Positions 1 to 64,000 of a stretch of 64,000 bases of DNA are shown piece by piece; the first letter of the stretch is position 1, and each line of letters begins with the position of its first letter. The translations under genes and the position numbers were made by a program. The DNA comes from Nitrospirota bacterium (GTDB lineage Bacteria; Nitrospirota; Thermodesulfovibrionia; Thermodesulfovibrionales; Dissulfurispiraceae), in contig JBFLWF010000012.1 in assembly GCA_040758355.1 (NCBI GenBank), forward strand, positions 15,870 through 79,869, written 5' to 3'. Below the pieces are notes generated by a model. The model was not told the DNA's origin. It made no database searches and saw only the letters and a program-made list of their open reading frames with translations.

Positions 1-30
1 GTTGAATGTTATTCTCTTGAATTCCTTCAT
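1..30 (-). CDS. 5' fragment of a gene running off the window (MKEFKRITFN...), possibly DUF433 family
   Basis: ATG at 28-30 with GGAGG RBS at 37-41; RITFN resembles DUF433 N-termini; only 10 codons visible. Confidence 0.35.
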   Translation of the reverse strand, partial: MKEFKRITFN

Positions 31-262
31 ATCATACCTCCAGGAAAGCTTTGCTGAGTTTATTATATAACAGCTTACTGCCTTTTACATCTTCCCCCTT
101 CATTCTATTAGTCGCTTTCAATCTCCAGCCCTCTGCCCGATTGATAATGTGCCCGTCCTTTTTTGTTCTTCCAAAACCAGTCTCTGACCCTATTATTTAC
201 GCTCTATTATTTACGCTCAAGAGGTTATTCAGACATCTTTAAACAAATTCGGCTGTGTTTTT

Positions 263-1204
263 TTATTGGACATAGCCACTTCTCCCTAAAATCCTTATCT
301 CCGGCTCAAGAATAATCCCGAATTTATCTTTCACCTTTTTGCCCACAATATCCATAAGTTTGAGAAAATCATCTGCCGTTCCCTTTCCAGTATTTATAAA
401 GAAATTGGCGTGCATTGCGCTGACCTCTATGTCTCCAACCCTCATGCCCTTGCATCCTGCATCATCTATAAGCTTGCCTGCAGCAATATCTTTTGGGTTC
501 TTAAATACGCATCCTGCGGATGGCTTTGACACAGGCTGTCTTGATTTCTTTTCATTGATAAATTCTACAAACCTTTTTTTAATTTCAAACGGTTCATCTT
601 TCTTAAGGGACAAAACAGCACTAAGAATAATAGAACCTGAAGGAATCTTTGCGCTTCTATACTGAAAGCTCATATCACTTGCAGATAATTCTTTTATGCC
701 TCCATCAGGCATTAATAGATTAACCGATTTAATCACGTCCTTTATCTCGCATCCGAATGAGCCTGCATTTCCGGCAATTGCGCCTCCCATAGAACCAGGA
801 ATGCCTGCAAGCCCTTCCATTCCTGACAATCCTTCATCCACACATAAGTTTATGACCTTCTGTAGAGAGCATCCTGACTGAACAAGAATAAATTCTTCGT
901 CGGACTGCTGAATGCTGATTGCTGACTGCTGGCTTTTTATGTTATTCATCTTCGATGTGAAAATCACAGCACCATCGATGCCCCTGTCTTTTACCAGTAT
1001 GTTTGTGCCGCCGCCGATAACAATATACGGGATTCCTTCTTTGGTAAGAGTTTTTATAAGTTCAGGCAAGGAGGGTTCATCGGGGAATAATGCAATATCG
1101 GCAGGGCCGCCTATTTTTAAGGAGGTGTGCATCGACATGGGTTCGTTGAACCGCATGTCAATGTTTCTGGAAATACAGAACTCTCTCAATAGTTCATAGT
1201 TCAT
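263..1204 (-). CDS. murB: UDP-N-acetylenolpyruvoylglucosamine reductase
   Basis: GGGTN, GIPGSMGGA, SAGCVFKNP, HANFFIN, LEPEI motifs; dcw context. Confidence 0.96.
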   Translation of the reverse strand: MNYELLREFCISRNIDMRFNEPMSMHTSLKIGGPADIALFPDEPSLPELIKTLTKEGIPYIVIGGGTNILVKDRGIDGAVIFTSKMNNIKSQQSAISIQQSDEEFILVQSGCSLQKVINLCVDEGLSGMEGLAGIPGSMGGAIAGNAGSFGCEIKDVIKSVNLLMPDGGIKELSASDMSFQYRSAKIPSGSIILSAVLSLKKDEPFEIKKRFVEFINEKKSRQPVSKPSAGCVFKNPKDIAAGKLIDDAGCKGMRVGDIEVSAMHANFFINTGKGTADDFLKLMDIVGKKVKDKFGIILEPEIRILGRSGYVQ

Positions 1205-1416
1205 ACCAAATTGAGCGATTCTAAGTTTAAAATATATGTCAGGTGCGGCGAAAAAACTTTAAACTCCGCACTTGCAAAGACATCTATCTTGTATCCGTAT
1301 TCTACAACATTGAATCCTTTTTGAGTAATGCATATATTATCTTATAGCTGCACTTGAAACAACACTTTTTAAAGTCCTTGAGCCGTGCCTGACATATATA
1401 ATCGCTCAACTTAGGT
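1205..1416. repeat. ~210-bp dispersed element with imperfect terminal inverted arms, copy A
   Basis: TTGAGCGATT..TATATGTCAGGTGCGGC..ACTTTAAA / TTTAAAGT..GCCGTGCCTGACATATA..AATCGCTCAA; homologous to 17423-17634 and 21764-21976. Confidence 0.9.
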
Positions 1417-2782
1417 TTAACTTTTTCAATATCTCTTCGCCCATCTTATATACATCGCCTGCACCGAGGGTTATGAGCACATCCCCCTGTTTCAGCTCAG
1501 ACGCTATCCTTTCCATCATTTCTTTCCTGTCAGGAATATAGGTCAGATTTTCAAATCCTGTGCCTCGTATCCTTTGAGCAAGGACTTCCGAGTTTATTCC
1601 CTTAATCGGCCTTTCGCTTGCAGGATATATGTCCATTAAAAACAGCTTATCCGCATTGCCGAAGCTCATTGCAAACTCATCCATCAAATCCCTTGTGCGT
1701 GTGTATCTGTGGGGCTGAAATAAAACGACCACCCTGTTGCCGTTGAAGCATTCCCTTGCTGCCTTGAGCGTAGCCATTATTTCTGAAGGATGATGTCCGT
1801 AATCATCAAAAACCTTGATGTCACTTGCCTCGCCCTTAAATTCGAATCTGCGTTGTATTCCGCTGAAATTGCTCAATGCCTTTGCAATGACATCCACAGG
1901 GATCTGCAGTTCCATGGCAACGGCTATTGCCGACAGGCTGTTCAGTACATTATGTTTTCCGGGCACAGGAAGGGTGAACATCCCCAGCGATTTTCCTTTA
2001 TATACTGCCTCAAAGCTCATCCTTATGCCTGAATGCTCTATATTCCTCGCATAGATGTCCGCATGTTCGGATAATCCGTAGGTCAGGTATTTCCTCTGGA
2101 TTAATGGAATTATCTCCCTGAGATATTCATTCTCCATGCAGACAACCGCAATCCCGTAAAAGGGTATCTTGTTTATGAATAATAGAAACGCTTGTTTCAA
2201 TACATCCATATCCGTGAAGTAATCCATGTGTTCCCTGTCTATGTTGGTTATAACAGCAATTGTTGGATTGAGCTTAAGAAAAGAGCCGTCGCTTTCATCT
2301 GCCTCTGCCACAATATAGTCGCCCTGTCCCAGCTTTGCATTGCTTCCCATGGACTTGAGCTTTCCGCCTATAATCACTGTCGGGTCAAGTCCGCCTTCGC
2401 CGAGCATGGTTGCAATAAGCGATGTTGTGGTCGTCTTACCGTGAGCGCCTGCAACGAGGATTCCGTATTTAAGCCTGCCCAGTTCGGCAAGCATCTCTGC
2501 CCTCGGTATTACAGGGATAGACCTCTGCTTCGCTTCTAAAACCTCCGGATTATCGGCAGAGACAGCAGAGGATATAACAACGACATGGGCGCTATCTATA
2601 TTTTCTCCATTATGCCCTATAAATATCTTTATGCCGAGGTTACTCAATCTATTGGTCGTCTCTGATTCCTTTATATCCGAGCCCGTGACCTCATATCCGA
2701 GGTTATGCAGCACCTCTGCGATACCGCTCATTCCAATGCCACCGATGCCGACAAAATGAATTATCCTGTATTTATTGAACAT
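1406..2782 (-). CDS. murC: UDP-N-acetylmuramate--L-alanine ligase
   Basis: HFVGIGGIGMSG, GAHGKTTT, EADESDGSF, DDYGHHP, FQPHRYTRT. Confidence 0.98.
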   Translation of the reverse strand: MFNKYRIIHFVGIGGIGMSGIAEVLHNLGYEVTGSDIKESETTNRLSNLGIKIFIGHNGENIDSAHVVVISSAVSADNPEVLEAKQRSIPVIPRAEMLAELGRLKYGILVAGAHGKTTTTSLIATMLGEGGLDPTVIIGGKLKSMGSNAKLGQGDYIVAEADESDGSFLKLNPTIAVITNIDREHMDYFTDMDVLKQAFLLFINKIPFYGIAVVCMENEYLREIIPLIQRKYLTYGLSEHADIYARNIEHSGIRMSFEAVYKGKSLGMFTLPVPGKHNVLNSLSAIAVAMELQIPVDVIAKALSNFSGIQRRFEFKGEASDIKVFDDYGHHPSEIMATLKAARECFNGNRVVVLFQPHRYTRTRDLMDEFAMSFGNADKLFLMDIYPASERPIKGINSEVLAQRIRGTGFENLTYIPDRKEMMERIASELKQGDVLITLGAGDVYKMGEEILKKLNLS

Positions 2783-2796
2783 TCCTCACTCCTGTT

Positions 2797-3000
2797 AATC
2801 TCGAATTACCTAAAATATGGCAGCAGGTGCGCTGAAAAGACTTTACACTTCGGAATATCATAAAACATTCTCTTAAATCCGTCACCTACTACATTGCTTT
2901 CTTTTTATGTAAAAGCGTTAATAGTCTTCTGGTATGCACAAAGAACAACGACTTTGTAAAGTCTTTGATGCACACCTGCTGCCATACATTCGTTTGAATT
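2797..3000. repeat. Diverged copy B of the ~210-bp element
   Basis: TATGGCAGCAGGTGCGC..AAAGACTTTAC / GTAAAGTCTTT..GCACACCTGCTGCCATA arms; shares internal ATCCGT..CTAC.ACATTG. Confidence 0.75.
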
Positions 3001-4115
3001 CATTTCTTTATCAAACTCATCGCTAAATCCACGATCTTTTCTGCCGCATCCGTTCTTCCGAACGCCAGAGCTGCCTTCTGCATCTCCTTCCTCGCCTTCT
3101 CATCAACATGGAAATCCCTTATAGCATCTGCCAGCACCTCGCCTCGCAACTCCCTGTCGAGTATCATACGTGCAGCTCCCATGTCTTCGAGCTTTCTTGC
3201 GTTAGACTCTTGATGGTTTGACGCTGCATGGGGGAACGGTATCAATATGGCCGGCTTGCCTATGGCTGTAATCTCTGACAGGGTTGTAGCCCCTGCCCTG
3301 CAAATAACCATATCAGCTATGGAATAGGCCTCTGCCATCTGGTATATAAAAGGAACTACAATGCCGTTAAAGCCGAGCCTCCTGTAAGTATCCTTCACGG
3401 TTTCATAATCGCGCTCTCCTGTCTGGTGGAGAAACTGGATATTTTGCCTTAAATCCAGAAGGTAATTCAATGCCTCTACCATTGCGCTGTTTATGCTCTT
3501 TGCACCTGAACTGCCGCCGAACACAAACACGGTGAATTTCTCCTTTTCGAGGGGGAATAATCCGTAAGCCTTGTTTTCATCGCGCTGCAGTATCTGTTTC
3601 CTTATGGGATTTCCTGTCAGATATGATTTCTCTTTCGGGAAAAAAGAGATGCTCTCCTGATATGTTAGGGCAATTGCATCCACGAATTTACCGAGGAGCT
3701 TATTTGCAAATCCAGGCACGGAGTTCTGTTCGAGTATTATTGTTGGGATACCCTTAAAATGTGCTGTAAGCACCATGCCCACAGATGCATAACCGCCGAC
3801 CCCGATGACGACATCCGGCCTTACCGACCTGAGAATACTGTAAGCGCCTGAAAGAGAGAAAAGAAATGCAATTAGCGCCCTGATTTTCTTAAATAAGGAT
3901 TTTCCTACCAGTCCCTCTGCCTTTAAAAACCTTATGGGATAACCTTCTCTGGGGATAACTCGCGACTCTATCCCATGCTCTGTCCCGACAAAGACCATGT
4001 CACTTTTTTGTATTCTTTCTTTTGGCCCCTGACTCCTGTTAAGGAACTCTTCTGCCACTGCGATGCCGGGATAGAGGTGTCCACCCGTACCACCGCCTGC
4101 AATTATTATTTTCAT
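3000..4115 (-). CDS. murG: Undecaprenyl-PP-MurNAc-pentapeptide GlcNAc transferase
   Basis: GGGTGGH, GGYAS, EQN, GGSSGA, RAGATT motifs. Confidence 0.98.
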   Translation of the reverse strand: MKIIIAGGGTGGHLYPGIAVAEEFLNRSQGPKERIQKSDMVFVGTEHGIESRVIPREGYPIRFLKAEGLVGKSLFKKIRALIAFLFSLSGAYSILRSVRPDVVIGVGGYASVGMVLTAHFKGIPTIILEQNSVPGFANKLLGKFVDAIALTYQESISFFPKEKSYLTGNPIRKQILQRDENKAYGLFPLEKEKFTVFVFGGSSGAKSINSAMVEALNYLLDLRQNIQFLHQTGERDYETVKDTYRRLGFNGIVVPFIYQMAEAYSIADMVICRAGATTLSEITAIGKPAILIPFPHAASNHQESNARKLEDMGAARMILDRELRGEVLADAIRDFHVDEKARKEMQKAALAFGRTDAAEKIVDLAMSLIKK

Positions 4116-4157
4116 AAGGTTTGCCCTGCCATGCTATTTTAGTAAAATGATAAAAAA

Positions 4158-5420
4158 CTATGTCCTTTTCATTTTACTATATCTTCTATATCCCTGTCCC
4201 CTCTGCCATCGTGATTGTTGATCAGCAGACAGTTTATAATGGGTACGGGCAGGAACCGTTACATCGGCTACAGGTTTGTTCATGACATGCGTCCTGTGTT
4301 CTGTTCCGTCTTTGGCAGACTGCACCTTAGAGACATTCAACAGTAATCCTATGGCTGTCATGCTGACAAGGAGCGACGAGCCTCCGTAGCTTATAAACGG
4401 CAGGGGAAGACCCTTTGTCGGGACCATCCCTGTGACAACAGCGAAATTGATAACAGCCTGAACCGCTATCATTATGGATATGCCGAATGCAAGGTAATGT
4501 GCGAATGTATCAGATGTTTTCCGCGCAATGCCGATCCCCTTAATAAACATTACAAAGAACAAAAAGACCACAAAAACCACGCCAATAAAACCCAATTCCT
4601 CGCCGATCAATGAAAAGATAAAATCCGTATGTACCTCAGGCAGAAATGAGAGCTTCTGTTTTCCTTCTCCCAATCCCACCCCATTAATGCCTCCGCTTCC
4701 GAGGGCTATGAATGACTGAACAAGCTGAAACCCGCTGCCCTGGGCGTCCTTCCACGGATCGAGGAATGCCGCAACCCTCTTCCATCGATACGGTTCTGAT
4801 ATGAGCTTGAAAATGACAGGAATGGCAACGATGCCGAGGGATAATATATAGCGCAATCTTATGCCTGATAAAAAGAGCATGGCTATTGTCAGTATGCCAA
4901 GACTCATGACAGCGCCGAAGTCGGGCTGTTTTAGAAATATAACCTGAAACATTCCCATTATCCCTACAGGAATGGCAAACGACAAAAATTTGTCCTTCCT
5001 GTAACTCGGAAGGCTCATGTACCATGAAAGGAATATAACCATCGAAAGCTTCACGAGCTCCGAAGGCTGAAATGTGGAAGGCCAGATCCTTATCCATCTC
5101 CTTGCTCCTCCGGCAGTAACGCCCAGTTTTGTAAAGACCATTACCAGACAGACGAGCGATACAACAAGCAGGGGTATGGACATTTTTTTCAGATATTGCA
5201 GGGGCACTTTATATGCAATAAACATGGCGATCAAACCCAGCAAAACCGTAAACAACTGCTTCTTCAGAAAGCCGAACTGACTTATGACCACGCCTTTTTT
5301 CCGGTACTTCTCCACCATGTCAGGGGAAATCACAGATGTAGAGCTATATACAGCCATCAGACCGATTAATATAAGGAGAAGTACAATAAACAATATCCAT
5401 TTGTCATACTGCTGCTTCAT
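4158..5420 (-). CDS. ftsW: SEDS peptidoglycan polymerase FtsW
   Basis: GARRWI, FQPSE, QPDFG, LPEVHTDFIF, PFISYGGSS. Confidence 0.96.
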   Translation of the reverse strand: MKQQYDKWILFIVLLLILIGLMAVYSSTSVISPDMVEKYRKKGVVISQFGFLKKQLFTVLLGLIAMFIAYKVPLQYLKKMSIPLLVVSLVCLVMVFTKLGVTAGGARRWIRIWPSTFQPSELVKLSMVIFLSWYMSLPSYRKDKFLSFAIPVGIMGMFQVIFLKQPDFGAVMSLGILTIAMLFLSGIRLRYILSLGIVAIPVIFKLISEPYRWKRVAAFLDPWKDAQGSGFQLVQSFIALGSGGINGVGLGEGKQKLSFLPEVHTDFIFSLIGEELGFIGVVFVVFLFFVMFIKGIGIARKTSDTFAHYLAFGISIMIAVQAVINFAVVTGMVPTKGLPLPFISYGGSSLLVSMTAIGLLLNVSKVQSAKDGTEHRTHVMNKPVADVTVPARTHYKLSADQQSRWQRGQGYRRYSKMKRT

Positions 5421-6853
5421 AGCTCCATTACCGCCTTTTTAAACTGCCTCCCCCTGTCCTCGAAATCCCTGAACATATCAAAACTGGCGCACGCAGGCGA
5501 TAGCAAAACCACATCTCCTGGAGAGGCTGCATGCTTTGCCTTTATTACCGCTGCCTTAAAATCCTCTTCCATAAAAACATCTTTTGCCACGTCCCCCACT
5601 GCCTTTTTTATCTTGTCCCTTGCCTCACCGATAAGGACAAGGGACTTAACTTTTTCTTTAATAAGCGGTCTCAAAATTGTAAAATCGCTGTCCTTATCCC
5701 TTCCGCCTGCAATAAGCACTACAGGCTCGCTGAAGCTCTCAAGGGATTTTATAACAGCCCCAACATTGGTTCCCTTGGAATCGTTGATGAACTTTACACC
5801 GTCTATTTCCCTGACAAACTCAAGCCTGTGCTCAAGTCCCGGAAAGATTTTCAGTGTACTGATTACGGTATCGGCACTGCAGCCTGACAATAGCGCCATC
5901 AAAGAAGCAGCCATGGCATTTTCGATATTATGGACGCCTTTAATTTTAAAGGTTGAAGGATCAAGGCAATAGGCTATAGGCGATAGGCCATGGGCTTCAA
6001 CTTCAGGGATATTAAAGCGTATTAAACCGTCTTTGTAAAAAGCGCCTTTAACCTCTTTTTTTCTGCTAAAGTAAAAAATCTCCGGTCTATTGCCTATTGC
6101 CCATTGCCTATTGCCTATTTTCTCTATCTCTTCAGTTGCCGGGTCATCCGCATTCAATACCAGAAAGTCTCCTGACCTTTGATTCAGGAATATCCTGCAT
6201 TTCGCATCGATATAATCGGACATTGAATGGTATCTGTCCAGATGGTCGGGTGTTATATTGAGTATTGCTGCACCTTTTGGCCTGAATGCATCGATAGTCT
6301 CGAGCTGAAAACTCGATACCTCCGCAACAATGTAGCTGATAGCTGACGGCTGATGGCTGATAACTTTCTGTATCTCTTCTGTAAGCGCATTGCCTATGTT
6401 ACCGCCGACAATGGCATTAAACCCGCTGTTTTTTACCATCTCGTAAAGGAGTGCAGTAGTTGTCGATTTTCCATTGGTTCCGGTCACAGCAAGAAATTCT
6501 GTCTTTCTATTGCTGACTGCTGACTGCTGACCGCTGACTATCTGATACGCCAGTTCCAGTTCGCCTATTATCTTTATCCCTTTTTCCGATGCTGCTTTCA
6601 GAGGCGCGATATTTAAAGGTACGCCCGGACTTACAATAATAAGGTCTGTATTTTCGAATAACTCCGCGGGATGATTACCGAGTTGCAGTTTAATATCAGG
6701 ATTAAGTTTTTTCAGGAACGTTTCGAGTTCCCTGATATTTTTTTTGTCTGTTACTGTAACTAAGGCGCCGAGTTTAGAAAGGAGATTGGCTGCGCCAACG
6801 CCGCTTCTGGCAAGGCCAACAATGGTAACCTTCTTACCCTTTACATCTGTCAA
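5417..6853 (-). CDS. murD: UDP-MurNAc-L-Ala--D-glutamate ligase with four heptamer-repeat insertions
   Basis: GLARSG, SPGV, GTNGKSTT, EVSSFQL, NDSKGTN, LSPACASFD. Confidence 0.97.
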   Translation of the reverse strand: MTDVKGKKVTIVGLARSGVGAANLLSKLGALVTVTDKKNIRELETFLKKLNPDIKLQLGNHPAELFENTDLIIVSPGVPLNIAPLKAASEKGIKIIGELELAYQIVSGQQSAVSNRKTEFLAVTGTNGKSTTTALLYEMVKNSGFNAIVGGNIGNALTEEIQKVISHQPSAISYIVAEVSSFQLETIDAFRPKGAAILNITPDHLDRYHSMSDYIDAKCRIFLNQRSGDFLVLNADDPATEEIEKIGNRQWAIGNRPEIFYFSRKKEVKGAFYKDGLIRFNIPEVEAHGLSPIAYCLDPSTFKIKGVHNIENAMAASLMALLSGCSADTVISTLKIFPGLEHRLEFVREIDGVKFINDSKGTNVGAVIKSLESFSEPVVLIAGGRDKDSDFTILRPLIKEKVKSLVLIGEARDKIKKAVGDVAKDVFMEEDFKAAVIKAKHAASPGDVVLLSPACASFDMFRDFEDRGRQFKKAVMEL

Positions 6854-6898
6854 TTCTTATACCCGACCTCGCTGTGTTTTTAACCTCAACAAAAATAC

Positions 6899-7996
6899 TC
6901 ATGATTTATCCGTTGATTCATGTCTGCGGACAGAAAGCTCCTTACCCGAAGACTTCTTTGTTTTCTTTTTGTCTATCTTTGCATGAGAGTTTTTCTTGTG
7001 ACTTGCATGAGCAACCTTTTTTGCCTTGTATTTATGCCTCTTTGCAATTGATTTTTTATGCTTATGTTTTTTATCTGCCTTATACGATGCAAAAACCACA
7101 GGCCTTTCATCCTCGCTGCTGAAAAAGATCATGGGTTCTGCCTTCTGGTTTAAGACATCGTAACCTTTTGATAAAAGCACCGTAGAATCCTCCCATAGAT
7201 TGTCCCGTGCCGATTCGCCCAGGACAGCGGCTATGAGCGTATTTTGTTCCCTTTTTGCAGCACAGACAAAGCAGTGCCTTGCTGCCCTTGTGTACCCTGT
7301 TTTCCCTCCAATGTTTTCTTCATCTGTCCAGAGAAGCTGGTTTGTATTTTTAACGAATATCCTTCTTCCGCTCTCAGAGAATATCTCTTTTGCCCGTGTG
7401 TTGACTACCTCACGAATCAAAGGATATCCGAGAGATTTTTTCATGATTATGGCAAGGTCAAAGGCTGTTATATATTGGTCAGGGCCTGGAAGTCCGGAGG
7501 CATTCATGAACCTCGTATTTTCTGCGCCCAGATGGATTGCCTTGTCATTCATCATCGATACAAATGCATCCTCAGAGCCTGCAGTCGCTTCTGCAAGGGC
7601 AACGGCAGCGCTGTTCACAGACCTCATGAGGGCAAGATACAAAAGGTCTCTTACACTGAACCGTTCCCCTTTCCTGAGGTGGGGGCTTACCGATGGTGTG
7701 TTGGCCGCATTCTCGCTGATTGTGATAATGGAATCAGGATTAAGCCTGTCCAGGGCAACCATTGCTGTTATGAGCTTTGTGGTACTTGCAGGAGGCTGCT
7801 TCAGATTTGGGTTCTTTGCATAAAGTATCTTTTCGCTTGCACTGTCTATAACTACCGCAGCCCTTGCAGAGATATCATCGGCATAGACAGTGGACAGAGA
7901 ATAGTGAATAGTGAATAGAAAGACAACAAGTATAAATAAAAAGATTTCCCTGCCGCCCTTGACCCTTGACCCTTGACCCTCGATCCTTTTCTTCAT
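6899..7996 (-). CDS. D-alanyl-D-alanine carboxypeptidase (peptidase S11) with Lys/His-rich C-terminal tail
   Basis: PASTTK (SxxK), SVN (SxN), GGKTG motifs; N-terminal hydrophobic segment. Confidence 0.9.
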   Translation of the reverse strand: MKKRIEGQGSRVKGGREIFLFILVVFLFTIHYSLSTVYADDISARAAVVIDSASEKILYAKNPNLKQPPASTTKLITAMVALDRLNPDSIITISENAANTPSVSPHLRKGERFSVRDLLYLALMRSVNSAAVALAEATAGSEDAFVSMMNDKAIHLGAENTRFMNASGLPGPDQYITAFDLAIIMKKSLGYPLIREVVNTRAKEIFSESGRRIFVKNTNQLLWTDEENIGGKTGYTRAARHCFVCAAKREQNTLIAAVLGESARDNLWEDSTVLLSKGYDVLNQKAEPMIFFSSEDERPVVFASYKADKKHKHKKSIAKRHKYKAKKVAHASHKKNSHAKIDKKKTKKSSGKELSVRRHESTDKS

Positions 7997-7999
7997 ATC

Positions 8000-9082
8000 T
8001 CACCTCAATTTTAATGTTGCAAGGCTGAATAATGCAAGGATTATTCCTACAATCCAGAATCTCACGATGACCTTCGGCTCGGGCCATCCCTTTAACTCAA
8101 AATGGTGGTGTATGGGCGCCATCTTGAATATCCTCCTGCCTGTAAGTTTAAACGACATAACCTGCATTACAACGGATACTGTCTCTATAACGAATATGCC
8201 TCCCACAACAGCAAGGACTATCTCGTGTTTTGTTATAACGGCGAGTGTGCCCAGTGCGCCTCCAAGCGACAATGACCCGACATCCCCCATAAAGACCTCT
8301 GCAGGATGTGAGTTGTACCATAAGAACCCCAGCGAAGCACCGAGCATGGCCCCGCAGAATACCGTCAATTCACCGATCCCGGGAATATATAGAACCTGCA
8401 GATATTTTGCGAACTGTGCATGGCCGGATATATACACAAGGGCTACATTGGCTATGGTGGCGATGGCAACAAGGCCTATGGCAAGACCGTCTATGCCGTC
8501 TGTGAGGTTCACGGCATTGGAAGATCCGACAATAACAAAAACCGAAAACGGTATATAAAAATAGCCGAGGTCAAAAAGCCATTTCTTGAAAAATGGTATG
8601 CTCAAAACATCGTTATAGGGATCCTTCGGATTCGTATAAAGGAATATTCCTATCAACAGGGCAAGCAATAACTGTAAACCGAACTTGTACAAAGCCTTCA
8701 ATCCCTTTGGATTCCGCTTTACCGATTTCAGATAATCATCGCAAAAACCGATGGCGCCAAAACCCAGCAGCGAAGTCATCACCACACAGATATAGATATT
8801 CCTGAAATTCCCCCACATCAGCATGGAGACAGTGATTGACGCCAGAATTATAATGCCGCCCATTGTCGGTGTACCGGCCTTTGAATAATGGGTCTTAGGG
8901 CCGTCGTCCCTTATCTGCTGGGTCATACTTATCTTTCTGAGCCACCGTATGATATGAGGCGCAATAATGAATGTGACTATCAGGGCGGTCATTGCTGCCA
9001 GGGATGTCCTGAATGTTATATACCTGAATACATTAAAAGGAGAAAAATAGTTATGCAGGCTGTAAAGCAGTTCGTAGAGCAT
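8000..9082 (-). CDS. mraY: Phospho-N-acetylmuramoyl-pentapeptide transferase
   Basis: GTPTMGG, NAVNLTDGIDGL, FMGDVGS, MAPIHHHFE. Confidence 0.98.
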   Translation of the reverse strand: MLYELLYSLHNYFSPFNVFRYITFRTSLAAMTALIVTFIIAPHIIRWLRKISMTQQIRDDGPKTHYSKAGTPTMGGIIILASITVSMLMWGNFRNIYICVVMTSLLGFGAIGFCDDYLKSVKRNPKGLKALYKFGLQLLLALLIGIFLYTNPKDPYNDVLSIPFFKKWLFDLGYFYIPFSVFVIVGSSNAVNLTDGIDGLAIGLVAIATIANVALVYISGHAQFAKYLQVLYIPGIGELTVFCGAMLGASLGFLWYNSHPAEVFMGDVGSLSLGGALGTLAVITKHEIVLAVVGGIFVIETVSVVMQVMSFKLTGRRIFKMAPIHHHFELKGWPEPKVIVRFWIVGIILALFSLATLKLR

Positions 9083-9084
9083 AC

Positions 9085-10497
9085 TCAGCCCCTGTGCTGT
9101 CCCGAAAAGTCCCCGGTGAAACCAACAGACTCTTTGGAACTCTCTATTGCGGCCATTACCCTTTCCATCCTCATTCCCCTCGAACCCTTTATCAAAACGA
9201 TATCTCCATCATCGATTATCTCGCTCAACTTCACTCCGGCATCCTCTGACGTATCTGCGTATATACCATTTCCCCTGAATTCGGAAACAGCAAAGGACAT
9301 CAACGGCCCCACACCTATAAAGACATCCACAGAAATGTCCGAAAGCCTCTGCCCCAATTTTTTATGTTCTGTAACCCCGTAATCGCCAAGTTCCAGCATA
9401 TCCCCCAAAACTGCAATGGCCCTCTTGTATTTGCCTGAACTCACGAGCCTTGTCAGTTCATTGATGGACTCTTCCATGGATGAAGGATTTGCATTATAAA
9501 CATCGTTGAGAAATGTCACGCCTCTGTTCTTTTTTATCTCAAACCTCATATTAACGCCTTCGAAGGATTCCAGACCCTTTTTTATCTCTTGCAGGTTGAA
9601 TCCAACGGCATACGCGGCAGCGGCTCCGGCAAGGGAATTATACACATTAAAACGTCCCTGTATCTTTAGGTTTATATCAATGCACTCCTTTCCTGCACAT
9701 AAAAGAAATCCAGTACCTTCATCGGAAAAGACAATATCTCTGGCGATTAAATCTGCATCCTGCGTTTCTATTGCAAAGGTTATAATTTCCCCTTTAAACT
9801 TTGCACTCACGCCTTCCATGAGGAACGAGTCATCGGCATTCACGACCAATTTCTTTACAAAAGGCGCTATTTCAAGCTCGGCATCCCTGACCTTATACAG
9901 TGAGCCGAAACCCTGAAGGTGCTCATACCCTATGTTGGTAATAACCCCGATGTCAGGCAGTGCAATGCTGCACAGCTCATCCACATCTCCCGGCCTGTTC
10001 GTCCCCATCTCAAGCACCATGATGCGTGTATTTTTATCCATCATGGTGATGGAAAGGGGCATCCCGATATGGTTGTTGAGGTTTCCCGATGTCTTGAGTA
10101 CACTCAGCCGTGTGTTGAGAATTGATGATATGAATTCCTTTGTTGTTGTCTTGCCATTGCTCCCCACCACGCCGATAACATGCCCCTTGAATCTTTTTCT
10201 CATATACCGCGCTAAATTATGGAGGGCAAGGAGGGTATTATCTACGAGGATAATAGTTCTATCCTCGATTGGCAAACCTTGAGCCATGAATTGCAGATTA
10301 TTGACAACGGCACCACCGCCGGACTTCAAGGCATCAATGAGGAAATCGTGGCCGTCGAACCGGTCCCCCTTTAATGCGATGAGTAATTCGCCGCTCTTTA
10401 TTGTTCGTGAGTCTATGGACACGCCGGTAAATTCGGCATTTCCCTCAACGACAATACTGCCGCCTGTTGCCTTGATTATGTCCCTGATGCTCAGCAT
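9085..10497 (-). CDS. murF: UDP-MurNAc-tripeptide--D-Ala-D-Ala ligase
   Basis: IDSR, GSNGKTTTK, GNLNNHIG, YNANPSS, GDMLELG, KGSRG; ATG overlapping murE stop. Confidence 0.97.
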   Translation of the reverse strand: MLSIRDIIKATGGSIVVEGNAEFTGVSIDSRTIKSGELLIALKGDRFDGHDFLIDALKSGGGAVVNNLQFMAQGLPIEDRTIILVDNTLLALHNLARYMRKRFKGHVIGVVGSNGKTTTKEFISSILNTRLSVLKTSGNLNNHIGMPLSITMMDKNTRIMVLEMGTNRPGDVDELCSIALPDIGVITNIGYEHLQGFGSLYKVRDAELEIAPFVKKLVVNADDSFLMEGVSAKFKGEIITFAIETQDADLIARDIVFSDEGTGFLLCAGKECIDINLKIQGRFNVYNSLAGAAAAYAVGFNLQEIKKGLESFEGVNMRFEIKKNRGVTFLNDVYNANPSSMEESINELTRLVSSGKYKRAIAVLGDMLELGDYGVTEHKKLGQRLSDISVDVFIGVGPLMSFAVSEFRGNGIYADTSEDAGVKLSEIIDDGDIVLIKGSRGMRMERVMAAIESSKESVGFTGDFSGQHRG

Positions 10498-12140
10498 CTG
10501 CCAGTACACCCGATATTCTCTGTACCTTTATAATTGGTGCCGCCTCCAAAGGACGGCCTGCTTATTGAACGCCTGATTGCGTTCTCAAGGGCAACCCTGT
10601 CGCTGAAATCATAACGCTTCCCCTGAATCTCCTGATAATCCTCATGTCCTTTCCCTGCCACCAGCACTATATCCCCGGAGGATGCAAGCTCAACGGCCAT
10701 GCTTATGGCAACATCCCTGTCAGGGATGATGATGTAGTTGTCTCCGACCATCCCTTTCTCTATATCCCTTATAATTGACCTCGGACTTTCATTTCTCGGA
10801 TTATCGGAGGTTATTATCACAAAGTCGCTGAGACGTGCTGCAATCTCTCCCATCTTTGAGCGCTTTCCCCTGTCCCTGTTGCCTCCGCAGCCGAAGACGG
10901 TGATGATCTTTCCCCTCTTTTCATTTCCTTCTAACTTTTCGGGCATAGAGTATTCACGTCTTTTTGCCTTCATCATCTCCTCTGTCTTTTCCGCAAAACG
11001 GTACGCCTCAAGCAGTTGACGGGCAGTGAGCAAAAGCCTCTCAAGGGCATCTTCTGTATGGGCATAATCCACAACAGCGAGGAAGTCCTGCCCTACGTCG
11101 ACCTTTTCAAACCTTCCCTTGACCAATCCTGTCATGGCAATTCCCTCCTTTATTATCTTTATTGGTATATCCATTGATAAAGCTGCACATATGGAAGAAA
11201 GCATGTTATAGACATTTGTTACTCCAACAAGGGGAGAAATAATGACCTTTGACCCCTGACCCTTGACCCTTATCTTGAATGAAGTTCCCTTGAATGTTGT
11301 TTTTATATCAGAGGCCAGCACATCTGCATTTTGATTATTTATCGCATAAGTTAATATTTTTTGACCCTTTAGATCATTCACGAGCCTTTCCCCATATGGG
11401 TCGTCCAGATTAATTACAGCAGTGCCGTCTTCTGTTAAAAGTTCGGTAAAGAGTCTCCTTTTTGCCATGAAATAATCTTCCATTGTCCGGTGAAAATCGA
11501 GATGATCCCTTGTGAGGTTCGTAAAAACAGCCACTCTGAATTTTGTATAATCCACCCTCTTCTGTGAAAGGGAATGGGATGAAACTTCGGTTACTACATG
11601 GCTGCAGCCCTTATCGACCATCTCCCTGAGCAGTACCTGAAAGTCAGGGGCTTCCGGCGTTGTATGCGGCGCATCATAGGCCCTGTCCTTTATCAGATAA
11701 GTGATCGTACCTATCAGACCAACATCTTTTCCCCATTTTTCGAGGATGGACTTCATCAGGTATGATGTGGTTGTCTTGCCGTTTGTGCCTGTAATGCCGA
11801 TAACAGCGGCAGCCTCAGACGGCCTTCCATAAAAATTATGTGAGATGGATGCAGCAGCATCCCTGCTATCCTTAACTCCAATCCATATTATGTCAGGATA
11901 TTTATTCATGAGCATTGCTGATTGCTGATTGCTGATTGCCGATTGCCCATATACTATGGCAACCGCACCTTTCTTAATCGCATCCTCAATAAAATCATGG
12001 CCGTCAAAGCTCTCTCCCTTTATGGCTACAAAAACATCTCCGTTCTTAACCTTTCTTGAGTCATAGGTTATTCCGGAGATGCTCTTTTCCATGTCTCCGG
12101 TTACTTCGAACTCATTCATCAATATATCTTTTATCTTCAT
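10491..12140 (-). CDS. murE: UDP-MurNAc-dipeptide--meso-DAP ligase
   Basis: GTNGKTTT, EVSSH, DHLDFH, DYAHT, FGCGG, DNPR (DAP-specific), AGKGHE. Confidence 0.97.
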   Translation of the reverse strand: MKIKDILMNEFEVTGDMEKSISGITYDSRKVKNGDVFVAIKGESFDGHDFIEDAIKKGAVAIVYGQSAISNQQSAMLMNKYPDIIWIGVKDSRDAAASISHNFYGRPSEAAAVIGITGTNGKTTTSYLMKSILEKWGKDVGLIGTITYLIKDRAYDAPHTTPEAPDFQVLLREMVDKGCSHVVTEVSSHSLSQKRVDYTKFRVAVFTNLTRDHLDFHRTMEDYFMAKRRLFTELLTEDGTAVINLDDPYGERLVNDLKGQKILTYAINNQNADVLASDIKTTFKGTSFKIRVKGQGSKVIISPLVGVTNVYNMLSSICAALSMDIPIKIIKEGIAMTGLVKGRFEKVDVGQDFLAVVDYAHTEDALERLLLTARQLLEAYRFAEKTEEMMKAKRREYSMPEKLEGNEKRGKIITVFGCGGNRDRGKRSKMGEIAARLSDFVIITSDNPRNESPRSIIRDIEKGMVGDNYIIIPDRDVAISMAVELASSGDIVLVAGKGHEDYQEIQGKRYDFSDRVALENAIRRSISRPSFGGGTNYKGTENIGCTGRC

Positions 12141-12148
12141 ATTAATTA

Positions 12149-13870
12149 TCATTTATCGGCCTCATTTTTGGAAACCATTAACAATCCCTTTTCTCCGGAA
12201 TCATCCCTCGGAACACTCAGATAAGAGAGGGATTCGCTGGCTATCTTCCTGAAAACAGGTCCGGCAACTACGCCTCCGTATATCTGTCCTTTAGGCTCGT
12301 GAATAACGACTATCATCGCTATCTTCGGCTTATCCGCAGGGACAAACCCTACAAACGAACTCACGAACTTCTCCTTGGAATACCTCTTTGTCTTCGGGTC
12401 TATCAGTTGCGCCGTGCCTGTCTTGCCCGCAACCTGATTGCCGTCAACAGCAGCCTCCAGTGCAGTGCCGCCTTCCTCTGTAACTGTCTTGAGTATTTCC
12501 CTGAAGACATTTACGGTCTTTTCTGAAAGGATCCTTTTAGCCTCAGGATTTATTTTGTAAACAGTGTTTCCATCCGGTGACTTCACCTCTGAAACAACAT
12601 ATGGTCTGACAAGAAACCCGCCGTTAGCAATAGCCGCATATGCCCTTAAAACCTGCAAAGGAGTTACTGCAACCTCCTGGCCTATAGAGATAGCACCGAT
12701 AGATGTACCCGACCACTTTGAAGGACTATACACCCACCCCGAGACCTCGCCCGCAAGGTCTATCCCTGTCTTTTCGCCGAAACCGAAGCGCTTGATATAC
12801 TCATATAATCTTTCCCTGCCCAGACTAAACCCTATCTTTATAGTTCCAACATTTGACGATTTCTGTATCACTTCCTTAAATGAGAGAACACCATGCCTGT
12901 GGTCATCCTTTATCCTTTTGCCTCCCACTTCTATGTATCCAGCACTACAGTCAAATTTTGTATCGGGATTTACGATCCCCTCTTCAAGGGCAGCAGTGCC
13001 AGCTATTATTTTAAAGGTTGAGCCCGGCTCATAGCAATCTGTAATGGCCCTGTTCCTCCTCTGGTTCGGTGCTGCATCAGAGGGATCATTGATATCAAAG
13101 GTCGGCCTGTTTGCCATTGCCAGTATTTCACCCGTATAAGGGTCCATCATTATGGCCGTGGCTGAAGCAGCCTTCCAGTGCAAATAGGCGGCATCGAGGT
13201 TTTTTTCCAGAATATATTGCAGTCCCTCGTCAATGGTTAAAACTAAATTATTACCCTTTATCTCCCTGCTTAAAGAAAAGCCCTGGCCGTCTGAAAGCAC
13301 ATTCCCCTTTGCATCCCTGAATACATAGGCCTTCTCGCTTCTTGAGGCAAGGTATCTGTCATACCTCTGCTCAACACCCTCAAGCCCGTTGTTGTCCACA
13401 TTCACAAAGCCTATGATATGGGATGCAAGACTGCCTTTAGGGTAGTACCGTTTTACCTCAGGGGCAAATCCTATTCCCCTCAGCTTCAAATCCTTTATGC
13501 CCCGGGCATACTCGATACCGACTTTTCTCTCTATCCAGTTGAACCTCCTGTCGGTATTCAGCTTTGCTAATATAATCTCCGGTTTTTGATTAATCCTTTC
13601 AGATAGGGCAGATGCAACTTTATCAGGAGATGTTATTTCAGAGGGGTCGGCATAAATGGATTCGGTGTCCAGATTTATGGCAAGCTCCCTGCCCCTCCTG
13701 TCGAAGATAATGCCCCGTTTGACAGGAATGATCTCTTTTCTGACTTGTTGAAATTTCGCCTTGGCAGAAAACCATTCATGATTAAAGAGCATAATATCCA
13801 CAAGCCGGAAAACAACGGCAATAAAACCAAAGGTAATGGCTGTGCTCAAAATAATCGCCCTTTTTCTCAT
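12149..13870 (-). CDS. ftsI: Class B penicillin-binding protein FtsI/PBP3
   Basis: RGIIFDR, RYYP, EPGSTFK, SSN, KTGTAQ. Confidence 0.95.
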   Translation of the reverse strand: MRKRAIILSTAITFGFIAVVFRLVDIMLFNHEWFSAKAKFQQVRKEIIPVKRGIIFDRRGRELAINLDTESIYADPSEITSPDKVASALSERINQKPEIILAKLNTDRRFNWIERKVGIEYARGIKDLKLRGIGFAPEVKRYYPKGSLASHIIGFVNVDNNGLEGVEQRYDRYLASRSEKAYVFRDAKGNVLSDGQGFSLSREIKGNNLVLTIDEGLQYILEKNLDAAYLHWKAASATAIMMDPYTGEILAMANRPTFDINDPSDAAPNQRRNRAITDCYEPGSTFKIIAGTAALEEGIVNPDTKFDCSAGYIEVGGKRIKDDHRHGVLSFKEVIQKSSNVGTIKIGFSLGRERLYEYIKRFGFGEKTGIDLAGEVSGWVYSPSKWSGTSIGAISIGQEVAVTPLQVLRAYAAIANGGFLVRPYVVSEVKSPDGNTVYKINPEAKRILSEKTVNVFREILKTVTEEGGTALEAAVDGNQVAGKTGTAQLIDPKTKRYSKEKFVSSFVGFVPADKPKIAMIVVIHEPKGQIYGGVVAGPVFRKIASESLSYLSVPRDDSGEKGLLMVSKNEADK

Positions 13871-13931
13871 AACACCCCGTTACTATAAAATTCTCCCTTT
13901 AAAGCCTCCTTTGGATAGCGAGCTTTCACGG

Positions 13932-14072
13932 CTACCGCACAAGAAGCCATGCAGCTACCATCCACATTACAAGACCAAGGAAAACAGCTATTGCGAAGTA
14001 TTCCAAAAACCCTGTATCTTCGTCTTCATCCAACCGGATGTTGTTGTCCACCACTCATGTCCTCTGCTTCAT
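13932..14072 (-). CDS. Small single-TM protein (40 aa from GTG 14054, or 46 aa if the UGA at 14055-14057 is read through)
   Basis: MKQRT*VVDNNIRLDEDEDTGFLEYFAIAVFLGLVMWMVAAWLLVR; ATG directly after ftsL TAG with AAGGAG upstream. Confidence 0.45.
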
Positions 14073-14408
14073 CTATCTCTCCTTAAAGGATGCCCTGTAC
14101 GGCTCGTTGTCCTTTGCCTTTTTCACATACACAACCTTAACCCTGTCGGGAAAGGCAAAACCACTATTAACAGTGCTATTACCGGCAACCTTCTCAAACC
14201 GCTCAACAGACAACAGGCTTGCCCTCTCTGCTGCAAGCATTTTTCTGTCCTTCATGAGCACGGACTTTTTCTTTTCGAGACTGCTGATGCCGTATTCAAG
14301 GGAAACAAAGCTCGACCGCAGCCATACAATGGAAAATATCGATAAAAGCAGCATTGCAATAGAGAGCGGCTTCAACATCGCAATCAATCTATTTTGTCTT
14401 CTAATCAT
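14073..14408 (-). CDS. ftsL: Cell division protein FtsL-like
   Basis: Position between rsmH and ftsI; TM helix followed by coiled coil. Confidence 0.7.
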   Translation of the reverse strand: MIRRQNRLIAMLKPLSIAMLLLSIFSIVWLRSSFVSLEYGISSLEKKKSVLMKDRKMLAAERASLLSVERFEKVAGNSTVNSGFAFPDRVKVVYVKKAKDNEPYRASFKER

Positions 14409-15309
14409 AACCCTTAACCCCTTGACTACTTATTTTCTCCGCCCCCCTGAGCTTCGCACTCCTCGATGAAGGATTGATCTTTATCTCATCAAAACCGGCG
14501 GTTACAGGCTTTTTCGTTAAAACCTTCACGATGCCCTCTCTGGCATTGTCTCTCACGAAGTTCTTTACTATCCGGTCTTCGAGGGAGTGGTAAGAGATAA
14601 CGCACAGCCTGCCGCCTGCCTTCAACATATTCAGAGCTGATGCAAGACCTTTTTTCAGTTCATCGAGTTCTCTATTGACCTCTATCCTCAGTGCCTGAAA
14701 TGTCCTTGTTGCAGGATGTGTTTTGCCCCTGCCTCCATAAACCTTCATCACGGTATCGGATAGCTCTTTGCACGTATTTATTGGAGACTTTTTCCTGCAG
14801 GTAATAATCGCCTTTGCTATCCTCCTGGCAAATGGCTCTTCTCCGTATTCTTTCAATATCCCCTCCAACTCCTTTTCAGGGTATTTATTCACAACATCCC
14901 ATGCCGTTAATTCCTGTGCAGTATCCATCCTCATATCAAGTCTTGCTTCCGAGGCAAAGCTGAAGCCGCGTTTTAGCTCCTTCAACTGGAGCATCGAGAC
15001 CCCAAGGTCGAACAAAACACCGTCAACCTCTCTTATATTCATGGAAGATAGTATGTCTTCTATCTGCGAGAAACTCCCGTTTTTAAGGAATACCCTGCTG
15101 TTGCCAAGCCTTTCACGGGCATACCCGAGTGCATCTTCATCCCTGTCTATGCCGACCAGCCTGCCATCGGAGCCGAGCATCGAAAGCACTGCCTCTGCAT
15201 GGCCTCCAAGGCCGACAGTTGCATCCACATATGTTCCATTTGCTTTCACGTCAAGCATTTCCATGGTCTCCTTCACCAAAACCGGGATATGCATTAGTTC
15301 ATAGTTCAT
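14401..15309 (-). CDS. rsmH: 16S rRNA m4C1402 methyltransferase
   Basis: HIPV, DATVGLGGH, DLGVS, HPATRTFQALRIEVN, SYHSLEDR, RSAKLR. Confidence 0.98.
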   Translation of the reverse strand: MNYELMHIPVLVKETMEMLDVKANGTYVDATVGLGGHAEAVLSMLGSDGRLVGIDRDEDALGYARERLGNSRVFLKNGSFSQIEDILSSMNIREVDGVLFDLGVSMLQLKELKRGFSFASEARLDMRMDTAQELTAWDVVNKYPEKELEGILKEYGEEPFARRIAKAIITCRKKSPINTCKELSDTVMKVYGGRGKTHPATRTFQALRIEVNRELDELKKGLASALNMLKAGGRLCVISYHSLEDRIVKNFVRDNAREGIVKVLTKKPVTAGFDEIKINPSSRSAKLRGAEKISSQGVKGYD

Positions 15310-15332
15310 AGTCAAAAATAAAAATCCATGAG

Positions 15333-15509
15333 CTATGAGCCGGCATAAACCTCGCCCACATAATGGGACACATTATAGTTGTACAGGGAGAACGGGTCTA
15401 TATGCTCCTTTATCCTGGCGATTATCTCTTCCATATCCTTCTCATTCCCCCATTTTTCATAAAACGGCGATGCCTTTACAGCTTCCCTTACTTCCTCCAC
15501 TGTCAACAT
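15333..15509 (-). CDS. Small hypothetical protein (58 aa)
   Basis: AAGGAGGT RBS before ATG 15509; MLTVEEVREAVKASPFY... Confidence 0.6.
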   Translation of the reverse strand: MLTVEEVREAVKASPFYEKWGNEKDMEEIIARIKEHIDPFSLYNYNVSHYVGEVYAGS

Positions 15510-15582
15510 AACACTACCTCCTTTCTTAAAGGGAGACGGAATGCATAGGGATATTCCCAGCATTCCCCGTAATGTGTTCTGT

Positions 15583-16038
15583 CTACAGTCCATAACCTGC
15601 AAGCACCGACTCATACGCCTTTGCATCAACCTTCTTTGGATCGGTCACATCGCTCCATGAAGCCTTATCCCATATCTCTATCTTGTCCAGTTGTCCGACT
15701 ATGACGACCTCTGTATTTATCCCGGCATCCTGCCTGTGCTCGTAGGGAATGAGTATCCTTCCCTGTTTGTCCATCTCGCACTCGATGGCGGATGCGATAA
15801 CGCGCCTCAAAAAATACTTTACGGCCTCTTCCATCTTTGGCATTGACCGTATCTTTTCCTCCAGCTTGTTCCATTCATCAAGCGGATATATATGCAGACA
15901 CTTGTCAAATGCGGCATTTGTGATATATAGTTTTGAATTAGTGTATTTTTTGGAGATGATGTCGCGGAGAGGAGCAGGGATAATGATTCTTCCCTTAGGG
16001 TCTAAGGTGTAGTAATATTTGCCCAAAAACGAGGTCAT
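15583..16038 (-). CDS. mraZ: Division/cell wall cluster repressor MraZ
   Basis: LDPKGR and MDKQGRI AbrB-like motifs; first gene of dcw. Confidence 0.96.
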   Translation of the reverse strand: MTSFLGKYYYTLDPKGRIIIPAPLRDIISKKYTNSKLYITNAAFDKCLHIYPLDEWNKLEEKIRSMPKMEEAVKYFLRRVIASAIECEMDKQGRILIPYEHRQDAGINTEVVIVGQLDKIEIWDKASWSDVTDPKKVDAKAYESVLAGYGL

Positions 16039-16049
16039 TCCCTTTTCCT

Positions 16050-16073
16050 CCACTTTATACCACTTTTTACCAC
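16050..16073 (-). promoter_or_regulatory. MraZ-binding direct repeats
   Basis: Three GTGG boxes at 10-bp period (plus strand CCAC at 16050, 16060, 16070) upstream of mraZ. Confidence 0.75.
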
Positions 16074-16079
16074 AATGAA

Positions 16080-16109
16080 ATGATATTTATAAAAAATAGG
16101 GATTGTCAA
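16080..16109 (-). promoter_or_regulatory. Sigma70 promoter of the dcw operon
   Basis: TTGACA-N18-TATCAT on minus strand just upstream of the MraZ boxes. Confidence 0.6.
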
Positions 16110-16200
16110 GAAAAAAATGCATTTTTTCAAAAATTTCCATATTATGTGGTATTTTTTTAGAAAAAATACTATATATTGGGCAATATGATAGGGGTATAAG

Positions 16201-17358
16201 GTGTTTTTTGAGGAATTGGAAAGGCTGCGACAGGATAATCTACTCAGGCAGATAAGGGACAGAGGACCCGCTTGCGCCTCTGCAAAGATATTGATAAATG
16301 GCGTTGAACACATAAACTTCTCATCCAATGATTACCTCGGACTTGCGAATCACCCATCCATAACAGAAGCCGCAAAAAAAGCACTGGATAAATATGGATT
16401 CGGCTCAGGCGCATCAAGGCTTTTATCAGGAGGGACAGAATTACATAGCGCGTTGGAAAGAAAGATAGCTGAATTCAAAGGCGCAGAGGCCGCATTGACA
16501 TTTAATTCAGGATATACAGCAAATATAAGCGCCATCCCAACTCTTGCAGGCGAAGGGGATGTCATTTTCAGCGATGAACTCAACCATGCAAGCATCATCG
16601 ACGGATGCAGATTAAGCAGGGCAAAAAAGGCGATTTACAGACACAGGGATGTGGAGCACCTCTCGGAATTAATAAAAAAGGAAAAGGGAAAAAGAAAGGT
16701 AATAATCACAGACACCGTATTCAGCATGGACGGAGATGTTGCACCAATAAAGGATATATATGAACTCTGTCATTCTCTAAACTCAGAACTCCAAACCCCT
16801 AACTCTGTACTCTTATACATAGACGATGCACACGGAACAGGCGTACTGGGCAATGGCAGAGGCGCATTATCACATTTTGGAATAAAACCCGATCCTCAAA
16901 TAATCCAGATGGGGACATTCTCAAAGGCCCTCGGCTCCTACGGCGCATTCATTGCCGCTGACAAGAATATAATAGACTGGCTTACAAACACAGCAAGGGG
17001 ATTTATCTATTCAACAGCCATTCCTGCATGCATAGTTGCTGCATCAATAGAGGCATTGAAAATCCTGCAAAACGATTCATCTCTTGTGAAAAAATTGTGG
17101 CAGAATCGGGAAAGGCTTTTCAAAGGAATCAGGGATTTAGACTTTGATACAATGGACAGCGAAACACCCATAATACCCATTGTAGTAGGCGATACCACCA
17201 CCACACTGAAATTCTCGGAATTACTTATGAGCCACAATATCTATGCCCCTGCCATAAGGCCCCCGACAGTAAAAATACCAAGATTAAGGGTTACGGTCAC
17301 AGCAGCACACACAGAAGATGATATTGATAAACTGCTGAAAGTACTGACAGTTGCATAA
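16201..17358 (+). CDS. bioF: 8-amino-7-oxononanoate synthase
   Basis: FSSNDYLGL, GASRLLSG, NHASIIDG, DDAHG, GTFSKALG, AIRPPTV. Confidence 0.93.
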   Translation: MFFEELERLRQDNLLRQIRDRGPACASAKILINGVEHINFSSNDYLGLANHPSITEAAKKALDKYGFGSGASRLLSGGTELHSALERKIAEFKGAEAALTFNSGYTANISAIPTLAGEGDVIFSDELNHASIIDGCRLSRAKKAIYRHRDVEHLSELIKKEKGKRKVIITDTVFSMDGDVAPIKDIYELCHSLNSELQTPNSVLLYIDDAHGTGVLGNGRGALSHFGIKPDPQIIQMGTFSKALGSYGAFIAADKNIIDWLTNTARGFIYSTAIPACIVAASIEALKILQNDSSLVKKLWQNRERLFKGIRDLDFDTMDSETPIIPIVVGDTTTTLKFSELLMSHNIYAPAIRPPTVKIPRLRVTVTAAHTEDDIDKLLKVLTVA

Positions 17359-17360
17359 TC

Positions 17361-17422
17361 AAGCAAAGCAGGCACGGCTTCAAAACCGCCGCCCTCTTTT
17401 CATTCATGCCTGCTTTGCTTTT
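17361..17422 (+). terminator. Inverted repeat after bioF, possible terminator
   Basis: AAGCAAAGCAGGCA ... TGCCTGCTTTGCTT, 14-bp arms with a large loop. Confidence 0.45.
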
Positions 17423-17634
17423 ACCTAAATTGAGCGATTCTAATCTAAAAATATATGTCAGGTGCTGCGAAAAGACTTTAAACCCGCACTTATAAAAACA
17501 TTTATCTCGTATCCGTCATCTACTACATTGGATATTTGTTGGATGATGCATTTATTATCTCTCATATTCACTTGAACCAACACTTTTTAAAGTCTTTGAG
17601 CAGTGCCTGACATATAAAATCACTCAACTTTTGG
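17423..17634. repeat. ~210-bp element, copy C
   Basis: Same arms as copy A with compensated TGCTGC/GCAGTG change. Confidence 0.9.
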
Positions 17635-17689
17635 CAACGAATTATTGTCATTTGCCAAATAAACACGTTTCTGTTATATTTTTATCTCT

Positions 17690-18700
17690 ATGAATTATCC
17701 CAATAGCTATATATCGGTTATAGGCGCCGGAAGCTGGGGAACCACCCTCGCCTCGCTCCTCGCAGAAAAAGGCTATGACGTAACATTGTGGGCATACGAA
17801 AAGGATCTGGCGGAACACATCAACAAAGAAAGGGTGAATAATATTTATCTGCCAGATGTGGTTATATCAGAGAACTTAAGGGCTACCCATGATATTGCTG
17901 AGGCAGTAACGAATTCCCGCTACATATTAAACGTTGTCCCGACCCAGCACATAAGATCCATATTCACACAGGCCAAACCTTATATAAGGGACGAATCCAT
18001 CATCATAAGCGCATCAAAAGGCATAGAGAACAATACGCTGCTGACCCCATCAATGATAATAAAGGAAATTCTGAACAAACCGGTCTCCGTCCTTTCAGGC
18101 CCGAGCTTTGCAAAAGAGGTAATAGCAAAAATGCCGACTGCAGTGACCCTCGCAACAGAAGACAGGAAGACAGGCCTGCTCCTTCAGGAGGTGTTCAATA
18201 CAGACTACTTCAGGGTATATACCCACGATGACGTGATCGGCGCAGAGATAGGCGGCGCTCTAAAAAATGTGATAGCAATCGCAGCAGGCATCTGTGACGG
18301 ACTCGGGCTCGGGCATAATTCAAGGGCAGCATTGATAACAAGGGGCCTTTCTGAAATAGCAAGGCTGGGCATCAGCATGAATGCGAAAGAAATTACATTC
18401 TCCGGTTTAAGCGGCCTCGGAGACCTTGTATTAACCTGTACAGGCCCGTTGTCGAGGAACTACTCTGTAGGATATAAGCTTGGACAGGGATTAACGTTAT
18501 CAGAGATCATAAGCCAGACAAGGTCTGTCGCCGAAGGAGTGACTACAACGCTTTCTGCATATGACCTCTCAAAAAAATATGCTATAGATATGCCCATAAC
18601 AGAGCAGGTATATCTCACCCTCTATAAAGAGAAACCGCCTAAAGAAGCTGTCAGGGATCTTATGAACCGCACACTGAAATCCGAATTCTATGGATATTAA
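17690..18700 (+). CDS. gpsA: NAD(P)H-dependent glycerol-3-phosphate dehydrogenase
   Basis: GAGSWG, SKGIE, SGPSFA, GGALKN, GLGDLVLTC, SRN. Confidence 0.97.
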   Translation: MNYPNSYISVIGAGSWGTTLASLLAEKGYDVTLWAYEKDLAEHINKERVNNIYLPDVVISENLRATHDIAEAVTNSRYILNVVPTQHIRSIFTQAKPYIRDESIIISASKGIENNTLLTPSMIIKEILNKPVSVLSGPSFAKEVIAKMPTAVTLATEDRKTGLLLQEVFNTDYFRVYTHDDVIGAEIGGALKNVIAIAAGICDGLGLGHNSRAALITRGLSEIARLGISMNAKEITFSGLSGLGDLVLTCTGPLSRNYSVGYKLGQGLTLSEIISQTRSVAEGVTTTLSAYDLSKKYAIDMPITEQVYLTLYKEKPPKEAVRDLMNRTLKSEFYGY

Positions 18701-19427
18701 GAAATTAGAATCACTCCTTAACGACGTAAGAAACGGCAAAACATCCATAGACAAGGCGCTCGATACACTCAAACATCTGCCTTACGAGGATATGGACTTT
18801 GCAAAGATAGACCATCACAGGGGCATAAGAAACGGCGTTCCTGAAGTGATATTCGCAAAGAACAAGAAAACAGACAATGTGGTGGCCATAGCAAATGCAA
18901 TGCTGAAAAAAAGCGGAAGATTTCTCATCACGAAGGCTTCAGAAGAGATATACAGGGCATTAAACTTAAAAAAAGCAAAGTTCTATCCTGAATCAAAAAT
19001 CATCTCTTATGGGGAAACAAAAAATAAAAAGGGCCACATCCTCATCGTTTCAGCGGGAACATCAGATATACCGGTAGCAGAAGAGGCAGAAGCGACGGCA
19101 TCTTTCCTGGGCAGCAGGACAGAAAGACTATATGATGTTGGAGTTGCAGGAATTCATAGGCTCCTGAGCCACAGAAAATTAATACAAAAGGCAAGGGTTA
19201 TAGTAGTAGTTGCCGGAATGGAGGGGGCGCTGCCTTCGGTCGTTGGAGGAATCACTGATAAGCCGGTCATAGCAGTGCCCACATCCGTGGGTTACGGAAC
19301 AAGCCTTGGAGGACTTACAGCATTATTTGCAATGCTCAACTCATGCGTTCCAGGCATTGCTGTCGTAAATATAGACAATGGCTTCGGGGCAGGATGTCTT
19401 GCGCATAAGATAAATATAATTTGCTAA
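18690..19427 (+). CDS. larB: Nickel-pincer cofactor biosynthesis LarB (AIR carboxylase family)
   Basis: AKIDHHR, AGTSDIPVAEE, DVGVAGIHR, AGMEGALPS, VPTSVGYG, NIDNGFGAG. Confidence 0.9.
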   Translation: MDIKKLESLLNDVRNGKTSIDKALDTLKHLPYEDMDFAKIDHHRGIRNGVPEVIFAKNKKTDNVVAIANAMLKKSGRFLITKASEEIYRALNLKKAKFYPESKIISYGETKNKKGHILIVSAGTSDIPVAEEAEATASFLGSRTERLYDVGVAGIHRLLSHRKLIQKARVIVVVAGMEGALPSVVGGITDKPVIAVPTSVGYGTSLGGLTALFAMLNSCVPGIAVVNIDNGFGAGCLAHKINIIC

Positions 19428-19436
19428 ACTTACAGC

Positions 19437-19673
19437 TTAGCAGGAAGGTCCTCAGCCACCGCCAAAGCCGCCAAATCCTCCTGAAGAACCAAAGGATGTA
19501 CTTCCGCCGCCACCAAAGCCTCCAATGGAGCAACAGCTAAAAGCCGAAACCTTCTTTTTTACGTCATTGGAGCCGCATTTCGGACATCTTGTATCTTTTT
19601 CGCTGGCATTTACGCTCTGGAATACCGAGAAAACTTCGTTGCATTTAGTGCAGGCATATTCATAGATAGGCAT
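19437..19673 (-). CDS. FmdB-family zinc-ribbon protein, candidate selenoprotein (...GGG-U-GPSC)
   Basis: MPIYEY-CxxC...CPxCG; UGA at 19452-19454 followed by GGA CCT TCC TGC TAA and a hairpin. Confidence 0.8.
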
Positions 19674-19740
19674 AATAAAGAAACCTCCTGATAAAAATCT
19701 ATTGTTTAATAATTGCATATTAATATATCTAAAGTCAAAT

Positions 19741-20100
19741 TTAATAGGGCGATTTCTGCCGGATTACCGACAGCAAGTCGTGGAGATAAAATGGTTTGTG
19801 AAGAAAGGCATCTGCCCCGGCATCGAGAAAAACCCTTTCATCGCAATCGGCACTAATACCGATTATCAAAGAGTGCGGGCATTGTGAGCGCATTATCTTT
19901 GTAAGCTCTATCCCGTTCATCCCGGGCATGGCATAATCGGTAATGACTATGTCAAAGTCCGATGCTTTCAGGAGATCGAGGGCAGAAACCCCGTCATTGG
20001 CAGCCTGCACATCAAAGCCGTGAAGACGAAGGACATCGAAAAGAAATTTCCTGACCATTTCATCGTCATCTGCAACAAGAACTGTCTTCTGCTTTTTCAT
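19741..20100 (-). CDS. Single-domain response regulator
   Basis: VLVADDD, DYAMPGMNG, KPF receiver motifs. Confidence 0.88.
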   Translation of the reverse strand: MKKQKTVLVADDDEMVRKFLFDVLRLHGFDVQAANDGVSALDLLKASDFDIVITDYAMPGMNGIELTKIMRSQCPHSLIIGISADCDERVFLDAGADAFLHKPFYLHDLLSVIRQKSPY

Positions 20101-20248
20101 ATACAATCGGATAGAGCCTTCATAAAGACTTCATAAAAATATACAATTATAGGTTGTATTTGTCAATACTTTTTACAACCTTTGATTTATAGACTTCACT
20201 GCAATCTTACCTATAGACTTCTTAAACAATTCCAGTCAGGCGGATTAT

Positions 20249-20611
20249 ATGAGAAGAACAGCCGGATATAAAAGGAAAACAACCGGCCAGATCGTGAAGG
20301 AATACCGGAAGGCAAAGGGCATATCCCAGATGGATCTGGCAGAGGTTATCGGCGTGTCGTATCAACAGGTGCAGAAATACGAAAAGGGAACCAACAGGAT
20401 AAGCGTCGACAGGCTTAAACAGATAGCAAAGGCACTCGATGTGCCCATAAACGAATTCTTTTCTCCGGAGAAACTGGTGGTCTCAGAAACACGGGCAGCT
20501 TACGGAAAGATAACGGACGATGAGCAGCTCCTGCTGCATTTATTCAGGGAGATAAAAGATAAAAAGGTAAAGAAAGCTGTTATCGAATTTATAAAGGCAG
20601 TGGCAAAATAG
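20249..20611 (+). CDS. XRE-family HTH regulator
   Basis: SQMDLAEVIGVSYQQVQKYEKG-NR. Confidence 0.9.
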   Translation: MRRTAGYKRKTTGQIVKEYRKAKGISQMDLAEVIGVSYQQVQKYEKGTNRISVDRLKQIAKALDVPINEFFSPEKLVVSETRAAYGKITDDEQLLLHLFREIKDKKVKKAVIEFIKAVAK

Positions 20612-20613
20612 GA

Positions 20614-21057
20614 TTAAAGCTCCATCATCATGATAACCGCATCCTCTGCTGGATTTACATAATAACCCTTCCTTACGCCGACCATGTTGAATCCAAACTT
20701 CTCATAGAGCTTCCTTGCAGCATAATTGGATGACCTCACCTCGAGATAAAAAAACCTGCAGCCCTCTATCCTTAATTCCTGAATCACGTCATCGAGCAGC
20801 GCCCTTGCAATGCCGCGCCTTCTGTAATCGGGGTGCACAGCCAGATCGAGGAGATGGCATTCATCCGCCACATGCTTTACGCAGATATATCCCACAACAA
20901 CTCCATTAAGCTCTGCAACCCTTGTAACCGAATACCTGCTGTAAATCTCGCTGCGGAATGATGTCTCCGACCATGGCGTACTGAAAGAGAGCCTTTCGAT
21001 GCTTACGATTTCAGGGATATCATCTGGATACATTTCACGGATGTATACGGTATTCAT
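20614..21057 (-). CDS. rimI: Ribosomal protein alanine N-acetyltransferase
   Basis: AVHPDYRRRGIA, LEVRSSN, RKGYY..EDA; follows tsaB. Confidence 0.92.
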   Translation of the reverse strand: MNTVYIREMYPDDIPEIVSIERLSFSTPWSETSFRSEIYSRYSVTRVAELNGVVVGYICVKHVADECHLLDLAVHPDYRRRGIARALLDDVIQELRIEGCRFFYLEVRSSNYAARKLYEKFGFNMVGVRKGYYVNPAEDAVIMMMEL

Positions 21058-21737
21058 GAACCAAGCTTTATTTCTGCTTCCGATTTCCTGATGTACAGTG
21101 GCACAAGTTTTATGGGGTCTTCAAACTCGCCCTTTTTTGCTTTTATCATACCGATATATGCAACATTGGCAGGCGAAGGTACCATATCCTGCGGATTTCC
21201 GAATATAGCCGAATCGTTAAGCCATGCTTTAATGCTGTCTTTATAGATGATCGAGCCCTCCCCTAAAAAAATTGTGGGCTCATTTATCCCTGAGAGAAGA
21301 ACATCTATTTTGATTGTCTGTTCATTCATGGCCCTTGCAAAGCCATTTCCATTCCACCTGAATATCCCTGCGTAAACCTCTTTCTTGCGCGCATCGAGGA
21401 GTGGACAAACCTGATATTTGCTGAACGGCATATTCCATGCAAATGCCTCAAGGGTTGCAACAGAGACGAGCTTTTTCCCTGTGGCATATACGAGTCCTTT
21501 TACAGTACTGAGTCCGACCCTGAGTCCTGTAAATGAACCAGGCCCAATGGCAATGGCAAAGACATCTATGTCGTCTATTTTCATACCGGACTGTATTAAT
21601 ATATGGTCTATTGCACCCATTATGCGCTCCGAGTGCGTGACCTTCACATTTATCCGCGACTCGGCAATAAGGGTGTCATCCTCCATTATCGCCACGCCTC
21701 CAACCATTGTGGATGTCTCTATTGATAGTAGTTTCAT
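21054..21737 (-). CDS. tsaB: tRNA t6A biosynthesis protein TsaB
   Basis: LSIETST, GPGSFTGLRVG, DARKKEVY, PLYIRKSEAE. Confidence 0.95.
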   Translation of the reverse strand: MKLLSIETSTMVGGVAIMEDDTLIAESRINVKVTHSERIMGAIDHILIQSGMKIDDIDVFAIAIGPGSFTGLRVGLSTVKGLVYATGKKLVSVATLEAFAWNMPFSKYQVCPLLDARKKEVYAGIFRWNGNGFARAMNEQTIKIDVLLSGINEPTIFLGEGSIIYKDSIKAWLNDSAIFGNPQDMVPSPANVAYIGMIKAKKGEFEDPIKLVPLYIRKSEAEIKLGS

Positions 21738-21763
21738 GCCGCCTCTCTTCTGAATAATCTCAA

Positions 21764-21976
21764 ACTTAAATTGAGCGATTCTAATTTAGAAATATATGTC
21801 AGGTGCGGCGAAAAGACTTTAAACTCCGCACTTGTACATACATATATCTTGTATCCGTATTCTACAACATTGAATACTTGTTAGGTGATACACTTTATAA
21901 TCTCTTATATACACTTGAGCCAACACTTTTTAAAGTCTTTGAGCCGTGCCTGACATATAATATCGCTTAAATCGGA
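21764..21976. repeat. ~210-bp element, copy D; supplies the MFS C-terminus and stop
   Basis: Near-identical arms to copy A; MFS stop at 21930 lies inside it. Confidence 0.9.
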
Positions 21977-23156
21977 TTGAAAATATTATACTGCCGGCAA
22001 TACACAGCAGTGCAAAAATCTTCAGCGAAGCAATCGTGCCAAAAGAGTGCGCAGTAATGCCTATGATGGAATTCCCTACAGGCGCAAAGCCCAGAAAGAC
22101 AAGGGTGTACAGGCTCATCACCCTTCCCCTTAGTGCATCTGGCACTGCATGCTGTATAAAACTGTTGCTTACAGCAAGAAAGCTCACAATACCCCATCCT
22201 GCAAAAAATATAAGAAGCATGGAGAGGTGGAGATCCATTGAAAATGGTATTATTAAAATAGCCAGGGAAAAGACAAAAGCCGAAAGCGGGATATATAAAT
22301 CTTTCCTTTTCACTTCACCTTTAAATGCGATCATCATCGCTGCAAGAAAGGAGCCTGCGCCTGCCGAGGCAACAAGAAAACTCAGGCCTTTTGCCCCGAC
22401 ATTCAATACCTCGCCCGCGAGCACAGGCAAAAGAGTGATATATGGCACGCCAAAGAGGCTGAATACCGCTATCAGGGACATGATGTATAAGACAGGCTTT
22501 TCCTTTGTTATAAACCTCCATCCATCTGCTATGTCCTTCCAGATATTGCCTTCATAGGACTTTATCATCCCCCTGGCTTTTATTTTTGAGAGTGCGAAAA
22601 TTACAGGGATAAAACTCGCTGCATTAAGATAAAAACAGGCAGGGATGCCCACACTGGAGATTATGAACCCTGCTATCACAGGCCCGACAATCCGCGCTCC
22701 GTTGAAGGCTGCCGAGTTAAGGGCGATGGCATTGGTGATGTCTGCCTTGCCGACCACTTCTGCAAGGAATGCCTGCCTTGCAGGCACATCAAACGCGTTC
22801 ACAGTACCTAAAAAAGTAGCGACAACCCCAACGTGCCAGACGGTTATTATATTTTTATCGGCAAGGATTGCCACAGTAAGGGCAGGAATAACAGACAGTA
22901 TCTGGGTAATAATAAGGATATTCCTTTTTGGATACCTGTCGGCAACCATCCCGCCAAAGAGCGTAAATAAAAGAATAGGCAGGGAAGAGAGCGATGCGAT
23001 AATGCCGAGGTAGAGGGGAGACTTCGTAAGAGAGTACACAAGCCAGCTCTGGGCAACGGAATGCATCCATGTGCCTGAAAGGGATATTATCTGTCCGAGC
23101 CAGAAGAGCCTGAAGTCCCTGACGTATAATGCCGGGAATCTCTGTCCGTTGTCCAT
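21930..23156 (-). CDS. MFS transporter (MFS_3/DHA3-like)
   Basis: DFRLFWLGQ, GGMVADRYPKR, PARQA, LRGRVMS; multiple TM segments. Confidence 0.9.
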   Translation of the reverse strand: MDNGQRFPALYVRDFRLFWLGQIISLSGTWMHSVAQSWLVYSLTKSPLYLGIIASLSSLPILLFTLFGGMVADRYPKRNILIITQILSVIPALTVAILADKNIITVWHVGVVATFLGTVNAFDVPARQAFLAEVVGKADITNAIALNSAAFNGARIVGPVIAGFIISSVGIPACFYLNAASFIPVIFALSKIKARGMIKSYEGNIWKDIADGWRFITKEKPVLYIMSLIAVFSLFGVPYITLLPVLAGEVLNVGAKGLSFLVASAGAGSFLAAMMIAFKGEVKRKDLYIPLSAFVFSLAILIIPFSMDLHLSMLLIFFAGWGIVSFLAVSNSFIQHAVPDALRGRVMSLYTLVFLGFAPVGNSIIGITAHSFGTIASLKIFALLCIAGSIIFSIRFKRYYMSGTAQRL

Positions 23157-23196
23157 GTGTTATTATATCAATATTGAGTTTATTTCGGAGGCATAA

Positions 23197-24090
23197 ATGA
23201 AAAAAGCTTTTGTCTTCCTGTTTTTGCTCATCTCTCTGTCTTTTGCCCATACCGTCCTTGCAGAACCTGTAAAAGTCGTTGTCTCCATCCATCCCCTTTA
23301 TGACATAACAAAGCAGATAGGAAAGGATAAGGTTAGTGTAAAGACACTGCTTCCTCCTGCTGCATCTCCTCACACATTTGAGCCCACGCCAAAACAGATG
23401 ATGGAACTCCACGATGCAAAAATATTTATCAAAATAGGAGCAGGCCTTGAGTTCTGGGCAGACAGGATTGTGAAGGCTGCCTCTAATAAAAACCTTATGG
23501 CCGTGGATCTGTCAAAAGACATGCCCCTCATACACAGCACGCATAAGCATGAGCATAAGCATGAACATGCGGGGCAAGCAGCGGACCCCCATTTCTGGCT
23601 CGACCCTGTGCTGACAAAGAATATCGTGGACAAAATAGCAAGTACACTTATAAAGGTGGATGCCCAGAACAAAAAGTTTTATATGGATAACGCAGAAACC
23701 TATAAGAAAGAACTCGATAAACTGAACGAAGAGATAATACAGAAGGTCGGCACATTTAAGACAAAGGGATATGTCACATTTCATCCTGCATGGAATTATT
23801 TTTCGAAAAGATACGGGCTGCGGGTCATTGGAGTTATTGAAGAGGCTCCAGGAAGAGAACCAGCGCCGGGAGATGTTGCACGCATAATAAAAGATTTAAA
23901 GAAATCAGATATCCGTGTGGTCTTTGCAGAGCCGCAGTTTAACCCCAAAATCGCAGAGGCAATAGCAAAGGAGGCCAATGCAAAAGTCCTGTTCCTCGAT
24001 CCAATCGGCGCATCCAATGCCCCTGACAGAGATTCCTATCTTAAACTCATGCGTTACAACATTTCACAGATGGAAAGGGCGATGAAATGA
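23197..24090 (+). CDS. znuA: Zn/Mn ABC substrate-binding protein
   Basis: SPHTFEPTP, His-rich loop, DPHFWLDP, signal peptide. Confidence 0.85.
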   Translation: MKKAFVFLFLLISLSFAHTVLAEPVKVVVSIHPLYDITKQIGKDKVSVKTLLPPAASPHTFEPTPKQMMELHDAKIFIKIGAGLEFWADRIVKAASNKNLMAVDLSKDMPLIHSTHKHEHKHEHAGQAADPHFWLDPVLTKNIVDKIASTLIKVDAQNKKFYMDNAETYKKELDKLNEEIIQKVGTFKTKGYVTFHPAWNYFSKRYGLRVIGVIEEAPGREPAPGDVARIIKDLKKSDIRVVFAEPQFNPKIAEAIAKEANAKVLFLDPIGASNAPDRDSYLKLMRYNISQMERAMK

Positions 24091-24869
24091 AAGCTGTTGA
24101 AATAAAAGACCTCGATGTATCCATAAACAGCAGGGAGATATTAAAAGACATAAACCTTGAGCTTGGAGAAGGGAAATTTCTGGGCATCGTGGGCCCGAAC
24201 GGAAGCGGAAAGACAACCCTGCTCAGGACTATCATTGGGATAATCAAGCCGACATCCGGTAGTATAAAAATCTTCGGCAGCATCCCTTTTGATGCGATAC
24301 AAAAGGGCATGTTCGGCTATCTTCCCCAGAGCCAGAAGATAGAACTCAACTTTCCTGCAAGGGCAATAGATGTCGTCCTCATGGGAATATATTCGAGGCT
24401 TGGAACCTTCAAATGGCCTTCGAAAAAAGATACTGACCGTGCAAAAGAAATGTTATCGATAATGGATATGTCAGGTCTCGAAAACGAGCCCTTCGGAGAC
24501 CTTTCAGGAGGTCAGCAGCAGCGTGTATCCATTGCACGGGCGCTTATAAATAATCCGAGTATATTGATCCTCGATGAGCCGAGCACAGGCATAGATGTAG
24601 TGGGACAGGAAGACTTCTACCATCTCCTGAAGGGACTTCAAAAAAAACTGAACCTCACTATAATAATGGTCTCACATGATATAGGCACTGTAACATCGTA
24701 CGTGGACGAGATCGCATGCCTGAACAAAACACTTCACTACCACGGGAGCCCATTAGGCGCTCTCAATGATGCGGTTATAAAACAGCTTTACGGCAAACAT
24801 GTGGATATCATGATGCATACAGACCTCTGCGAAAAATGCGAGAGGCTACATAGCGAGCAAAAAGATTGA
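24087..24869 (+). CDS. znuC: Zn/Mn ABC ATPase
   Basis: GPNGSGKT, LSGGQQQR, LDEP, VSHD. Confidence 0.85.
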   Translation: MKAVEIKDLDVSINSREILKDINLELGEGKFLGIVGPNGSGKTTLLRTIIGIIKPTSGSIKIFGSIPFDAIQKGMFGYLPQSQKIELNFPARAIDVVLMGIYSRLGTFKWPSKKDTDRAKEMLSIMDMSGLENEPFGDLSGGQQQRVSIARALINNPSILILDEPSTGIDVVGQEDFYHLLKGLQKKLNLTIIMVSHDIGTVTSYVDEIACLNKTLHYHGSPLGALNDAVIKQLYGKHVDIMMHTDLCEKCERLHSEQKD

Positions 24870-24870
24870 C

Positions 24871-25677
24871 ATGTTAGAACTTTTTTCATACGGGTTCATG
24901 CAGAGGGCATTGCTCACAGGAGCGGTGCTTTCGATATTTTCAGGGATAATATCGGTATTCATAGTGCTGAGGAGAGTATCGTTCCTTGGCTCCGGCATCT
25001 CTCACGCTGCATTTGGAGGGGTTTCCATAGGCTTCCTGCTGGGCATAAACCCCCTTCTGACAGCACTTGTATATTCCATTATCGTGGCCTTTGGCATCGA
25101 ACAGATAAGCTCAAAAGGAAGGCTCGCAGAAGATACAGCCATAGGGATATTCTTTTCCAGCTCCATGGCACTCGGCATCGTCCTTGTAGGATTATCGGCA
25201 AGCTACAATGTGGACCTATTCGGTTACCTTTTCGGCAGCATACTGGCAATAACAAACGAGGATGCATTAATAGCCGTATGCACAACCCTCTTCCTGATGG
25301 GAGTCATATTCGTAATCATGAAAGAACTTTATTTCATCACCTTTAATGAAGAGCTTGCATTTGTAGGCGGCATAAAGGTGAGGCTCATAAAGTCCATATT
25401 CCTGCTTTCAATGGCAATCGCCATAGTAGTAGGCATCAAATTGGTTGGCATTATCCTCATCTCTGCGCTCCTCGTAATACCGGGCGCTGCCGCACAACTG
25501 CTGACAAAACGATTTTACAGAATGGTCATGGTCTCATGCCTTATATCCCTGTTTTCCACAATCTCTGGAATTATTGTCTCCTATCGCTTTAACCTCGCTC
25601 CAGGCGGGACCATAGTCATTCTATTGTCCTTGATATTTTTTGTTGCGTTTTTCAGCAAGACATTAAATAATGCTTGA
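24871..25677 (+). CDS. znuB: Zn/Mn ABC permease
   Basis: SHAAFGG, LFGSILA, LLVIPGA; ABC-3 family. Confidence 0.85.
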   Translation: MLELFSYGFMQRALLTGAVLSIFSGIISVFIVLRRVSFLGSGISHAAFGGVSIGFLLGINPLLTALVYSIIVAFGIEQISSKGRLAEDTAIGIFFSSSMALGIVLVGLSASYNVDLFGYLFGSILAITNEDALIAVCTTLFLMGVIFVIMKELYFITFNEELAFVGGIKVRLIKSIFLLSMAIAIVVGIKLVGIILISALLVIPGAAAQLLTKRFYRMVMVSCLISLFSTISGIIVSYRFNLAPGGTIVILLSLIFFVAFFSKTLNNA

Positions 25678-25749
25678 AATTTTATTTGTTTAGGTGTATC
25701 TTTGTCTTAAAGAATTAACATTTTTTCCAGAAAGGGGGTGAAAAAACAA

Positions 25750-26121
25750 ATGAAAAAGGCACTTCTATTGGCAATGGCAGTACTATTTCTCTTCTCTTTC
25801 GGATGTGCTACAAAAGACTATGTAAAACAGCAGATAGACCCGCTTGTTGACAGGATCAGCAAGCTTGAGGCAAGGGTTTCGGCTCTTGAATCAAAGGTTG
25901 GCGCCCTTGAAGGCAAGGTTGGCGCACTATCGTCTGATGTGTCCGCTGCTAAAAAGGATGCAGCAGAAGCCAAATCCCTTGCACAGGAGGCAATGAGGGT
26001 CGCAAAGGATTCTGCTGACAGGGCTGAGGCTGCTGCAAAGAGGGCAGAGGCTGCTGCACAGAGGGCAGAAGAGGCATTTGGCAAGGCTAAAAAGGCCTTT
26101 GAATTACAGCAGAAGAAGTAA
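25750..26121 (+). CDS. Lpp/OprI-like alanine-zipper lipoprotein ending in Lys
   Basis: Lipobox FSFGC, heptad coiled coil, Ala-rich, C-terminal QQKK. Confidence 0.8.
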   Translation: MKKALLLAMAVLFLFSFGCATKDYVKQQIDPLVDRISKLEARVSALESKVGALEGKVGALSSDVSAAKKDAAEAKSLAQEAMRVAKDSADRAEAAAKRAEAAAQRAEEAFGKAKKAFELQQKK

Positions 26122-27064
26122 TCTTACCCTCCCGCAAAAAATTTTCTGCGAAAATTTTTTGCGGGAGTTCTATTTTAAAACCGGAAATCTCCACAGGTAT
26201 TCCGCTCTTTTCCTTAACAGCATGATATAGCTTTTCGGTATTTATTTTTTTAAGCAAACCCTTCTTCCTCAACAATTCCACTGCCTCGTTAAAATAGTTT
26301 ATGTCCTTTTCGGTATCGTCTCTGTGAACTTCTATATACACACTATCGCCCTTTACGCCTACTTTAACAGGCTGCCGGACAATGGTAACTTTAGTACCCT
26401 TAGGCACCATCTGAAAAAGCTTAGGGACATCTTCAGGATACAGTCTTATGCATCCGTGTGTAACCCTCCTCCCCACTGCCCAGGGCCTGTTTGTTCCATG
26501 TATTAGATAACTGCCGAGGGAAAGCCTCAATGCATGGGTGCCGAGGGGATTCTCAGGACCGGGCGGAACCACATTCGGCAGTTCCGGTCTCTCTTTTTTA
26601 ATCGATTCAGGCACATGCCATGCAGGGTTAGCTATCTTCTCTATTATCTTGAAATTCCCGACAGGCGTGTCATTGCCTTCATCCCCTATCCCTATGGGGA
26701 AAGTCCTCGCCAGTAATACCTTCTTATGTTTCAGAAAGTAGTAAAGTCTCATCTCTGTGATATTTATGACAATCCCATCGTATGATGCCACATCAGGCAA
26801 TATCCACATCGTTGGTATATTAACAGTCGAATTGCTTCCGGGAAGGAAGGGATCGAGTTTTGGATTCGCATCCACAATCTCGTTGTAGCCAACATCGTAG
26901 TTCCTTGCTATCTCTATCAGGGATTCGTTGCCGTTAACCTTATGGGTCTTAATAACCCCGATCACTGTGTTGTCCTTGCCGTAGGAATAGACCTCGGCAG
27001 AAGCAGACGTGGAAGATATTGCGAAAAAAACCAAAGCAGACAGGACAATTTTCAACAATCTCAT
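26087..27064 (-). CDS. L,D-transpeptidase (ErfK/YcfS type, LysM + YkuD)
   Basis: PPGPENPLG, IHGTN, THGCIRL. Confidence 0.93.
   Translation of the reverse strand: MRLLKIVLSALVFFAISSTSASAEVYSYGKDNTVIGVIKTHKVNGNESLIEIARNYDVGYNEIVDANPKLDPFLPGSNSTVNIPTMWILPDVASYDGIVINITEMRLYYFLKHKKVLLARTFPIGIGDEGNDTPVGNFKIIEKIANPAWHVPESIKKERPELPNVVPPGPENPLGTHALRLSLGSYLIHGTNRPWAVGRRVTHGCIRLYPEDVPKLFQMVPKGTKVTIVRQPVKVGVKGDSVYIEVHRDDTEKDINYFNEAVELLRKKGLLKKINTEKLYHAVKEKSGIPVEISGFKIELPQKIFAENFLREGKITSSAVIQRPF
26129..26167. terminator. Perfect 18-bp inverted repeat between convergent genes
   Basis: CTCCCGCAAAAAATTTTC-TGC-GAAAATTTTTTGCGGGAG. Confidence 0.6.
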
Positions 27065-27149
27065 AAATTGAATAATAACCAACAAGCGCAGTATAATTCA
27101 AGCGATTGACAAAATCTGACTTTATGTAGTTAAATATAAGTCGCTTTTC

Positions 27150-27225
27150 GGGCGGATAGCTCAGCTGGGAGAGCACAGCCCTTACAAGGCTGGGGTCACA
27201 GGTTCGATCCCTGTTCCGCCTACCA
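27150..27225 (+). tRNA. tRNA-Val(TAC)
   Basis: Cloverleaf; anticodon arm CAGCC-CTTACAA-GGCTG; GGTTCGATCC; CCA end. Confidence 0.97.
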
Positions 27226-27236
27226 TAAACCGCTTT

Positions 27237-27313
27237 GGGGCGGTAGTTCAGCTGGTTAGAACGCCGGCCTGTCACGCCGGAGGTCGCGGGTTCGAGCCCC
27301 GTCCGCCCCGCCA
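27237..27313 (+). tRNA. tRNA-Asp(GTC)
   Basis: Anticodon arm CCGGC-CTGTCAC-GCCGG; GGTTCGAGCC; CCA end. Confidence 0.97.
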
Positions 27314-27409
27314 GACGTTACTCTCAGCAAACCGTCTGTACACACTCAATTACTTGGAAATAAATGGTGGGGTATCAAATCAAGAACAATATGAAGACTA
27401 CTTTCTACT

Positions 27410-28474
27410 CTATTTCCCAAATGGACAAACAGGATACCTGCACTCCTTGCAATTAAGACATAGACCGCCATGTCCGAGTTCTGCAAGCTCTTTTCTTCCG
27501 ATCTTTTCTCCTGCGAGTATCCTCGGAAGGATTAAATCGAAAATGGTTATCTTATGATACATTCCACAGGCGGGAATGCCGAGAATGGGAATGGATGTAA
27601 GGTATGCTGCTAAAAACATCGCTCCAGGAAGAACTGCGGAGCCGTATGCAATATCGGCTGCGCCAAGCCTCCTTATGGCAAACCTTGTGACATCGTCCGG
27701 GTCAACAGACATGCCGCCTGTTGTTATAAGCAAATCAGCGCCTGCCTCGATTAATTCCTTCAGCCTTGCTTCGATAAATCCTTCGTCATCGGGTGCATAA
27801 TATATGCCGACAATGCCTCCATCAAACTGTTCTATCTTTTTCGTGATTACAGTGGCAAAGGCATCTTTTATCCTCCCATAATAGACCTCGTTGCCGGTAA
27901 TAACGACTCCGATCTTCGGTTTTCTCATTTCTTTAATCTCTATGATCTTACCTGCGGATTCAGTGATTCTCACTGCTTCTTCAACCACATTTCTCTTGAC
28001 CACCAGCGGTATAGCCCTTGTTCCGGCCACAACCTGACCTCTCTTTACCACGGTGTTGCCATGAAGGGTTGCACACATCACATCGCCTAACATATTGAAT
28101 TGAGTAAGGGCGTGTTTATTTACCTTCAGAAGCCCGTCTCTGTCAGCAATTATGTTTATCTTTCCTTCCTTTGGTTCGCCCTCCACTGTAACGCCTTCAC
28201 CCATGAGGGCATTGGCAAGGGCATATGCTGCATCGTCTTCATGAACTTCGTCTTCAGCGATATTTAAAACAAATAAATGCTCTTTCCCAATTTTTCGAAG
28301 ATGGTTTATGTCTTCCTCCTTGATGATATGGCCTTTTCTAAATGCCCTTCCCTTGAACTCGTCCCTGCGTATTTCTGTAATGTCATGTGCCAATACCATT
28401 CCTACAGCTTCTGCTACAGGTATTGTCCTGGCGCCTGACATGCTCCTTATTTCGTTATTCTGCACGTCGCACAT
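27410..28474 (-). CDS. Molybdopterin-binding MoeA-like protein
   Basis: AVGMVLAHDITEI, TGGMSVDPDD, LPGAMF, C-terminal CxxCxxCxxPxC. Confidence 0.85.
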   Translation of the reverse strand: MCDVQNNEIRSMSGARTIPVAEAVGMVLAHDITEIRRDEFKGRAFRKGHIIKEEDINHLRKIGKEHLFVLNIAEDEVHEDDAAYALANALMGEGVTVEGEPKEGKINIIADRDGLLKVNKHALTQFNMLGDVMCATLHGNTVVKRGQVVAGTRAIPLVVKRNVVEEAVRITESAGKIIEIKEMRKPKIGVVITGNEVYYGRIKDAFATVITKKIEQFDGGIVGIYYAPDDEGFIEARLKELIEAGADLLITTGGMSVDPDDVTRFAIRRLGAADIAYGSAVLPGAMFLAAYLTSIPILGIPACGMYHKITIFDLILPRILAGEKIGRKELAELGHGGLCLNCKECRYPVCPFGK

Positions 28475-28486
28475 AGAGCCTCCTTC

Positions 28487-28786
28487 CTATAACTCCTTCC
28501 CGGCATTCGCAGTAATTGTTATCTTCTGGAACCATAAAATCCCTTTCAAAGGTGACAGCATTCCTTTTAAAGTATTTTGTATTAATGTCTTTGCAAAGTC
28601 TTTTTTTATGTCTATCTCTCCATTTTCGGTATAAATACGAAGCTCATCGTATTCGATACAGATGGTTACATTCCTTGGGTTATAGCCCAGGGACCTCGCA
28701 ATTGCACACAGGACGTTTGCAATATAATTCTGTGTAAAGTCATTAAGGGGAACTACACGATTATTTACCAGAAGGCTCGTTTTCAA
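28487..28786 (-). CDS. Hypothetical protein (LxVN..VPLNxF repeat, MobB C-terminal-like)
   Basis: Operonic ORF with internal duplicated motif. Confidence 0.55.
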   Translation of the reverse strand: MKTSLLVNNRVVPLNDFTQNYIANVLCAIARSLGYNPRNVTICIEYDELRIYTENGEIDIKKDFAKTLIQNTLKGMLSPLKGILWFQKITITANAGKEL

Positions 28787-29390
28787 TTGTGTTTTGCGTT
28801 CTTGAAATTATTAAAGCTGTTATTCCCGCACCTGCAGAATAGAATTTACTACCTTGTTCGAAATTTTTAATCTCCTTTGCAAGTTCGTCTATCCAATTCA
28901 GATGACTGCCGAGAAATTCCATTTGTTCCTCAATGTCTCCATTAATGCATAAAAACGCCATATACTCCATCTCAAGTGCTATGTGGTCTGGCATGGATGA
29001 ATATTTATCCGGTATGACGATGTCGCGAGCCTGATAGCGCTTGATCATGTCCATCGCAGGGTCTCCCATCAGATAGCCTTTCTCTCCCGCCATAGGCAGC
29101 CTGCATTCGGGATCGCTCGACCATCTCTTATAAACGCTTTCAACAGGAACGATATAAGGCGGTAACGGGCCCTCAAATAGCCTTCTGTATTCATCTTTAA
29201 GAATATTATATACATCACCGCTTACTAAAAACCCCGAAAGGCAGGATGTATCAAGATCGAGTGCAGAGAATACTTCTTTGAAATAGTCGAGGAGTCTGCC
29301 TGACGCGACATCATCGGCAAACTCCTCTGTGGGTTCCTTGAAAAACTCACTTAATTGAGCGTATAGGTTTGCCAGGAATACTTTATTCAA
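28761..29390 (-). CDS. TorD/DmsD-family chaperone
   Basis: PVESVY, PDHIALEMEYMAFL, HLNW. Confidence 0.9.
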   Translation of the reverse strand: MNKVFLANLYAQLSEFFKEPTEEFADDVASGRLLDYFKEVFSALDLDTSCLSGFLVSGDVYNILKDEYRRLFEGPLPPYIVPVESVYKRWSSDPECRLPMAGEKGYLMGDPAMDMIKRYQARDIVIPDKYSSMPDHIALEMEYMAFLCINGDIEEQMEFLGSHLNWIDELAKEIKNFEQGSKFYSAGAGITALIISRTQNTIENEPSGK

Positions 29391-29925
29391 GCTTTAATCG
29401 CTCCAGATAAATGGTAGACGGCTTTGTTCCAAACTTATTTATATCACGAAACCACCGTCCATCTGACTTTGCTTTCGCAATGAGATCGTCGGACTTCCCG
29501 AAACTCAATGCATGTCCCGGGCACTTGGTAACACATGCAGGTTTTTCATCCCTCGCAAGCCTGTGTGCGCAATATGTGCATTTGTCAGCAACCATTTTAT
29601 CCTCATCAAACCCCATGGCTCCGTAAGGACACGCCCATGAACAATAACGGCACCCAATACATTTGCTTTTGTCTATAAGCACAACGCCGTCTCCTTCCCT
29701 TTTATAAATCGCTCCGGTAGGGCATGCCTGTTTGCAAGCAGGCTTTCCGCAATGCATGCACGGCATTGAAACAAAGTAGAGCTTATTGCCTCCTTGCGGA
29801 TTCACCCATATTAACTTGGTTCTGTATCTGCCTTCCCCTATGCCATTTTCAAGTTTGCACGCAGTCTCGCATGATTTGCATCCAATGCATCTTTCTAAAT
29901 CAACCATTATCGTATATCGACTCAT
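29383..29925 (-). CDS. 4Fe-4S dicluster subunit (DmsB/NrfC family)
   Basis: CIGCKSC..C, CMHCGKPAC..CP, CIGCRYC..CP, KCTYC..C..CP. Confidence 0.93.
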   Translation of the reverse strand: MSRYTIMVDLERCIGCKSCETACKLENGIGEGRYRTKLIWVNPQGGNKLYFVSMPCMHCGKPACKQACPTGAIYKREGDGVVLIDKSKCIGCRYCSWACPYGAMGFDEDKMVADKCTYCAHRLARDEKPACVTKCPGHALSFGKSDDLIAKAKSDGRWFRDINKFGTKPSTIYLERLKLE

Positions 29926-29940
29926 TTTCCGCCTCCTTTG

Positions 29941-32337
29941 CTATGCCTTTGTTACTTTGCATATCAGCGCTTTAAAATTTATCTGATCGGAAACAGGACA
30001 CCTCTTGTTCTTATCAACAATAAAGTTTAACGATTTCCACTGGGTAAACGGCTGTTTTTCGGAATATGTGTTCGGCACGAAAACAGTGTCTTTCCTGATA
30101 CCCTCATAAACCCATGCCTTTGCAAATACATACCCCTTCAGTCCCTCTACCTTTACCTTATCGCCGTTCTGAATTCCTATTTCTATCGCCTTTTCAGGAT
30201 GTATCATGCAGTACTGGTCGGGCGTCTGCTCGCAGAGATTCCAGAGCCAGTGGCTGCCGTCGCCAAAGTGTGCCGCGGATGGCCTGCCTGATGTAAGATA
30301 CATGTCAAAGCCCGACATCTCGGGCTTCTCGGGATATTTGATCTTTACCCGCCGCGCCCTCATGTTGCCTACAGCCACTATGCCTTTCATCAGAGAGGTA
30401 ATGCCCACCGACGAATCGTCATCAAGATATTCAAGATAAGGAAGACCGTCCTTCATCCCGATCTCAGGGTCAACATAAAATTCAGGCAGGGGACTCAATC
30501 CCTGAGCCTTATACATTTTTTCCAAATCCTCAGTCCATATCTCAATCTTTCCTGAGGGTCTCGGGAACTGGCCTTTCTTGCCGGGCACTCCGTGCTTCTC
30601 GGTATAAAGAGTGCCTATCTCTGGAGCGTCCGGAGTCGGAAGCGGTCCTCTCAACGCGCCATCCTTCTTAGCAAAAAATCTCTCGGGCGAAAAACCTGTC
30701 TTCTTAGCCATCGCCCTTTGTAAAACCACAGGGTCTTTGTATTCGTCCTTAAATATATCTCCCCACCCCATCTTCTTGCCGAGTTCGATAAATATCCATC
30801 TTTCGGGTTTTGCCTGATGCAGCGGCTGGATGACCTGAGGTACAAATACGTTTCTCCTCTCATCGGAAACAGGAGCAACCCCTCCTGATTCGGCCCATGG
30901 AGACACAGGAAGAATATAGTCGAAATAGAATGTCTCTATGCTCGGAAACATATTGTAGTACACGGAGACCTCAAGGTTATCCAGCGCCGTCATTACCCTT
31001 TCGATGTCTCCCCATTGTACGAGCGGATTGCAGCATGCCATGAATGCCTTTATGGGATAAGGCTTCCCTGTGATCATCGGCTCAACCCATGCGATAGGAG
31101 ACCTTCCGAGCCTCTGTTTTTTTGGTTTTACTTCCTTATCGGCAGGCACGGAAATGCTTCCCATTGGCGTTGCGCCTGTATTTCCGCAGCCGTATCCCAT
31201 TGAAGGCTTTCCGAAATGACCTGTTATGGCGGCAAGCATAAAGAACGCCCTGTGGGTCAGATGGCCGTTTGTGTGGTGGCTCAAGCCGGCGTTGCCCATG
31301 ATTATCGCCTTTTCAGTCTTTGCGTATTCCTCCGCAAGCTCTTTAATCGTCTTTGCAGAAATTCCCGTAATTTTCTCAGCCCATTCGGGTGTGTATTTTT
31401 TCTCGATAAGAAACGCCTTGAGTTTATCAAAGCCAAGCACCTTATTATTTATGAAGTCCTGATTTTGCAGGTTCTTCTCTATGATGTGATACATCATAGA
31501 AAGCGCCAACGCCATATCTGTCGAGGGCTTTATCGGGAGCCATACATCTGCCCTGCTTGCAGCCTCGGACATCCTCGGGTCGACCACAATAAATTTTGTC
31601 TTCCTTTTTATCCTTTCATCATTCGTTGCTCCGAACGCTACAGGTTTACATGCAGCCATATTACTGCCGACAAACATGTACCAGTCTGCGCCGCCGAAAT
31701 CTTCTCTCGTGTATGTCCACGGCGGGTTGTTATGTCCTAAAATGGAATTTGAAGCGGTCGTTCCCGCAAGATTACAAAAAGGGCCGGTTCCTTCGCGATG
31801 CGGAGTGCCGTAAAGTTTCTCGAACGTCCCTGTCAGCCCCGCTCTTGCCTGGGATTCGCTCCTACCTCCGGTCCACCACGCAAGCGCCTCGGGGCCGTAT
31901 TTCTCTTTAACCGCTTTAAGTTTATCTGCAATCTCAGTTAATGCCTGCTCCCAGCTTATCTCCTGATATGATTCCGGCTTGCCCCTCGGCCCTATGCGCT
32001 TTAAAGGAGCCTTCAGGCGGTATTTGTTATACAGCATGTTCACGCTGTTCTGTCCCTTCGGACAGAGCTTGCCGCCTGTTACAGGGTCGTCAGGATTGCC
32101 GTAAATATTAATAATCCTCCCTGCCTTTACATGCACCTTCATGCTGCATCCCGTCTGACACCATTGACAGCCTGCTGTCACCGCCCTGTCGGGCATAGGC
32201 GCTATACCGCTTTCGGCATATGGTTTATGGGTTTTAAAATTTTCCGTGCCTTTTACACTTAAAGGCATTCCCGCAACTGCCGCAGCGGCGCCTGCAACCT
32301 TTAGAAATGTCCTTCTTGAAAGCCTTAGCTTATCCAT
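29941..32337 (-). CDS. Tat-exported molybdopterin oxidoreductase catalytic subunit (DMSO reductase family; substrate unknown)
   Basis: SRRTFLK, CQWCQTGC..LCPKG, VDPR, IHPEKA; GGAGG RBS. Confidence 0.92.
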   Translation of the reverse strand: MDKLRLSRRTFLKVAGAAAAVAGMPLSVKGTENFKTHKPYAESGIAPMPDRAVTAGCQWCQTGCSMKVHVKAGRIINIYGNPDDPVTGGKLCPKGQNSVNMLYNKYRLKAPLKRIGPRGKPESYQEISWEQALTEIADKLKAVKEKYGPEALAWWTGGRSESQARAGLTGTFEKLYGTPHREGTGPFCNLAGTTASNSILGHNNPPWTYTREDFGGADWYMFVGSNMAACKPVAFGATNDERIKRKTKFIVVDPRMSEAASRADVWLPIKPSTDMALALSMMYHIIEKNLQNQDFINNKVLGFDKLKAFLIEKKYTPEWAEKITGISAKTIKELAEEYAKTEKAIIMGNAGLSHHTNGHLTHRAFFMLAAITGHFGKPSMGYGCGNTGATPMGSISVPADKEVKPKKQRLGRSPIAWVEPMITGKPYPIKAFMACCNPLVQWGDIERVMTALDNLEVSVYYNMFPSIETFYFDYILPVSPWAESGGVAPVSDERRNVFVPQVIQPLHQAKPERWIFIELGKKMGWGDIFKDEYKDPVVLQRAMAKKTGFSPERFFAKKDGALRGPLPTPDAPEIGTLYTEKHGVPGKKGQFPRPSGKIEIWTEDLEKMYKAQGLSPLPEFYVDPEIGMKDGLPYLEYLDDDSSVGITSLMKGIVAVGNMRARRVKIKYPEKPEMSGFDMYLTSGRPSAAHFGDGSHWLWNLCEQTPDQYCMIHPEKAIEIGIQNGDKVKVEGLKGYVFAKAWVYEGIRKDTVFVPNTYSEKQPFTQWKSLNFIVDKNKRCPVSDQINFKALICKVTKA

Positions 32338-32365
32338 ATCAAACCCTCCTTCTATCCGTATCAAA

Positions 32366-33141
32366 TTAATAAAGCCCGAACGACTTCGAGATAACAGATA
32401 GGTCTCCCGTGAGCTTTGCCTTCAGCGCATTAAGCTTGCCGAGTCTCTTCGTAAACATCTCCTTTACCTTTTCCCTGTGCCGTTTGTCGATGCTCTCTGT
32501 TATAAGCTCCCTTCTCTTTTCGGCCCTTTCCATGCTATTTATTTCAAGTAAACAACTCTCTATTTTTTTAAGCTCCTCCGACTCCAATGCAACACAGTAT
32601 TTAAAATTTTCAAAATAGGATGCCGTAACCTTCAATTCATGCCTGTCAATGTCCTTGAGCCTGCGAATATTTGCTTTCCTGTCTTTATTCACCACAACGC
32701 CCCTGTCAATGCACTCATAACCACAGTTGCGGTACATACTCAGACTGCCGTTCTCCATAATGAGCGACTCAGGGAAGAGACGGCAGTGAATAGGCCTGAT
32801 ATCATAAACCGAACACTTGCCGTCTTTGAGAAATCTGCATGGGAATATCAGCCCTACAGAAGGGATAAGGAGGCACGTGCCCGGTATCCTGTTCCATATC
32901 ACCTCGCAGTAGTCCTTAAAAAAATCCCCACCCCTCATCGAGAGATGCTTGCACAGCCTGATAATATCTCCCAGTGTCAGTTCAAGGGGATTGCCCTTGT
33001 CAGTGCAGCACCGAACACATCCGTCAATACATCGAAAGCCTCTGTTGTCCGGGGACAGTCCCGAATCAGAGCCTGCTCCGTTTAATACGGGGGCTTCGCC
33101 CGTAATTCTGGGACAGTCCCCTTTTCTGTCTTTAACACCCA
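32366..33141 (-). CDS. YkgJ/CxxCxxCC family protein (start uncertain)
   Basis: CIDGCVRCC, CRFL..KCSVY..RP..CRLFP. Confidence 0.8.
33052..33120. repeat. Two GGGACAGTCCC REP-like palindromes
   Basis: Copies at 33052-33062 and 33110-33120; also at 39134-39170. Confidence 0.6.
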
Positions 33142-34067
33142 CAGGCCTCTTCCACAGAGATGTTGAGCTGTGATGTTGCCTTCTGTCCGTTTTCATCTTC
33201 AACAGTTAAGACAACCGCATAAACGCCCTGTGTAAATGTATGCTGGGCCTCTTTACCTGTAGCGCTTTCCCCATCTCCGAAGTCCCATCTTATGGATTTG
33301 ATCCTGCCGCTTCCGCCTCCAATAATGGCCTTGAATTTAACTGTATAGGGTGCATCGCCTCTCCTGTTTTTTACGCCGCCGATCTTTACCTTAAGCGGTC
33401 CTCCAGAAGCCAGTTCTTCTTCAACAAGCAGACTGCCGCCAAGACGCTTTGAAGCCTTCATCAATGAGTCCCTTGTTTTGTCCTGCATCTGCGCTGGAGC
33501 AGCAATGCTTCCGCCTATCTTCTGGACTGCCTGCTGTCCGTCATCCACCCTCAACTTGTTTACTCCCATATCCACAACTACCCTTCCCAAAATGGACCAG
33601 ATGGTGAACTCTTTCTTTGCGTCATCATATTTCAGTGCAAATTCAGCGCCCTGAGTCATAATGGGAACATTGCCTGCACTGATCTCAAAGTGAGTAAACA
33701 GGTGTTCGGGAACCTGAGCCTTTGCAAATATGCGGCCCTTTTCCAGTGTAAGGAGCGTCTTTTCCATGTTCCTGTCGCTCTCAAAGATAACTCCCTTCAG
33801 GATAATGGATGTTTCAGGATAAATTTCTACAATGCCGCCGTTTGACCATGTAAGGACAACGGCAGAATTAGCGCCTGTGGCAATCTTTTCATCCCTCTGA
33901 ACAATGTCGCCCTCTTTCAACGGAATACCGTTTTTTGTTACCGTACCATCTACCCTTGTAGCCCTCACTACAGATGCATCCTCGGCATAGGCGCTAACAA
34001 CGCCGACAAGCAAGATGCAATAAAACAAAACACTTAACACCAACACATTTCTGAAAAGTCTGAACAC
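33132..34067 (-). CDS. Exported FecR-like + PKD domain protein ending in CGC
   Basis: Signal peptide; FecR-like N-domain; WDFGDG..HTF..G.Y.V.LTV PKD signature. Confidence 0.8.
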   Translation of the reverse strand: MFRLFRNVLVLSVLFYCILLVGVVSAYAEDASVVRATRVDGTVTKNGIPLKEGDIVQRDEKIATGANSAVVLTWSNGGIVEIYPETSIILKGVIFESDRNMEKTLLTLEKGRIFAKAQVPEHLFTHFEISAGNVPIMTQGAEFALKYDDAKKEFTIWSILGRVVVDMGVNKLRVDDGQQAVQKIGGSIAAPAQMQDKTRDSLMKASKRLGGSLLVEEELASGGPLKVKIGGVKNRRGDAPYTVKFKAIIGGGSGRIKSIRWDFGDGESATGKEAQHTFTQGVYAVVLTVEDENGQKATSQLNISVEEACGC

Positions 34068-34094
34068 TTTCTAATACCTCCTGATTTTTGGTTC

Positions 34095-34496
34095 CTAATT
34101 TCTTGTTCCTTTAGCTTCTATTTTTTTGGGTCCCTGTGCCACAGAGCAGAAGGATTTGCGTCAACCGGCCTCGACATCGATGGTTGTGCTCGCAGTGTAT
34201 ATCCTGCCGTCTCCATCCCAGACCTCCAGCACCACATTACATTTCCCGTATTCGTAATAATGCGGTGGAGGGGTCTTTTCAGAACTCTCTTCTCCGTCTC
34301 CAAAGTACCAGTGAAACTTCAAAGGTTCTTTCAGTTTTCTTATCTTTGGTTCGAGCAGCCACATGGTGCCGCTCTCCGATGTCGGGACAGCAATAATCTC
34401 TACCCTGCCAGCCTTCTGTTCTTCAGCAAAGACATTCCCCGAGATCACAATGACCGCACTGCATACGACAAAAATATGGAAGAGGATTTTAACCAT
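34095..34496 (-). CDS. Exported PKD protein, candidate selenoprotein (VEAG-U-RKSFC...); ends at 34161 if UGA is stop
   Basis: Signal peptide; WYFGDG PKD motif; frame stays open past UGA to TAG at 34095. Confidence 0.7.
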
Positions 34497-34499
34497 AAT

Positions 34500-36272
34500 C
34501 TAAAATTCAAACTCGGCTCCAAGAACAACCTTTGAGGCAGGGTCGGCCTTTTGTCCATTCGCCTGCTGGTAAACTGCCGAAGGAACAAAATACCCAGCTT
34601 CTGTAAAACCCCTCAGACGTTTATAGATCGGGAAATTGAGATCGAGATCTATGCCCCATCCAATATCCCTTGTCTTTTCGGTTGTGAGAGAAGCCCCGCT
34701 GCTCCAGTCTATTCCGGGCACGGGACCCCTTCCTTTATAAACGATCTCTGTTGTCCAGTATCTTGCGAGGGCAATATTCGTTTGAAGGCTCTTAACAGGC
34801 TCGAACCCTGCAATTGCCCTGATAAATGTAACATTCGCGAGGTTGCTATCCCATAGATAATACCCAGCCCTCAAATCCTCGCTGAATATGTTTCCGAATT
34901 TCCTTCTGTCCTTGCATAGAAATAACCCTCTGAAATTTTTATAATCGCCGTTAACAGGATCGTCAACCTTGTTTCCCGATCCCCTCCCGAACTCCAGACC
35001 TGCCGAAAACTTCTTTAAAAAGCCCACATTGCCGAAATGATAATCGCCCCTCAGCAGAAAGGCATAGGCAGATAAATCCCTTGTATTGGTATACTGACCT
35101 GTAAGATAGATTAAGTCAGCCATGTATGAGATTCTTTCTCCTTTCCCTGACAGTGCGATGCCGAGCCAGAGAGGTTCAAAACTTCCGTCGCGCGGCGTAG
35201 TGTTTAAATTAAAATCCTTATCGAGGTTTAAATCAGGGTCGCCAAACTTACCCCTGTCAAATACCTTGAGGACATATGGCTCTATGTTCAAATCCCTCCT
35301 GGGCTTTATATTAAAGCTGATGAGAAAGCCATCCAGCTTGTTTGCAATGCCGAGGGCAGCGCTCCTGTCTCCGGCAGGCCCTGCTCCGAAGTTGTTGTAA
35401 TTCCTGAATCCTCCTGCAACAGCTATATATGTCAAATTCCCTGTGATCCTTCCCATAGGTGTCTGGCCAAAGGGATAAGAGATCTTGAATGCATCCACAG
35501 GACCTTCGAGCACTACACCATCATTTCCTGCCATGACATTTTGCCTGCCTGCCTTCGCAATAAAATCGCCCGTATACTGGACGTAGAGCTCCCTCACTAA
35601 TGCTGAGTTTACCGTAAGAAACTCTGACCATCTGTCGAGGGTGCCTTCGCTGTCTTCCTTCCAGTCAAACACAAAGTTCCCTTTGTCAAAAAGCACTACC
35701 CCTGTTATTGGGCCGTAGTCCGCCTCGATTTTCAACTGAAACCTCTGATCAAAATAGGTAGTGTTGTCGTATGTCCATGCCTGTCTCGGATTGTTGAGAT
35801 TGATATTATCCTTTACATTCAGCCGCAGTTTGTATTTCCCTGAAAATGCAAATTTCGTCTTCTCTTTTGCCTCCTCTTCTTCTTTTGCCGTCCTGGCATC
35901 TAATTTTCTTTTCCACGTCTCAAGTTCTGTAAGTCTTCTTCTTGCTTCTTCATCCCTCGCTTTCTGGATATCCGTTTCAACCACCGGCTCGCCCCATTCA
36001 TCTGCTGCTTCCTTTTTATCCTTTGCTTCGGCAACTGCAGGCTTTGAAGGAATAGCTGCCGGAGCAGGCTTTTTTTCCTGCAGGAGCCTATTCACCAGTG
36101 ACTCGAGGTCAGAGACGCGCTTCTCCAGTTTTTGAATATAGCCCTTTGTCTCATCATCAAGAGGGGAGGCTGCGTATGCCGATAAAGATGATGCTATCAG
36201 AGAAAAGACCATAAAGGTTGTTATTAAAATGTATCTGACAAAAATTATCGTTTTTTTCTTTTCAATGCTCAT
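34500..36272 (-). CDS. Outer-membrane beta-barrel with N-terminal coiled coil
   Basis: Signal peptide, coiled coil, amphipathic strands, C-terminal AEFEF. Confidence 0.75.
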   Translation of the reverse strand: MSIEKKKTIIFVRYILITTFMVFSLIASSLSAYAASPLDDETKGYIQKLEKRVSDLESLVNRLLQEKKPAPAAIPSKPAVAEAKDKKEAADEWGEPVVETDIQKARDEEARRRLTELETWKRKLDARTAKEEEEAKEKTKFAFSGKYKLRLNVKDNINLNNPRQAWTYDNTTYFDQRFQLKIEADYGPITGVVLFDKGNFVFDWKEDSEGTLDRWSEFLTVNSALVRELYVQYTGDFIAKAGRQNVMAGNDGVVLEGPVDAFKISYPFGQTPMGRITGNLTYIAVAGGFRNYNNFGAGPAGDRSAALGIANKLDGFLISFNIKPRRDLNIEPYVLKVFDRGKFGDPDLNLDKDFNLNTTPRDGSFEPLWLGIALSGKGERISYMADLIYLTGQYTNTRDLSAYAFLLRGDYHFGNVGFLKKFSAGLEFGRGSGNKVDDPVNGDYKNFRGLFLCKDRRKFGNIFSEDLRAGYYLWDSNLANVTFIRAIAGFEPVKSLQTNIALARYWTTEIVYKGRGPVPGIDWSSGASLTTEKTRDIGWGIDLDLNFPIYKRLRGFTEAGYFVPSAVYQQANGQKADPASKVVLGAEFEF

Positions 36273-37212
36273 GACGTTTTTCGCTTCCGACTCCATAGAA
36301 TATGGGGATTTCCTTAACCTTTCCATCACGCCCCATTACTTTATCCACCTTCCTCTCGCGGGTGTGGCACTCTATGCAGACGAGGCGTTTTAAAAGGGGT
36401 TTAAAGGTATAGGGATTTTCTGGATGTACAGCAGTAAAGAAGGGTATCCCGCCTTCATCTTTTCTCTGTACAAATAATTTCAACGGGCCATAAGGTTGTA
36501 TTCTGGATTCTCTTATTATCTTTGCCTTTTCAATGCACTCCTCCATACCCGTTTCACCGACAATTGCCTTTGAAAAACACTCCATTACAGCCTTTTCGTC
36601 AACAACAGCCTCTTTAAGTCCTTCCTTAGGCGCATATGCCTCATGACAGGTTGCACAGGTCATCTTTTTGAGTTCCTTAACTTTCACTACCCTGAAGGTC
36701 TGAGGAAATATATCGTTTATAATATTTCTATTCAGCCATTTGAGGTCTTCTTTGCTCCTCGTCTTGTTATACTCTGTCTCCGACTTTTTAGTCTCGCTGC
36801 CGAAAGCAACAATGCCCTTTAATTGGGAGACAAGATTTTCATCCATCAGGAGTCTGTTTATCTCATTAACAACGATGGTCTTTTCATCGCTGTTCAATAC
36901 TCCGGGCTTAAAACCACTTATGACCATTTTTGCTTCTGCACTTAATGGCAGAATCTTGAGTTTAGCCTGAAGATTCCTTAAAAAGTCAGGCCAATCCCTT
37001 ATTTCATCCATGGAAAAATCCGCAGTCCTCTGGCTCATGGCCTCAAGATGAATGGCATGGGGATGAGGATATTTCTTACCCTGTTTTGTTACAATGCCTC
37101 CATCCGTCCACTTTATGGCCTCTGACCATGCTGTAGCGGCAATCAACCCGAAAGCCATAATGCCGATTGCTGCAATTGATATTACAAGACGGTTTAAGCG
37201 ACTGTTTCGCAT
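36262..37212 (-). CDS. Periplasmic diheme c-type cytochrome
   Basis: Signal/TM segment; CATCH and CIECH. Confidence 0.75.
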   Translation of the reverse strand: MRNSRLNRLVISIAAIGIMAFGLIAATAWSEAIKWTDGGIVTKQGKKYPHPHAIHLEAMSQRTADFSMDEIRDWPDFLRNLQAKLKILPLSAEAKMVISGFKPGVLNSDEKTIVVNEINRLLMDENLVSQLKGIVAFGSETKKSETEYNKTRSKEDLKWLNRNIINDIFPQTFRVVKVKELKKMTCATCHEAYAPKEGLKEAVVDEKAVMECFSKAIVGETGMEECIEKAKIIRESRIQPYGPLKLFVQRKDEGGIPFFTAVHPENPYTFKPLLKRLVCIECHTRERKVDKVMGRDGKVKEIPIFYGVGSEKRHEH

Positions 37213-37910
37213 ATCTCCTCTCCTTCCTTACAGACCTTTGCATAGAGTTCTGAAACATATTCTTCTTCGCTCTTCATAAACTCTATTATGAAATTGGCAA
37301 CGGCCTTATAAAATCCGTATTCCGCCCTTTCGATGATCTTTTCACAGCATCGATACACCCACTTTAAAAGGTGCTCTTCCAAAAACATCTTCTGGAACTC
37401 GACACATTTCTGTAGCGATTCAATCCCGGTCTTTTCCCATGACTCCCTCTCTATCCCGCAAAGAAAGGCCATAAACTCCAATTCCATTCCAAGGTGATCC
37501 GGCATCTCGGTGCACTCTTTTAGAATATCCGCTCCCGCCTTTTCATAAAATTGGCCTACGCTTATGGTAATCCTGCCTCCGAGTTTCTTATCTTTGTCGA
37601 GATACACGGCCTCGTGCGGCAACAAATCCGACGGAAGAACAAACAAAGCGGTATGATCCGCCTCCAATTCTTCCTTAAGGTTCGGCATCTTCTCGGCCTG
37701 CCTTACGAATTCGAACAGTCCCGCGGGATAAGACTCTATACCTTCGCCGTCTTCGTAATTGTCCTGAAAGACCGACAATATGCTTCCGTCTCTTATCATC
37801 GCGATCAAAGAATCCGAAGGCGGCTTAAGACAGAGACCCGATAAAAACCTGTATGTCCTTTCCCTTTCTCCAGCTGTTATGGCTTCAAATTCGCTCACTT
37901 TAACCTCCAT
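37194..37910 (-). CDS. TorD/DmsD-family chaperone
   Basis: PHEAVY, PDHLGMELEFMAFL, EHLLKW. Confidence 0.9.
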   Translation of the reverse strand: MEVKVSEFEAITAGERERTYRFLSGLCLKPPSDSLIAMIRDGSILSVFQDNYEDGEGIESYPAGLFEFVRQAEKMPNLKEELEADHTALFVLPSDLLPHEAVYLDKDKKLGGRITISVGQFYEKAGADILKECTEMPDHLGMELEFMAFLCGIERESWEKTGIESLQKCVEFQKMFLEEHLLKWVYRCCEKIIERAEYGFYKAVANFIIEFMKSEEEYVSELYAKVCKEGEEICETVA

Positions 37911-37912
37911 CT

Positions 37913-39100
37913 CTATGTCGATGCTTTAATAAACCCGTTTTGAATAAACGCCATCTGTTTTTTATGCCTGCTCACACATAAAGGGCATATATCCCCGCCG
38001 ATATCCTGAGATTCGGTATCTCCGGCCGTTTGAACAAATTCGAACCTGCATATGGAGCAGGTCTTTCTTTCGCTTTCAAAAAGCGTGATCTCCGCGTTCT
38101 CCATCAGATAATTCAGCCTTGCCGTCTCTTTTATTTTTATAGCATTAGGCATGCAGGTCTCCACGCAGACCTTGCAGTTAACACACAATGCCGGTTTAAA
38201 GCTCAAATGAAATTTTCCGGCCTCCTGCCTTTGGGTTAAAGCACCGGCAGGACAGAGCGTAGCACAGACACCGCAGCCGGTGCATCCGGAAGATACCTCA
38301 AGCTCCGCAAGTATTGCGCCGGTTGACGGCACATGCGTTTCTTTGGAAGACGAAAACCCCTCAAGCGCCTGCATCAGGAGATTCCTTTTAAAATTTTCGG
38401 GTTTCTTAGAGATAGCTCCGATAAATGTTTCTTTCTGCTCTCCTTCGATTCCGACATCTGGAATGGATGTTACTGCCACCTCAGCCGCCTTTGCCCTGAG
38501 CGCGGAGAATAATTCCCTCCTCGAAACCGCTTTCTCCGGCATTTTCGATAAAGGCTGAAGCGATATGTTCTTTATAACAAGCCTGTCCTTTTCTATGCCC
38601 GCCGTCTCATAAATAATCGAAACGTTATTAATAACCCTGTCGATATTGGTGGAAGCCTTTGAATTCGGACACGCCGCGCATTCGGGGCGCGATATCTCTA
38701 TATTCAAAACGCCCGCCTTTATAGGCTCAAGAAGCGTAGCCTCGCTGAGACGTCCGAGGCACGGCACCATAAGGTCGGCGCTGTCGTCTCCACGCTGACA
38801 TGAAATACGGAATACTTTTGCTTTCTTAGACTTTTCTCTTATTTCAGCAACGATCTTTTCATCAGCCGTTTCCTTCATCCTGAAAACGCCGTTTGGACAC
38901 GCGGAAACGCATACTCCGCAATCTACGCAGCCTGCTTTTATCTCCGCTCCGTCCTCCGAAATGCCGACAGCGTCCGCAGGGCACGAATCGGCGCAGATCG
39001 AACAATCCGATTTCGGCGTCCTGAAACGCGAACATAAAGACGCTTCTATCAGGATATGATGATTATTGATAATTTTATCCGCTACTTCTGCAACTCCCAT
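37913..39100 (-). CDS. Multi-4Fe-4S ferredoxin-like protein
   Basis: Several CxxCxxCxxxCP motifs; start moved past REP-derived extension. Confidence 0.85.
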   Translation of the reverse strand: MGVAEVADKIINNHHILIEASLCSRFRTPKSDCSICADSCPADAVGISEDGAEIKAGCVDCGVCVSACPNGVFRMKETADEKIVAEIREKSKKAKVFRISCQRGDDSADLMVPCLGRLSEATLLEPIKAGVLNIEISRPECAACPNSKASTNIDRVINNVSIIYETAGIEKDRLVIKNISLQPLSKMPEKAVSRRELFSALRAKAAEVAVTSIPDVGIEGEQKETFIGAISKKPENFKRNLLMQALEGFSSSKETHVPSTGAILAELEVSSGCTGCGVCATLCPAGALTQRQEAGKFHLSFKPALCVNCKVCVETCMPNAIKIKETARLNYLMENAEITLFESERKTCSICRFEFVQTAGDTESQDIGGDICPLCVSRHKKQMAFIQNGFIKAST

Positions 39101-39133
39101 GCTTGCACCTCTCAAAATTAGTTTTCGGTTATC

Positions 39134-39170
39134 GGGGACAGTCCCTGTCTTAATAACAGGGACTGTCCCC
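39134..39170. repeat. REP-like doublet hairpin
   Basis: GGGGACAGTCCCTGT-N7-ACAGGGACTGTCCCC. Confidence 0.7.
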
Positions 39171-39188
39171 TTTGCCTTAAAACCCTTA

Positions 39189-39815
39189 CTACTTCGTATA
39201 CAGCGTCGACGGCTCCGTGCTTGTCTTCGCACCGATGAATCCCAGAGAAACCCTCTCTGCCCGTTTCTCCCTGATGAGTTTTGTAAGGGAGTCTATCTCG
39301 CCGAAGAACCTTGTCCTCGCAATACATGTATCAACGCAGGCAGGACGGAGTCCTTTCTCTAACCTATGCACGCAGAGCGTGCATTTTTCCATTACCTTTG
39401 CCTCGGCATTGAACTGCGGATGTCCGTAAGGGCACGCCCACGCGCAATACCTGCAGCCGATGCATTTGTCCTTGTTGATAAGAACTATCCCGTCCTCTTT
39501 CCTCTTTGTGATTGCCCCGACCGGGCAAGCCGCCATGCAGGCCGGCTTCCCTCAATGCATACAGGGCATCGGCACAAAGTAGACCCTTAAATCTGGCTTT
39601 TCCTTCTGATTTTTAAATTCTCCGACTTCGATCTCCATTACCCGGTTGTAATCCACGCCTACGGGAGTATTGTTCTCTCCCTTGCACGCCATGGTGCAGG
39701 CATGGCAACCGACGCAGTATTCGAGATCGACCCAGAGCGTATACTGCTTAGGACCCGGTTTTTTAAAACTGGCCTCTAAGACTTCATCCGGTACAAAAGT
39801 CCCTAATTCCGACAT
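39189..39815 (-). CDS. 4Fe-4S dicluster subunit with in-frame UGA (candidate Sec; otherwise nonsense pseudogene)
   Basis: Two track ORFs join in frame: PCMH-TGA-GKPACMAACP versus paralog PCMHCGKPACKQACP. Confidence 0.85.
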
Positions 39816-39828
39816 ACCGTCCTCCTTT

Positions 39829-42825
39829 TTATAACCTTTCGACCCTTAGAGGCGTACCGAAACTCTGCGTACCACCTCCTATGGGGTCAACCAGCACCCT
39901 ATTTTTCAAAACAGGGTCGGCCATATAAAGCGGGTTTATATGGAAACCTGCGCCTACTCTTTCATCATGAGGCTGCTCTTTGCCGTTCATATGCCACTTG
40001 CCTTTCGGCGAGCCGGCTCCGAACCTTCCGTAAGACTGGCACACAGAGAACAACCCCGGCCTTATCCTGCTTGTAACCCTGATCTGGAATTTAAACCAGC
40101 CGTTGCCAAGATAGTTTGGATAAAACTGTTTTATGAGCTTGCGGAAATTTTTGTACATATCCGTCTCTATTTGTCCGCTGGAAGGAGACTTTGCCTTGAC
40201 CCAGTCGCCTGTCTTAACGCCCAGTCTCTCGGCATCCGCAGGGTTTATCTCCGCATAGTTCTGAGGCTTGATGGATGCGAGCCACAGGTTGTTCATTGTC
40301 CTCGACTGGGTATGGAAGGCTTCCTTATTCGTGTGAAGCTGCATCGGATATTCATTCCAGATCGCTGGATCAAGGGGCTGCTCTTTGCAGTCAACGATAG
40401 TCCTGTACATCGGCAGACCATCCATATACTCGCCAGTCATAGCGTTTTTATATGTGGAGACCTTTTCGAGGAAAGCAAAGAGTACGCGCACCTGCCTGCC
40501 TCCGGGGAATGATGTGTACTCGCCCGAGGAATAGTCTTTTGTGTATTGATGTTTTGGCGACGGGTTCTGGAATTTCCCGCCCAGCTTCACAAGACTGCTT
40601 TTCGGGTCCAATCCATCCTTAAAGTCTTTGTGCTTATAATATTCGTTCCAGAACTGCCATGAATTGTTGATATCCACGCCCGGTCCGCCTCCGTCTTTCC
40701 CGAATGCAGGAAGACCGCATTCTTTTGAGATCATTATGAGAATATCATCAGCCATTTTTGTGTCAGGTCTTATGGGCTTATAATCATGGGTCTTTGGATC
40801 GAAAGATCCTACTACAGGCTGTCTTAATGCCCATACCTGTGTTTTTACCGGCGGGTATGTCTTAAATCCTCCGAGTCTTTCGAGGTATTCGGTATCAGGA
40901 AGCACATAGTCGCAAAGCTGGGTCGTCTCTCCCATATATGCATCTATGGAGAATGTCAAAGGCATTGCCTTCAAATCCAAAAGCGCCTCGATAGTCTCCT
41001 GATTATAAGGCATTGTATAGGCAGGGTCGTTGTAGTAATTGAGATATGCCTTATTCTTGTAAGGATACCCCATTCTCACATTGGAGAAGAAGTTCGGAGT
41101 CACGCTTCTCGGAGCGCTATAACCGGAGTACCACGGCCTTGAAGCAGTCGGCTTCTTTCCCTGATATGCAGCCTTTGCCGTGTCGGCCCGGATGCCTGAA
41201 GGCTTCCGTTTTTCCTTAGCCTTTACATCGCCTTTATAAGCCGCATGCCCTGAGATAAAACCGCCTTTCCTGTCGATATTGTCAACGAGCATGTTTATGA
41301 TGCAGAGCGCCTGCCCGTTATACCAGCCGTTTGACTGCTGGACAGGGCCGCGGAACATCTCGATTGCAGGGCGTTTTGCGGATGTGAATTCCTTTGCGAT
41401 GTGGGCGATCGTTCCAGCCGGTATATCGCATACGGCATCGCACTCTGCGAGGGTTTTCTCCTGAGCCCTTTCTCTGAGCATCCTGAATACAGTCTTGTAC
41501 TCAACGCCGTTTAAGACATAGCTTGCATCGAGGTCTGCAAACCCGTCCGCATCCTGAAACATCTTAGGCTGTCCGCCGACAAGCACCACAAAGTCGCTCT
41601 GGCCGAGGCCTGCGTCTTTTCCTGTAAGGTACTTCCTCGGCTTGGTCGTGCTGACAAGGTATGTCATGTCCGTCCAGTTCCTGTAGCCCTTTTTCTTTGC
41701 GACCTTTTCATTTGGTATGGTAAGGTATTCCTTTTTATACCCGTTGTTCTCTATCATCCATCTGATCATACCCAACAGGAAATACGCGTCCGTTGTCGGC
41801 TTTATAGGAACCCATTCGCCAACGCCGTTATGCGTTGCCTTTGCAGCGGCATTCGTAAACCTCGGGTCAACCACGACATGCTTGAAATTCTTTGCATCCG
41901 GATTAAGCCTCTTTCCGAATTTCTGCAAATACCGGGCCCTCGTCTGCATGGGATAGTCTGCCTGAGTGACATTAGAGCCCATGCTTATCAAGTAATCGCA
42001 GTATTCATAATCGCAATAGCTCCCTATTTCGTAGGGAGGTAAATTCAAATTTGCCTCTACAACAGTGTAGAAGGTGCCGGCGCAACGGCTGCAATGGTTG
42101 AGCATATGCGGAACGCCGCAGGCGTCAACGACAAACCTCGGCGTCAGAGGCGACTGCTCATTCCTGCCATGCGCCCAGACAAACTGGTTCCTTTTCGGTC
42201 CCCATCCGCCTGGGGGAGCTTCGTCCATATAGGCCGAATCCTCAGGTCCTATGGGCTTATCGTTGCTCAGTATGGATTTCAATCCTTCAACATTACGGTT
42301 CTCTTCTCCGGGAACATTCTTGAAGAGATAACCGCCGTGGCATATCTCCTTAATAGCCTGATCCCACGAAATGGTCTTCCATTTACCTGATCCCCTCGGC
42401 CCAACTCTTTTAAGCGGATGCTGGAGTCTGAAGGGGCTGTAAAGGGCAAAGATGCCTGCCTGCCCTTTCGGACAGAGCGAACCTACGTCCTTTCCTGTAG
42501 GCCCTGCATCGAGGTCTGACTCCTCGACTATATCGCCCTTAGCAGTATAGTCGTAAGTGTTCGGATGGTAAGGATTGCCCGTAAGCCTCGCAAGCTCTCC
42601 GTTTACTACCTTTGCCTGAATGCCGCACCCTCCGTGGCACATAAGGCAGACGCTTCTTACTATCTTCATCTCTCCGTCAACCGGGTCCGGCTGTGAGCCG
42701 GACTTGCCTATCTGCTTTTTCCACTCTGCTGCCTCAACATCTTTGAAATTCGATGCTACCGCGGCAGCAGTAATAGTAGCTGCAGAAAGCTTTAGAAAAG
42801 ACCTTCTTTTCATCTCGGTATTCAT
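39829..42825 (-). CDS. Tat-exported molybdopterin oxidoreductase, TtrA/SrdA/ArrA-like clade
   Basis: KRRSFLK, CLMCHGGC, GNPYHP, LCPKG, HCSRC; ~1000 aa. Confidence 0.9.
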   Translation of the reverse strand: MNTEMKRRSFLKLSAATITAAAVASNFKDVEAAEWKKQIGKSGSQPDPVDGEMKIVRSVCLMCHGGCGIQAKVVNGELARLTGNPYHPNTYDYTAKGDIVEESDLDAGPTGKDVGSLCPKGQAGIFALYSPFRLQHPLKRVGPRGSGKWKTISWDQAIKEICHGGYLFKNVPGEENRNVEGLKSILSNDKPIGPEDSAYMDEAPPGGWGPKRNQFVWAHGRNEQSPLTPRFVVDACGVPHMLNHCSRCAGTFYTVVEANLNLPPYEIGSYCDYEYCDYLISMGSNVTQADYPMQTRARYLQKFGKRLNPDAKNFKHVVVDPRFTNAAAKATHNGVGEWVPIKPTTDAYFLLGMIRWMIENNGYKKEYLTIPNEKVAKKKGYRNWTDMTYLVSTTKPRKYLTGKDAGLGQSDFVVLVGGQPKMFQDADGFADLDASYVLNGVEYKTVFRMLRERAQEKTLAECDAVCDIPAGTIAHIAKEFTSAKRPAIEMFRGPVQQSNGWYNGQALCIINMLVDNIDRKGGFISGHAAYKGDVKAKEKRKPSGIRADTAKAAYQGKKPTASRPWYSGYSAPRSVTPNFFSNVRMGYPYKNKAYLNYYNDPAYTMPYNQETIEALLDLKAMPLTFSIDAYMGETTQLCDYVLPDTEYLERLGGFKTYPPVKTQVWALRQPVVGSFDPKTHDYKPIRPDTKMADDILIMISKECGLPAFGKDGGGPGVDINNSWQFWNEYYKHKDFKDGLDPKSSLVKLGGKFQNPSPKHQYTKDYSSGEYTSFPGGRQVRVLFAFLEKVSTYKNAMTGEYMDGLPMYRTIVDCKEQPLDPAIWNEYPMQLHTNKEAFHTQSRTMNNLWLASIKPQNYAEINPADAERLGVKTGDWVKAKSPSSGQIETDMYKNFRKLIKQFYPNYLGNGWFKFQIRVTSRIRPGLFSVCQSYGRFGAGSPKGKWHMNGKEQPHDERVGAGFHINPLYMADPVLKNRVLVDPIGGGTQSFGTPLRVERL

Positions 42826-42861
42826 GCTTTCCTCCTCCTTTTTGTTATTAACATAAAGTTT

Positions 42862-44082
42862 TCAAGCCTTCTTCCTGCTCTCAAACCTTAGTTCACCTGT
42901 ATAAACCGGGATGGCAAACTTCAGCAACAGTGTATAAAACAAAGCTCCAAGCGCCCATATCCCTATAGTAATAAAGCCTTCTGCCATCGTAGGCCAGTAT
43001 TCATATATCTCCCCGAGGGTATCGGGAATAAATCCGGGGATAATCAGACCCAGACCCTTTTCTATGTATACCCCAAGGATTATTAATACAGCGCCTATGT
43101 TTAAGGTTTTAAAATTCTCGCGGGTCTTCGGTATCAGGAAGATAATAAAGGCTATGACATTAAATATAAGGGCTGTCCACATCCACGGCACCAATAGTTT
43201 TTTCCCATGCAGTCCGAAATATAGATATTCCAATGGAGCCTTGTGAATGCTGTTAGAATAAAACTCCTTAAATACCTCTGCGCCGAACAGGAAAAGATTA
43301 ATGCCCATGGCATACGCTACCAATTCAGCAATTTTAAAGATTGCCCTATTTTCTATCTCCACTCTTGTGAGCTTTCTGATGACCTGAAACAGAATCAACA
43401 TAATGGCCGGGCCTGAACAAAAGGCAGATGCAAGAAACCTCGGCGCCAGTATGGATGCGTTCCAGAAAGGTCTGGATGGGAATCCATTATATAGAAATGC
43501 CGTTACTGTATGTATGCTCACCGCCCATGGGATAGAAAGCAATATCAATGGCCAGATTAACGATAGCTTGTATTCCTTCCCGATGGAGAGCCTGTACAGG
43601 GCGTAAAGGACAAGAGCAAGGTTTATAAAGAGATACCCGTTCAAGACTATTACATCCCATGCGAGGAGGGAGGATGGGAAATTCATCATTCCCACAACAG
43701 GCAGGAGATGCCAAACCTTTTGCGGCTGCCCTAAATCAACCATTATGAAGAGTATGCACATGGTAATTGCTGTTATAGCAACCATTTCGCCAAAGAGCAC
43801 AATCTCCTTAATGGGTTTAAAATTATATAAATATGCTGGAACTACCAGAAGGACCGCTGCCGCAGCTACACCAACAAGAAAGGTGAAATTTGCTATGTAA
43901 AACCCCCACGATACCTGATCCCTCATAGCGGTTGTGATCAAACCCTTGTCGATCTGCTGGATATACGCGCTAATTCCAAAAACAATCAGTATACAAAGAA
44001 AAGCAACCCATGCATAATACTTTTTACCTCCCCTCGTTATCTGTAGAAGCGCCTTAAAAAAGTTTTTTATCATGTTATACAT
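42862..44082 (-). CDS. NrfD/DsrP-family membrane quinol oxidase subunit
   Basis: WGFYIANFTFLVG, DLG.P, HTVTAFL, RFLASAF. Confidence 0.9.
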   Translation of the reverse strand: MYNMIKNFFKALLQITRGGKKYYAWVAFLCILIVFGISAYIQQIDKGLITTAMRDQVSWGFYIANFTFLVGVAAAAVLLVVPAYLYNFKPIKEIVLFGEMVAITAITMCILFIMVDLGQPQKVWHLLPVVGMMNFPSSLLAWDVIVLNGYLFINLALVLYALYRLSIGKEYKLSLIWPLILLSIPWAVSIHTVTAFLYNGFPSRPFWNASILAPRFLASAFCSGPAIMLILFQVIRKLTRVEIENRAIFKIAELVAYAMGINLFLFGAEVFKEFYSNSIHKAPLEYLYFGLHGKKLLVPWMWTALIFNVIAFIIFLIPKTRENFKTLNIGAVLIILGVYIEKGLGLIIPGFIPDTLGEIYEYWPTMAEGFITIGIWALGALFYTLLLKFAIPVYTGELRFESRKKA

Positions 44083-44097
44083 TTACCAACCTCCCTA

Positions 44098-45030
44098 TTA
44101 AACTTGCCAGCCAGTAAAGAAGTAATAAAATTTTGGCTCAGTATTTATGTCCTCTTTCAACCTGAAGACCCTCTTATTTTCAATAAGGTACCTTATCTCA
44201 CTTTTAGGGTCTAAAAGATTGCCGAACTTCCTTGCTCCTACCGGACATACCTCAACGCATGCAGGATATTTGCCTGCCCTTGTCCTCTGTATGCAGAAGG
44301 TGCATTTTTCCACAACACCTTTATAGCGCGGACGATTCCCAAGATAATGGGTCTCGGGATTTAATTCATTTTGCGGGATATTGGGTTTTGCCCAGTTGAA
44401 GCGCCTTGCGCCATAAGGGCATGCAGCCATACAGTATCTGCAGCCGATGCACCAGTTATAATCGACAACTATAATGCCGTCGGGCTCTTTCCATGTTGCC
44501 TGTGTAGGGCACGCCTTTACGCATGGTGGGTTCTCGCACTGCTGACACTGTACAGGCATATAAAAGAAGCCCTTCTCGGGGACCTCTTTTGGGTTATAGT
44601 ATTTCTCGGAATTTTCGAGATCAATCCATTTATCGCCCTTCTTGAATCGCAGTACAGAAATCCAGTGGACCTGAGGAGTTCGTGATTGGTTGTTCTCTGC
44701 TACACATGCATACACGCAGCGCCTGCAGCCGATGCATCTGGAAAGATCAAGGCCATATCCAAACTTTACTCCGGGCCTTGGCTTTGTTGCACTGATATGG
44801 ATATCCTTCTTCCATTCAAGGGATGCCTCCTTTTCCAGTTTCTCGATTACCCTTTTGATCTCCTCATCCGTCATCTCCTTGAAGTGCTTCTGGGAAAAAG
44901 CATCCCAGTTGAACGCATCTGCAGTTTGCAGCGGAAGGGCTGATGCAGCAAGACCTGCTGCTGCACCCTTCAAGAATGTCCTTCTATCAAGCCTGAGTCC
45001 CATCGGGTTGTTCCTTATTTTCTTTGACAT
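44098..45030 (-). CDS. Tat-exported 4Fe-4S subunit (DsrO/NrfC-like)
   Basis: DRRTFLK; four Cys cluster motifs. Confidence 0.9.
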   Translation of the reverse strand: MSKKIRNNPMGLRLDRRTFLKGAAAGLAASALPLQTADAFNWDAFSQKHFKEMTDEEIKRVIEKLEKEASLEWKKDIHISATKPRPGVKFGYGLDLSRCIGCRRCVYACVAENNQSRTPQVHWISVLRFKKGDKWIDLENSEKYYNPKEVPEKGFFYMPVQCQQCENPPCVKACPTQATWKEPDGIIVVDYNWCIGCRYCMAACPYGARRFNWAKPNIPQNELNPETHYLGNRPRYKGVVEKCTFCIQRTRAGKYPACVEVCPVGARKFGNLLDPKSEIRYLIENKRVFRLKEDINTEPKFYYFFTGWQV

Positions 45031-45043
45031 GGCTGTTTAACCT

Positions 45044-45550
45044 CTACTTTAATTTAATGTCCGCTGGTCTCGTTGGCGGCTGTTTTGGTTCAAACGGTTT
45101 AAACCTCGGCTGATGCGGGTCATGGCAGGTTACGCAGATACGATAAACCTTTTCTCCGTCCCACATTCCTGTGGTCTTGCCGTGAATACCTGCCTTCCAG
45201 TCCCTGATCACAGTTCCATGACACTGGCCGCAGAGGATGTATGATTTCTCATAATCTATCAACTGTCCGTTGGCTAATTTCAATTTGTCCCCCTCATGAC
45301 AGTTGAAACACCACTGCTGATCCTCTGCATGTTTGAGCACTATGTTGGAGTGATTCCCCACCAGTTTTCTCTTTGCTTTGTTAACAGGCAAGTACCTGTG
45401 GCACTTGGAACAGGGATAATTCTCAGGAGGCATGGGCTTGGTTATAATCAGCTTTGGAACATCTTCTTCTGCATTCCCTGAATTAAAGAAGAATGCCGAA
45501 ACAAAAAACAATACCGAGAAAATCACTGCTAACTTGCTTCTTCTCTTCAT
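45044..45550 (-). CDS. Tetraheme c-type cytochrome
   Basis: CSKCH, CFNCH, CGQCH, CVTCH; signal peptide. Confidence 0.88.
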   Translation of the reverse strand: MKRRSKLAVIFSVLFFVSAFFFNSGNAEEDVPKLIITKPMPPENYPCSKCHRYLPVNKAKRKLVGNHSNIVLKHAEDQQWCFNCHEGDKLKLANGQLIDYEKSYILCGQCHGTVIRDWKAGIHGKTTGMWDGEKVYRICVTCHDPHQPRFKPFEPKQPPTRPADIKLK

Positions 45551-45586
45551 CACGGACTCCGTTTTAAAAGATTTTTTAGAATGAAT

Positions 45587-45714
45587 AACAAAAACGATGC
45601 CAGGAATGGAATTCCTTTAAAATCAAGACCATCTCTTCACTGCCTGCAAATATGGACATAAATTGGTTGCAATGGTGCAACTTTGAAATCCTAAATACGT
45701 TGCAGGAATTTAAC
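45587..45714 (-). promoter_or_regulatory. Sigma54 promoter plus two enhancer-like palindromes
   Basis: TGGCAT-N5-TTGTT (45587-45602); GTTGCAATGGTGCAAC (45666-45681); GTTGCAGGAATTTAAC (45699-45714). Confidence 0.7.
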
Positions 45715-47055
45715 TTTATCCGGGCCATGCGGTTCTCTATCTTTTAATGATACCCAGACAGTTTGATGATCTCTTATGGACTTCCTCTTTACAGGCAGAG
45801 TAAAGATAAATCTGCTGCCCTTGCCATGTTCGCTCTCCACATGGATCGTTCCTCCATGCATTTCAACGAGCCTCTTTACAATGGAAAGGCCGAGACCTGT
45901 ACCCTCGATCTTCTCCATTCGTTCTGACCGAAGCTGTTCATAGGCATTGAATATGCTCTCATGGTGCTCTGGCGCAATCCCCTTTCCTGTGTCCCAGACG
46001 ATGACCTCTACCGAATCGTTTATCTCCCCTGCCTTTATTCCTGCCTTGCCTCCGTCAGGGGTGTATTTTATGGCATTCTCCAGAAGATTAATGATTATCT
46101 CTCTAAAACGCATCTCATCTCCGCAGCAATATGTGTCCTTGATGTCTTCTGTTTCAAGCGATATATCGATATTTTTATCCCTTGCCTTTAAATAGAGCAT
46201 CCCTACTGTGTCATGGATTGCATCGGAAATCCTGAATGGCTTTATTGATAACTTAATATTTCCGGTTTCTATCTTTGAAAGTTCCATTATTTCGTTGAGG
46301 AGTGCATTTATATGTTCTATGGCCTCGTCTATCCTTTTCCGGCATAGCTCTCTTTCTTCGGCAGCCGTGCTATAAGAGGTATAAAGCAGCGCTGAAAATC
46401 CCCTGACTGCATTAAGCGGCGTTTTTATTTCATGCGAGAGGTTGGCGATAAAGTTAGACTGTGCAATATACAACCGTTTTATTTCTTCCTGTTTTCTAAA
46501 AAGCCTGTCAGATAGGTATGTAACAAACTAGGCTGTAAGTATAAGCGTGCTGATGAACACAGTCCCATAGATGGAAATAACCTCTATTCCTGCAAAGAAC
46601 ATCGGCCTATCTTTGAATATGCCGAAATGTGGCAAAATGCCGATATGCTTTAGCCCTAAAACGGTACTCTGAAGGATTACAGCAAAGGCTGTAAATCTAT
46701 ATGCCCATTTCTTCGGAAGGATAATGCCTGTTATCACGACATGGAAGATATAGTAATAAAGAAACGGGCTGTCGCAACTGCCCGAAAAATAGATTGCAGC
46801 GCTCAGTGCGATATAATCAAGGCCGATCTGTAAAACAGCGTCACCGAAAAGGTTTTCCGAAGGAAGTCTTAATCTACTTTGAAAATATAAATTATAGGCA
46901 ACAACAGGAACGAGGATTATATAAACCGGGAATATAGGGAAATCGAGTTTAAATATCCCTCTTAATGAGTGTGCTGCCACGAATACAGCCGCACACGCCA
47001 GCCATCTGAGGTTTATGAGCCATTTAAGATGTTCCCTTAACTCAGAATTATTCAT
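45691..47055 (-). pseudogene. Membrane histidine kinase interrupted by one in-frame TAG (46528-46530)
   Basis: [42 protein letters not shown] is continuous in frame; HisKA and HATPase motifs. Confidence 0.8.
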
Positions 47056-48652
47056 GCCCTGCGGTCTTAAAGCCTGCTGCAGAATCTCTCAAATCCTCCG
47101 CTATCCTTGTAAGTGCATTTACCTCATGCATTACATCGTCAGCCATCTTCTCCATGTCTTTTGATATGGCCGATGTCTTATCTATATTCTTTGCAACCTC
47201 TTCGGATGCCGACGACTGCTCGTCTACTGCCGTGGCTATCTGGGTTATCTGGTCTCTGACCCTTTGCACAGACTCCACAATGGTATCCAGAACATTTTTT
47301 AAGTTCTTAACATGTCCAACTGCCTTTGTTATACCTTTTGAGGATTCTGTCATTGATTTCGTTGTTTTCCCTGATTCTGTTTGAACAGCGCCTATCTTTT
47401 CTGATATTTCCGATGTCGCTTTTATTGTCCTCTCAGCGAGCTTCCTGACTTCATCGGCTACCACTGCAAATCCCCTTCCCTGCTCACCTGCCCTTGCTGC
47501 CTCGATTGCTGCATTGAGGGCGAGCAAATTTGTCTGGTCTGCAATGTCCTTGATTACCGTGACAATGCCTCCTATTTCCCCTATCCTGCTGTTCAGCTTT
47601 TCAACCATTTCTGCAAGTTCTCCGGTCGATGCATGCACCTCGTTTATTGTTTCAACAGTTAAATCCGTTATCTGTTTGCCGCTTTCTGCTATTTCCATTG
47701 CCTCCGATGACGTATCCGATGCCACTGATGCGTTCTTCGCTATATCGGTGATTGTCTTGCTCATCTCTTCTGCTGCTGTTGCTATCTGGTGGGCCTGGGA
47801 AGATTGATTTTTTGCTCCTTCTGATGTCTTTTCCGTCCTTGTTTCCAATACATCCACTGTTGATACCACTTTGTTTGACGATACGAGTATGCCGTTTATC
47901 ATGTTATTAAAGGACTGGATCATTCTGTTCATGTCGTGTGCGAGGACGCCTATTTCATCTTTACTGTGATAATCTATTGTGGCTCTCAAATCTCCTTCTG
48001 ACAACTGCCTGACCTTTTCTATCAGATGAGTCAATGGCCTGAAGGCAATTGTAACAAGAAAGAATATTGCTCCTGTTACCGACAGCATGCCCATCAGTCC
48101 GAGCCCGAAATAGAGATTGCGGGACGACCTGATTGTGTCAAAAGAACGTGTCAGTGGTATTTTTATGCTTATTGCTCCAAGGACAGTCCCTTCCTCTACA
48201 TTATGACAGGACAAGCAGTTTTTACCCATGTAATTAGATTTTGCGATATATGGGTATACGCCTCTTAAGTACTCCCCTTCAAGCAAAATCTTCTCCATGC
48301 CTTTATCCACAACCTCTCTTTCAATCTCATCCTTTGGATATTCCTCCGGTCTGCCCTTTCCGTAATCCCTGTCAAGGATTTCCGCTCTTATCACATGCAC
48401 ATCTGCGATATGCGACATCTGCTCTAAAAACGGGGGCTTCGCCTCTTTGACATTGCCGGTAATCATCATTGTCGTAAGCGTATTCAATACCGTATCTCTG
48501 AACCCGGCAAGGGTTGTATGCTTTGCTTCGTCAATAACGATGCTTCTGGTCTTGCCTGTTGTTACGAAGATTGTGATTACAATGCCTACAGTGACCAGCA
48601 CTGCAATTGGAACCATTATCTTGCTTTTCAAAGACACATCTCTGATATTCAT
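47048..48652 (-). CDS. Methyl-accepting chemotaxis protein with heme-c sensor (CLSCH)
   Basis: [34 protein letters not shown]; 2 TM. Confidence 0.93.
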
Positions 48653-48668
48653 TTAACCCTCTTTTTCT

Positions 48669-49031
48669 TCAACCTATCCATTCCCTTATCTTTTTATAGA
48701 TGCTCTGAATTTCGAATGGCTTTTCGAAAAAGATGTCGATTCCTATATCACCCATCTCTGTTTTGTTCAGATGACAAAAACCGGAAACTAAAATTGCTTT
48801 CCCTGAAAATCCCCTGCCGTTTCTGAGAAATCTTATTAGTTCGATCCCGTTTACGGGTTCCATTTTGTAGTCGGTGATTATTACGTCATAACAGTCGGGA
48901 TCTATCGATGCCATTACGGCCTCAGGCGAGTTCGTTGCTACAACATTGTAGCCTTTGCCGCAAAGGAACTGCAGCATGGAAATTATAACGAGCGGGTCGT
49001 CGTCCACAAGCAATATGTTTTTTCTAATCAC
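48669..49031 (-). CDS. Single-domain response regulator
   Basis: ILLVDDD, DYKM, KPF; start moved downstream of the sigma54 site. Confidence 0.8.
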   Translation of the reverse strand: MIRKNILLVDDDPLVIISMLQFLCGKGYNVVATNSPEAVMASIDPDCYDVIITDYKMEPVNGIELIRFLRNGRGFSGKAILVSGFCHLNKTEMGDIGIDIFFEKPFEIQSIYKKIREWIG

Positions 49032-49121
49032 CTTAATGCCTTTTATTGGACTAAAAAGGTGAATGGGGTAGGGGTGTGGGGAGAGGGAAACCCCATTCAC
49101 AAACATATGATAATATTCATA

Positions 49122-49247
49122 ATCAAGTATCATGCCAATTTAAAATTCGCTGATAATCAATGTCTTTCTTATTTGTCAGCAAACAAAGGCATTATTTAAG
49201 TTGTAATGATGCAACCTGAAAAACAAAATATGTTGCAGAAATTTAAC
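49122..49247 (-). promoter_or_regulatory. Second sigma54 promoter plus twin enhancer palindromes
   Basis: TGGCAT-N5-TTGAT (49122-49137); GTTGTAATGATGCAAC (49200-49215); GTTGCAGAAATTTAAC (49232-49247). Confidence 0.7.
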
Positions 49248-49256
49248 GGGATGGGA

Positions 49257-50639
49257 TTAGTCTTCTGAATCTATGGCAGAAACAGGAAAGCCGTGCTCTT
49301 TGAGTTTTCTCCAGAGCGTCTCCCTGCTGATTCCAAGCTTCTTTGCAGCTTCCTTCTTTTTGCCGCTGGTCTCTTCGAGGATATGGGCTATTATCTCCCT
49401 CTCGAAGGCCTTTACCCTTTCTGTTAATGGAAGGTCTTTACAGGGTAAGATTGCAATACCTTGATTTATTTCATTCCCCCTGATTTCCACAGGCAGACAG
49501 CATGGCTCTATCATATTGCCTCTACAAAACGTTACGGCCATCTCGATGGCATGTTTTAGTTCTCTTACATTTCCAGGATAATCATATGCCATTAGTCTCT
49601 CCATAGCAGAAGGAGAGACAGTAAGGCTGTCCTTTCCTGTTTCTTTACCGAATGTTTTTACAAAATGCTCCACAAGCAAGGGAACGTCTTCTTTTCTTTC
49701 TCGTAAAGGCGGCAAGGTAATTGGTAAAACATTTATCCTGTAATAAAGGTCTTCTCTGAATTTATCCGCTTTTACCTCTTCCTTCAAATTCTTCCGCGTT
49801 GCATATATAATTCTCACATTTACGCTCAGTGACTCATTTCCACCGAGGCGCTCAAAGGTATGATTTTCAAGCACCCTCAAAAGTTTTGCCTGTAAAGAAA
49901 TCGGCATATCCCCTATTTCGTCAAGAAAGATTGTGCCTCCATCAGCTGCTTCAAACTTGCCCTTTCTCCTCTGAATAGCGCCTGTGAATGCCCCTTTCTC
50001 ATGTCCGAACAACTCCGATTCGAGGAGCGTCTCCGGGATGGCTGCACAGTTGATTTTGACAAAAGGCTTATCCTTCCTCGCACTCAGATTGTGAATGGCA
50101 TTTGCCACCAGTTCCTTTCCTGTTCCGCTTTCGCCGTAAATCATTACAGAAGAATCCGTCTTTGCAATAACATCTATCTTTTCAAATAGCTCCTGCATAA
50201 CAGGGCTGATTCCGATAATGCGTTCGAATTGTTTTTTCTCCCTGACCTCCTCCTTTAGCCTTATATTTTCGAGTTCAAGCCCCCTGTGCTTTATAAACCT
50301 GTCTAAAACAATAAGCAGCTCGGCAGGATCAAAGGGTTTTGAGATATAGTCATACGCGCCTTCCCGCATCGCCTCAACCGCTGTCTTAACATCCGCAAAA
50401 GCAGTGATTACTATAACCCCTGTATCTTGAGCAATATTTTTTACAGCCTTTAACACCTCGATGCCATCGGCGCCAGGAAGCCTGAGGTCTGTTACAACAA
50501 CATCAAAGCTCTCCTTTTCAAAGAGCCTCATCCCCTCCATGCCGTTTTCTGCGCTCACGACCTTATATCCTGCACCTTCAAGGGTACAGGAGATTCCAAG
50601 CCTTACAGAAAGCTCATCCTCTATTACAAGTATCTTCAT
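49257..50639 (-). CDS. Sigma54-dependent response regulator (NtrC/AtoC family)
   Basis: Receiver; [29 protein letters not shown]; Fis HTH. Confidence 0.96.
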
Positions 50640-50706
50640 TGCCCTTGCCTCTGAAAATCTTCGATCCTTGAGGCTTTCTTTTATCAATTTTTGTGCCACT
50701 AAATTT

Positions 50707-52197
50707 TCATGCCCCCATTGGCAATTTTATTTTGAATATCGTTCCAACACCAATAGTGCTCTCTACTTCTATTATACCGCCATGTTGCTCCACTATCCCT
50801 TTGCTCACAGAGAGCCCCAGTCCTGTGCCTTCTCCAACACCTTTTGTCGTAAAAAACGGGTCGAATATATTGGGCATTATTTCAGATGGAATTCCACAAC
50901 CGGTATCTTTAATAGAAACCACACAGAATCCGTTGTCCACTTCCGTTTTAATCGTTAATGTCCCGCTGCCGTTCATAGACTGCAGGGCGTTTATAATAAT
51001 ATTCATAAAGACCTGCGACATTTTGTTTTCGTCGATCATTACATCAGGGATACTGTCTGACAGGTCGTTAACGACTTTGATGTTCTTTTTTGAGGCCGGG
51101 TAACTGAGCAGGACAAGCAGGCGATTTATAAGATTATTCAGATTTACAGGAGCCTTCTCTGTAACCGTCATCCTCGAGAAATCTAAAAGCTGTTCTACGA
51201 TGTTCTTTATTTTCTGGAGGCTATCATTGATTGCCTGAACGAGCTTTTCCTTCGTTAAGTTATCCACATTGGCTTCCATTAGATTTTTAAAACACAGCGT
51301 AATACCGCTCAATGGATTGTTTATCTCGTGCGCAACACCCGAGGCAAGTCGTCCAATGGATACCATCTTCTCTGTCTGGCCGAGCACCTCTACAGTCTTC
51401 TTTCGTTCTCTCTCGGCCTCCCTGAGCCTCTGCATCATCCAGAGAAAGCTCTTCTGAAGCTCGCCAAGTTCATCACGTCTGTCTTCAAACGCTGGAAACT
51501 GCTGTTCGAGATCTCCATGCGTCTTTATGCCATCCATTATCTTTGAAAGCCTTATTACCGGCTTTGAAAGCACTTTTGCTCCAATGCTTATAATCGCAAG
51601 AGAAATTACGGAAAAGAACAGCACAAGCCGTATTATCTCTTTCTTCAGATTGGCTATGGATTCCTGAACCTCCTTTGTGGAGATCCCGATCCTCAAAGCA
51701 CCCCAATTTTTCGTGCTGATATTAAGAGGGGTTGATATATTAATCACGGGGTCGTCTTTAAAACTTGATGCGGTAATAGATGTTTTGAGCGTTGAAAGGG
51801 CATTCAGAGTGTACTTGTCCTGGCAGAACAGTCCAAATTCGGCTATGTTGCTGTGGGCAAGAATATTTCCGCTGTTGTCGATAACAGCTACATACTTTAT
51901 CCTTTTGTCGCGCTCCATTAAATTCATTATGTAATAGTCGAGAAAGTCAACAACATCCTGTTGATCCATCATGCCCAATTCCTTATAAACCATGACATTC
52001 GTCAACATGAGCCTGCTTATTTCGGCAAATGCCTTTCCCTGGTTGATAATGTCCTGCCTGTATAATCTCTCTTCCCTTGAGATGATGGCGAAGCTTCCCG
52101 TTAAGGTGAAAACAAAGATACAGAACGAAGCAACAAGGATGAATTTCCCCTGAAGGCTAAACATCCATACCTTTATTTTTTGAAATATTGTCTTCAC
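50707..52197 (-). CDS. Sensor histidine kinase (HAMP)
   Basis: AHEINNP, N box, FDPFFTTK, GTGLGL. Confidence 0.95.
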   Translation of the reverse strand: MKTIFQKIKVWMFSLQGKFILVASFCIFVFTLTGSFAIISREERLYRQDIINQGKAFAEISRLMLTNVMVYKELGMMDQQDVVDFLDYYIMNLMERDKRIKYVAVIDNSGNILAHSNIAEFGLFCQDKYTLNALSTLKTSITASSFKDDPVINISTPLNISTKNWGALRIGISTKEVQESIANLKKEIIRLVLFFSVISLAIISIGAKVLSKPVIRLSKIMDGIKTHGDLEQQFPAFEDRRDELGELQKSFLWMMQRLREAERERKKTVEVLGQTEKMVSIGRLASGVAHEINNPLSGITLCFKNLMEANVDNLTKEKLVQAINDSLQKIKNIVEQLLDFSRMTVTEKAPVNLNNLINRLLVLLSYPASKKNIKVVNDLSDSIPDVMIDENKMSQVFMNIIINALQSMNGSGTLTIKTEVDNGFCVVSIKDTGCGIPSEIMPNIFDPFFTTKGVGEGTGLGLSVSKGIVEQHGGIIEVESTIGVGTIFKIKLPMGA

Positions 52198-53066
52198 GGT
52201 ATTTTTACGCCTTCTTTATCCAGATATTCCATCATCTTGCGTACAGGCTGGTAATCGGAATCTGCTGCCTCTGCAAATCCATATCTGAATTCTTCATCCC
52301 ACTGCTCCATTATCTTGCGGTGTTCTGGATTGTTATAGTCCAGAGAAAGGAGCGCCCTTTTTATAGCATCAACGAGTTTATATGATGCATCTGCCCGCAC
52401 CACTATAGGCAGCCCGGGTATTGGATCAGAAAAAGCTATGGTCTTCAGTCCCCTGTTCTTAAACCTGTTGGCAACAGAGTCTATGACAACGCCTACGTCA
52501 AAATTCCCCCTCAAAACTTCTCTCGCAACAGAATCGTGGTATCTGAAGTTTGCCCGCCGCGAAAGGTCTCCAAGCCTTATATGCGCATTGGAATACAGAT
52601 AATAAAGGGGTGTGAGGTACCCGGATGTCGATAATTTAGATGCAAAGGCAACAGACCTGCCTTTGAGATCGGAAAGATTGTTTATCCTTGTATTGTCAGA
52701 CCTTGCTATAAAAACGCTTCTGTAATACGGCTTGCCGTCATGCCCTAATGGCTTGAGTATCGGGACTAACTGGCACTGCTGTTTTGCTTCGAGGTATGTA
52801 ACGCCGCCGAGCAATGCAACCTGAACAGTGCCGTCCCTAAGAAAACTTATAATATCCCTGTAGTCCTGACTGAGCTTTAGTTCAAACCTGTATGGCGTAT
52901 TCTTGGTGAGGTAGTCCATCAGAGGCTGGTATTTCTGGTACATCACAATAGGATGATAAAGGGTTATGGCGCTGAAATAAACGGTCTCGGCAGGTTCGGC
53001 AATGGATATAGAAGGAATGGAAAGCAGTATAAGCAGAATAAACAGAATGATACGACTAAAACTCAT
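52194..53066 (-). CDS. PhnD-family periplasmic oxyanion-binding protein
   Basis: YQPLMDYL, DLKG, STSGYL, HDSV; coupled to the HK. Confidence 0.85.
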   Translation of the reverse strand: MSFSRIILFILLILLSIPSISIAEPAETVYFSAITLYHPIVMYQKYQPLMDYLTKNTPYRFELKLSQDYRDIISFLRDGTVQVALLGGVTYLEAKQQCQLVPILKPLGHDGKPYYRSVFIARSDNTRINNLSDLKGRSVAFASKLSTSGYLTPLYYLYSNAHIRLGDLSRRANFRYHDSVAREVLRGNFDVGVVIDSVANRFKNRGLKTIAFSDPIPGLPIVVRADASYKLVDAIKRALLSLDYNNPEHRKIMEQWDEEFRYGFAEAADSDYQPVRKMMEYLDKEGVKIP

Positions 53067-54294
53067 ATCTTAATTGTAAATAAATATTGTCATTTTTATC
53101 CAGTTGCCCGAACTGGCTCCATCTCTCTCCTTCGCCAAAGATGTTCCCTCCTACTGCTGCCCATATGTGGTCGGAGAAGTTATATTTGATCTCCGGATTC
53201 AGCATGTAATCTCCGTCTGACGGACTGTAAAAAGAGAAGAAGCTGAGCCTTAAATTCTGGTGCATTAAAAATTGTGTAAGTCTTACAGTTGCAAGCTGAT
53301 AAAATCTTTTGTCTATAGGAAGTCCGGCAGGCTGATTTTTCTTATATTCTGAATAGTCATGCATGTATTCTCCATAATATTGAAGTCCTATTGTGAAATC
53401 CTCCCATATCTGTTTTTGATAGCCAATAAGAAGCCGTGTCTGAGAATTTGGTATCGTGTAATCTTTTCCGCTTCTGTCCTGCCTTGAGTCATAATAGCCT
53501 GCCTCAAGGCTCAAGACTCCATCCAGAGCCCTTCCCTGAAGGCTCGCACCGTAAACGGATAATTCAGGGTAATGGAAGGTAATTTTAGTTGTGTTATTAA
53601 GGTCATCGGGTATCATATATGGCTTGCGGAAATAGCCCCTGTAGAAATACACCGATGCATCAAAACCTGCTATGTCTCTGTAAACCCTCAAGGCTAATTC
53701 GGTATTTTCAAAGGTTGTGGCAGGGTCTTTTTCTTCTCTATTCGTGACATTCGGCATGGGGTCGAACATGTAAAACCTCTTTGAGTCTGAATAATTGTTT
53801 GGCTCAAAGATTGGTATTGCAATGAATTCAAAGGATGCAAAATCCGGATAGGCGCCAATCTTTATACCGTCAATACCTTTCTTTAAATACTCCAATGGCC
53901 TTCCCGAGAAGAATGCCTCGTAGTCCTTTGGAAATACATCGTTTATAAAAAGAAGGTCTCCAAGCCCCCATGTGATTACCTGCCTGCCTATCCTTAGATC
54001 CCAATTTTTAGCTGTGTAATCTATATAGCCCTCCCTCAGTTCTAAATCTCCTTTTTCATCGATGTGATCAAAGTATGCATCTGTCTTTATAAACAGCCTG
54101 AATGGCTCTTTTGCTCCATCGAGCTTTAATTGAAATCTCTCCTCTGCCCATTTGAAATCTCCGCCATCAGGATTTGTTCTTGTGCTGAAGGAATAATTCC
54201 CCTGCATAAACCCATGCAGGCTGACATCACCTGCATGGGCATGAACTGATACGAGAAGTGTCATGAAAAGCATGAACAGAATGGATCTTTTCAT
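53056..54294 (-). CDS. Outer-membrane beta-barrel (DUF1302-like)
   Basis: Signal peptide, LREGY, GRQVITWG, C-terminal LRYEF. Confidence 0.75.
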   Translation of the reverse strand: MKRSILFMLFMTLLVSVHAHAGDVSLHGFMQGNYSFSTRTNPDGGDFKWAEERFQLKLDGAKEPFRLFIKTDAYFDHIDEKGDLELREGYIDYTAKNWDLRIGRQVITWGLGDLLFINDVFPKDYEAFFSGRPLEYLKKGIDGIKIGAYPDFASFEFIAIPIFEPNNYSDSKRFYMFDPMPNVTNREEKDPATTFENTELALRVYRDIAGFDASVYFYRGYFRKPYMIPDDLNNTTKITFHYPELSVYGASLQGRALDGVLSLEAGYYDSRQDRSGKDYTIPNSQTRLLIGYQKQIWEDFTIGLQYYGEYMHDYSEYKKNQPAGLPIDKRFYQLATVRLTQFLMHQNLRLSFFSFYSPSDGDYMLNPEIKYNFSDHIWAAVGGNIFGEGERWSQFGQLDKNDNIYLQLRYEF

Positions 54295-54713
54295 GCCTGT
54301 TCCTCAAAGTAACGATAAAAACCGGGATAGACCTTTGGTTCCATATAGGCATCCATTACTGAAAATCTATCTACTACTCCCACAAGCTTCTTATCCCTTA
54401 CTATGGGAATAACTGTAAAATTGTTTTCGAGCATTATTTCTATGAGCCTCTCCGCGGGAGTTTCCATATCAGCAGTCATTGGCTCTTTTGACATGATCCT
54501 CTTTGCAGTAAACTCATCCAGCTTAATACCTTCTCTTAAGGCTCCGAGGAGGTCAAATTCTGTTACGATGCCTATGACCTCCATATCCTCATTTATTACT
54601 GGAAGCCCCGGCAGACCGGTTGACATAAACCTATAAGCAATCTCTCTTCCTGTTGCATCCGGCCTTACTGCAACCCTCCTGTGCATAAGCATTATGTGTT
54701 TTGCACTTATCAT
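54291..54713 (-). CDS. CBS-domain protein
   Basis: LPVI..GIVTEFD; IMS..P; IPIV..LVGVV. Confidence 0.88.
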   Translation of the reverse strand: MISAKHIMLMHRRVAVRPDATGREIAYRFMSTGLPGLPVINEDMEVIGIVTEFDLLGALREGIKLDEFTAKRIMSKEPMTADMETPAERLIEIMLENNFTVIPIVRDKKLVGVVDRFSVMDAYMEPKVYPGFYRYFEEQA

Positions 54714-54751
54714 TTTGCCCCTCCTTTTGTCTCCACAGCGGGAAACAATTT

Positions 54752-55402
54752 TTAAAGTTTTCTGGCCAGGGTACACACAAACCCTGCGCCTTCCACTAAT
54801 TGGTGGTGTGCTGTCTCTTTATAAGGCATCTCTGATGGCTGCTGACAGAGTGTTGATGAATATGCCTCAACTGCCATCCCTGTTTTTTCCACCATTTTCA
54901 CCACTTCATCAGTGCTGTAAAACCGTGCATGTTTGTATATGGGATGTCCTTCACCCTTCTTTTTCATATAAAGCTCACCCCATGGGCTTTCTCTATTTAT
55001 TATCCCTACAATCAATCCTCCATCTTTCTTCAGCACCCTTTTTGCCTCTGACAATACCCTCTCAGGATTTTCCACAAAGCAGAGTGTAAAAAGTACGAAC
55101 ACACCGCCGAATGATTCATCATTAAAAGGCAGATTTTCTCCGCTTGCCTCTTTTACATTTATGCCTCGTCTTTCTGCTATTTCCAATACACGAGAAGAGG
55201 GGCCTATGCCAAAATCTATTTCCAATTCCTTTGCAAATCTTCCTGTTCCAACTCCAATCTCAAGAAAGGGTTTTTCAATGCCTTTCATTAAAAGTCTCAC
55301 CGCCTCAACTTCCATTTCAAAAAGCACCCTTCCTTCTGGAGTGTCAAACCATCTGTCATAATCTTCTGCGTATTGGTCAAAGACTTCAGCCACCGAGATC
55401 AT
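54752..55402 (-). CDS. Class I SAM-dependent methyltransferase
   Basis: LEIGVGTG, ENLPF..ESF, RVLK..G. Confidence 0.85.
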   Translation of the reverse strand: MISVAEVFDQYAEDYDRWFDTPEGRVLFEMEVEAVRLLMKGIEKPFLEIGVGTGRFAKELEIDFGIGPSSRVLEIAERRGINVKEASGENLPFNDESFGGVFVLFTLCFVENPERVLSEAKRVLKKDGGLIVGIINRESPWGELYMKKKGEGHPIYKHARFYSTDEVVKMVEKTGMAVEAYSSTLCQQPSEMPYKETAHHQLVEGAGFVCTLARKL

Positions 55403-56187
55403 TCAATCCATTTCTTTGGAGGCTGTTTCAGAAACCTCTCTGAAAACAGGCTGTCATCAATACCGATGTTGTAATCCGATTTTATGTACGCAACTTCTGT
55501 CCTGTGTCCGCTCTGGAGGTTTTTCATTGTCCTTTTTGTGACTGTTGGGAATCCTTTTATATTTTTTACTTCATCTGCTGTAAATACCTTATAAAACTCG
55601 CCTTTTCTGTCATAGTATTCTTCCTTTAAAGGCAGGTAATTAGCCTTATCAACCCATGAGAGTTTGTAGCTGTAATCCACATCTGCTGCCTTTGGAGTGC
55701 TTTTTATTACATAGCAGTCCTTTCCGCCAAGTTTTTCTTCTTTCGCAATTGTGTGTGTATCGTCTTCGATATCCCTTCCGGAGATGTCTTCATATGTAAA
55801 GTCGGAGCCGACAAAGCTTGAGCGTTTGTCCTGCGCAGCAATCCTCCTCACCATGTTTATTGCAGGAACAAAGAGCCACCTGTCATCATCCCTTGCAGGA
55901 TATTTATAGACCATGAATGTCATATCCTTTACATCAGCGGGCTGAAAAAAATACATGAAGAACTTCTGGTCACCGCCAACATCGCCATAATTCTTTCTCA
56001 GCATCGTAAGCTCCCTTATTCTCTCCGCTCCGCCTTTGCTTATAAGCTTCATCATCACTCTTGCCTTGAAGTCTTTTCCCTGATAGAGAAATGCGGCCTG
56101 TGATTTCTTCATAACCTCATCTGCTGTAAGGGCAAAAGCATTTAAAGGTATAAACAACAGCATCAACATCAAAACGTACCTTGCCAT
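55399..56187 (-). CDS. Outer-membrane lipoprotein-sorting (LolA-like) protein
   Basis: QPADVK, DDRWLFVPA, SFVGSDFTYED; accompanies MMPL. Confidence 0.85.
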   Translation of the reverse strand: MARYVLMLMLLFIPLNAFALTADEVMKKSQAAFLYQGKDFKARVMMKLISKGGAERIRELTMLRKNYGDVGGDQKFFMYFFQPADVKDMTFMVYKYPARDDDRWLFVPAINMVRRIAAQDKRSSFVGSDFTYEDISGRDIEDDTHTIAKEEKLGGKDCYVIKSTPKAADVDYSYKLSWVDKANYLPLKEEYYDRKGEFYKVFTADEVKNIKGFPTVTKRTMKNLQSGHRTEVAYIKSDYNIGIDDSLFSERFLKQPPKKWIE

Positions 56188-56204
56188 ATTCTGATTCCTC
56201 CTAT

Positions 56205-56618
56205 TTAACATCCCATCCTCCTGAATGCCTTTATCCTCTTAATTATATTTTCAAGATTAACGTTTAATTTCTCTGATATCTTGTCGCACTCCATCCCTGA
56301 CTTTCTCATATTTATTATTTCATCATTGGTTTTTTCGACAACTCTCATACAGGCTACTATTGCAAGCGCTTCACCCGGCGTAAACTCTTTAACCAGCCTT
56401 TTAATTGTATCTGGTGGAACAGCATGTCCATAGTTGTCTATGAGTTTTTCTTCAAAATCCCTGAGCTGGTCTGGAGTAGATCTTTTTTCTGTCACGTCCT
56501 TCATTAATTTGTTCAACTCATCCATCTCGCTGTTAGCGATAGCAATTACCGGAAGAAAAAACATTAGTAACATCCCTATTGCCAACGCTTTTACTAAATT
56601 TTGTCTGCTTAACCTCAT
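56205..56618 (-). CDS. Exported helical protein ending ...FRRMGC
   Basis: Signal peptide; paralog of 58067-58474. Confidence 0.75.
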   Translation of the reverse strand: MRLSRQNLVKALAIGMLLMFFLPVIAIANSEMDELNKLMKDVTEKRSTPDQLRDFEEKLIDNYGHAVPPDTIKRLVKEFTPGEALAIVACMRVVEKTNDEIINMRKSGMECDKISEKLNVNLENIIKRIKAFRRMGC

Positions 56619-58024
56619 CTTAACCCTCCTTCGCTGTTTTCTGCATGAAGTCCTTTTAAAAAGACTTCATCCGTAGATTTTGTAATATATTCCTTTTTGG
56701 ATACCTTTGCTATGCCGGATCCCTTCTTTATTGTCCAGACGAAGAGAAAAATCAACAGAGCAGTGTAAGCAAGAGCAAAGCCGTATTGCGCGTACTCGTT
56801 GTCAGGAAGAAGTTCAAGCATATTTTTTGCCTCCATGAAGCCGCGGGAAAAGAAGACATCGTCTATCTGGTCTTTAAAAAGCGAATACGGGAGGTAGCCG
56901 AGCATAAAGCCGGGCAGGGCGGTAAGACCTGTCATATATGCCATGCCGAGCCTTGAATATGTCCTAATCTCGCAGCCGAGCATCATAACACTGCCGATTC
57001 CCAGCATGGGACCGCCTACGAGATGTCCGAGATGAAAACCGTATTTGTATTTTCCGGCCTCTACAACTACCGGCACGTCCCATCCGAGGACAATCCATGT
57101 AAAAACTATTGTCAGGTTAAACATAAGTATTGCAACGAGAAGCCCGGCAAAGGGCATCAGTCCTGTAAACATTGTCTGGGTTATCTTTGCTACCTTCATA
57201 GCCTCAAAATGTTTTGGCTTAAAAAGGAGGGACTTTGGTGACATTACAGCACATTCCGTCCCAAATCCTGATTTGGCTATGCCGATGCCGACGAGTAGGC
57301 CGACCAATGTTTTAAGTCCGAGTTCAAACAGCGAAATGCTGCCGATACTGTTAGCCGAATTGCCCTTCAGTGCTGTCCATCCCGCGGAAACAAGGAGCAG
57401 GAGGAAAAAGGCCGTGAATATCAGGCGGACCGGGTCTCTATACGGCTTGTAATCAGGATCATAACTCAATGTTTCGGTCTGATACTCCAGTTCAACGCAT
57501 TTCTGCACCGTTGACTTGACCTCGTGGTGTTTCATGAAACCGCCGGCATTTAATCTTGCCATAAGCAAAAATGCAAGATATGCAAACGGGATGCTCACGA
57601 TAGCCACAACAATGGATGTCAGGCTCATGGCAGGAATGCCTCCGAGGTAATGCCATGCCGTGCACCCCTGTGCAAGTCTGGTTCCGAAACCGAAGATAAC
57701 AGCGCCTATAAAAGAAAGCACCAACACGCGAGGCGGGTATTTGACCCATGTCTTTCGCTCGCGTTCAAGCAGCGTTACAAGGCATCCTCCAAATATAATA
57801 CCGATCAGTATCCAGTGAATATCCGCGCTGTATGTCCGTGTAATAAAATCGGTCCCGCTTATGTTTTCCTCAAGCGTGCCGAACATCTTTGCAAGTCCTG
57901 TTGTTATGGGTATCGGTGTTTCATATTTCAGGAAATACAATACTTCTGCAAGTCCAACAAGAAATCCTCCCCACACAAACGACCATGGTTTTGTAAAAAT
58001 ATATCTCAATTTGTAGCCTCCCAA
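56615..58024 (-). CDS. YeeE/YedE-family sulfur/selenium transporter (two-domain)
   Basis: GFGTRLAQGC, GFGTEC, GIGSVMMLGC; polytopic. Confidence 0.8.
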   Translation of the reverse strand: MGGYKLRYIFTKPWSFVWGGFLVGLAEVLYFLKYETPIPITTGLAKMFGTLEENISGTDFITRTYSADIHWILIGIIFGGCLVTLLERERKTWVKYPPRVLVLSFIGAVIFGFGTRLAQGCTAWHYLGGIPAMSLTSIVVAIVSIPFAYLAFLLMARLNAGGFMKHHEVKSTVQKCVELEYQTETLSYDPDYKPYRDPVRLIFTAFFLLLLVSAGWTALKGNSANSIGSISLFELGLKTLVGLLVGIGIAKSGFGTECAVMSPKSLLFKPKHFEAMKVAKITQTMFTGLMPFAGLLVAILMFNLTIVFTWIVLGWDVPVVVEAGKYKYGFHLGHLVGGPMLGIGSVMMLGCEIRTYSRLGMAYMTGLTALPGFMLGYLPYSLFKDQIDDVFFSRGFMEAKNMLELLPDNEYAQYGFALAYTALLIFLFVWTIKKGSGIAKVSKKEYITKSTDEVFLKGLHAENSEGGLR

Positions 58025-58066
58025 ATTCCCTTGAACTTTTTATTCAGGGACACGCCCTGATTTTAA

Positions 58067-58474
58067 TTACTCTCAGCCTATTCCACTGCGGAAGCTAATC
58101 ACATCCTTGATTACATCTTTAAGCTTTATACCCAACTGACTTGCTATATCCTCCCATCTCTTGCCTGATTTCCTCATGTTGGCAATATCCCTGTAAGGCT
58201 TTTTCGATAGATTGGACATGATGATTATCGTAACCGTGTCTCCTGGCGGAAATTCTTTAATCAGGGTCTCGATCACATCCGGTTTCTGAACCCCCGAAAA
58301 ATAGTCCTTAGCCTTTTTCTCAAATGTCTTGAGGTTCTTTGACTGGTTTTTATTAATCATATTTATCAGCTTTTCCAGTCTCTCGGTCTCTGACAACCTA
58401 CCGGCAAAGGAAGTCAAAGGAAATAAAAAGGTGAATATGAGTAATAAAACCAAAACCTTCCTGACTCTTTCCAT
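58067..58474 (-). CDS. Exported helical protein, candidate selenoprotein ending ...FRSGIG-U-E
   Basis: GGC TGA GAG TAA; paralog has GC at this position; downstream hairpin. Confidence 0.7.
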
Positions 58475-58475
58475 A

Positions 58476-60785
58476 TTATTTTAAACCTCCTTTAAACAGC
58501 CAGCCTCTCATCAACATAACCAGGGCCGGCAGATAGATTATTGTCATTATTGCACTGAGCATCATCATGCTCACTATGAATGCGCCCACAGTAATATACG
58601 GTGTCAGCGGCGCAAGCATCATCACAGCAAAGGATGCTGCAAAGAGCACAGCATTTCTCATTATTCCCTTGCCCGGTCTTGCAGCGGTCCATAATAAAGA
58701 ATCAGTTATGAGTTCGGAATTTGGAGTTTGTTCTGTCAATCTCTGCCTGAACCTGTTTACGAAATGAATGGCAAAATCTACTGCCATGCCGAGAGAAAGA
58801 CACGAAAGCACCGATATGGGCATATCGAATCTCTTTCCTGTAAATCCAATGACCCCATATATGAGCAGGACGGTAAAAATCAAAGGCACATAACTGACTG
58901 TAGCCCATTTAAAGGAACGGAAATTAAACACGAGTATCACAAATACAGCAATGAGGGCAAGGATAAAGCCTCTGACCATATCCCATAGCACCTCATTATT
59001 CCAGACAAGATTGAAATATGCAATCCCGGCTGGTTTCAGATCAAGGGGAATTGGATGCGCCTTTTTGTATTCATCTACAGCCTTTATCACATCTTGCATT
59101 GCCCCGGCATCCCATGTCTTAAGCTGCACCCATATATTCGCCTTTTTAAACGAAGGGTCAACCACATTGTCCAGATCAGAAGGTTTTGCCGACATGCTGA
59201 ATAAAAAGAGATATTGACCTATCGCCTCCTTTGAATCAGGCACTTTATCGCACTTCGGGTCGTCATCATGAAGCACACGGTTTATTCTCTTGACATAGTC
59301 TGCTACAGAAAATGTCTTTCCAACTACCGGCAGCTTCTCGATATGCCTCTGTAGCCCTTCAATGTATTTCATTGTCTCGGGGTTTTTGATAAAATCGTCC
59401 TCTTTCGATATTGCTACTACATAGCCAAGGGATGTGCCTCCGAGCGCCCTGTTTATCTCCCTGTCAGCAACTCGAATTTCGCTGTTCTTCTTGAACCACT
59501 CCACCATGTTGTTATTGACTACTATCCTTGTTATCCCGATGACCGCCAGCACAAAAAGTATGAGACCGACAAGGACTGTGGCCTTTGGTTTATGTACACC
59601 ATAACCGGCAAGATTTCTCAGGAATTGAGATGTCCTGCTCAATGTAATGTCTTCGTCTCTGGATGCCCTTTCTATCTTTTCCTCTTTTACGAAGGTAAAC
59701 ATTGCAGGAATGAAGCTGAAGCTCAAAACCCTGAGCATTACGGTGCCGAATGCAATCAGACCGCCGAAGACCTTCACTGGAATGATGTTCATAAATAAAA
59801 GAACTGCAAAAGCTGCTGCTGTTGCCAGTGCAGTGTATCGCACAGGACGGCCTACTGCATGCATGGTCTCAATGATTGCAGCCTTTTTATCTTTCTTCTC
59901 TTTGAAGCGGAAATAAAACTCATTAAAGATATGAATACTGTCTGTTGCAATGGCCATCAAGAATACAGGAGCCATTGAGCTCATAATGTGGATGGGAAAT
60001 CCGAGGGCTATTAATAACCCCATGCTCCAGACAATGCTTACCATGGCATCCATCATCAGCGTAATGGAAAGGAAAAGATCCCTGAACATAAGGTATCTGA
60101 CAAGGAGCATGACGCCGCCTGCAATCGGAGCGAATATTGCCATCAATTTAAACATCTCTGCGCCGAAGGTATCCCTTGCTACAGGGTCTCCTGCCACATA
60201 GTATTTCTCGTTGCCCTTTTCCTTCTTAATTATTTCTCTGATTTTATCGGCTACCTGTTTACCGTTTGCACCCTTTTCGAGAGGTATATAGATGGCAGTT
60301 GTCTTTCCATCCTTTGAGATAATGCGATTAATGAAAAGAGGATTTTCAAAGAGGTTTTTTTGCAGGGTCTTTATCTCACCTTCTGTTTTTGGGACTTCGG
60401 TCATGAGAGGGGCCACCCTTAAAGTTCCAGCTTCTGCTGTCACATTTGTAATGGTGGGAAAGCTGTTCACATCCCTCGATGCAACGCCCCTGATCTTCAG
60501 TATCTCATCGGTTATCCTCCGTATCTTTCCGAGGGTGTCCTTATTGAGAACACCTTTTTCATTTACCACTCCTAAAACTATCATATCCTCGTACAGTCCG
60601 AAGGTGCTGTCAACCTCATCATTCCAAACCCTCACATCCGATGTTGCAGGAAGCATGTTTTTGGGATTGGTGTCGGTCTTCATTTTTGGAAACTGGGTCA
60701 TAAAGACGATGGACAGGATAATCGTCAAAGCAACTACCAATTTTGGATGTTCAACAGAAAATTCAACAAGCGAAAACTTCCGCAT
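58476..60785 (-). CDS. MMPL/RND-family exporter
   Basis: Two TM blocks with AIATDSIH and GMAVDFAIH. Confidence 0.92.
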   Translation of the reverse strand: MRKFSLVEFSVEHPKLVVALTIILSIVFMTQFPKMKTDTNPKNMLPATSDVRVWNDEVDSTFGLYEDMIVLGVVNEKGVLNKDTLGKIRRITDEILKIRGVASRDVNSFPTITNVTAEAGTLRVAPLMTEVPKTEGEIKTLQKNLFENPLFINRIISKDGKTTAIYIPLEKGANGKQVADKIREIIKKEKGNEKYYVAGDPVARDTFGAEMFKLMAIFAPIAGGVMLLVRYLMFRDLFLSITLMMDAMVSIVWSMGLLIALGFPIHIMSSMAPVFLMAIATDSIHIFNEFYFRFKEKKDKKAAIIETMHAVGRPVRYTALATAAAFAVLLFMNIIPVKVFGGLIAFGTVMLRVLSFSFIPAMFTFVKEEKIERASRDEDITLSRTSQFLRNLAGYGVHKPKATVLVGLILFVLAVIGITRIVVNNNMVEWFKKNSEIRVADREINRALGGTSLGYVVAISKEDDFIKNPETMKYIEGLQRHIEKLPVVGKTFSVADYVKRINRVLHDDDPKCDKVPDSKEAIGQYLFLFSMSAKPSDLDNVVDPSFKKANIWVQLKTWDAGAMQDVIKAVDEYKKAHPIPLDLKPAGIAYFNLVWNNEVLWDMVRGFILALIAVFVILVFNFRSFKWATVSYVPLIFTVLLIYGVIGFTGKRFDMPISVLSCLSLGMAVDFAIHFVNRFRQRLTEQTPNSELITDSLLWTAARPGKGIMRNAVLFAASFAVMMLAPLTPYITVGAFIVSMMMLSAIMTIIYLPALVMLMRGWLFKGGLK

Positions 60786-60800
60786 GAAACCCTCCTTGAG

Positions 60801-60827
60801 CATAAGGGGGACGGAGTCCCCCTTATG
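60801..60827. repeat. 12-bp perfect inverted repeat (REP-like)
   Basis: CATAAGGGGGAC-GGA-GTCCCCCTTATG. Confidence 0.55.
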
Positions 60828-60886
60828 AAATCCCCCTTAAAATAAGGGCATAATATCTTGATAACACGCTTCTTAACATTGCATTC

Positions 60887-62074
60887 CTACGGCAAATTGC
60901 TCATTCCGTATTTCATCTTATAGAGAAAGTATCTTTCAAAGGCTGCTTTAAGCCATTTATAGTGAATGCCGCCTTTAAGCACCGATTCCTGTCTCGGCGG
61001 AAGAACAGGTCTTGCCTTCATGTATGCAGCAGCATTGCCCATATCCATAAGGCACACAACCGACAGTTCCTCCGGTGTCGGCGGTGTCTCATTTTTGATT
61101 TCTGCTGTGATTGTGGCTGCTGCGGTCTTTGCCATTGTTACAGTCATATAACCTGTCTTTGGCACTCCTGTCGGCACAGGAGTCGGCTCAGCAGGAGCAA
61201 TTGCCATTGCAACTCCGATGGCAAAGATATTTGGATATTTCGTATGTCTGTAGTTCCTATCAACAGGTATGAAACCGCGCGGATTGCCGAGTGGCGCAAC
61301 AGCAGGCACGCCCTTAAACGGAGGCGCTATCATGGCGAGCCTAAATGGAATTTTTGTCCCGTCTTTGAGCCTTACCTCTGTGGGGACAACCTCCTCAATA
61401 GCCTGATTTGTTATAAACTTTATCTCCCTTTTTGAAAACTCATCCTCGATGAATCTCTTTGAATTGCCGAGTCCTCCGATGCCGAAGTGGCCTGCATAAG
61501 GCTCGGATGTCAGGTACAATATAGGCACCTTATGCCTTATCCTTCTCTTTCTCAATTCTGCATCCATCTCAAAGACAAGCTCGTATGAAGGGCCGAAACA
61601 GCTTACTCCCTGAGCAGAGCCTATGATTATGGGGCCCGGTTCTTCAAGGAGTTTCTTCCATGAAAGATTGGTCTTTACAGCATGATCAAGAGTGAATGTG
61701 CAGTCGGTGTATCCTTTATCAGGGCCAAGGCCGGGTATTTCATCAAAAGAAAGATGCGGGCCGGTTGATATTATGAGATAGCCGTATGGAATCTCTCTTG
61801 TGGCAGTAAATACCTTTGATGCATCAGGGATGATCTCTTTTGCAGCCTCATGAATAAAACCTATCCCTTTAGATTTAAGGATCTCTCCAGCATTGAGCTT
61901 GATATCATCTGGTTTCCTCCACCCCATAATCAGCCAGGGCAGGGAAGGCAGAAAGACAAACCTTTCATCATCGCTGACAACGGTTATCTCTGCTTCTTTT
62001 CCAAGAAGTCTTTTCAATTCAAAGGCAGCAGTAAGTCCGCCGAAAGAACCCCCGAGTATTACTATTTTCGCCAC
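60887..62074 (-). CDS. sqr: Sulfide:quinone oxidoreductase (type III-like)
   Basis: GGSFGG, SCFGPSYE, GVPKTGYM, VCLMDMG. Confidence 0.85.
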   Translation of the reverse strand: MAKIVILGGSFGGLTAAFELKRLLGKEAEITVVSDDERFVFLPSLPWLIMGWRKPDDIKLNAGEILKSKGIGFIHEAAKEIIPDASKVFTATREIPYGYLIISTGPHLSFDEIPGLGPDKGYTDCTFTLDHAVKTNLSWKKLLEEPGPIIIGSAQGVSCFGPSYELVFEMDAELRKRRIRHKVPILYLTSEPYAGHFGIGGLGNSKRFIEDEFSKREIKFITNQAIEEVVPTEVRLKDGTKIPFRLAMIAPPFKGVPAVAPLGNPRGFIPVDRNYRHTKYPNIFAIGVAMAIAPAEPTPVPTGVPKTGYMTVTMAKTAAATITAEIKNETPPTPEELSVVCLMDMGNAAAYMKARPVLPPRQESVLKGGIHYKWLKAAFERYFLYKMKYGMSNLP

Positions 62075-62091
62075 TTTATCCCCCTTTAAGT

Positions 62092-62165
62092 TATCAGCTA
62101 TCAGCCGTCAGCTTTTAGCTAAAAACCTCCTTACCTTTCTTGCTGACCGCTGAAAGCTGATAGCT
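62092..62165. repeat. Inverted pair of 7-bp tandem arrays
   Basis: TATCAGC TATCAGC CGTCAGC TTTTAGC ... TGCTGAC CGCTGAA AGCTGAT AGCT. Confidence 0.75.
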
Positions 62166-62168
62166 TCA

Positions 62169-62450
62169 TTAAAACATTCCCACTACCTTATCCTCTTTTA
62201 CCATAAAATCCACAAGGGCATCGTAACCTATTTCCTTTATCCCTTTGTCCATATCCCCGGAACTCAATCCCCTTAAGCGCGCATCCTCACCAAGCACAAA
62301 TGCCGTACCGCAGAAGCCTTCGAGCCTCTCCTTCTGAGCAAAATACACGGCGTTTTGCATCAGGCAAATGTCTGCAGCCATGTCCCTCGCCAGTTTTACA
62401 CCCCTGCTACCTTCCGGAGTATCCGGTGCACTTTTTATAATCACAAGCAT
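62169..62450 (-). CDS. DsrH/TusB-like protein
   Basis: LMQNAVY, EDARLRG, IGYDALVD. Confidence 0.8.
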   Translation of the reverse strand: MLVIIKSAPDTPEGSRGVKLARDMAADICLMQNAVYFAQKERLEGFCGTAFVLGEDARLRGLSSGDMDKGIKEIGYDALVDFMVKEDKVVGMF

Positions 62451-62460
62451 AAATACCTCC

Positions 62461-62814
62461 CTAAAAAATCATGGTTGTATCCGTTCCTTTAATAAGCTCT
62501 GCAATCTCAGAGCCATTTGCAATAATCACCCCTTCCACCAGGTTGTCAGTTTCGAGTTGCTCATCCTTTATGGATGTTTTGTCAGCATAGACATCAACAC
62601 CCATGTCGATGCAATCTTTTATTCCAGCCTCTATGCTTGAATATTCGGTATTGGATATGTCCTGCCCCTTTCGTGCTGCATTCACACCTCCGTCCACGAG
62701 TATCAACTTCACACTCATGTCCTCGATTATTCCTCCGAGGGCATGACGGATTGCTTCTGGCGCATCAACAGTACCGTACGGTGGTCTTCTTAAAATTATG
62801 CTTATGCTTCCCAT
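62461..62814 (-). CDS. DsrF/TusC-like protein
   Basis: RRPPYGT..EAIR, DGGV. Confidence 0.8.
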   Translation of the reverse strand: MGSISIILRRPPYGTVDAPEAIRHALGGIIEDMSVKLILVDGGVNAARKGQDISNTEYSSIEAGIKDCIDMGVDVYADKTSIKDEQLETDNLVEGVIIANGSEIAELIKGTDTTMIF

Positions 62815-62823
62815 ATACTCCCC

Positions 62824-63168
62824 CTATACACCGAAATTTAAAAAAATGGGATTTGCCTTGATTACATTAAAGAGCCCTTTCAAAGAGCTCATCTCCCCGC
62901 CTTCGACAGAATCCTCTTCCGCAAGACCGCGGAGCTGCATACAGCCTGTTCATATATCAACCTTGAGCCCCCTGCCCACGAGGTCTTCCAGTGCGGACAA
63001 TGCCCGCGGAACCTGCCCTTTGACAATTGAGAAAACACCGTCTCCAGACGCAACAAGCCTCACCTTTTGTCCCTTTTTAAGGGCAGCATCTGCGAGCTTG
63101 AATATGGTGTGGGTGTTTTCAAAACTGTACGGCGTTGTTGAAAGAAACATCACTATCTCCCTTTCCAT
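62824..63168 (-). CDS. DsrE/TusD-like selenoprotein candidate (KVDI-U-TGC-MQLRG)
   Basis: Read-through of UGA 62950-62952 restores a 114-aa DsrE ending 10 nt before the next ATG; GGTC-loop hairpin. Confidence 0.9.
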
Positions 63169-63188
63169 TTTACCTCCCCCTTAACGAA

Positions 63189-63509
63189 TTAAAATGTTAA
63201 TACCCTGTCGCTCTCCTTCAGCATGGCGTGCATGTCCTTAAGTCCGGCAACGGGACAGATGTCTGTAGGCCCCGCATTCCTTAATTTCAGACATGTCCCG
63301 CAAGCGAATATCTTTCCTCCTGCTGCAAGGAAATCCTTCATCTGCTGTGTAACCGGAAATTTCTCGGTATCAAGGGACTCTGCTTCCACACCCTTGCCTG
63401 TTAGAAAAACCTTTACCTCGTCACCTTCCTTCATGGCGAAATTGCCATATCTAAAGGCATTCCATACGGTCTCAGGATCGTTCGAATAGATAATAATTCC
63501 AATCTTCAT
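63189..63509 (-). CDS. DsrE/YchN-family protein (Cys form, CGTC)
   Basis: VFLTGKGVE, FACGTCLKLR. Confidence 0.85.
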   Translation of the reverse strand: MKIGIIIYSNDPETVWNAFRYGNFAMKEGDEVKVFLTGKGVEAESLDTEKFPVTQQMKDFLAAGGKIFACGTCLKLRNAGPTDICPVAGLKDMHAMLKESDRVLTF

Positions 63510-63850
63510 CAATGCCTCCTTTTACCTGGATATTTACCTTTTTTTGTTACAGGACAACATGCAGGAGCAGGCAGCTCCTTCCTGTAGTCCTTTTTCAAAA
63601 GCTCGATGATGTCCGGGATTATAGGGTCTTTGAGGAAATAGCACCTGAGCCTTCCATCCATATAATGGTCAATAACACCATGTGTTCTTAAAATGGACAG
63701 ATGCTGTGAGACATTGGGCTGGCTAATCTCAAGAAATTCTTCAAAATCGCTTACACACTTAACCCCCTTTGTCAGCTCATCGAGTATCCTTATTCTTACA
63801 GGATGGGCAATGATTTTTAAAAGCTCTATCCTCTTTCCTATCGAACGCAT
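63509..63850 (-). CDS. ArsR/SmtB-family regulator
   Basis: AHPVRIRIL, CVSD, SQPNVSQHL; C-terminal ACCP. Confidence 0.9.
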   Translation of the reverse strand: MRSIGKRIELLKIIAHPVRIRILDELTKGVKCVSDFEEFLEISQPNVSQHLSILRTHGVIDHYMDGRLRCYFLKDPIIPDIIELLKKDYRKELPAPACCPVTKKGKYPGKRRH

Positions 63851-64000
63851 TTAAATTACCTCCATTTATATGCTTAGCCTGTTCAACAACTCGCTAAGCC
63901 TTGAAAATCAAGGTTCTGCGAGTATATTCTGATTTTCTTTTACCGCAAATCCTGTTAAAATATCTCATCTTAATTCCATATGGAGGCCTTTAGATGAGAA

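Follow-up and report, generated by a model that had tools for sequence, protein, structure and literature searches.

A candidate family of secreted helical selenoproteins encoded at yeeE loci of Nitrospirota bacteria

In the UXX-star-type families selenocysteine (Sec) is said to be separated from the stop codon by a few residues at most, as reportedly described by Haft and Tolstoy in 2025 and as the family names suggest. UXX-star family 2 (NF041211, GxGU), HUGP/GUXX-star, KCU-star (NF033934) and HgcB (NF040864, GVGU) resemble the helical protein family described here in the GxGU-type motif and in the pairing of Cys and Sec forms (PMC13188914). However, the helical family did not match the NCBIfam models of UXX-star, KCU-star and HgcB at E 0.01, and it differs from the UXX-star-type families in its all-helical model, its predicted signal peptide, its single Sec followed by one residue and the stop or by the stop directly (U-x-stop or U-stop), and its location in a sulfur-trafficking operon of Nitrospirota.

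SoxY of the SoxYZ complex (PF13501) is periplasmic, as is predicted for the helical family, with a small-residue/Cys motif at its C-terminus, and has a beta-sandwich fold. The helical family, in contrast, did not match PF13501 at E 0.1, its model is all-alpha, and Sec takes the place of Cys in 22 of its 41 members. SoxY-bound sulfur has been proposed as the donor for the YeeE-like transporter SoxT1A (PMC11582611). YeeE passes sulfur along an outer-to-inner Cys relay (PMC11073785, PMC11582611); the periplasmic donor for YeeE/SoxT transporters is stated to be unresolved (PMC11582611), as is how polysulfide enters and crosses the periplasm (PMC13510729). YeeD/TsuB (TusA-like) is also a small Cys-bearing partner which is encoded next to yeeE and extends the Cys relay (PMC11073785). 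YeeD resides in the cytoplasm and has an alpha/beta fold and an N-terminal CPxP motif. The helical family is predicted to reside in the periplasm, to be helical and to bear its Cys/Sec at the C-terminus, and would therefore act on the opposite face of YeeE.

ExtJ of the Geobacter extHIJKL cluster (NF040942) is small and has no assigned function; its gene adjoins those of a rhodanese, of a porin and of a selenoprotein (PMC5877670). Both ExtJ and the secreted xxGC-tail proteins considered below are unlike the helical family in sequence, having only the tail chemistry and the type of neighbourhood in common with it. The YTD or yeeE-tusA-dsrEFH type II clusters also combine yeeE with dsrEFH-like genes in dsrAB-bearing Nitrospirota genomes; the study describing them proposed an SQR-YeeE-DsrEFH route as well as a Dsr pathway running in reverse in this lineage (PMC13293266). 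Neither "selenocyst" nor "rhodanese" occurs in the main text of that paper. The operon analysed here differs from these clusters in that the operon genes examined included no tusA, in the addition of genes for MMPL, LolA-like, barrel, rhodanese and helical family proteins, and in a DsrE which carries UxxC.

Two paralogs ending in Cys or at an in-frame UGA

The window, a stretch of 64,000 nucleotides, contains two members of the helical family, both on the minus strand and on either side of a yeeE gene. The Sec form (58067..58474) is predicted to be a secreted helical selenoprotein of 135 aa with read-through. Its gene up to the UGA (58073-58474) encodes 133 aa ending in FRSGIG; the in-frame TGA (58073..58075) would specify Sec134 and is followed by GAG (Glu135) and the true stop TAA (58067..58072). 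No Cys is present elsewhere in the mature chain. The Cys paralog (56205..56618), a predicted secreted protein of 137 aa, ends in FRRMGC-TAA and has two further Cys besides the terminal one. The positions and tails were found as described in the original prediction. Both proteins share 33% identity over 126 aa (BLASTP, E 5e-23), and in a tblastn search of the genome each was the only significant match of the other.

Among 41 distinct family members with available DNA, 19 end in Cys and 22 in Gly. The Cys-ending members use TAA, TAG and TGA as stop codon 7, 6 and 6 times, respectively. TGA follows in all 22 Gly-ending members, and none of them ends on TAA or TAG, the finding which the original prediction had named as contrary to its Sec reading. 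These counts are not independent, since all 35 operon loci are instances of the same orthologous operon and the GIG-UGA genes all fall on one side of one tree branch (support 86/88). Furthermore, the conserved TGA alone is not decisive because the LolA-like neighbour also ends on TGA in 13 of 16 loci.

Asp or Glu and then a stop follow the UGA in 21 of the 22 Gly-ending members, comprising all 21 GIG-type genes; a divergent lineage (L151) has the tail QRTSG-TGA-TAA. Variation in the codon 3' of the UGA is confined to Asp/Glu, and in the codon after that to the three stops (TAA 15, TGA 3 and TAG 1 in the first 19 UGA genes). In the genome of the window, 7 of 950 TGA-ended ORFs of at least 120 aa continue with GAN and a stop. 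The UGA column corresponds to the Cys of homologs ending in KMSGC, KSAGC, KIAGC or NTASC, the register being ungapped F+6 in five clusters and F+5 in the group of the window's Cys paralog. In a deep search, the tail Cys was present in 9 of 14 full-length clusters, and four end at Gly directly before the Cys position. Three proteins (P0019, P0023, P0025), available as protein sequences, end in Gly, and the C-terminus of P0027 is divergent and belongs to neither class. Weak profile matches (approximately 22-32 bits; e.g. L031, L041-L045, L049, L050), including 89 of the 103 matches of the deep search, were excluded from all counts; those inspected have only a short two-helix motif in common with the family and lack the tail.

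Based on a crude hydrophobicity test a signal-peptide-like N-terminus was found in 39 of the 41 members. The AlphaFold2 model is all-helical and its last helix reaches residue 132. The flexible C-terminal arm suggested originally is short in this model, extending only about five residues past a helix. A Pfam search yielded no family match, the read-through protein matched no NCBIfam family at E 0.01, and a PDB sequence search returned no family, its best matches being designed helical repeats over 38 positions, in accordance with the original view of an unrecognised family. No PDB chain was matched by Foldseek at E 0.001. The best fold comparison (Z 5.5, rmsd 3.2, 69 aligned) is no clear match, which does not equate to a new fold, and the best match in the ESM Atlas (0.89) is a Nitrospirota cluster to which the protein itself may belong. 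No entry for the family could be recognised in a table of 119 families from 2026; the supplements of BSepDB and deep-Sep may also bear on its novelty.

The hairpin behind the UGA

The bacterial SECIS (bSECIS) model specifies a loop of 3-9 nt with G in its first two positions, a stem of 4-16 bp, a spacing of 16-37 nt and a minimum free energy of -7.5 kcal/mol or lower (PMC13188914). The hairpin TCAGGG-CGTGT-CCCTGA (58044..58060, minus strand), which is located wholly 3' of the stop codon, has a 6-bp stem, the loop CGUGU beginning 18 nt past the UGA and an energy of -8.3 kcal/mol, all in line with this model. A GU-loop hairpin is present 16-21 nt past the UGA in all 22 UGA forms. Its stem has at least 5 bp in 21 of these 22, including 20 of the 21 GIG-type orthologs, and in one of the 19 Cys forms. 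The same type of hairpin with at least 5 bp occurs at 40 of 946 TGA-ended ORFs (at least 120 aa) in the window's genome; both this hairpin and the GAN-stop continuation are thus commoner among the orthologs than chance would predict. In the stem alignment 13 cells were changed on both sides, a value equalled by none of 500 shuffles and highest at slide 0. One relative of less than 95% identity has both 58047 and 58057 changed with the pair kept and UGA-GAG-UAA unaltered. Owing to such compensatory changes the family offers a clean set of natural variants against which rules for bacterial SECIS elements can be tested.

Alternatively, the UGA may be a true stop, with a protein ending in GIG and a hairpin serving as mRNA stability element, antisense terminator or REP-like element. 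All database proteins of the GIG subgroup indeed end at GIG; these ends, however, reflect gene callers halting at the UGA. The folding z-score of the window hairpin is only -1.95, and an Rfam search gave two matches far below the gathering score and no SECIS family. The hairpin also scores as an antisense terminator: as originally noted, it has no U-tract on the coding strand, and the T-tract following it lies on the antisense strand only. However, the spacer supplying this T-tract is not conserved, and Cys forms occupy the same operon slot without a hairpin, so that the terminator reading was rejected. The original caveat that the hairpin resembles the REP-like motif GGGACAGTCCC, of which the genome holds 46 copies, was likewise dismissed, as the exact 11-mer occurs once in the genome, the REP-like copies listed have other flanks, which are absent here, and the distance between hairpin and UGA is fixed among orthologs. 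The divergent L151 gene has a different hairpin at an equal distance from its UGA. Together with the restriction of the following codons to Asp/Glu and a stop, these findings make a true stop very improbable.

Since the tail carries either Cys or a conserved UGA with a selenium-insertion-type hairpin, the helical family very likely represents selenoproteins of Nitrospirota bacteria which have so far escaped annotation, as judged from sequence. We regard it with high confidence as a new family with penultimate Sec. The original selenocysteine reading is therefore supported by the TGA in 22 of 22 Gly-ending members, the GU-loop hairpin and the Cys of homologs in the UGA column; with the conserved UGA and the SECIS-type hairpin standing where homologs have Cys, read-through to a Gly-Sec-Glu end is very likely for the window's protein. 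The family would thereby have Sec next to the C-terminus, a signal peptide as predicted here, and a SECIS free of coding constraint, and standard gene calling truncates its proteins.

The window's genome (G000) encodes selA, selB, selD and tRNA-Sec (selC). All 20 host genomes of UGA forms that were searched carry selB, and 19 of them carry selA (two metagenome loci left out), and thus no UGA form was found in a genome lacking selB, as the original prediction demanded. However, this co-occurrence is a weak test because selA, detected in 192 of 401 genomes of the phylum, is nearly universal in the class, and hosts with Cys forms only carry selB as well.

Operon context and putative function

The YeeE/YedE-family transporter (56615..58024, minus strand, as are all following genes; probable start TTG at 58009) has its halves in swapped order and scores 74 bits on Pfam Sulf_transp (PF04143; cut-off 27). 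Its Cys121, Cys258 and Cys351 are invariant among 16 orthologs. Upstream of the Sec form lie genes for an MMPL/RND-type membrane protein (58476..60803), which has this position directly upstream in most orthologous loci, a FAD oxidoreductase (60887..62074) with type III sulfide:quinone reductase as nearest NCBIfam family (97 bits; cut-off of 525 not reached), and DsrH-like (62169-62450), DsrF-like (62461-62814) and DsrE-like (62824..63168) proteins. The DsrE-like gene contains an in-frame TGA (62950-62952) which belongs to a UxxC motif and is kept in 11 of 11 orthologs; in eight of the 11, in the same operons, it is followed at a distance of about 21 nt by a loop of the CGTG type. The gene is predicted to be the second selenoprotein gene of the operon. 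On the other side a LolA-like periplasmic protein (55399..56211; PF17131, 225 bits) and a predicted outer-membrane barrel protein (53056..54294; weak Wzi/DUF1302/OMP matches, all below cut-off) are encoded.

A DsrEFH/SQR-like/MMPL/rhodanese/YeeE operon holds the family gene in 35 of 41 loci. An orthologous secreted-type rhodanese is encoded in 31 of 41 loci, with no rhodanese gene in the window. The operon contains neither soxZ nor any other sox gene; dsrAB and soxY are present in the genome, the latter outside the operon. The layout with two paralogs flanking yeeE is rare, being found at two loci (window and L020).

Based on this context the helical family most likely carries sulfane sulfur in the periplasm, much as SoxY does; we assign this function a probability of roughly 0.55. 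The S/Se carrier of the original prediction is in this respect plausible, judged from gene neighbourhood. SelB would bind the hairpin 3' of the stop codon, resulting in Sec insertion at the penultimate position. After export the terminal selenol or thiol, as the only conserved chalcogen residue, would be loaded with sulfur from polysulfide, which either the SQR-like enzyme of the operon produces or the surroundings supply. The periplasmic rhodanese, whose gene is adjacent in most loci, would probably mediate this loading. YeeE may then accept the sulfur at its outer cysteine (Cys121, matching Cys293 of the solved YeeE) and relay it to cytoplasmic DsrEFH. The protein would thus act in the manner of the SoxY arm, but with a helical scaffold unrelated to SoxY. 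The Sec form likely works with its Cys paralog in this role. The soluble candidate of 110 residues, with natural Cys and Sec versions, makes periplasmic sulfur delivery testable in vitro.

The synteny with yeeE that was originally predicted is supported by 35 of 41 loci. The claim that the proteins load or unload YeeE is nevertheless too narrow, since yeeE is lacking from the retrieved locus in 6 of 41 cases, the family gene of L151 has Psr/Phs-like genes on one side and a gene for a three-domain rhodanese on the other, and that of L051 and L150 follows a DUF3373-type (outer-membrane-type) gene. Elsewhere other periplasmic partners, e.g. a Psr/Phs-like reductase, may therefore be served. The MMPL/LolA-like/outer-membrane module could even be the real partner of a selenoprotein carrier instead of YeeE: an MMPL gene is present in 35 of 41 loci, usually directly upstream, and L024 and L053 keep MMPL, LolA-like and barrel genes with yeeE and rhodanese absent from the operon. 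No ortholog of the window's YeeE was found in the latter two genomes (77% and 93% complete). ExtJ, encoded beside the porin ExtI and the rhodanese ExtH (PMC5877670), weakly matches another Gly-Cys-tail protein of the window's genome (22 bits, cut-off 52.5). Against this partner, the SGCA subgroup has the family gene between rhodanese and yeeE, and unrelated Gly-Cys-tail proteins track yeeE loci, which renders it rather unlikely.

That the selenoprotein serves in the periplasm as a ligand of metals or metalloids, or as a thiol/selenol redox partner, appears unlikely, too. The GxGU and GVGU motifs of UXX-star family 2 and HgcB, whose Sec may be a metal ligand (PMC13188914), as well as the ArsR-type regulator and methyltransferase within the operon, TlpA-like genes in some loci and the two further Cys of the window's Cys paralog would fit such a role. 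However, no Sec form has a CxxC/UxxC pair or a second Cys (mature-body Cys in 0 of 22 Gly-ending members), and the neighbours are sulfur-trafficking rather than metal-resistance genes.

Service in a selenium-specific uptake or delivery route, bringing selenite or selenide to SelD, seems quite unlikely. It would agree with a selD-like gene, recognised by sequence, within loci L015, L019 and L054, with two or more UGA genes in the operon, and with two weak matches, one between a binding protein and a putative selenate ABC binding protein (95 bits against a cut-off of 250), the other between YeeE and selenium YedE/FdhT (31 bits against 350). Both matches are, however, far under their cut-offs, Cys versions occupy the same operon slot in Sec-competent genomes, and the SQR-like, DsrEFH and Psr/Phs-like neighbours together with dsrAB and soxY in the genome point to bulk sulfur metabolism.

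The sulfane-sulfur carrier reading may be extended tentatively. Unrelated secreted proteins with a C-terminal small-residue-Cys/Sec tail could possibly be periplasmic donors to YeeE-type channels, rhodaneses and polysulfide reductases in anaerobic sulfur bacteria. The helical Sec family might then be a Sox-independent counterpart of SoxY and a periplasmic mirror of YeeD. The tail of this family would have acquired Sec on two or more occasions, and a genome encoding both paralogs might run selenol and thiol carriers in parallel. Unrelated secreted Gly-Cys-ending proteins, which also speak for the carrier role of the helical family itself, adjoin three of the four yeeE loci of the window's genome. 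Among relatives, secreted Gly-Cys-tail proteins were detected at 11 of 29 canonical yeeE loci and at none of 29 mscS loci, in a comparison devised after viewing the window's genome and covering one yeeE clade in related genomes. SoxY of the window's genome ends in GGCGG.

Two paralogous, predicted secreted proteins beside yeeE

On the minus strand a gene encoding a YeeE/YedE membrane protein (56615-58024, 469 aa; PF04143, 74 bits against a cut-off of 27) lies between two small ORFs. The one preceding it (58073-58474, 133 aa), here called the Sec gene, ends FRSGIG-TGA followed by GAG and TAA, and the one behind it (56205-56618, 137 aa), the Cys paralog, ends FRRMGC-TAA. A hairpin with a 6-bp stem and the loop CGUGU occupies 58044-58060 of the same strand. 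All of these features, on which the original prediction of a sulfur or selenium carrier had been built, were found in place. The two proteins share 33% identity across 126 aa (E 5e-23), and no further significant paralog of either was detected in the window's own genome (G000). Neither matched a Pfam or NCBIfam family, the best E-values of the Cys paralog (0.007 and 0.004) all being below cut-off, and the read-through form of the Sec-gene protein gave no NCBIfam match at all.

A profile search against 1.84 billion representatives retrieved 14 full-length clusters at E <= 4e-16. Nine have a Cys at the end or at most three residues from it (AAGC, KSAC, AVAC, RASC, SGCA, SGCG, IAGC, SAGC, ASCSGI), four stop at the Gly immediately before the Cys position (GIG, AGTG, KAIG, RASG) and one is divergent at its C-terminus. 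The UGA lies at position +6 from a conserved Phe and matches the Cys of five clusters without gaps; the group of the window's Cys paralog is one residue shorter between Phe and Cys. Since Gly, Ala or Ser precedes the tail Cys across the family, the 'GC' tail is not strict. Members with names all belong to the Nitrospirota, and the family was present in 36 of 390 genomes of the class (E 1e-8; two by weak matches only) and in 15 of 401 genomes of the phylum (E 0.001; nine of them strong). According to a crude test 39 of 41 members possess a hydrophobic N-terminal stretch, the remaining two being partial matches. The AlphaFold2 model (14 sequences; chain modelled without U and E; mean pLDDT 86, pTM 0.74) comprises a signal helix and seven helices, the last reaching residue 132, with confidence dropping at the final three residues; no match stood out in structure searches with it.

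By sequence the family is neither SoxY nor YeeD nor ExtJ, and it is none of the NCBIfam UXX-star, KCU-star and HgcB families, although it has the GxGU tail in common with these NCBIfam families. The 119-family table in the part of PMC13188914 consulted contains no recognisable entry for it. Literature searches listed no paper on the family; BSepDB (PMC13326102), deep-Sep (PMC12013277), PMC13510729 and PMC5877670 were covered in part, and the families of Haft and Tolstoy (2025) through the PMC13188914 table, as far as available.

The terminal UGA and its hairpin

DNA was available for 41 distinct members. The 22 with a final Gly invariably have TGA as stop codon, whereas the 19 Cys-ending members use TAA (7), TAG (6) and TGA (6). 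Behind the TGA, 21 of the 22 encode one more acidic residue, Asp (8) or Glu (13), followed by a second stop (among the 19 examined first, TAA 15, TGA 3 and TAG 1). Such a pattern is to be expected only of translated codons. In the 22nd member (locus L151) the sequence is QRTSG-TGA-TAA, and the hairpin, placed equally far away, is a different one. Cys is absent from the mature body of all 22 Gly-ending proteins. As a caution against over-reading such counts, the GIG genes form one side of one branch (86/88) in a tree of 31 rows from which signal peptides and the last four residues had been trimmed.

The window hairpin (-8.3 kcal/mol; 9 of 200 shuffles equally stable) fits the bSECIS model of PMC13188914 in each of the four features given there. 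A hairpin with GU at the loop start, 16-21 nt past the UGA, occurs in 22/22 Gly-ending members (stem at least 5 bp in 21) and in 1/19 Cys forms; ordinary TGA ends of G000 gave 40/946 in a slightly narrower window. In a 19-sequence alignment the stem pairs in 86.8% of cells, and 13 cells are changed on both sides, a number reached by 0 of 500 shuffles, with the structure taken from the window sequence and hence biased in favour of its hairpin. Sliding the register lowers every pairing measure. An independent DNA run of less than 95% identity has both partners 58047 and 58057 changed and UGA-GAG-UAA intact. The DsrE UGAs of the same operons are followed by a CGTG-type loop at similar distance in 8/11 cases, the UGA of the G000 selD by a GTC loop.

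G000 encodes selA, selB, selD (itself with TGA) and tRNA-Sec, and host genomes of UGA forms have selB in 20/20 and selA in 19/20 cases, although selA is near-universal in the class, which counts against over-reading the presence of the machinery. A further caution is that the LolA-like neighbour of the family gene also ends in TGA in 13 of 16 loci, although the stop codons of MMPL, yeeE and rhodanese genes vary freely. Taking these observations together, we consider it highly probable that selenocysteine is inserted at the UGA of the Gly-ending members, and very improbable that this codon is a plain stop. The proteins thus very likely constitute a real, new selenoprotein family of the bacterial kind with C-terminal selenocysteine.

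Two other readings of the hairpin were rejected. It is listed as a terminator on the antisense strand only, and the spacer giving the T-tract is not conserved. The caution that it resembles a REP-like motif did not hold, as its 11-mer occurs once in the genome and without REP flanks, and the listed copies of that motif, GGGACAGTCCC, have flanks of their own. GGGACAGTCCC is present in 46 REP-like copies throughout G000, unrelated to the hairpin; many of those listed form pairs of direct repeats, spaced about 37-58 nt, and their flanks are conserved.

Operon context and predicted role

The operon reads ArsR, DsrE-like, DsrE(UxxC), DsrF, DsrH, SQR-like oxidoreductase, MMPL, Sec gene and yeeE, followed by Cys paralog, LolA-like, methyltransferase, CBS, barrel, binding protein and a two-component pair. 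It is largely conserved. In most loci a single-domain rhodanese with signal peptide adjoins the family gene. The proposed synteny was borne out, with yeeE in the fetched locus of 35 of the 41 members, MMPL in 35 and the single-domain rhodanese in 31 (locus lengths vary). Both paralogs were seen together only in the window and L020. Elsewhere G000 encodes DsrAB (dsrAB) and a Sox system with a SoxY that terminates in GGCGG (sox cluster).

Compared with the solved protein 6LEO, the two halves of the window YeeE have changed places, its N-terminal part corresponding to PF04143 positions 170-303 and its C-terminal part to 22-149, with all three Cys retained. C121, C258 and C351 are invariant in 16 orthologs. 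In the alignment Cys121 falls in the region of Cys293 of the solved YeeE, at which, according to PMC11073785, the cysteine relay begins, opposite the face of the cytoplasmic YeeD.

The family protein is plausibly a periplasmic sulfur carrier, a prediction to which we assign a probability of roughly 0.55. It would be exported to the periplasm, where sulfur from polysulfide would be loaded onto the terminal selenol or thiol, probably through the rhodanese, and passed to the outer YeeE cysteine, to be relayed to DsrEFH and then the Dsr pathway. The tail would work like the swinging arm of SoxY (term from PMC11237559, seen in part). Such a scheme agrees with two ideas in the literature: PMC13293266 proposes an SQR-YeeE-DsrEFH route, and PMC11582611 considers a hand-over from SoxY to SoxT. 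Direct docking on YeeE is a rather doubtful further prediction.

The six loci without yeeE are informative exceptions. At L024 and L053 the operon is retained but lacks yeeE and rhodanese, and the two genomes yielded no ortholog of the window-type YeeE; that the real partner is the MMPL/LolA/barrel module nevertheless seems unlikely. The L151 gene lies between Psr/Phs-like A, B and NrfD genes and a three-domain rhodanese, the L133 gene among molybdoenzyme genes, and those of L051 and L150 behind a large outer-membrane-type gene (L051: DUF3373). A periplasmic redox partner or metal ligand instead of a sulfur carrier is judged slightly less unlikely than the module, and a route specific for selenium about as unlikely, if not a little more so.

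Several further UGA genes accompany these operons. The DsrE-like gene at 62824-63168 (minus) has a TGA (62950-62952) predicted to be read through in LKVDI-U-TGC, conserved as TGA in 11/11 orthologs. A family of selenoproteins with UxxC in a DsrE-like protein is already known, but in this operon the UGA gene supplies the DsrE to a DsrEFH-like set. The main text of the DsrEFH type II paper (PMC13293266) does not speak of selenocysteine. More in-frame TGAs occur in L023 and L024, downstream of the family gene, and in L026 and L054, namely in a Cys-rich oxidoreductase-like gene (SCP-TGA-CVN) and a TlpA-like gene (W-TGA-PHC). By eye, L015, L019 and L054 have selD-like and sulfite-exporter-like genes inside or beside the operon. 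Downstream of yeeE, L022 and L054 encode a small YgaP-like membrane protein (PF11127) reading FTNW-TGA-PMM in two distinct sequences and FTNWCP in eight, possibly a further Cys/Sec pair judging from these motifs, for which the 119-family table of PMC13188914, as far as available, holds no recognisable entry.

Gly-Cys tails at other yeeE loci

In G000, 16 of 848 secreted ORFs (crude prediction) end in GC(x0-2) or G-TGA-x-stop, and four of these, built on three unrelated scaffolds, are neighbours of yeeE at three of its four loci. In relatives a secreted protein with Gly-Cys tail lies within 1.5 kb of 11/29 best-scoring canonical yeeE loci compared with 0/29 mscS loci (per secreted ORF, 11/36 versus 0/11), a test made after the G000 result. 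Since related genomes with mostly orthologous yeeE loci were compared, a general pairing of such proteins with yeeE is supported, not proven. Further GC-tail proteins of G000 lie near putative rhodanese-like or barrel-like genes.

At L056 of G000 (C4:90483-91880, plus) a canonical YeeE has two in-frame TGAs, and the gene behind it encodes a secreted protein of 74 aa that is rich in Lys/Asp, ends AIEGC and matches ExtJ weakly over the full length. Proteins of this kind lie next to 11/29 yeeE loci of relatives. At L060 (C15:42041-44200, plus) a secreted 158-aa protein ending PPGVGGC, of no Pfam or NCBIfam family, is encoded directly upstream of genes for YeeE and a TusA-like protein; the locus also contains rhodanese-like and DsrE-like genes. 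Contig C9 carries a pair of paralogous genes for secreted rhodanese-like proteins (about 58600-60000 and 60100-61550, minus), each with an in-frame TGA (IFYCAGPT-TGA, IFYCGGVT-TGA) and a 6-7 bp hairpin behind it; both are likely selenoproteins. On contig C11 (about 46400-56600, minus), in this dsrAB-containing genome, a sox-like cluster is interleaved with a DMSO-reductase-type molybdoenzyme set and comprises a thioredoxin-like protein ending KGC, cytochromes, SoxY, SoxZ-like and SoxB-like proteins, the family scan covering soxY and dsrA only.
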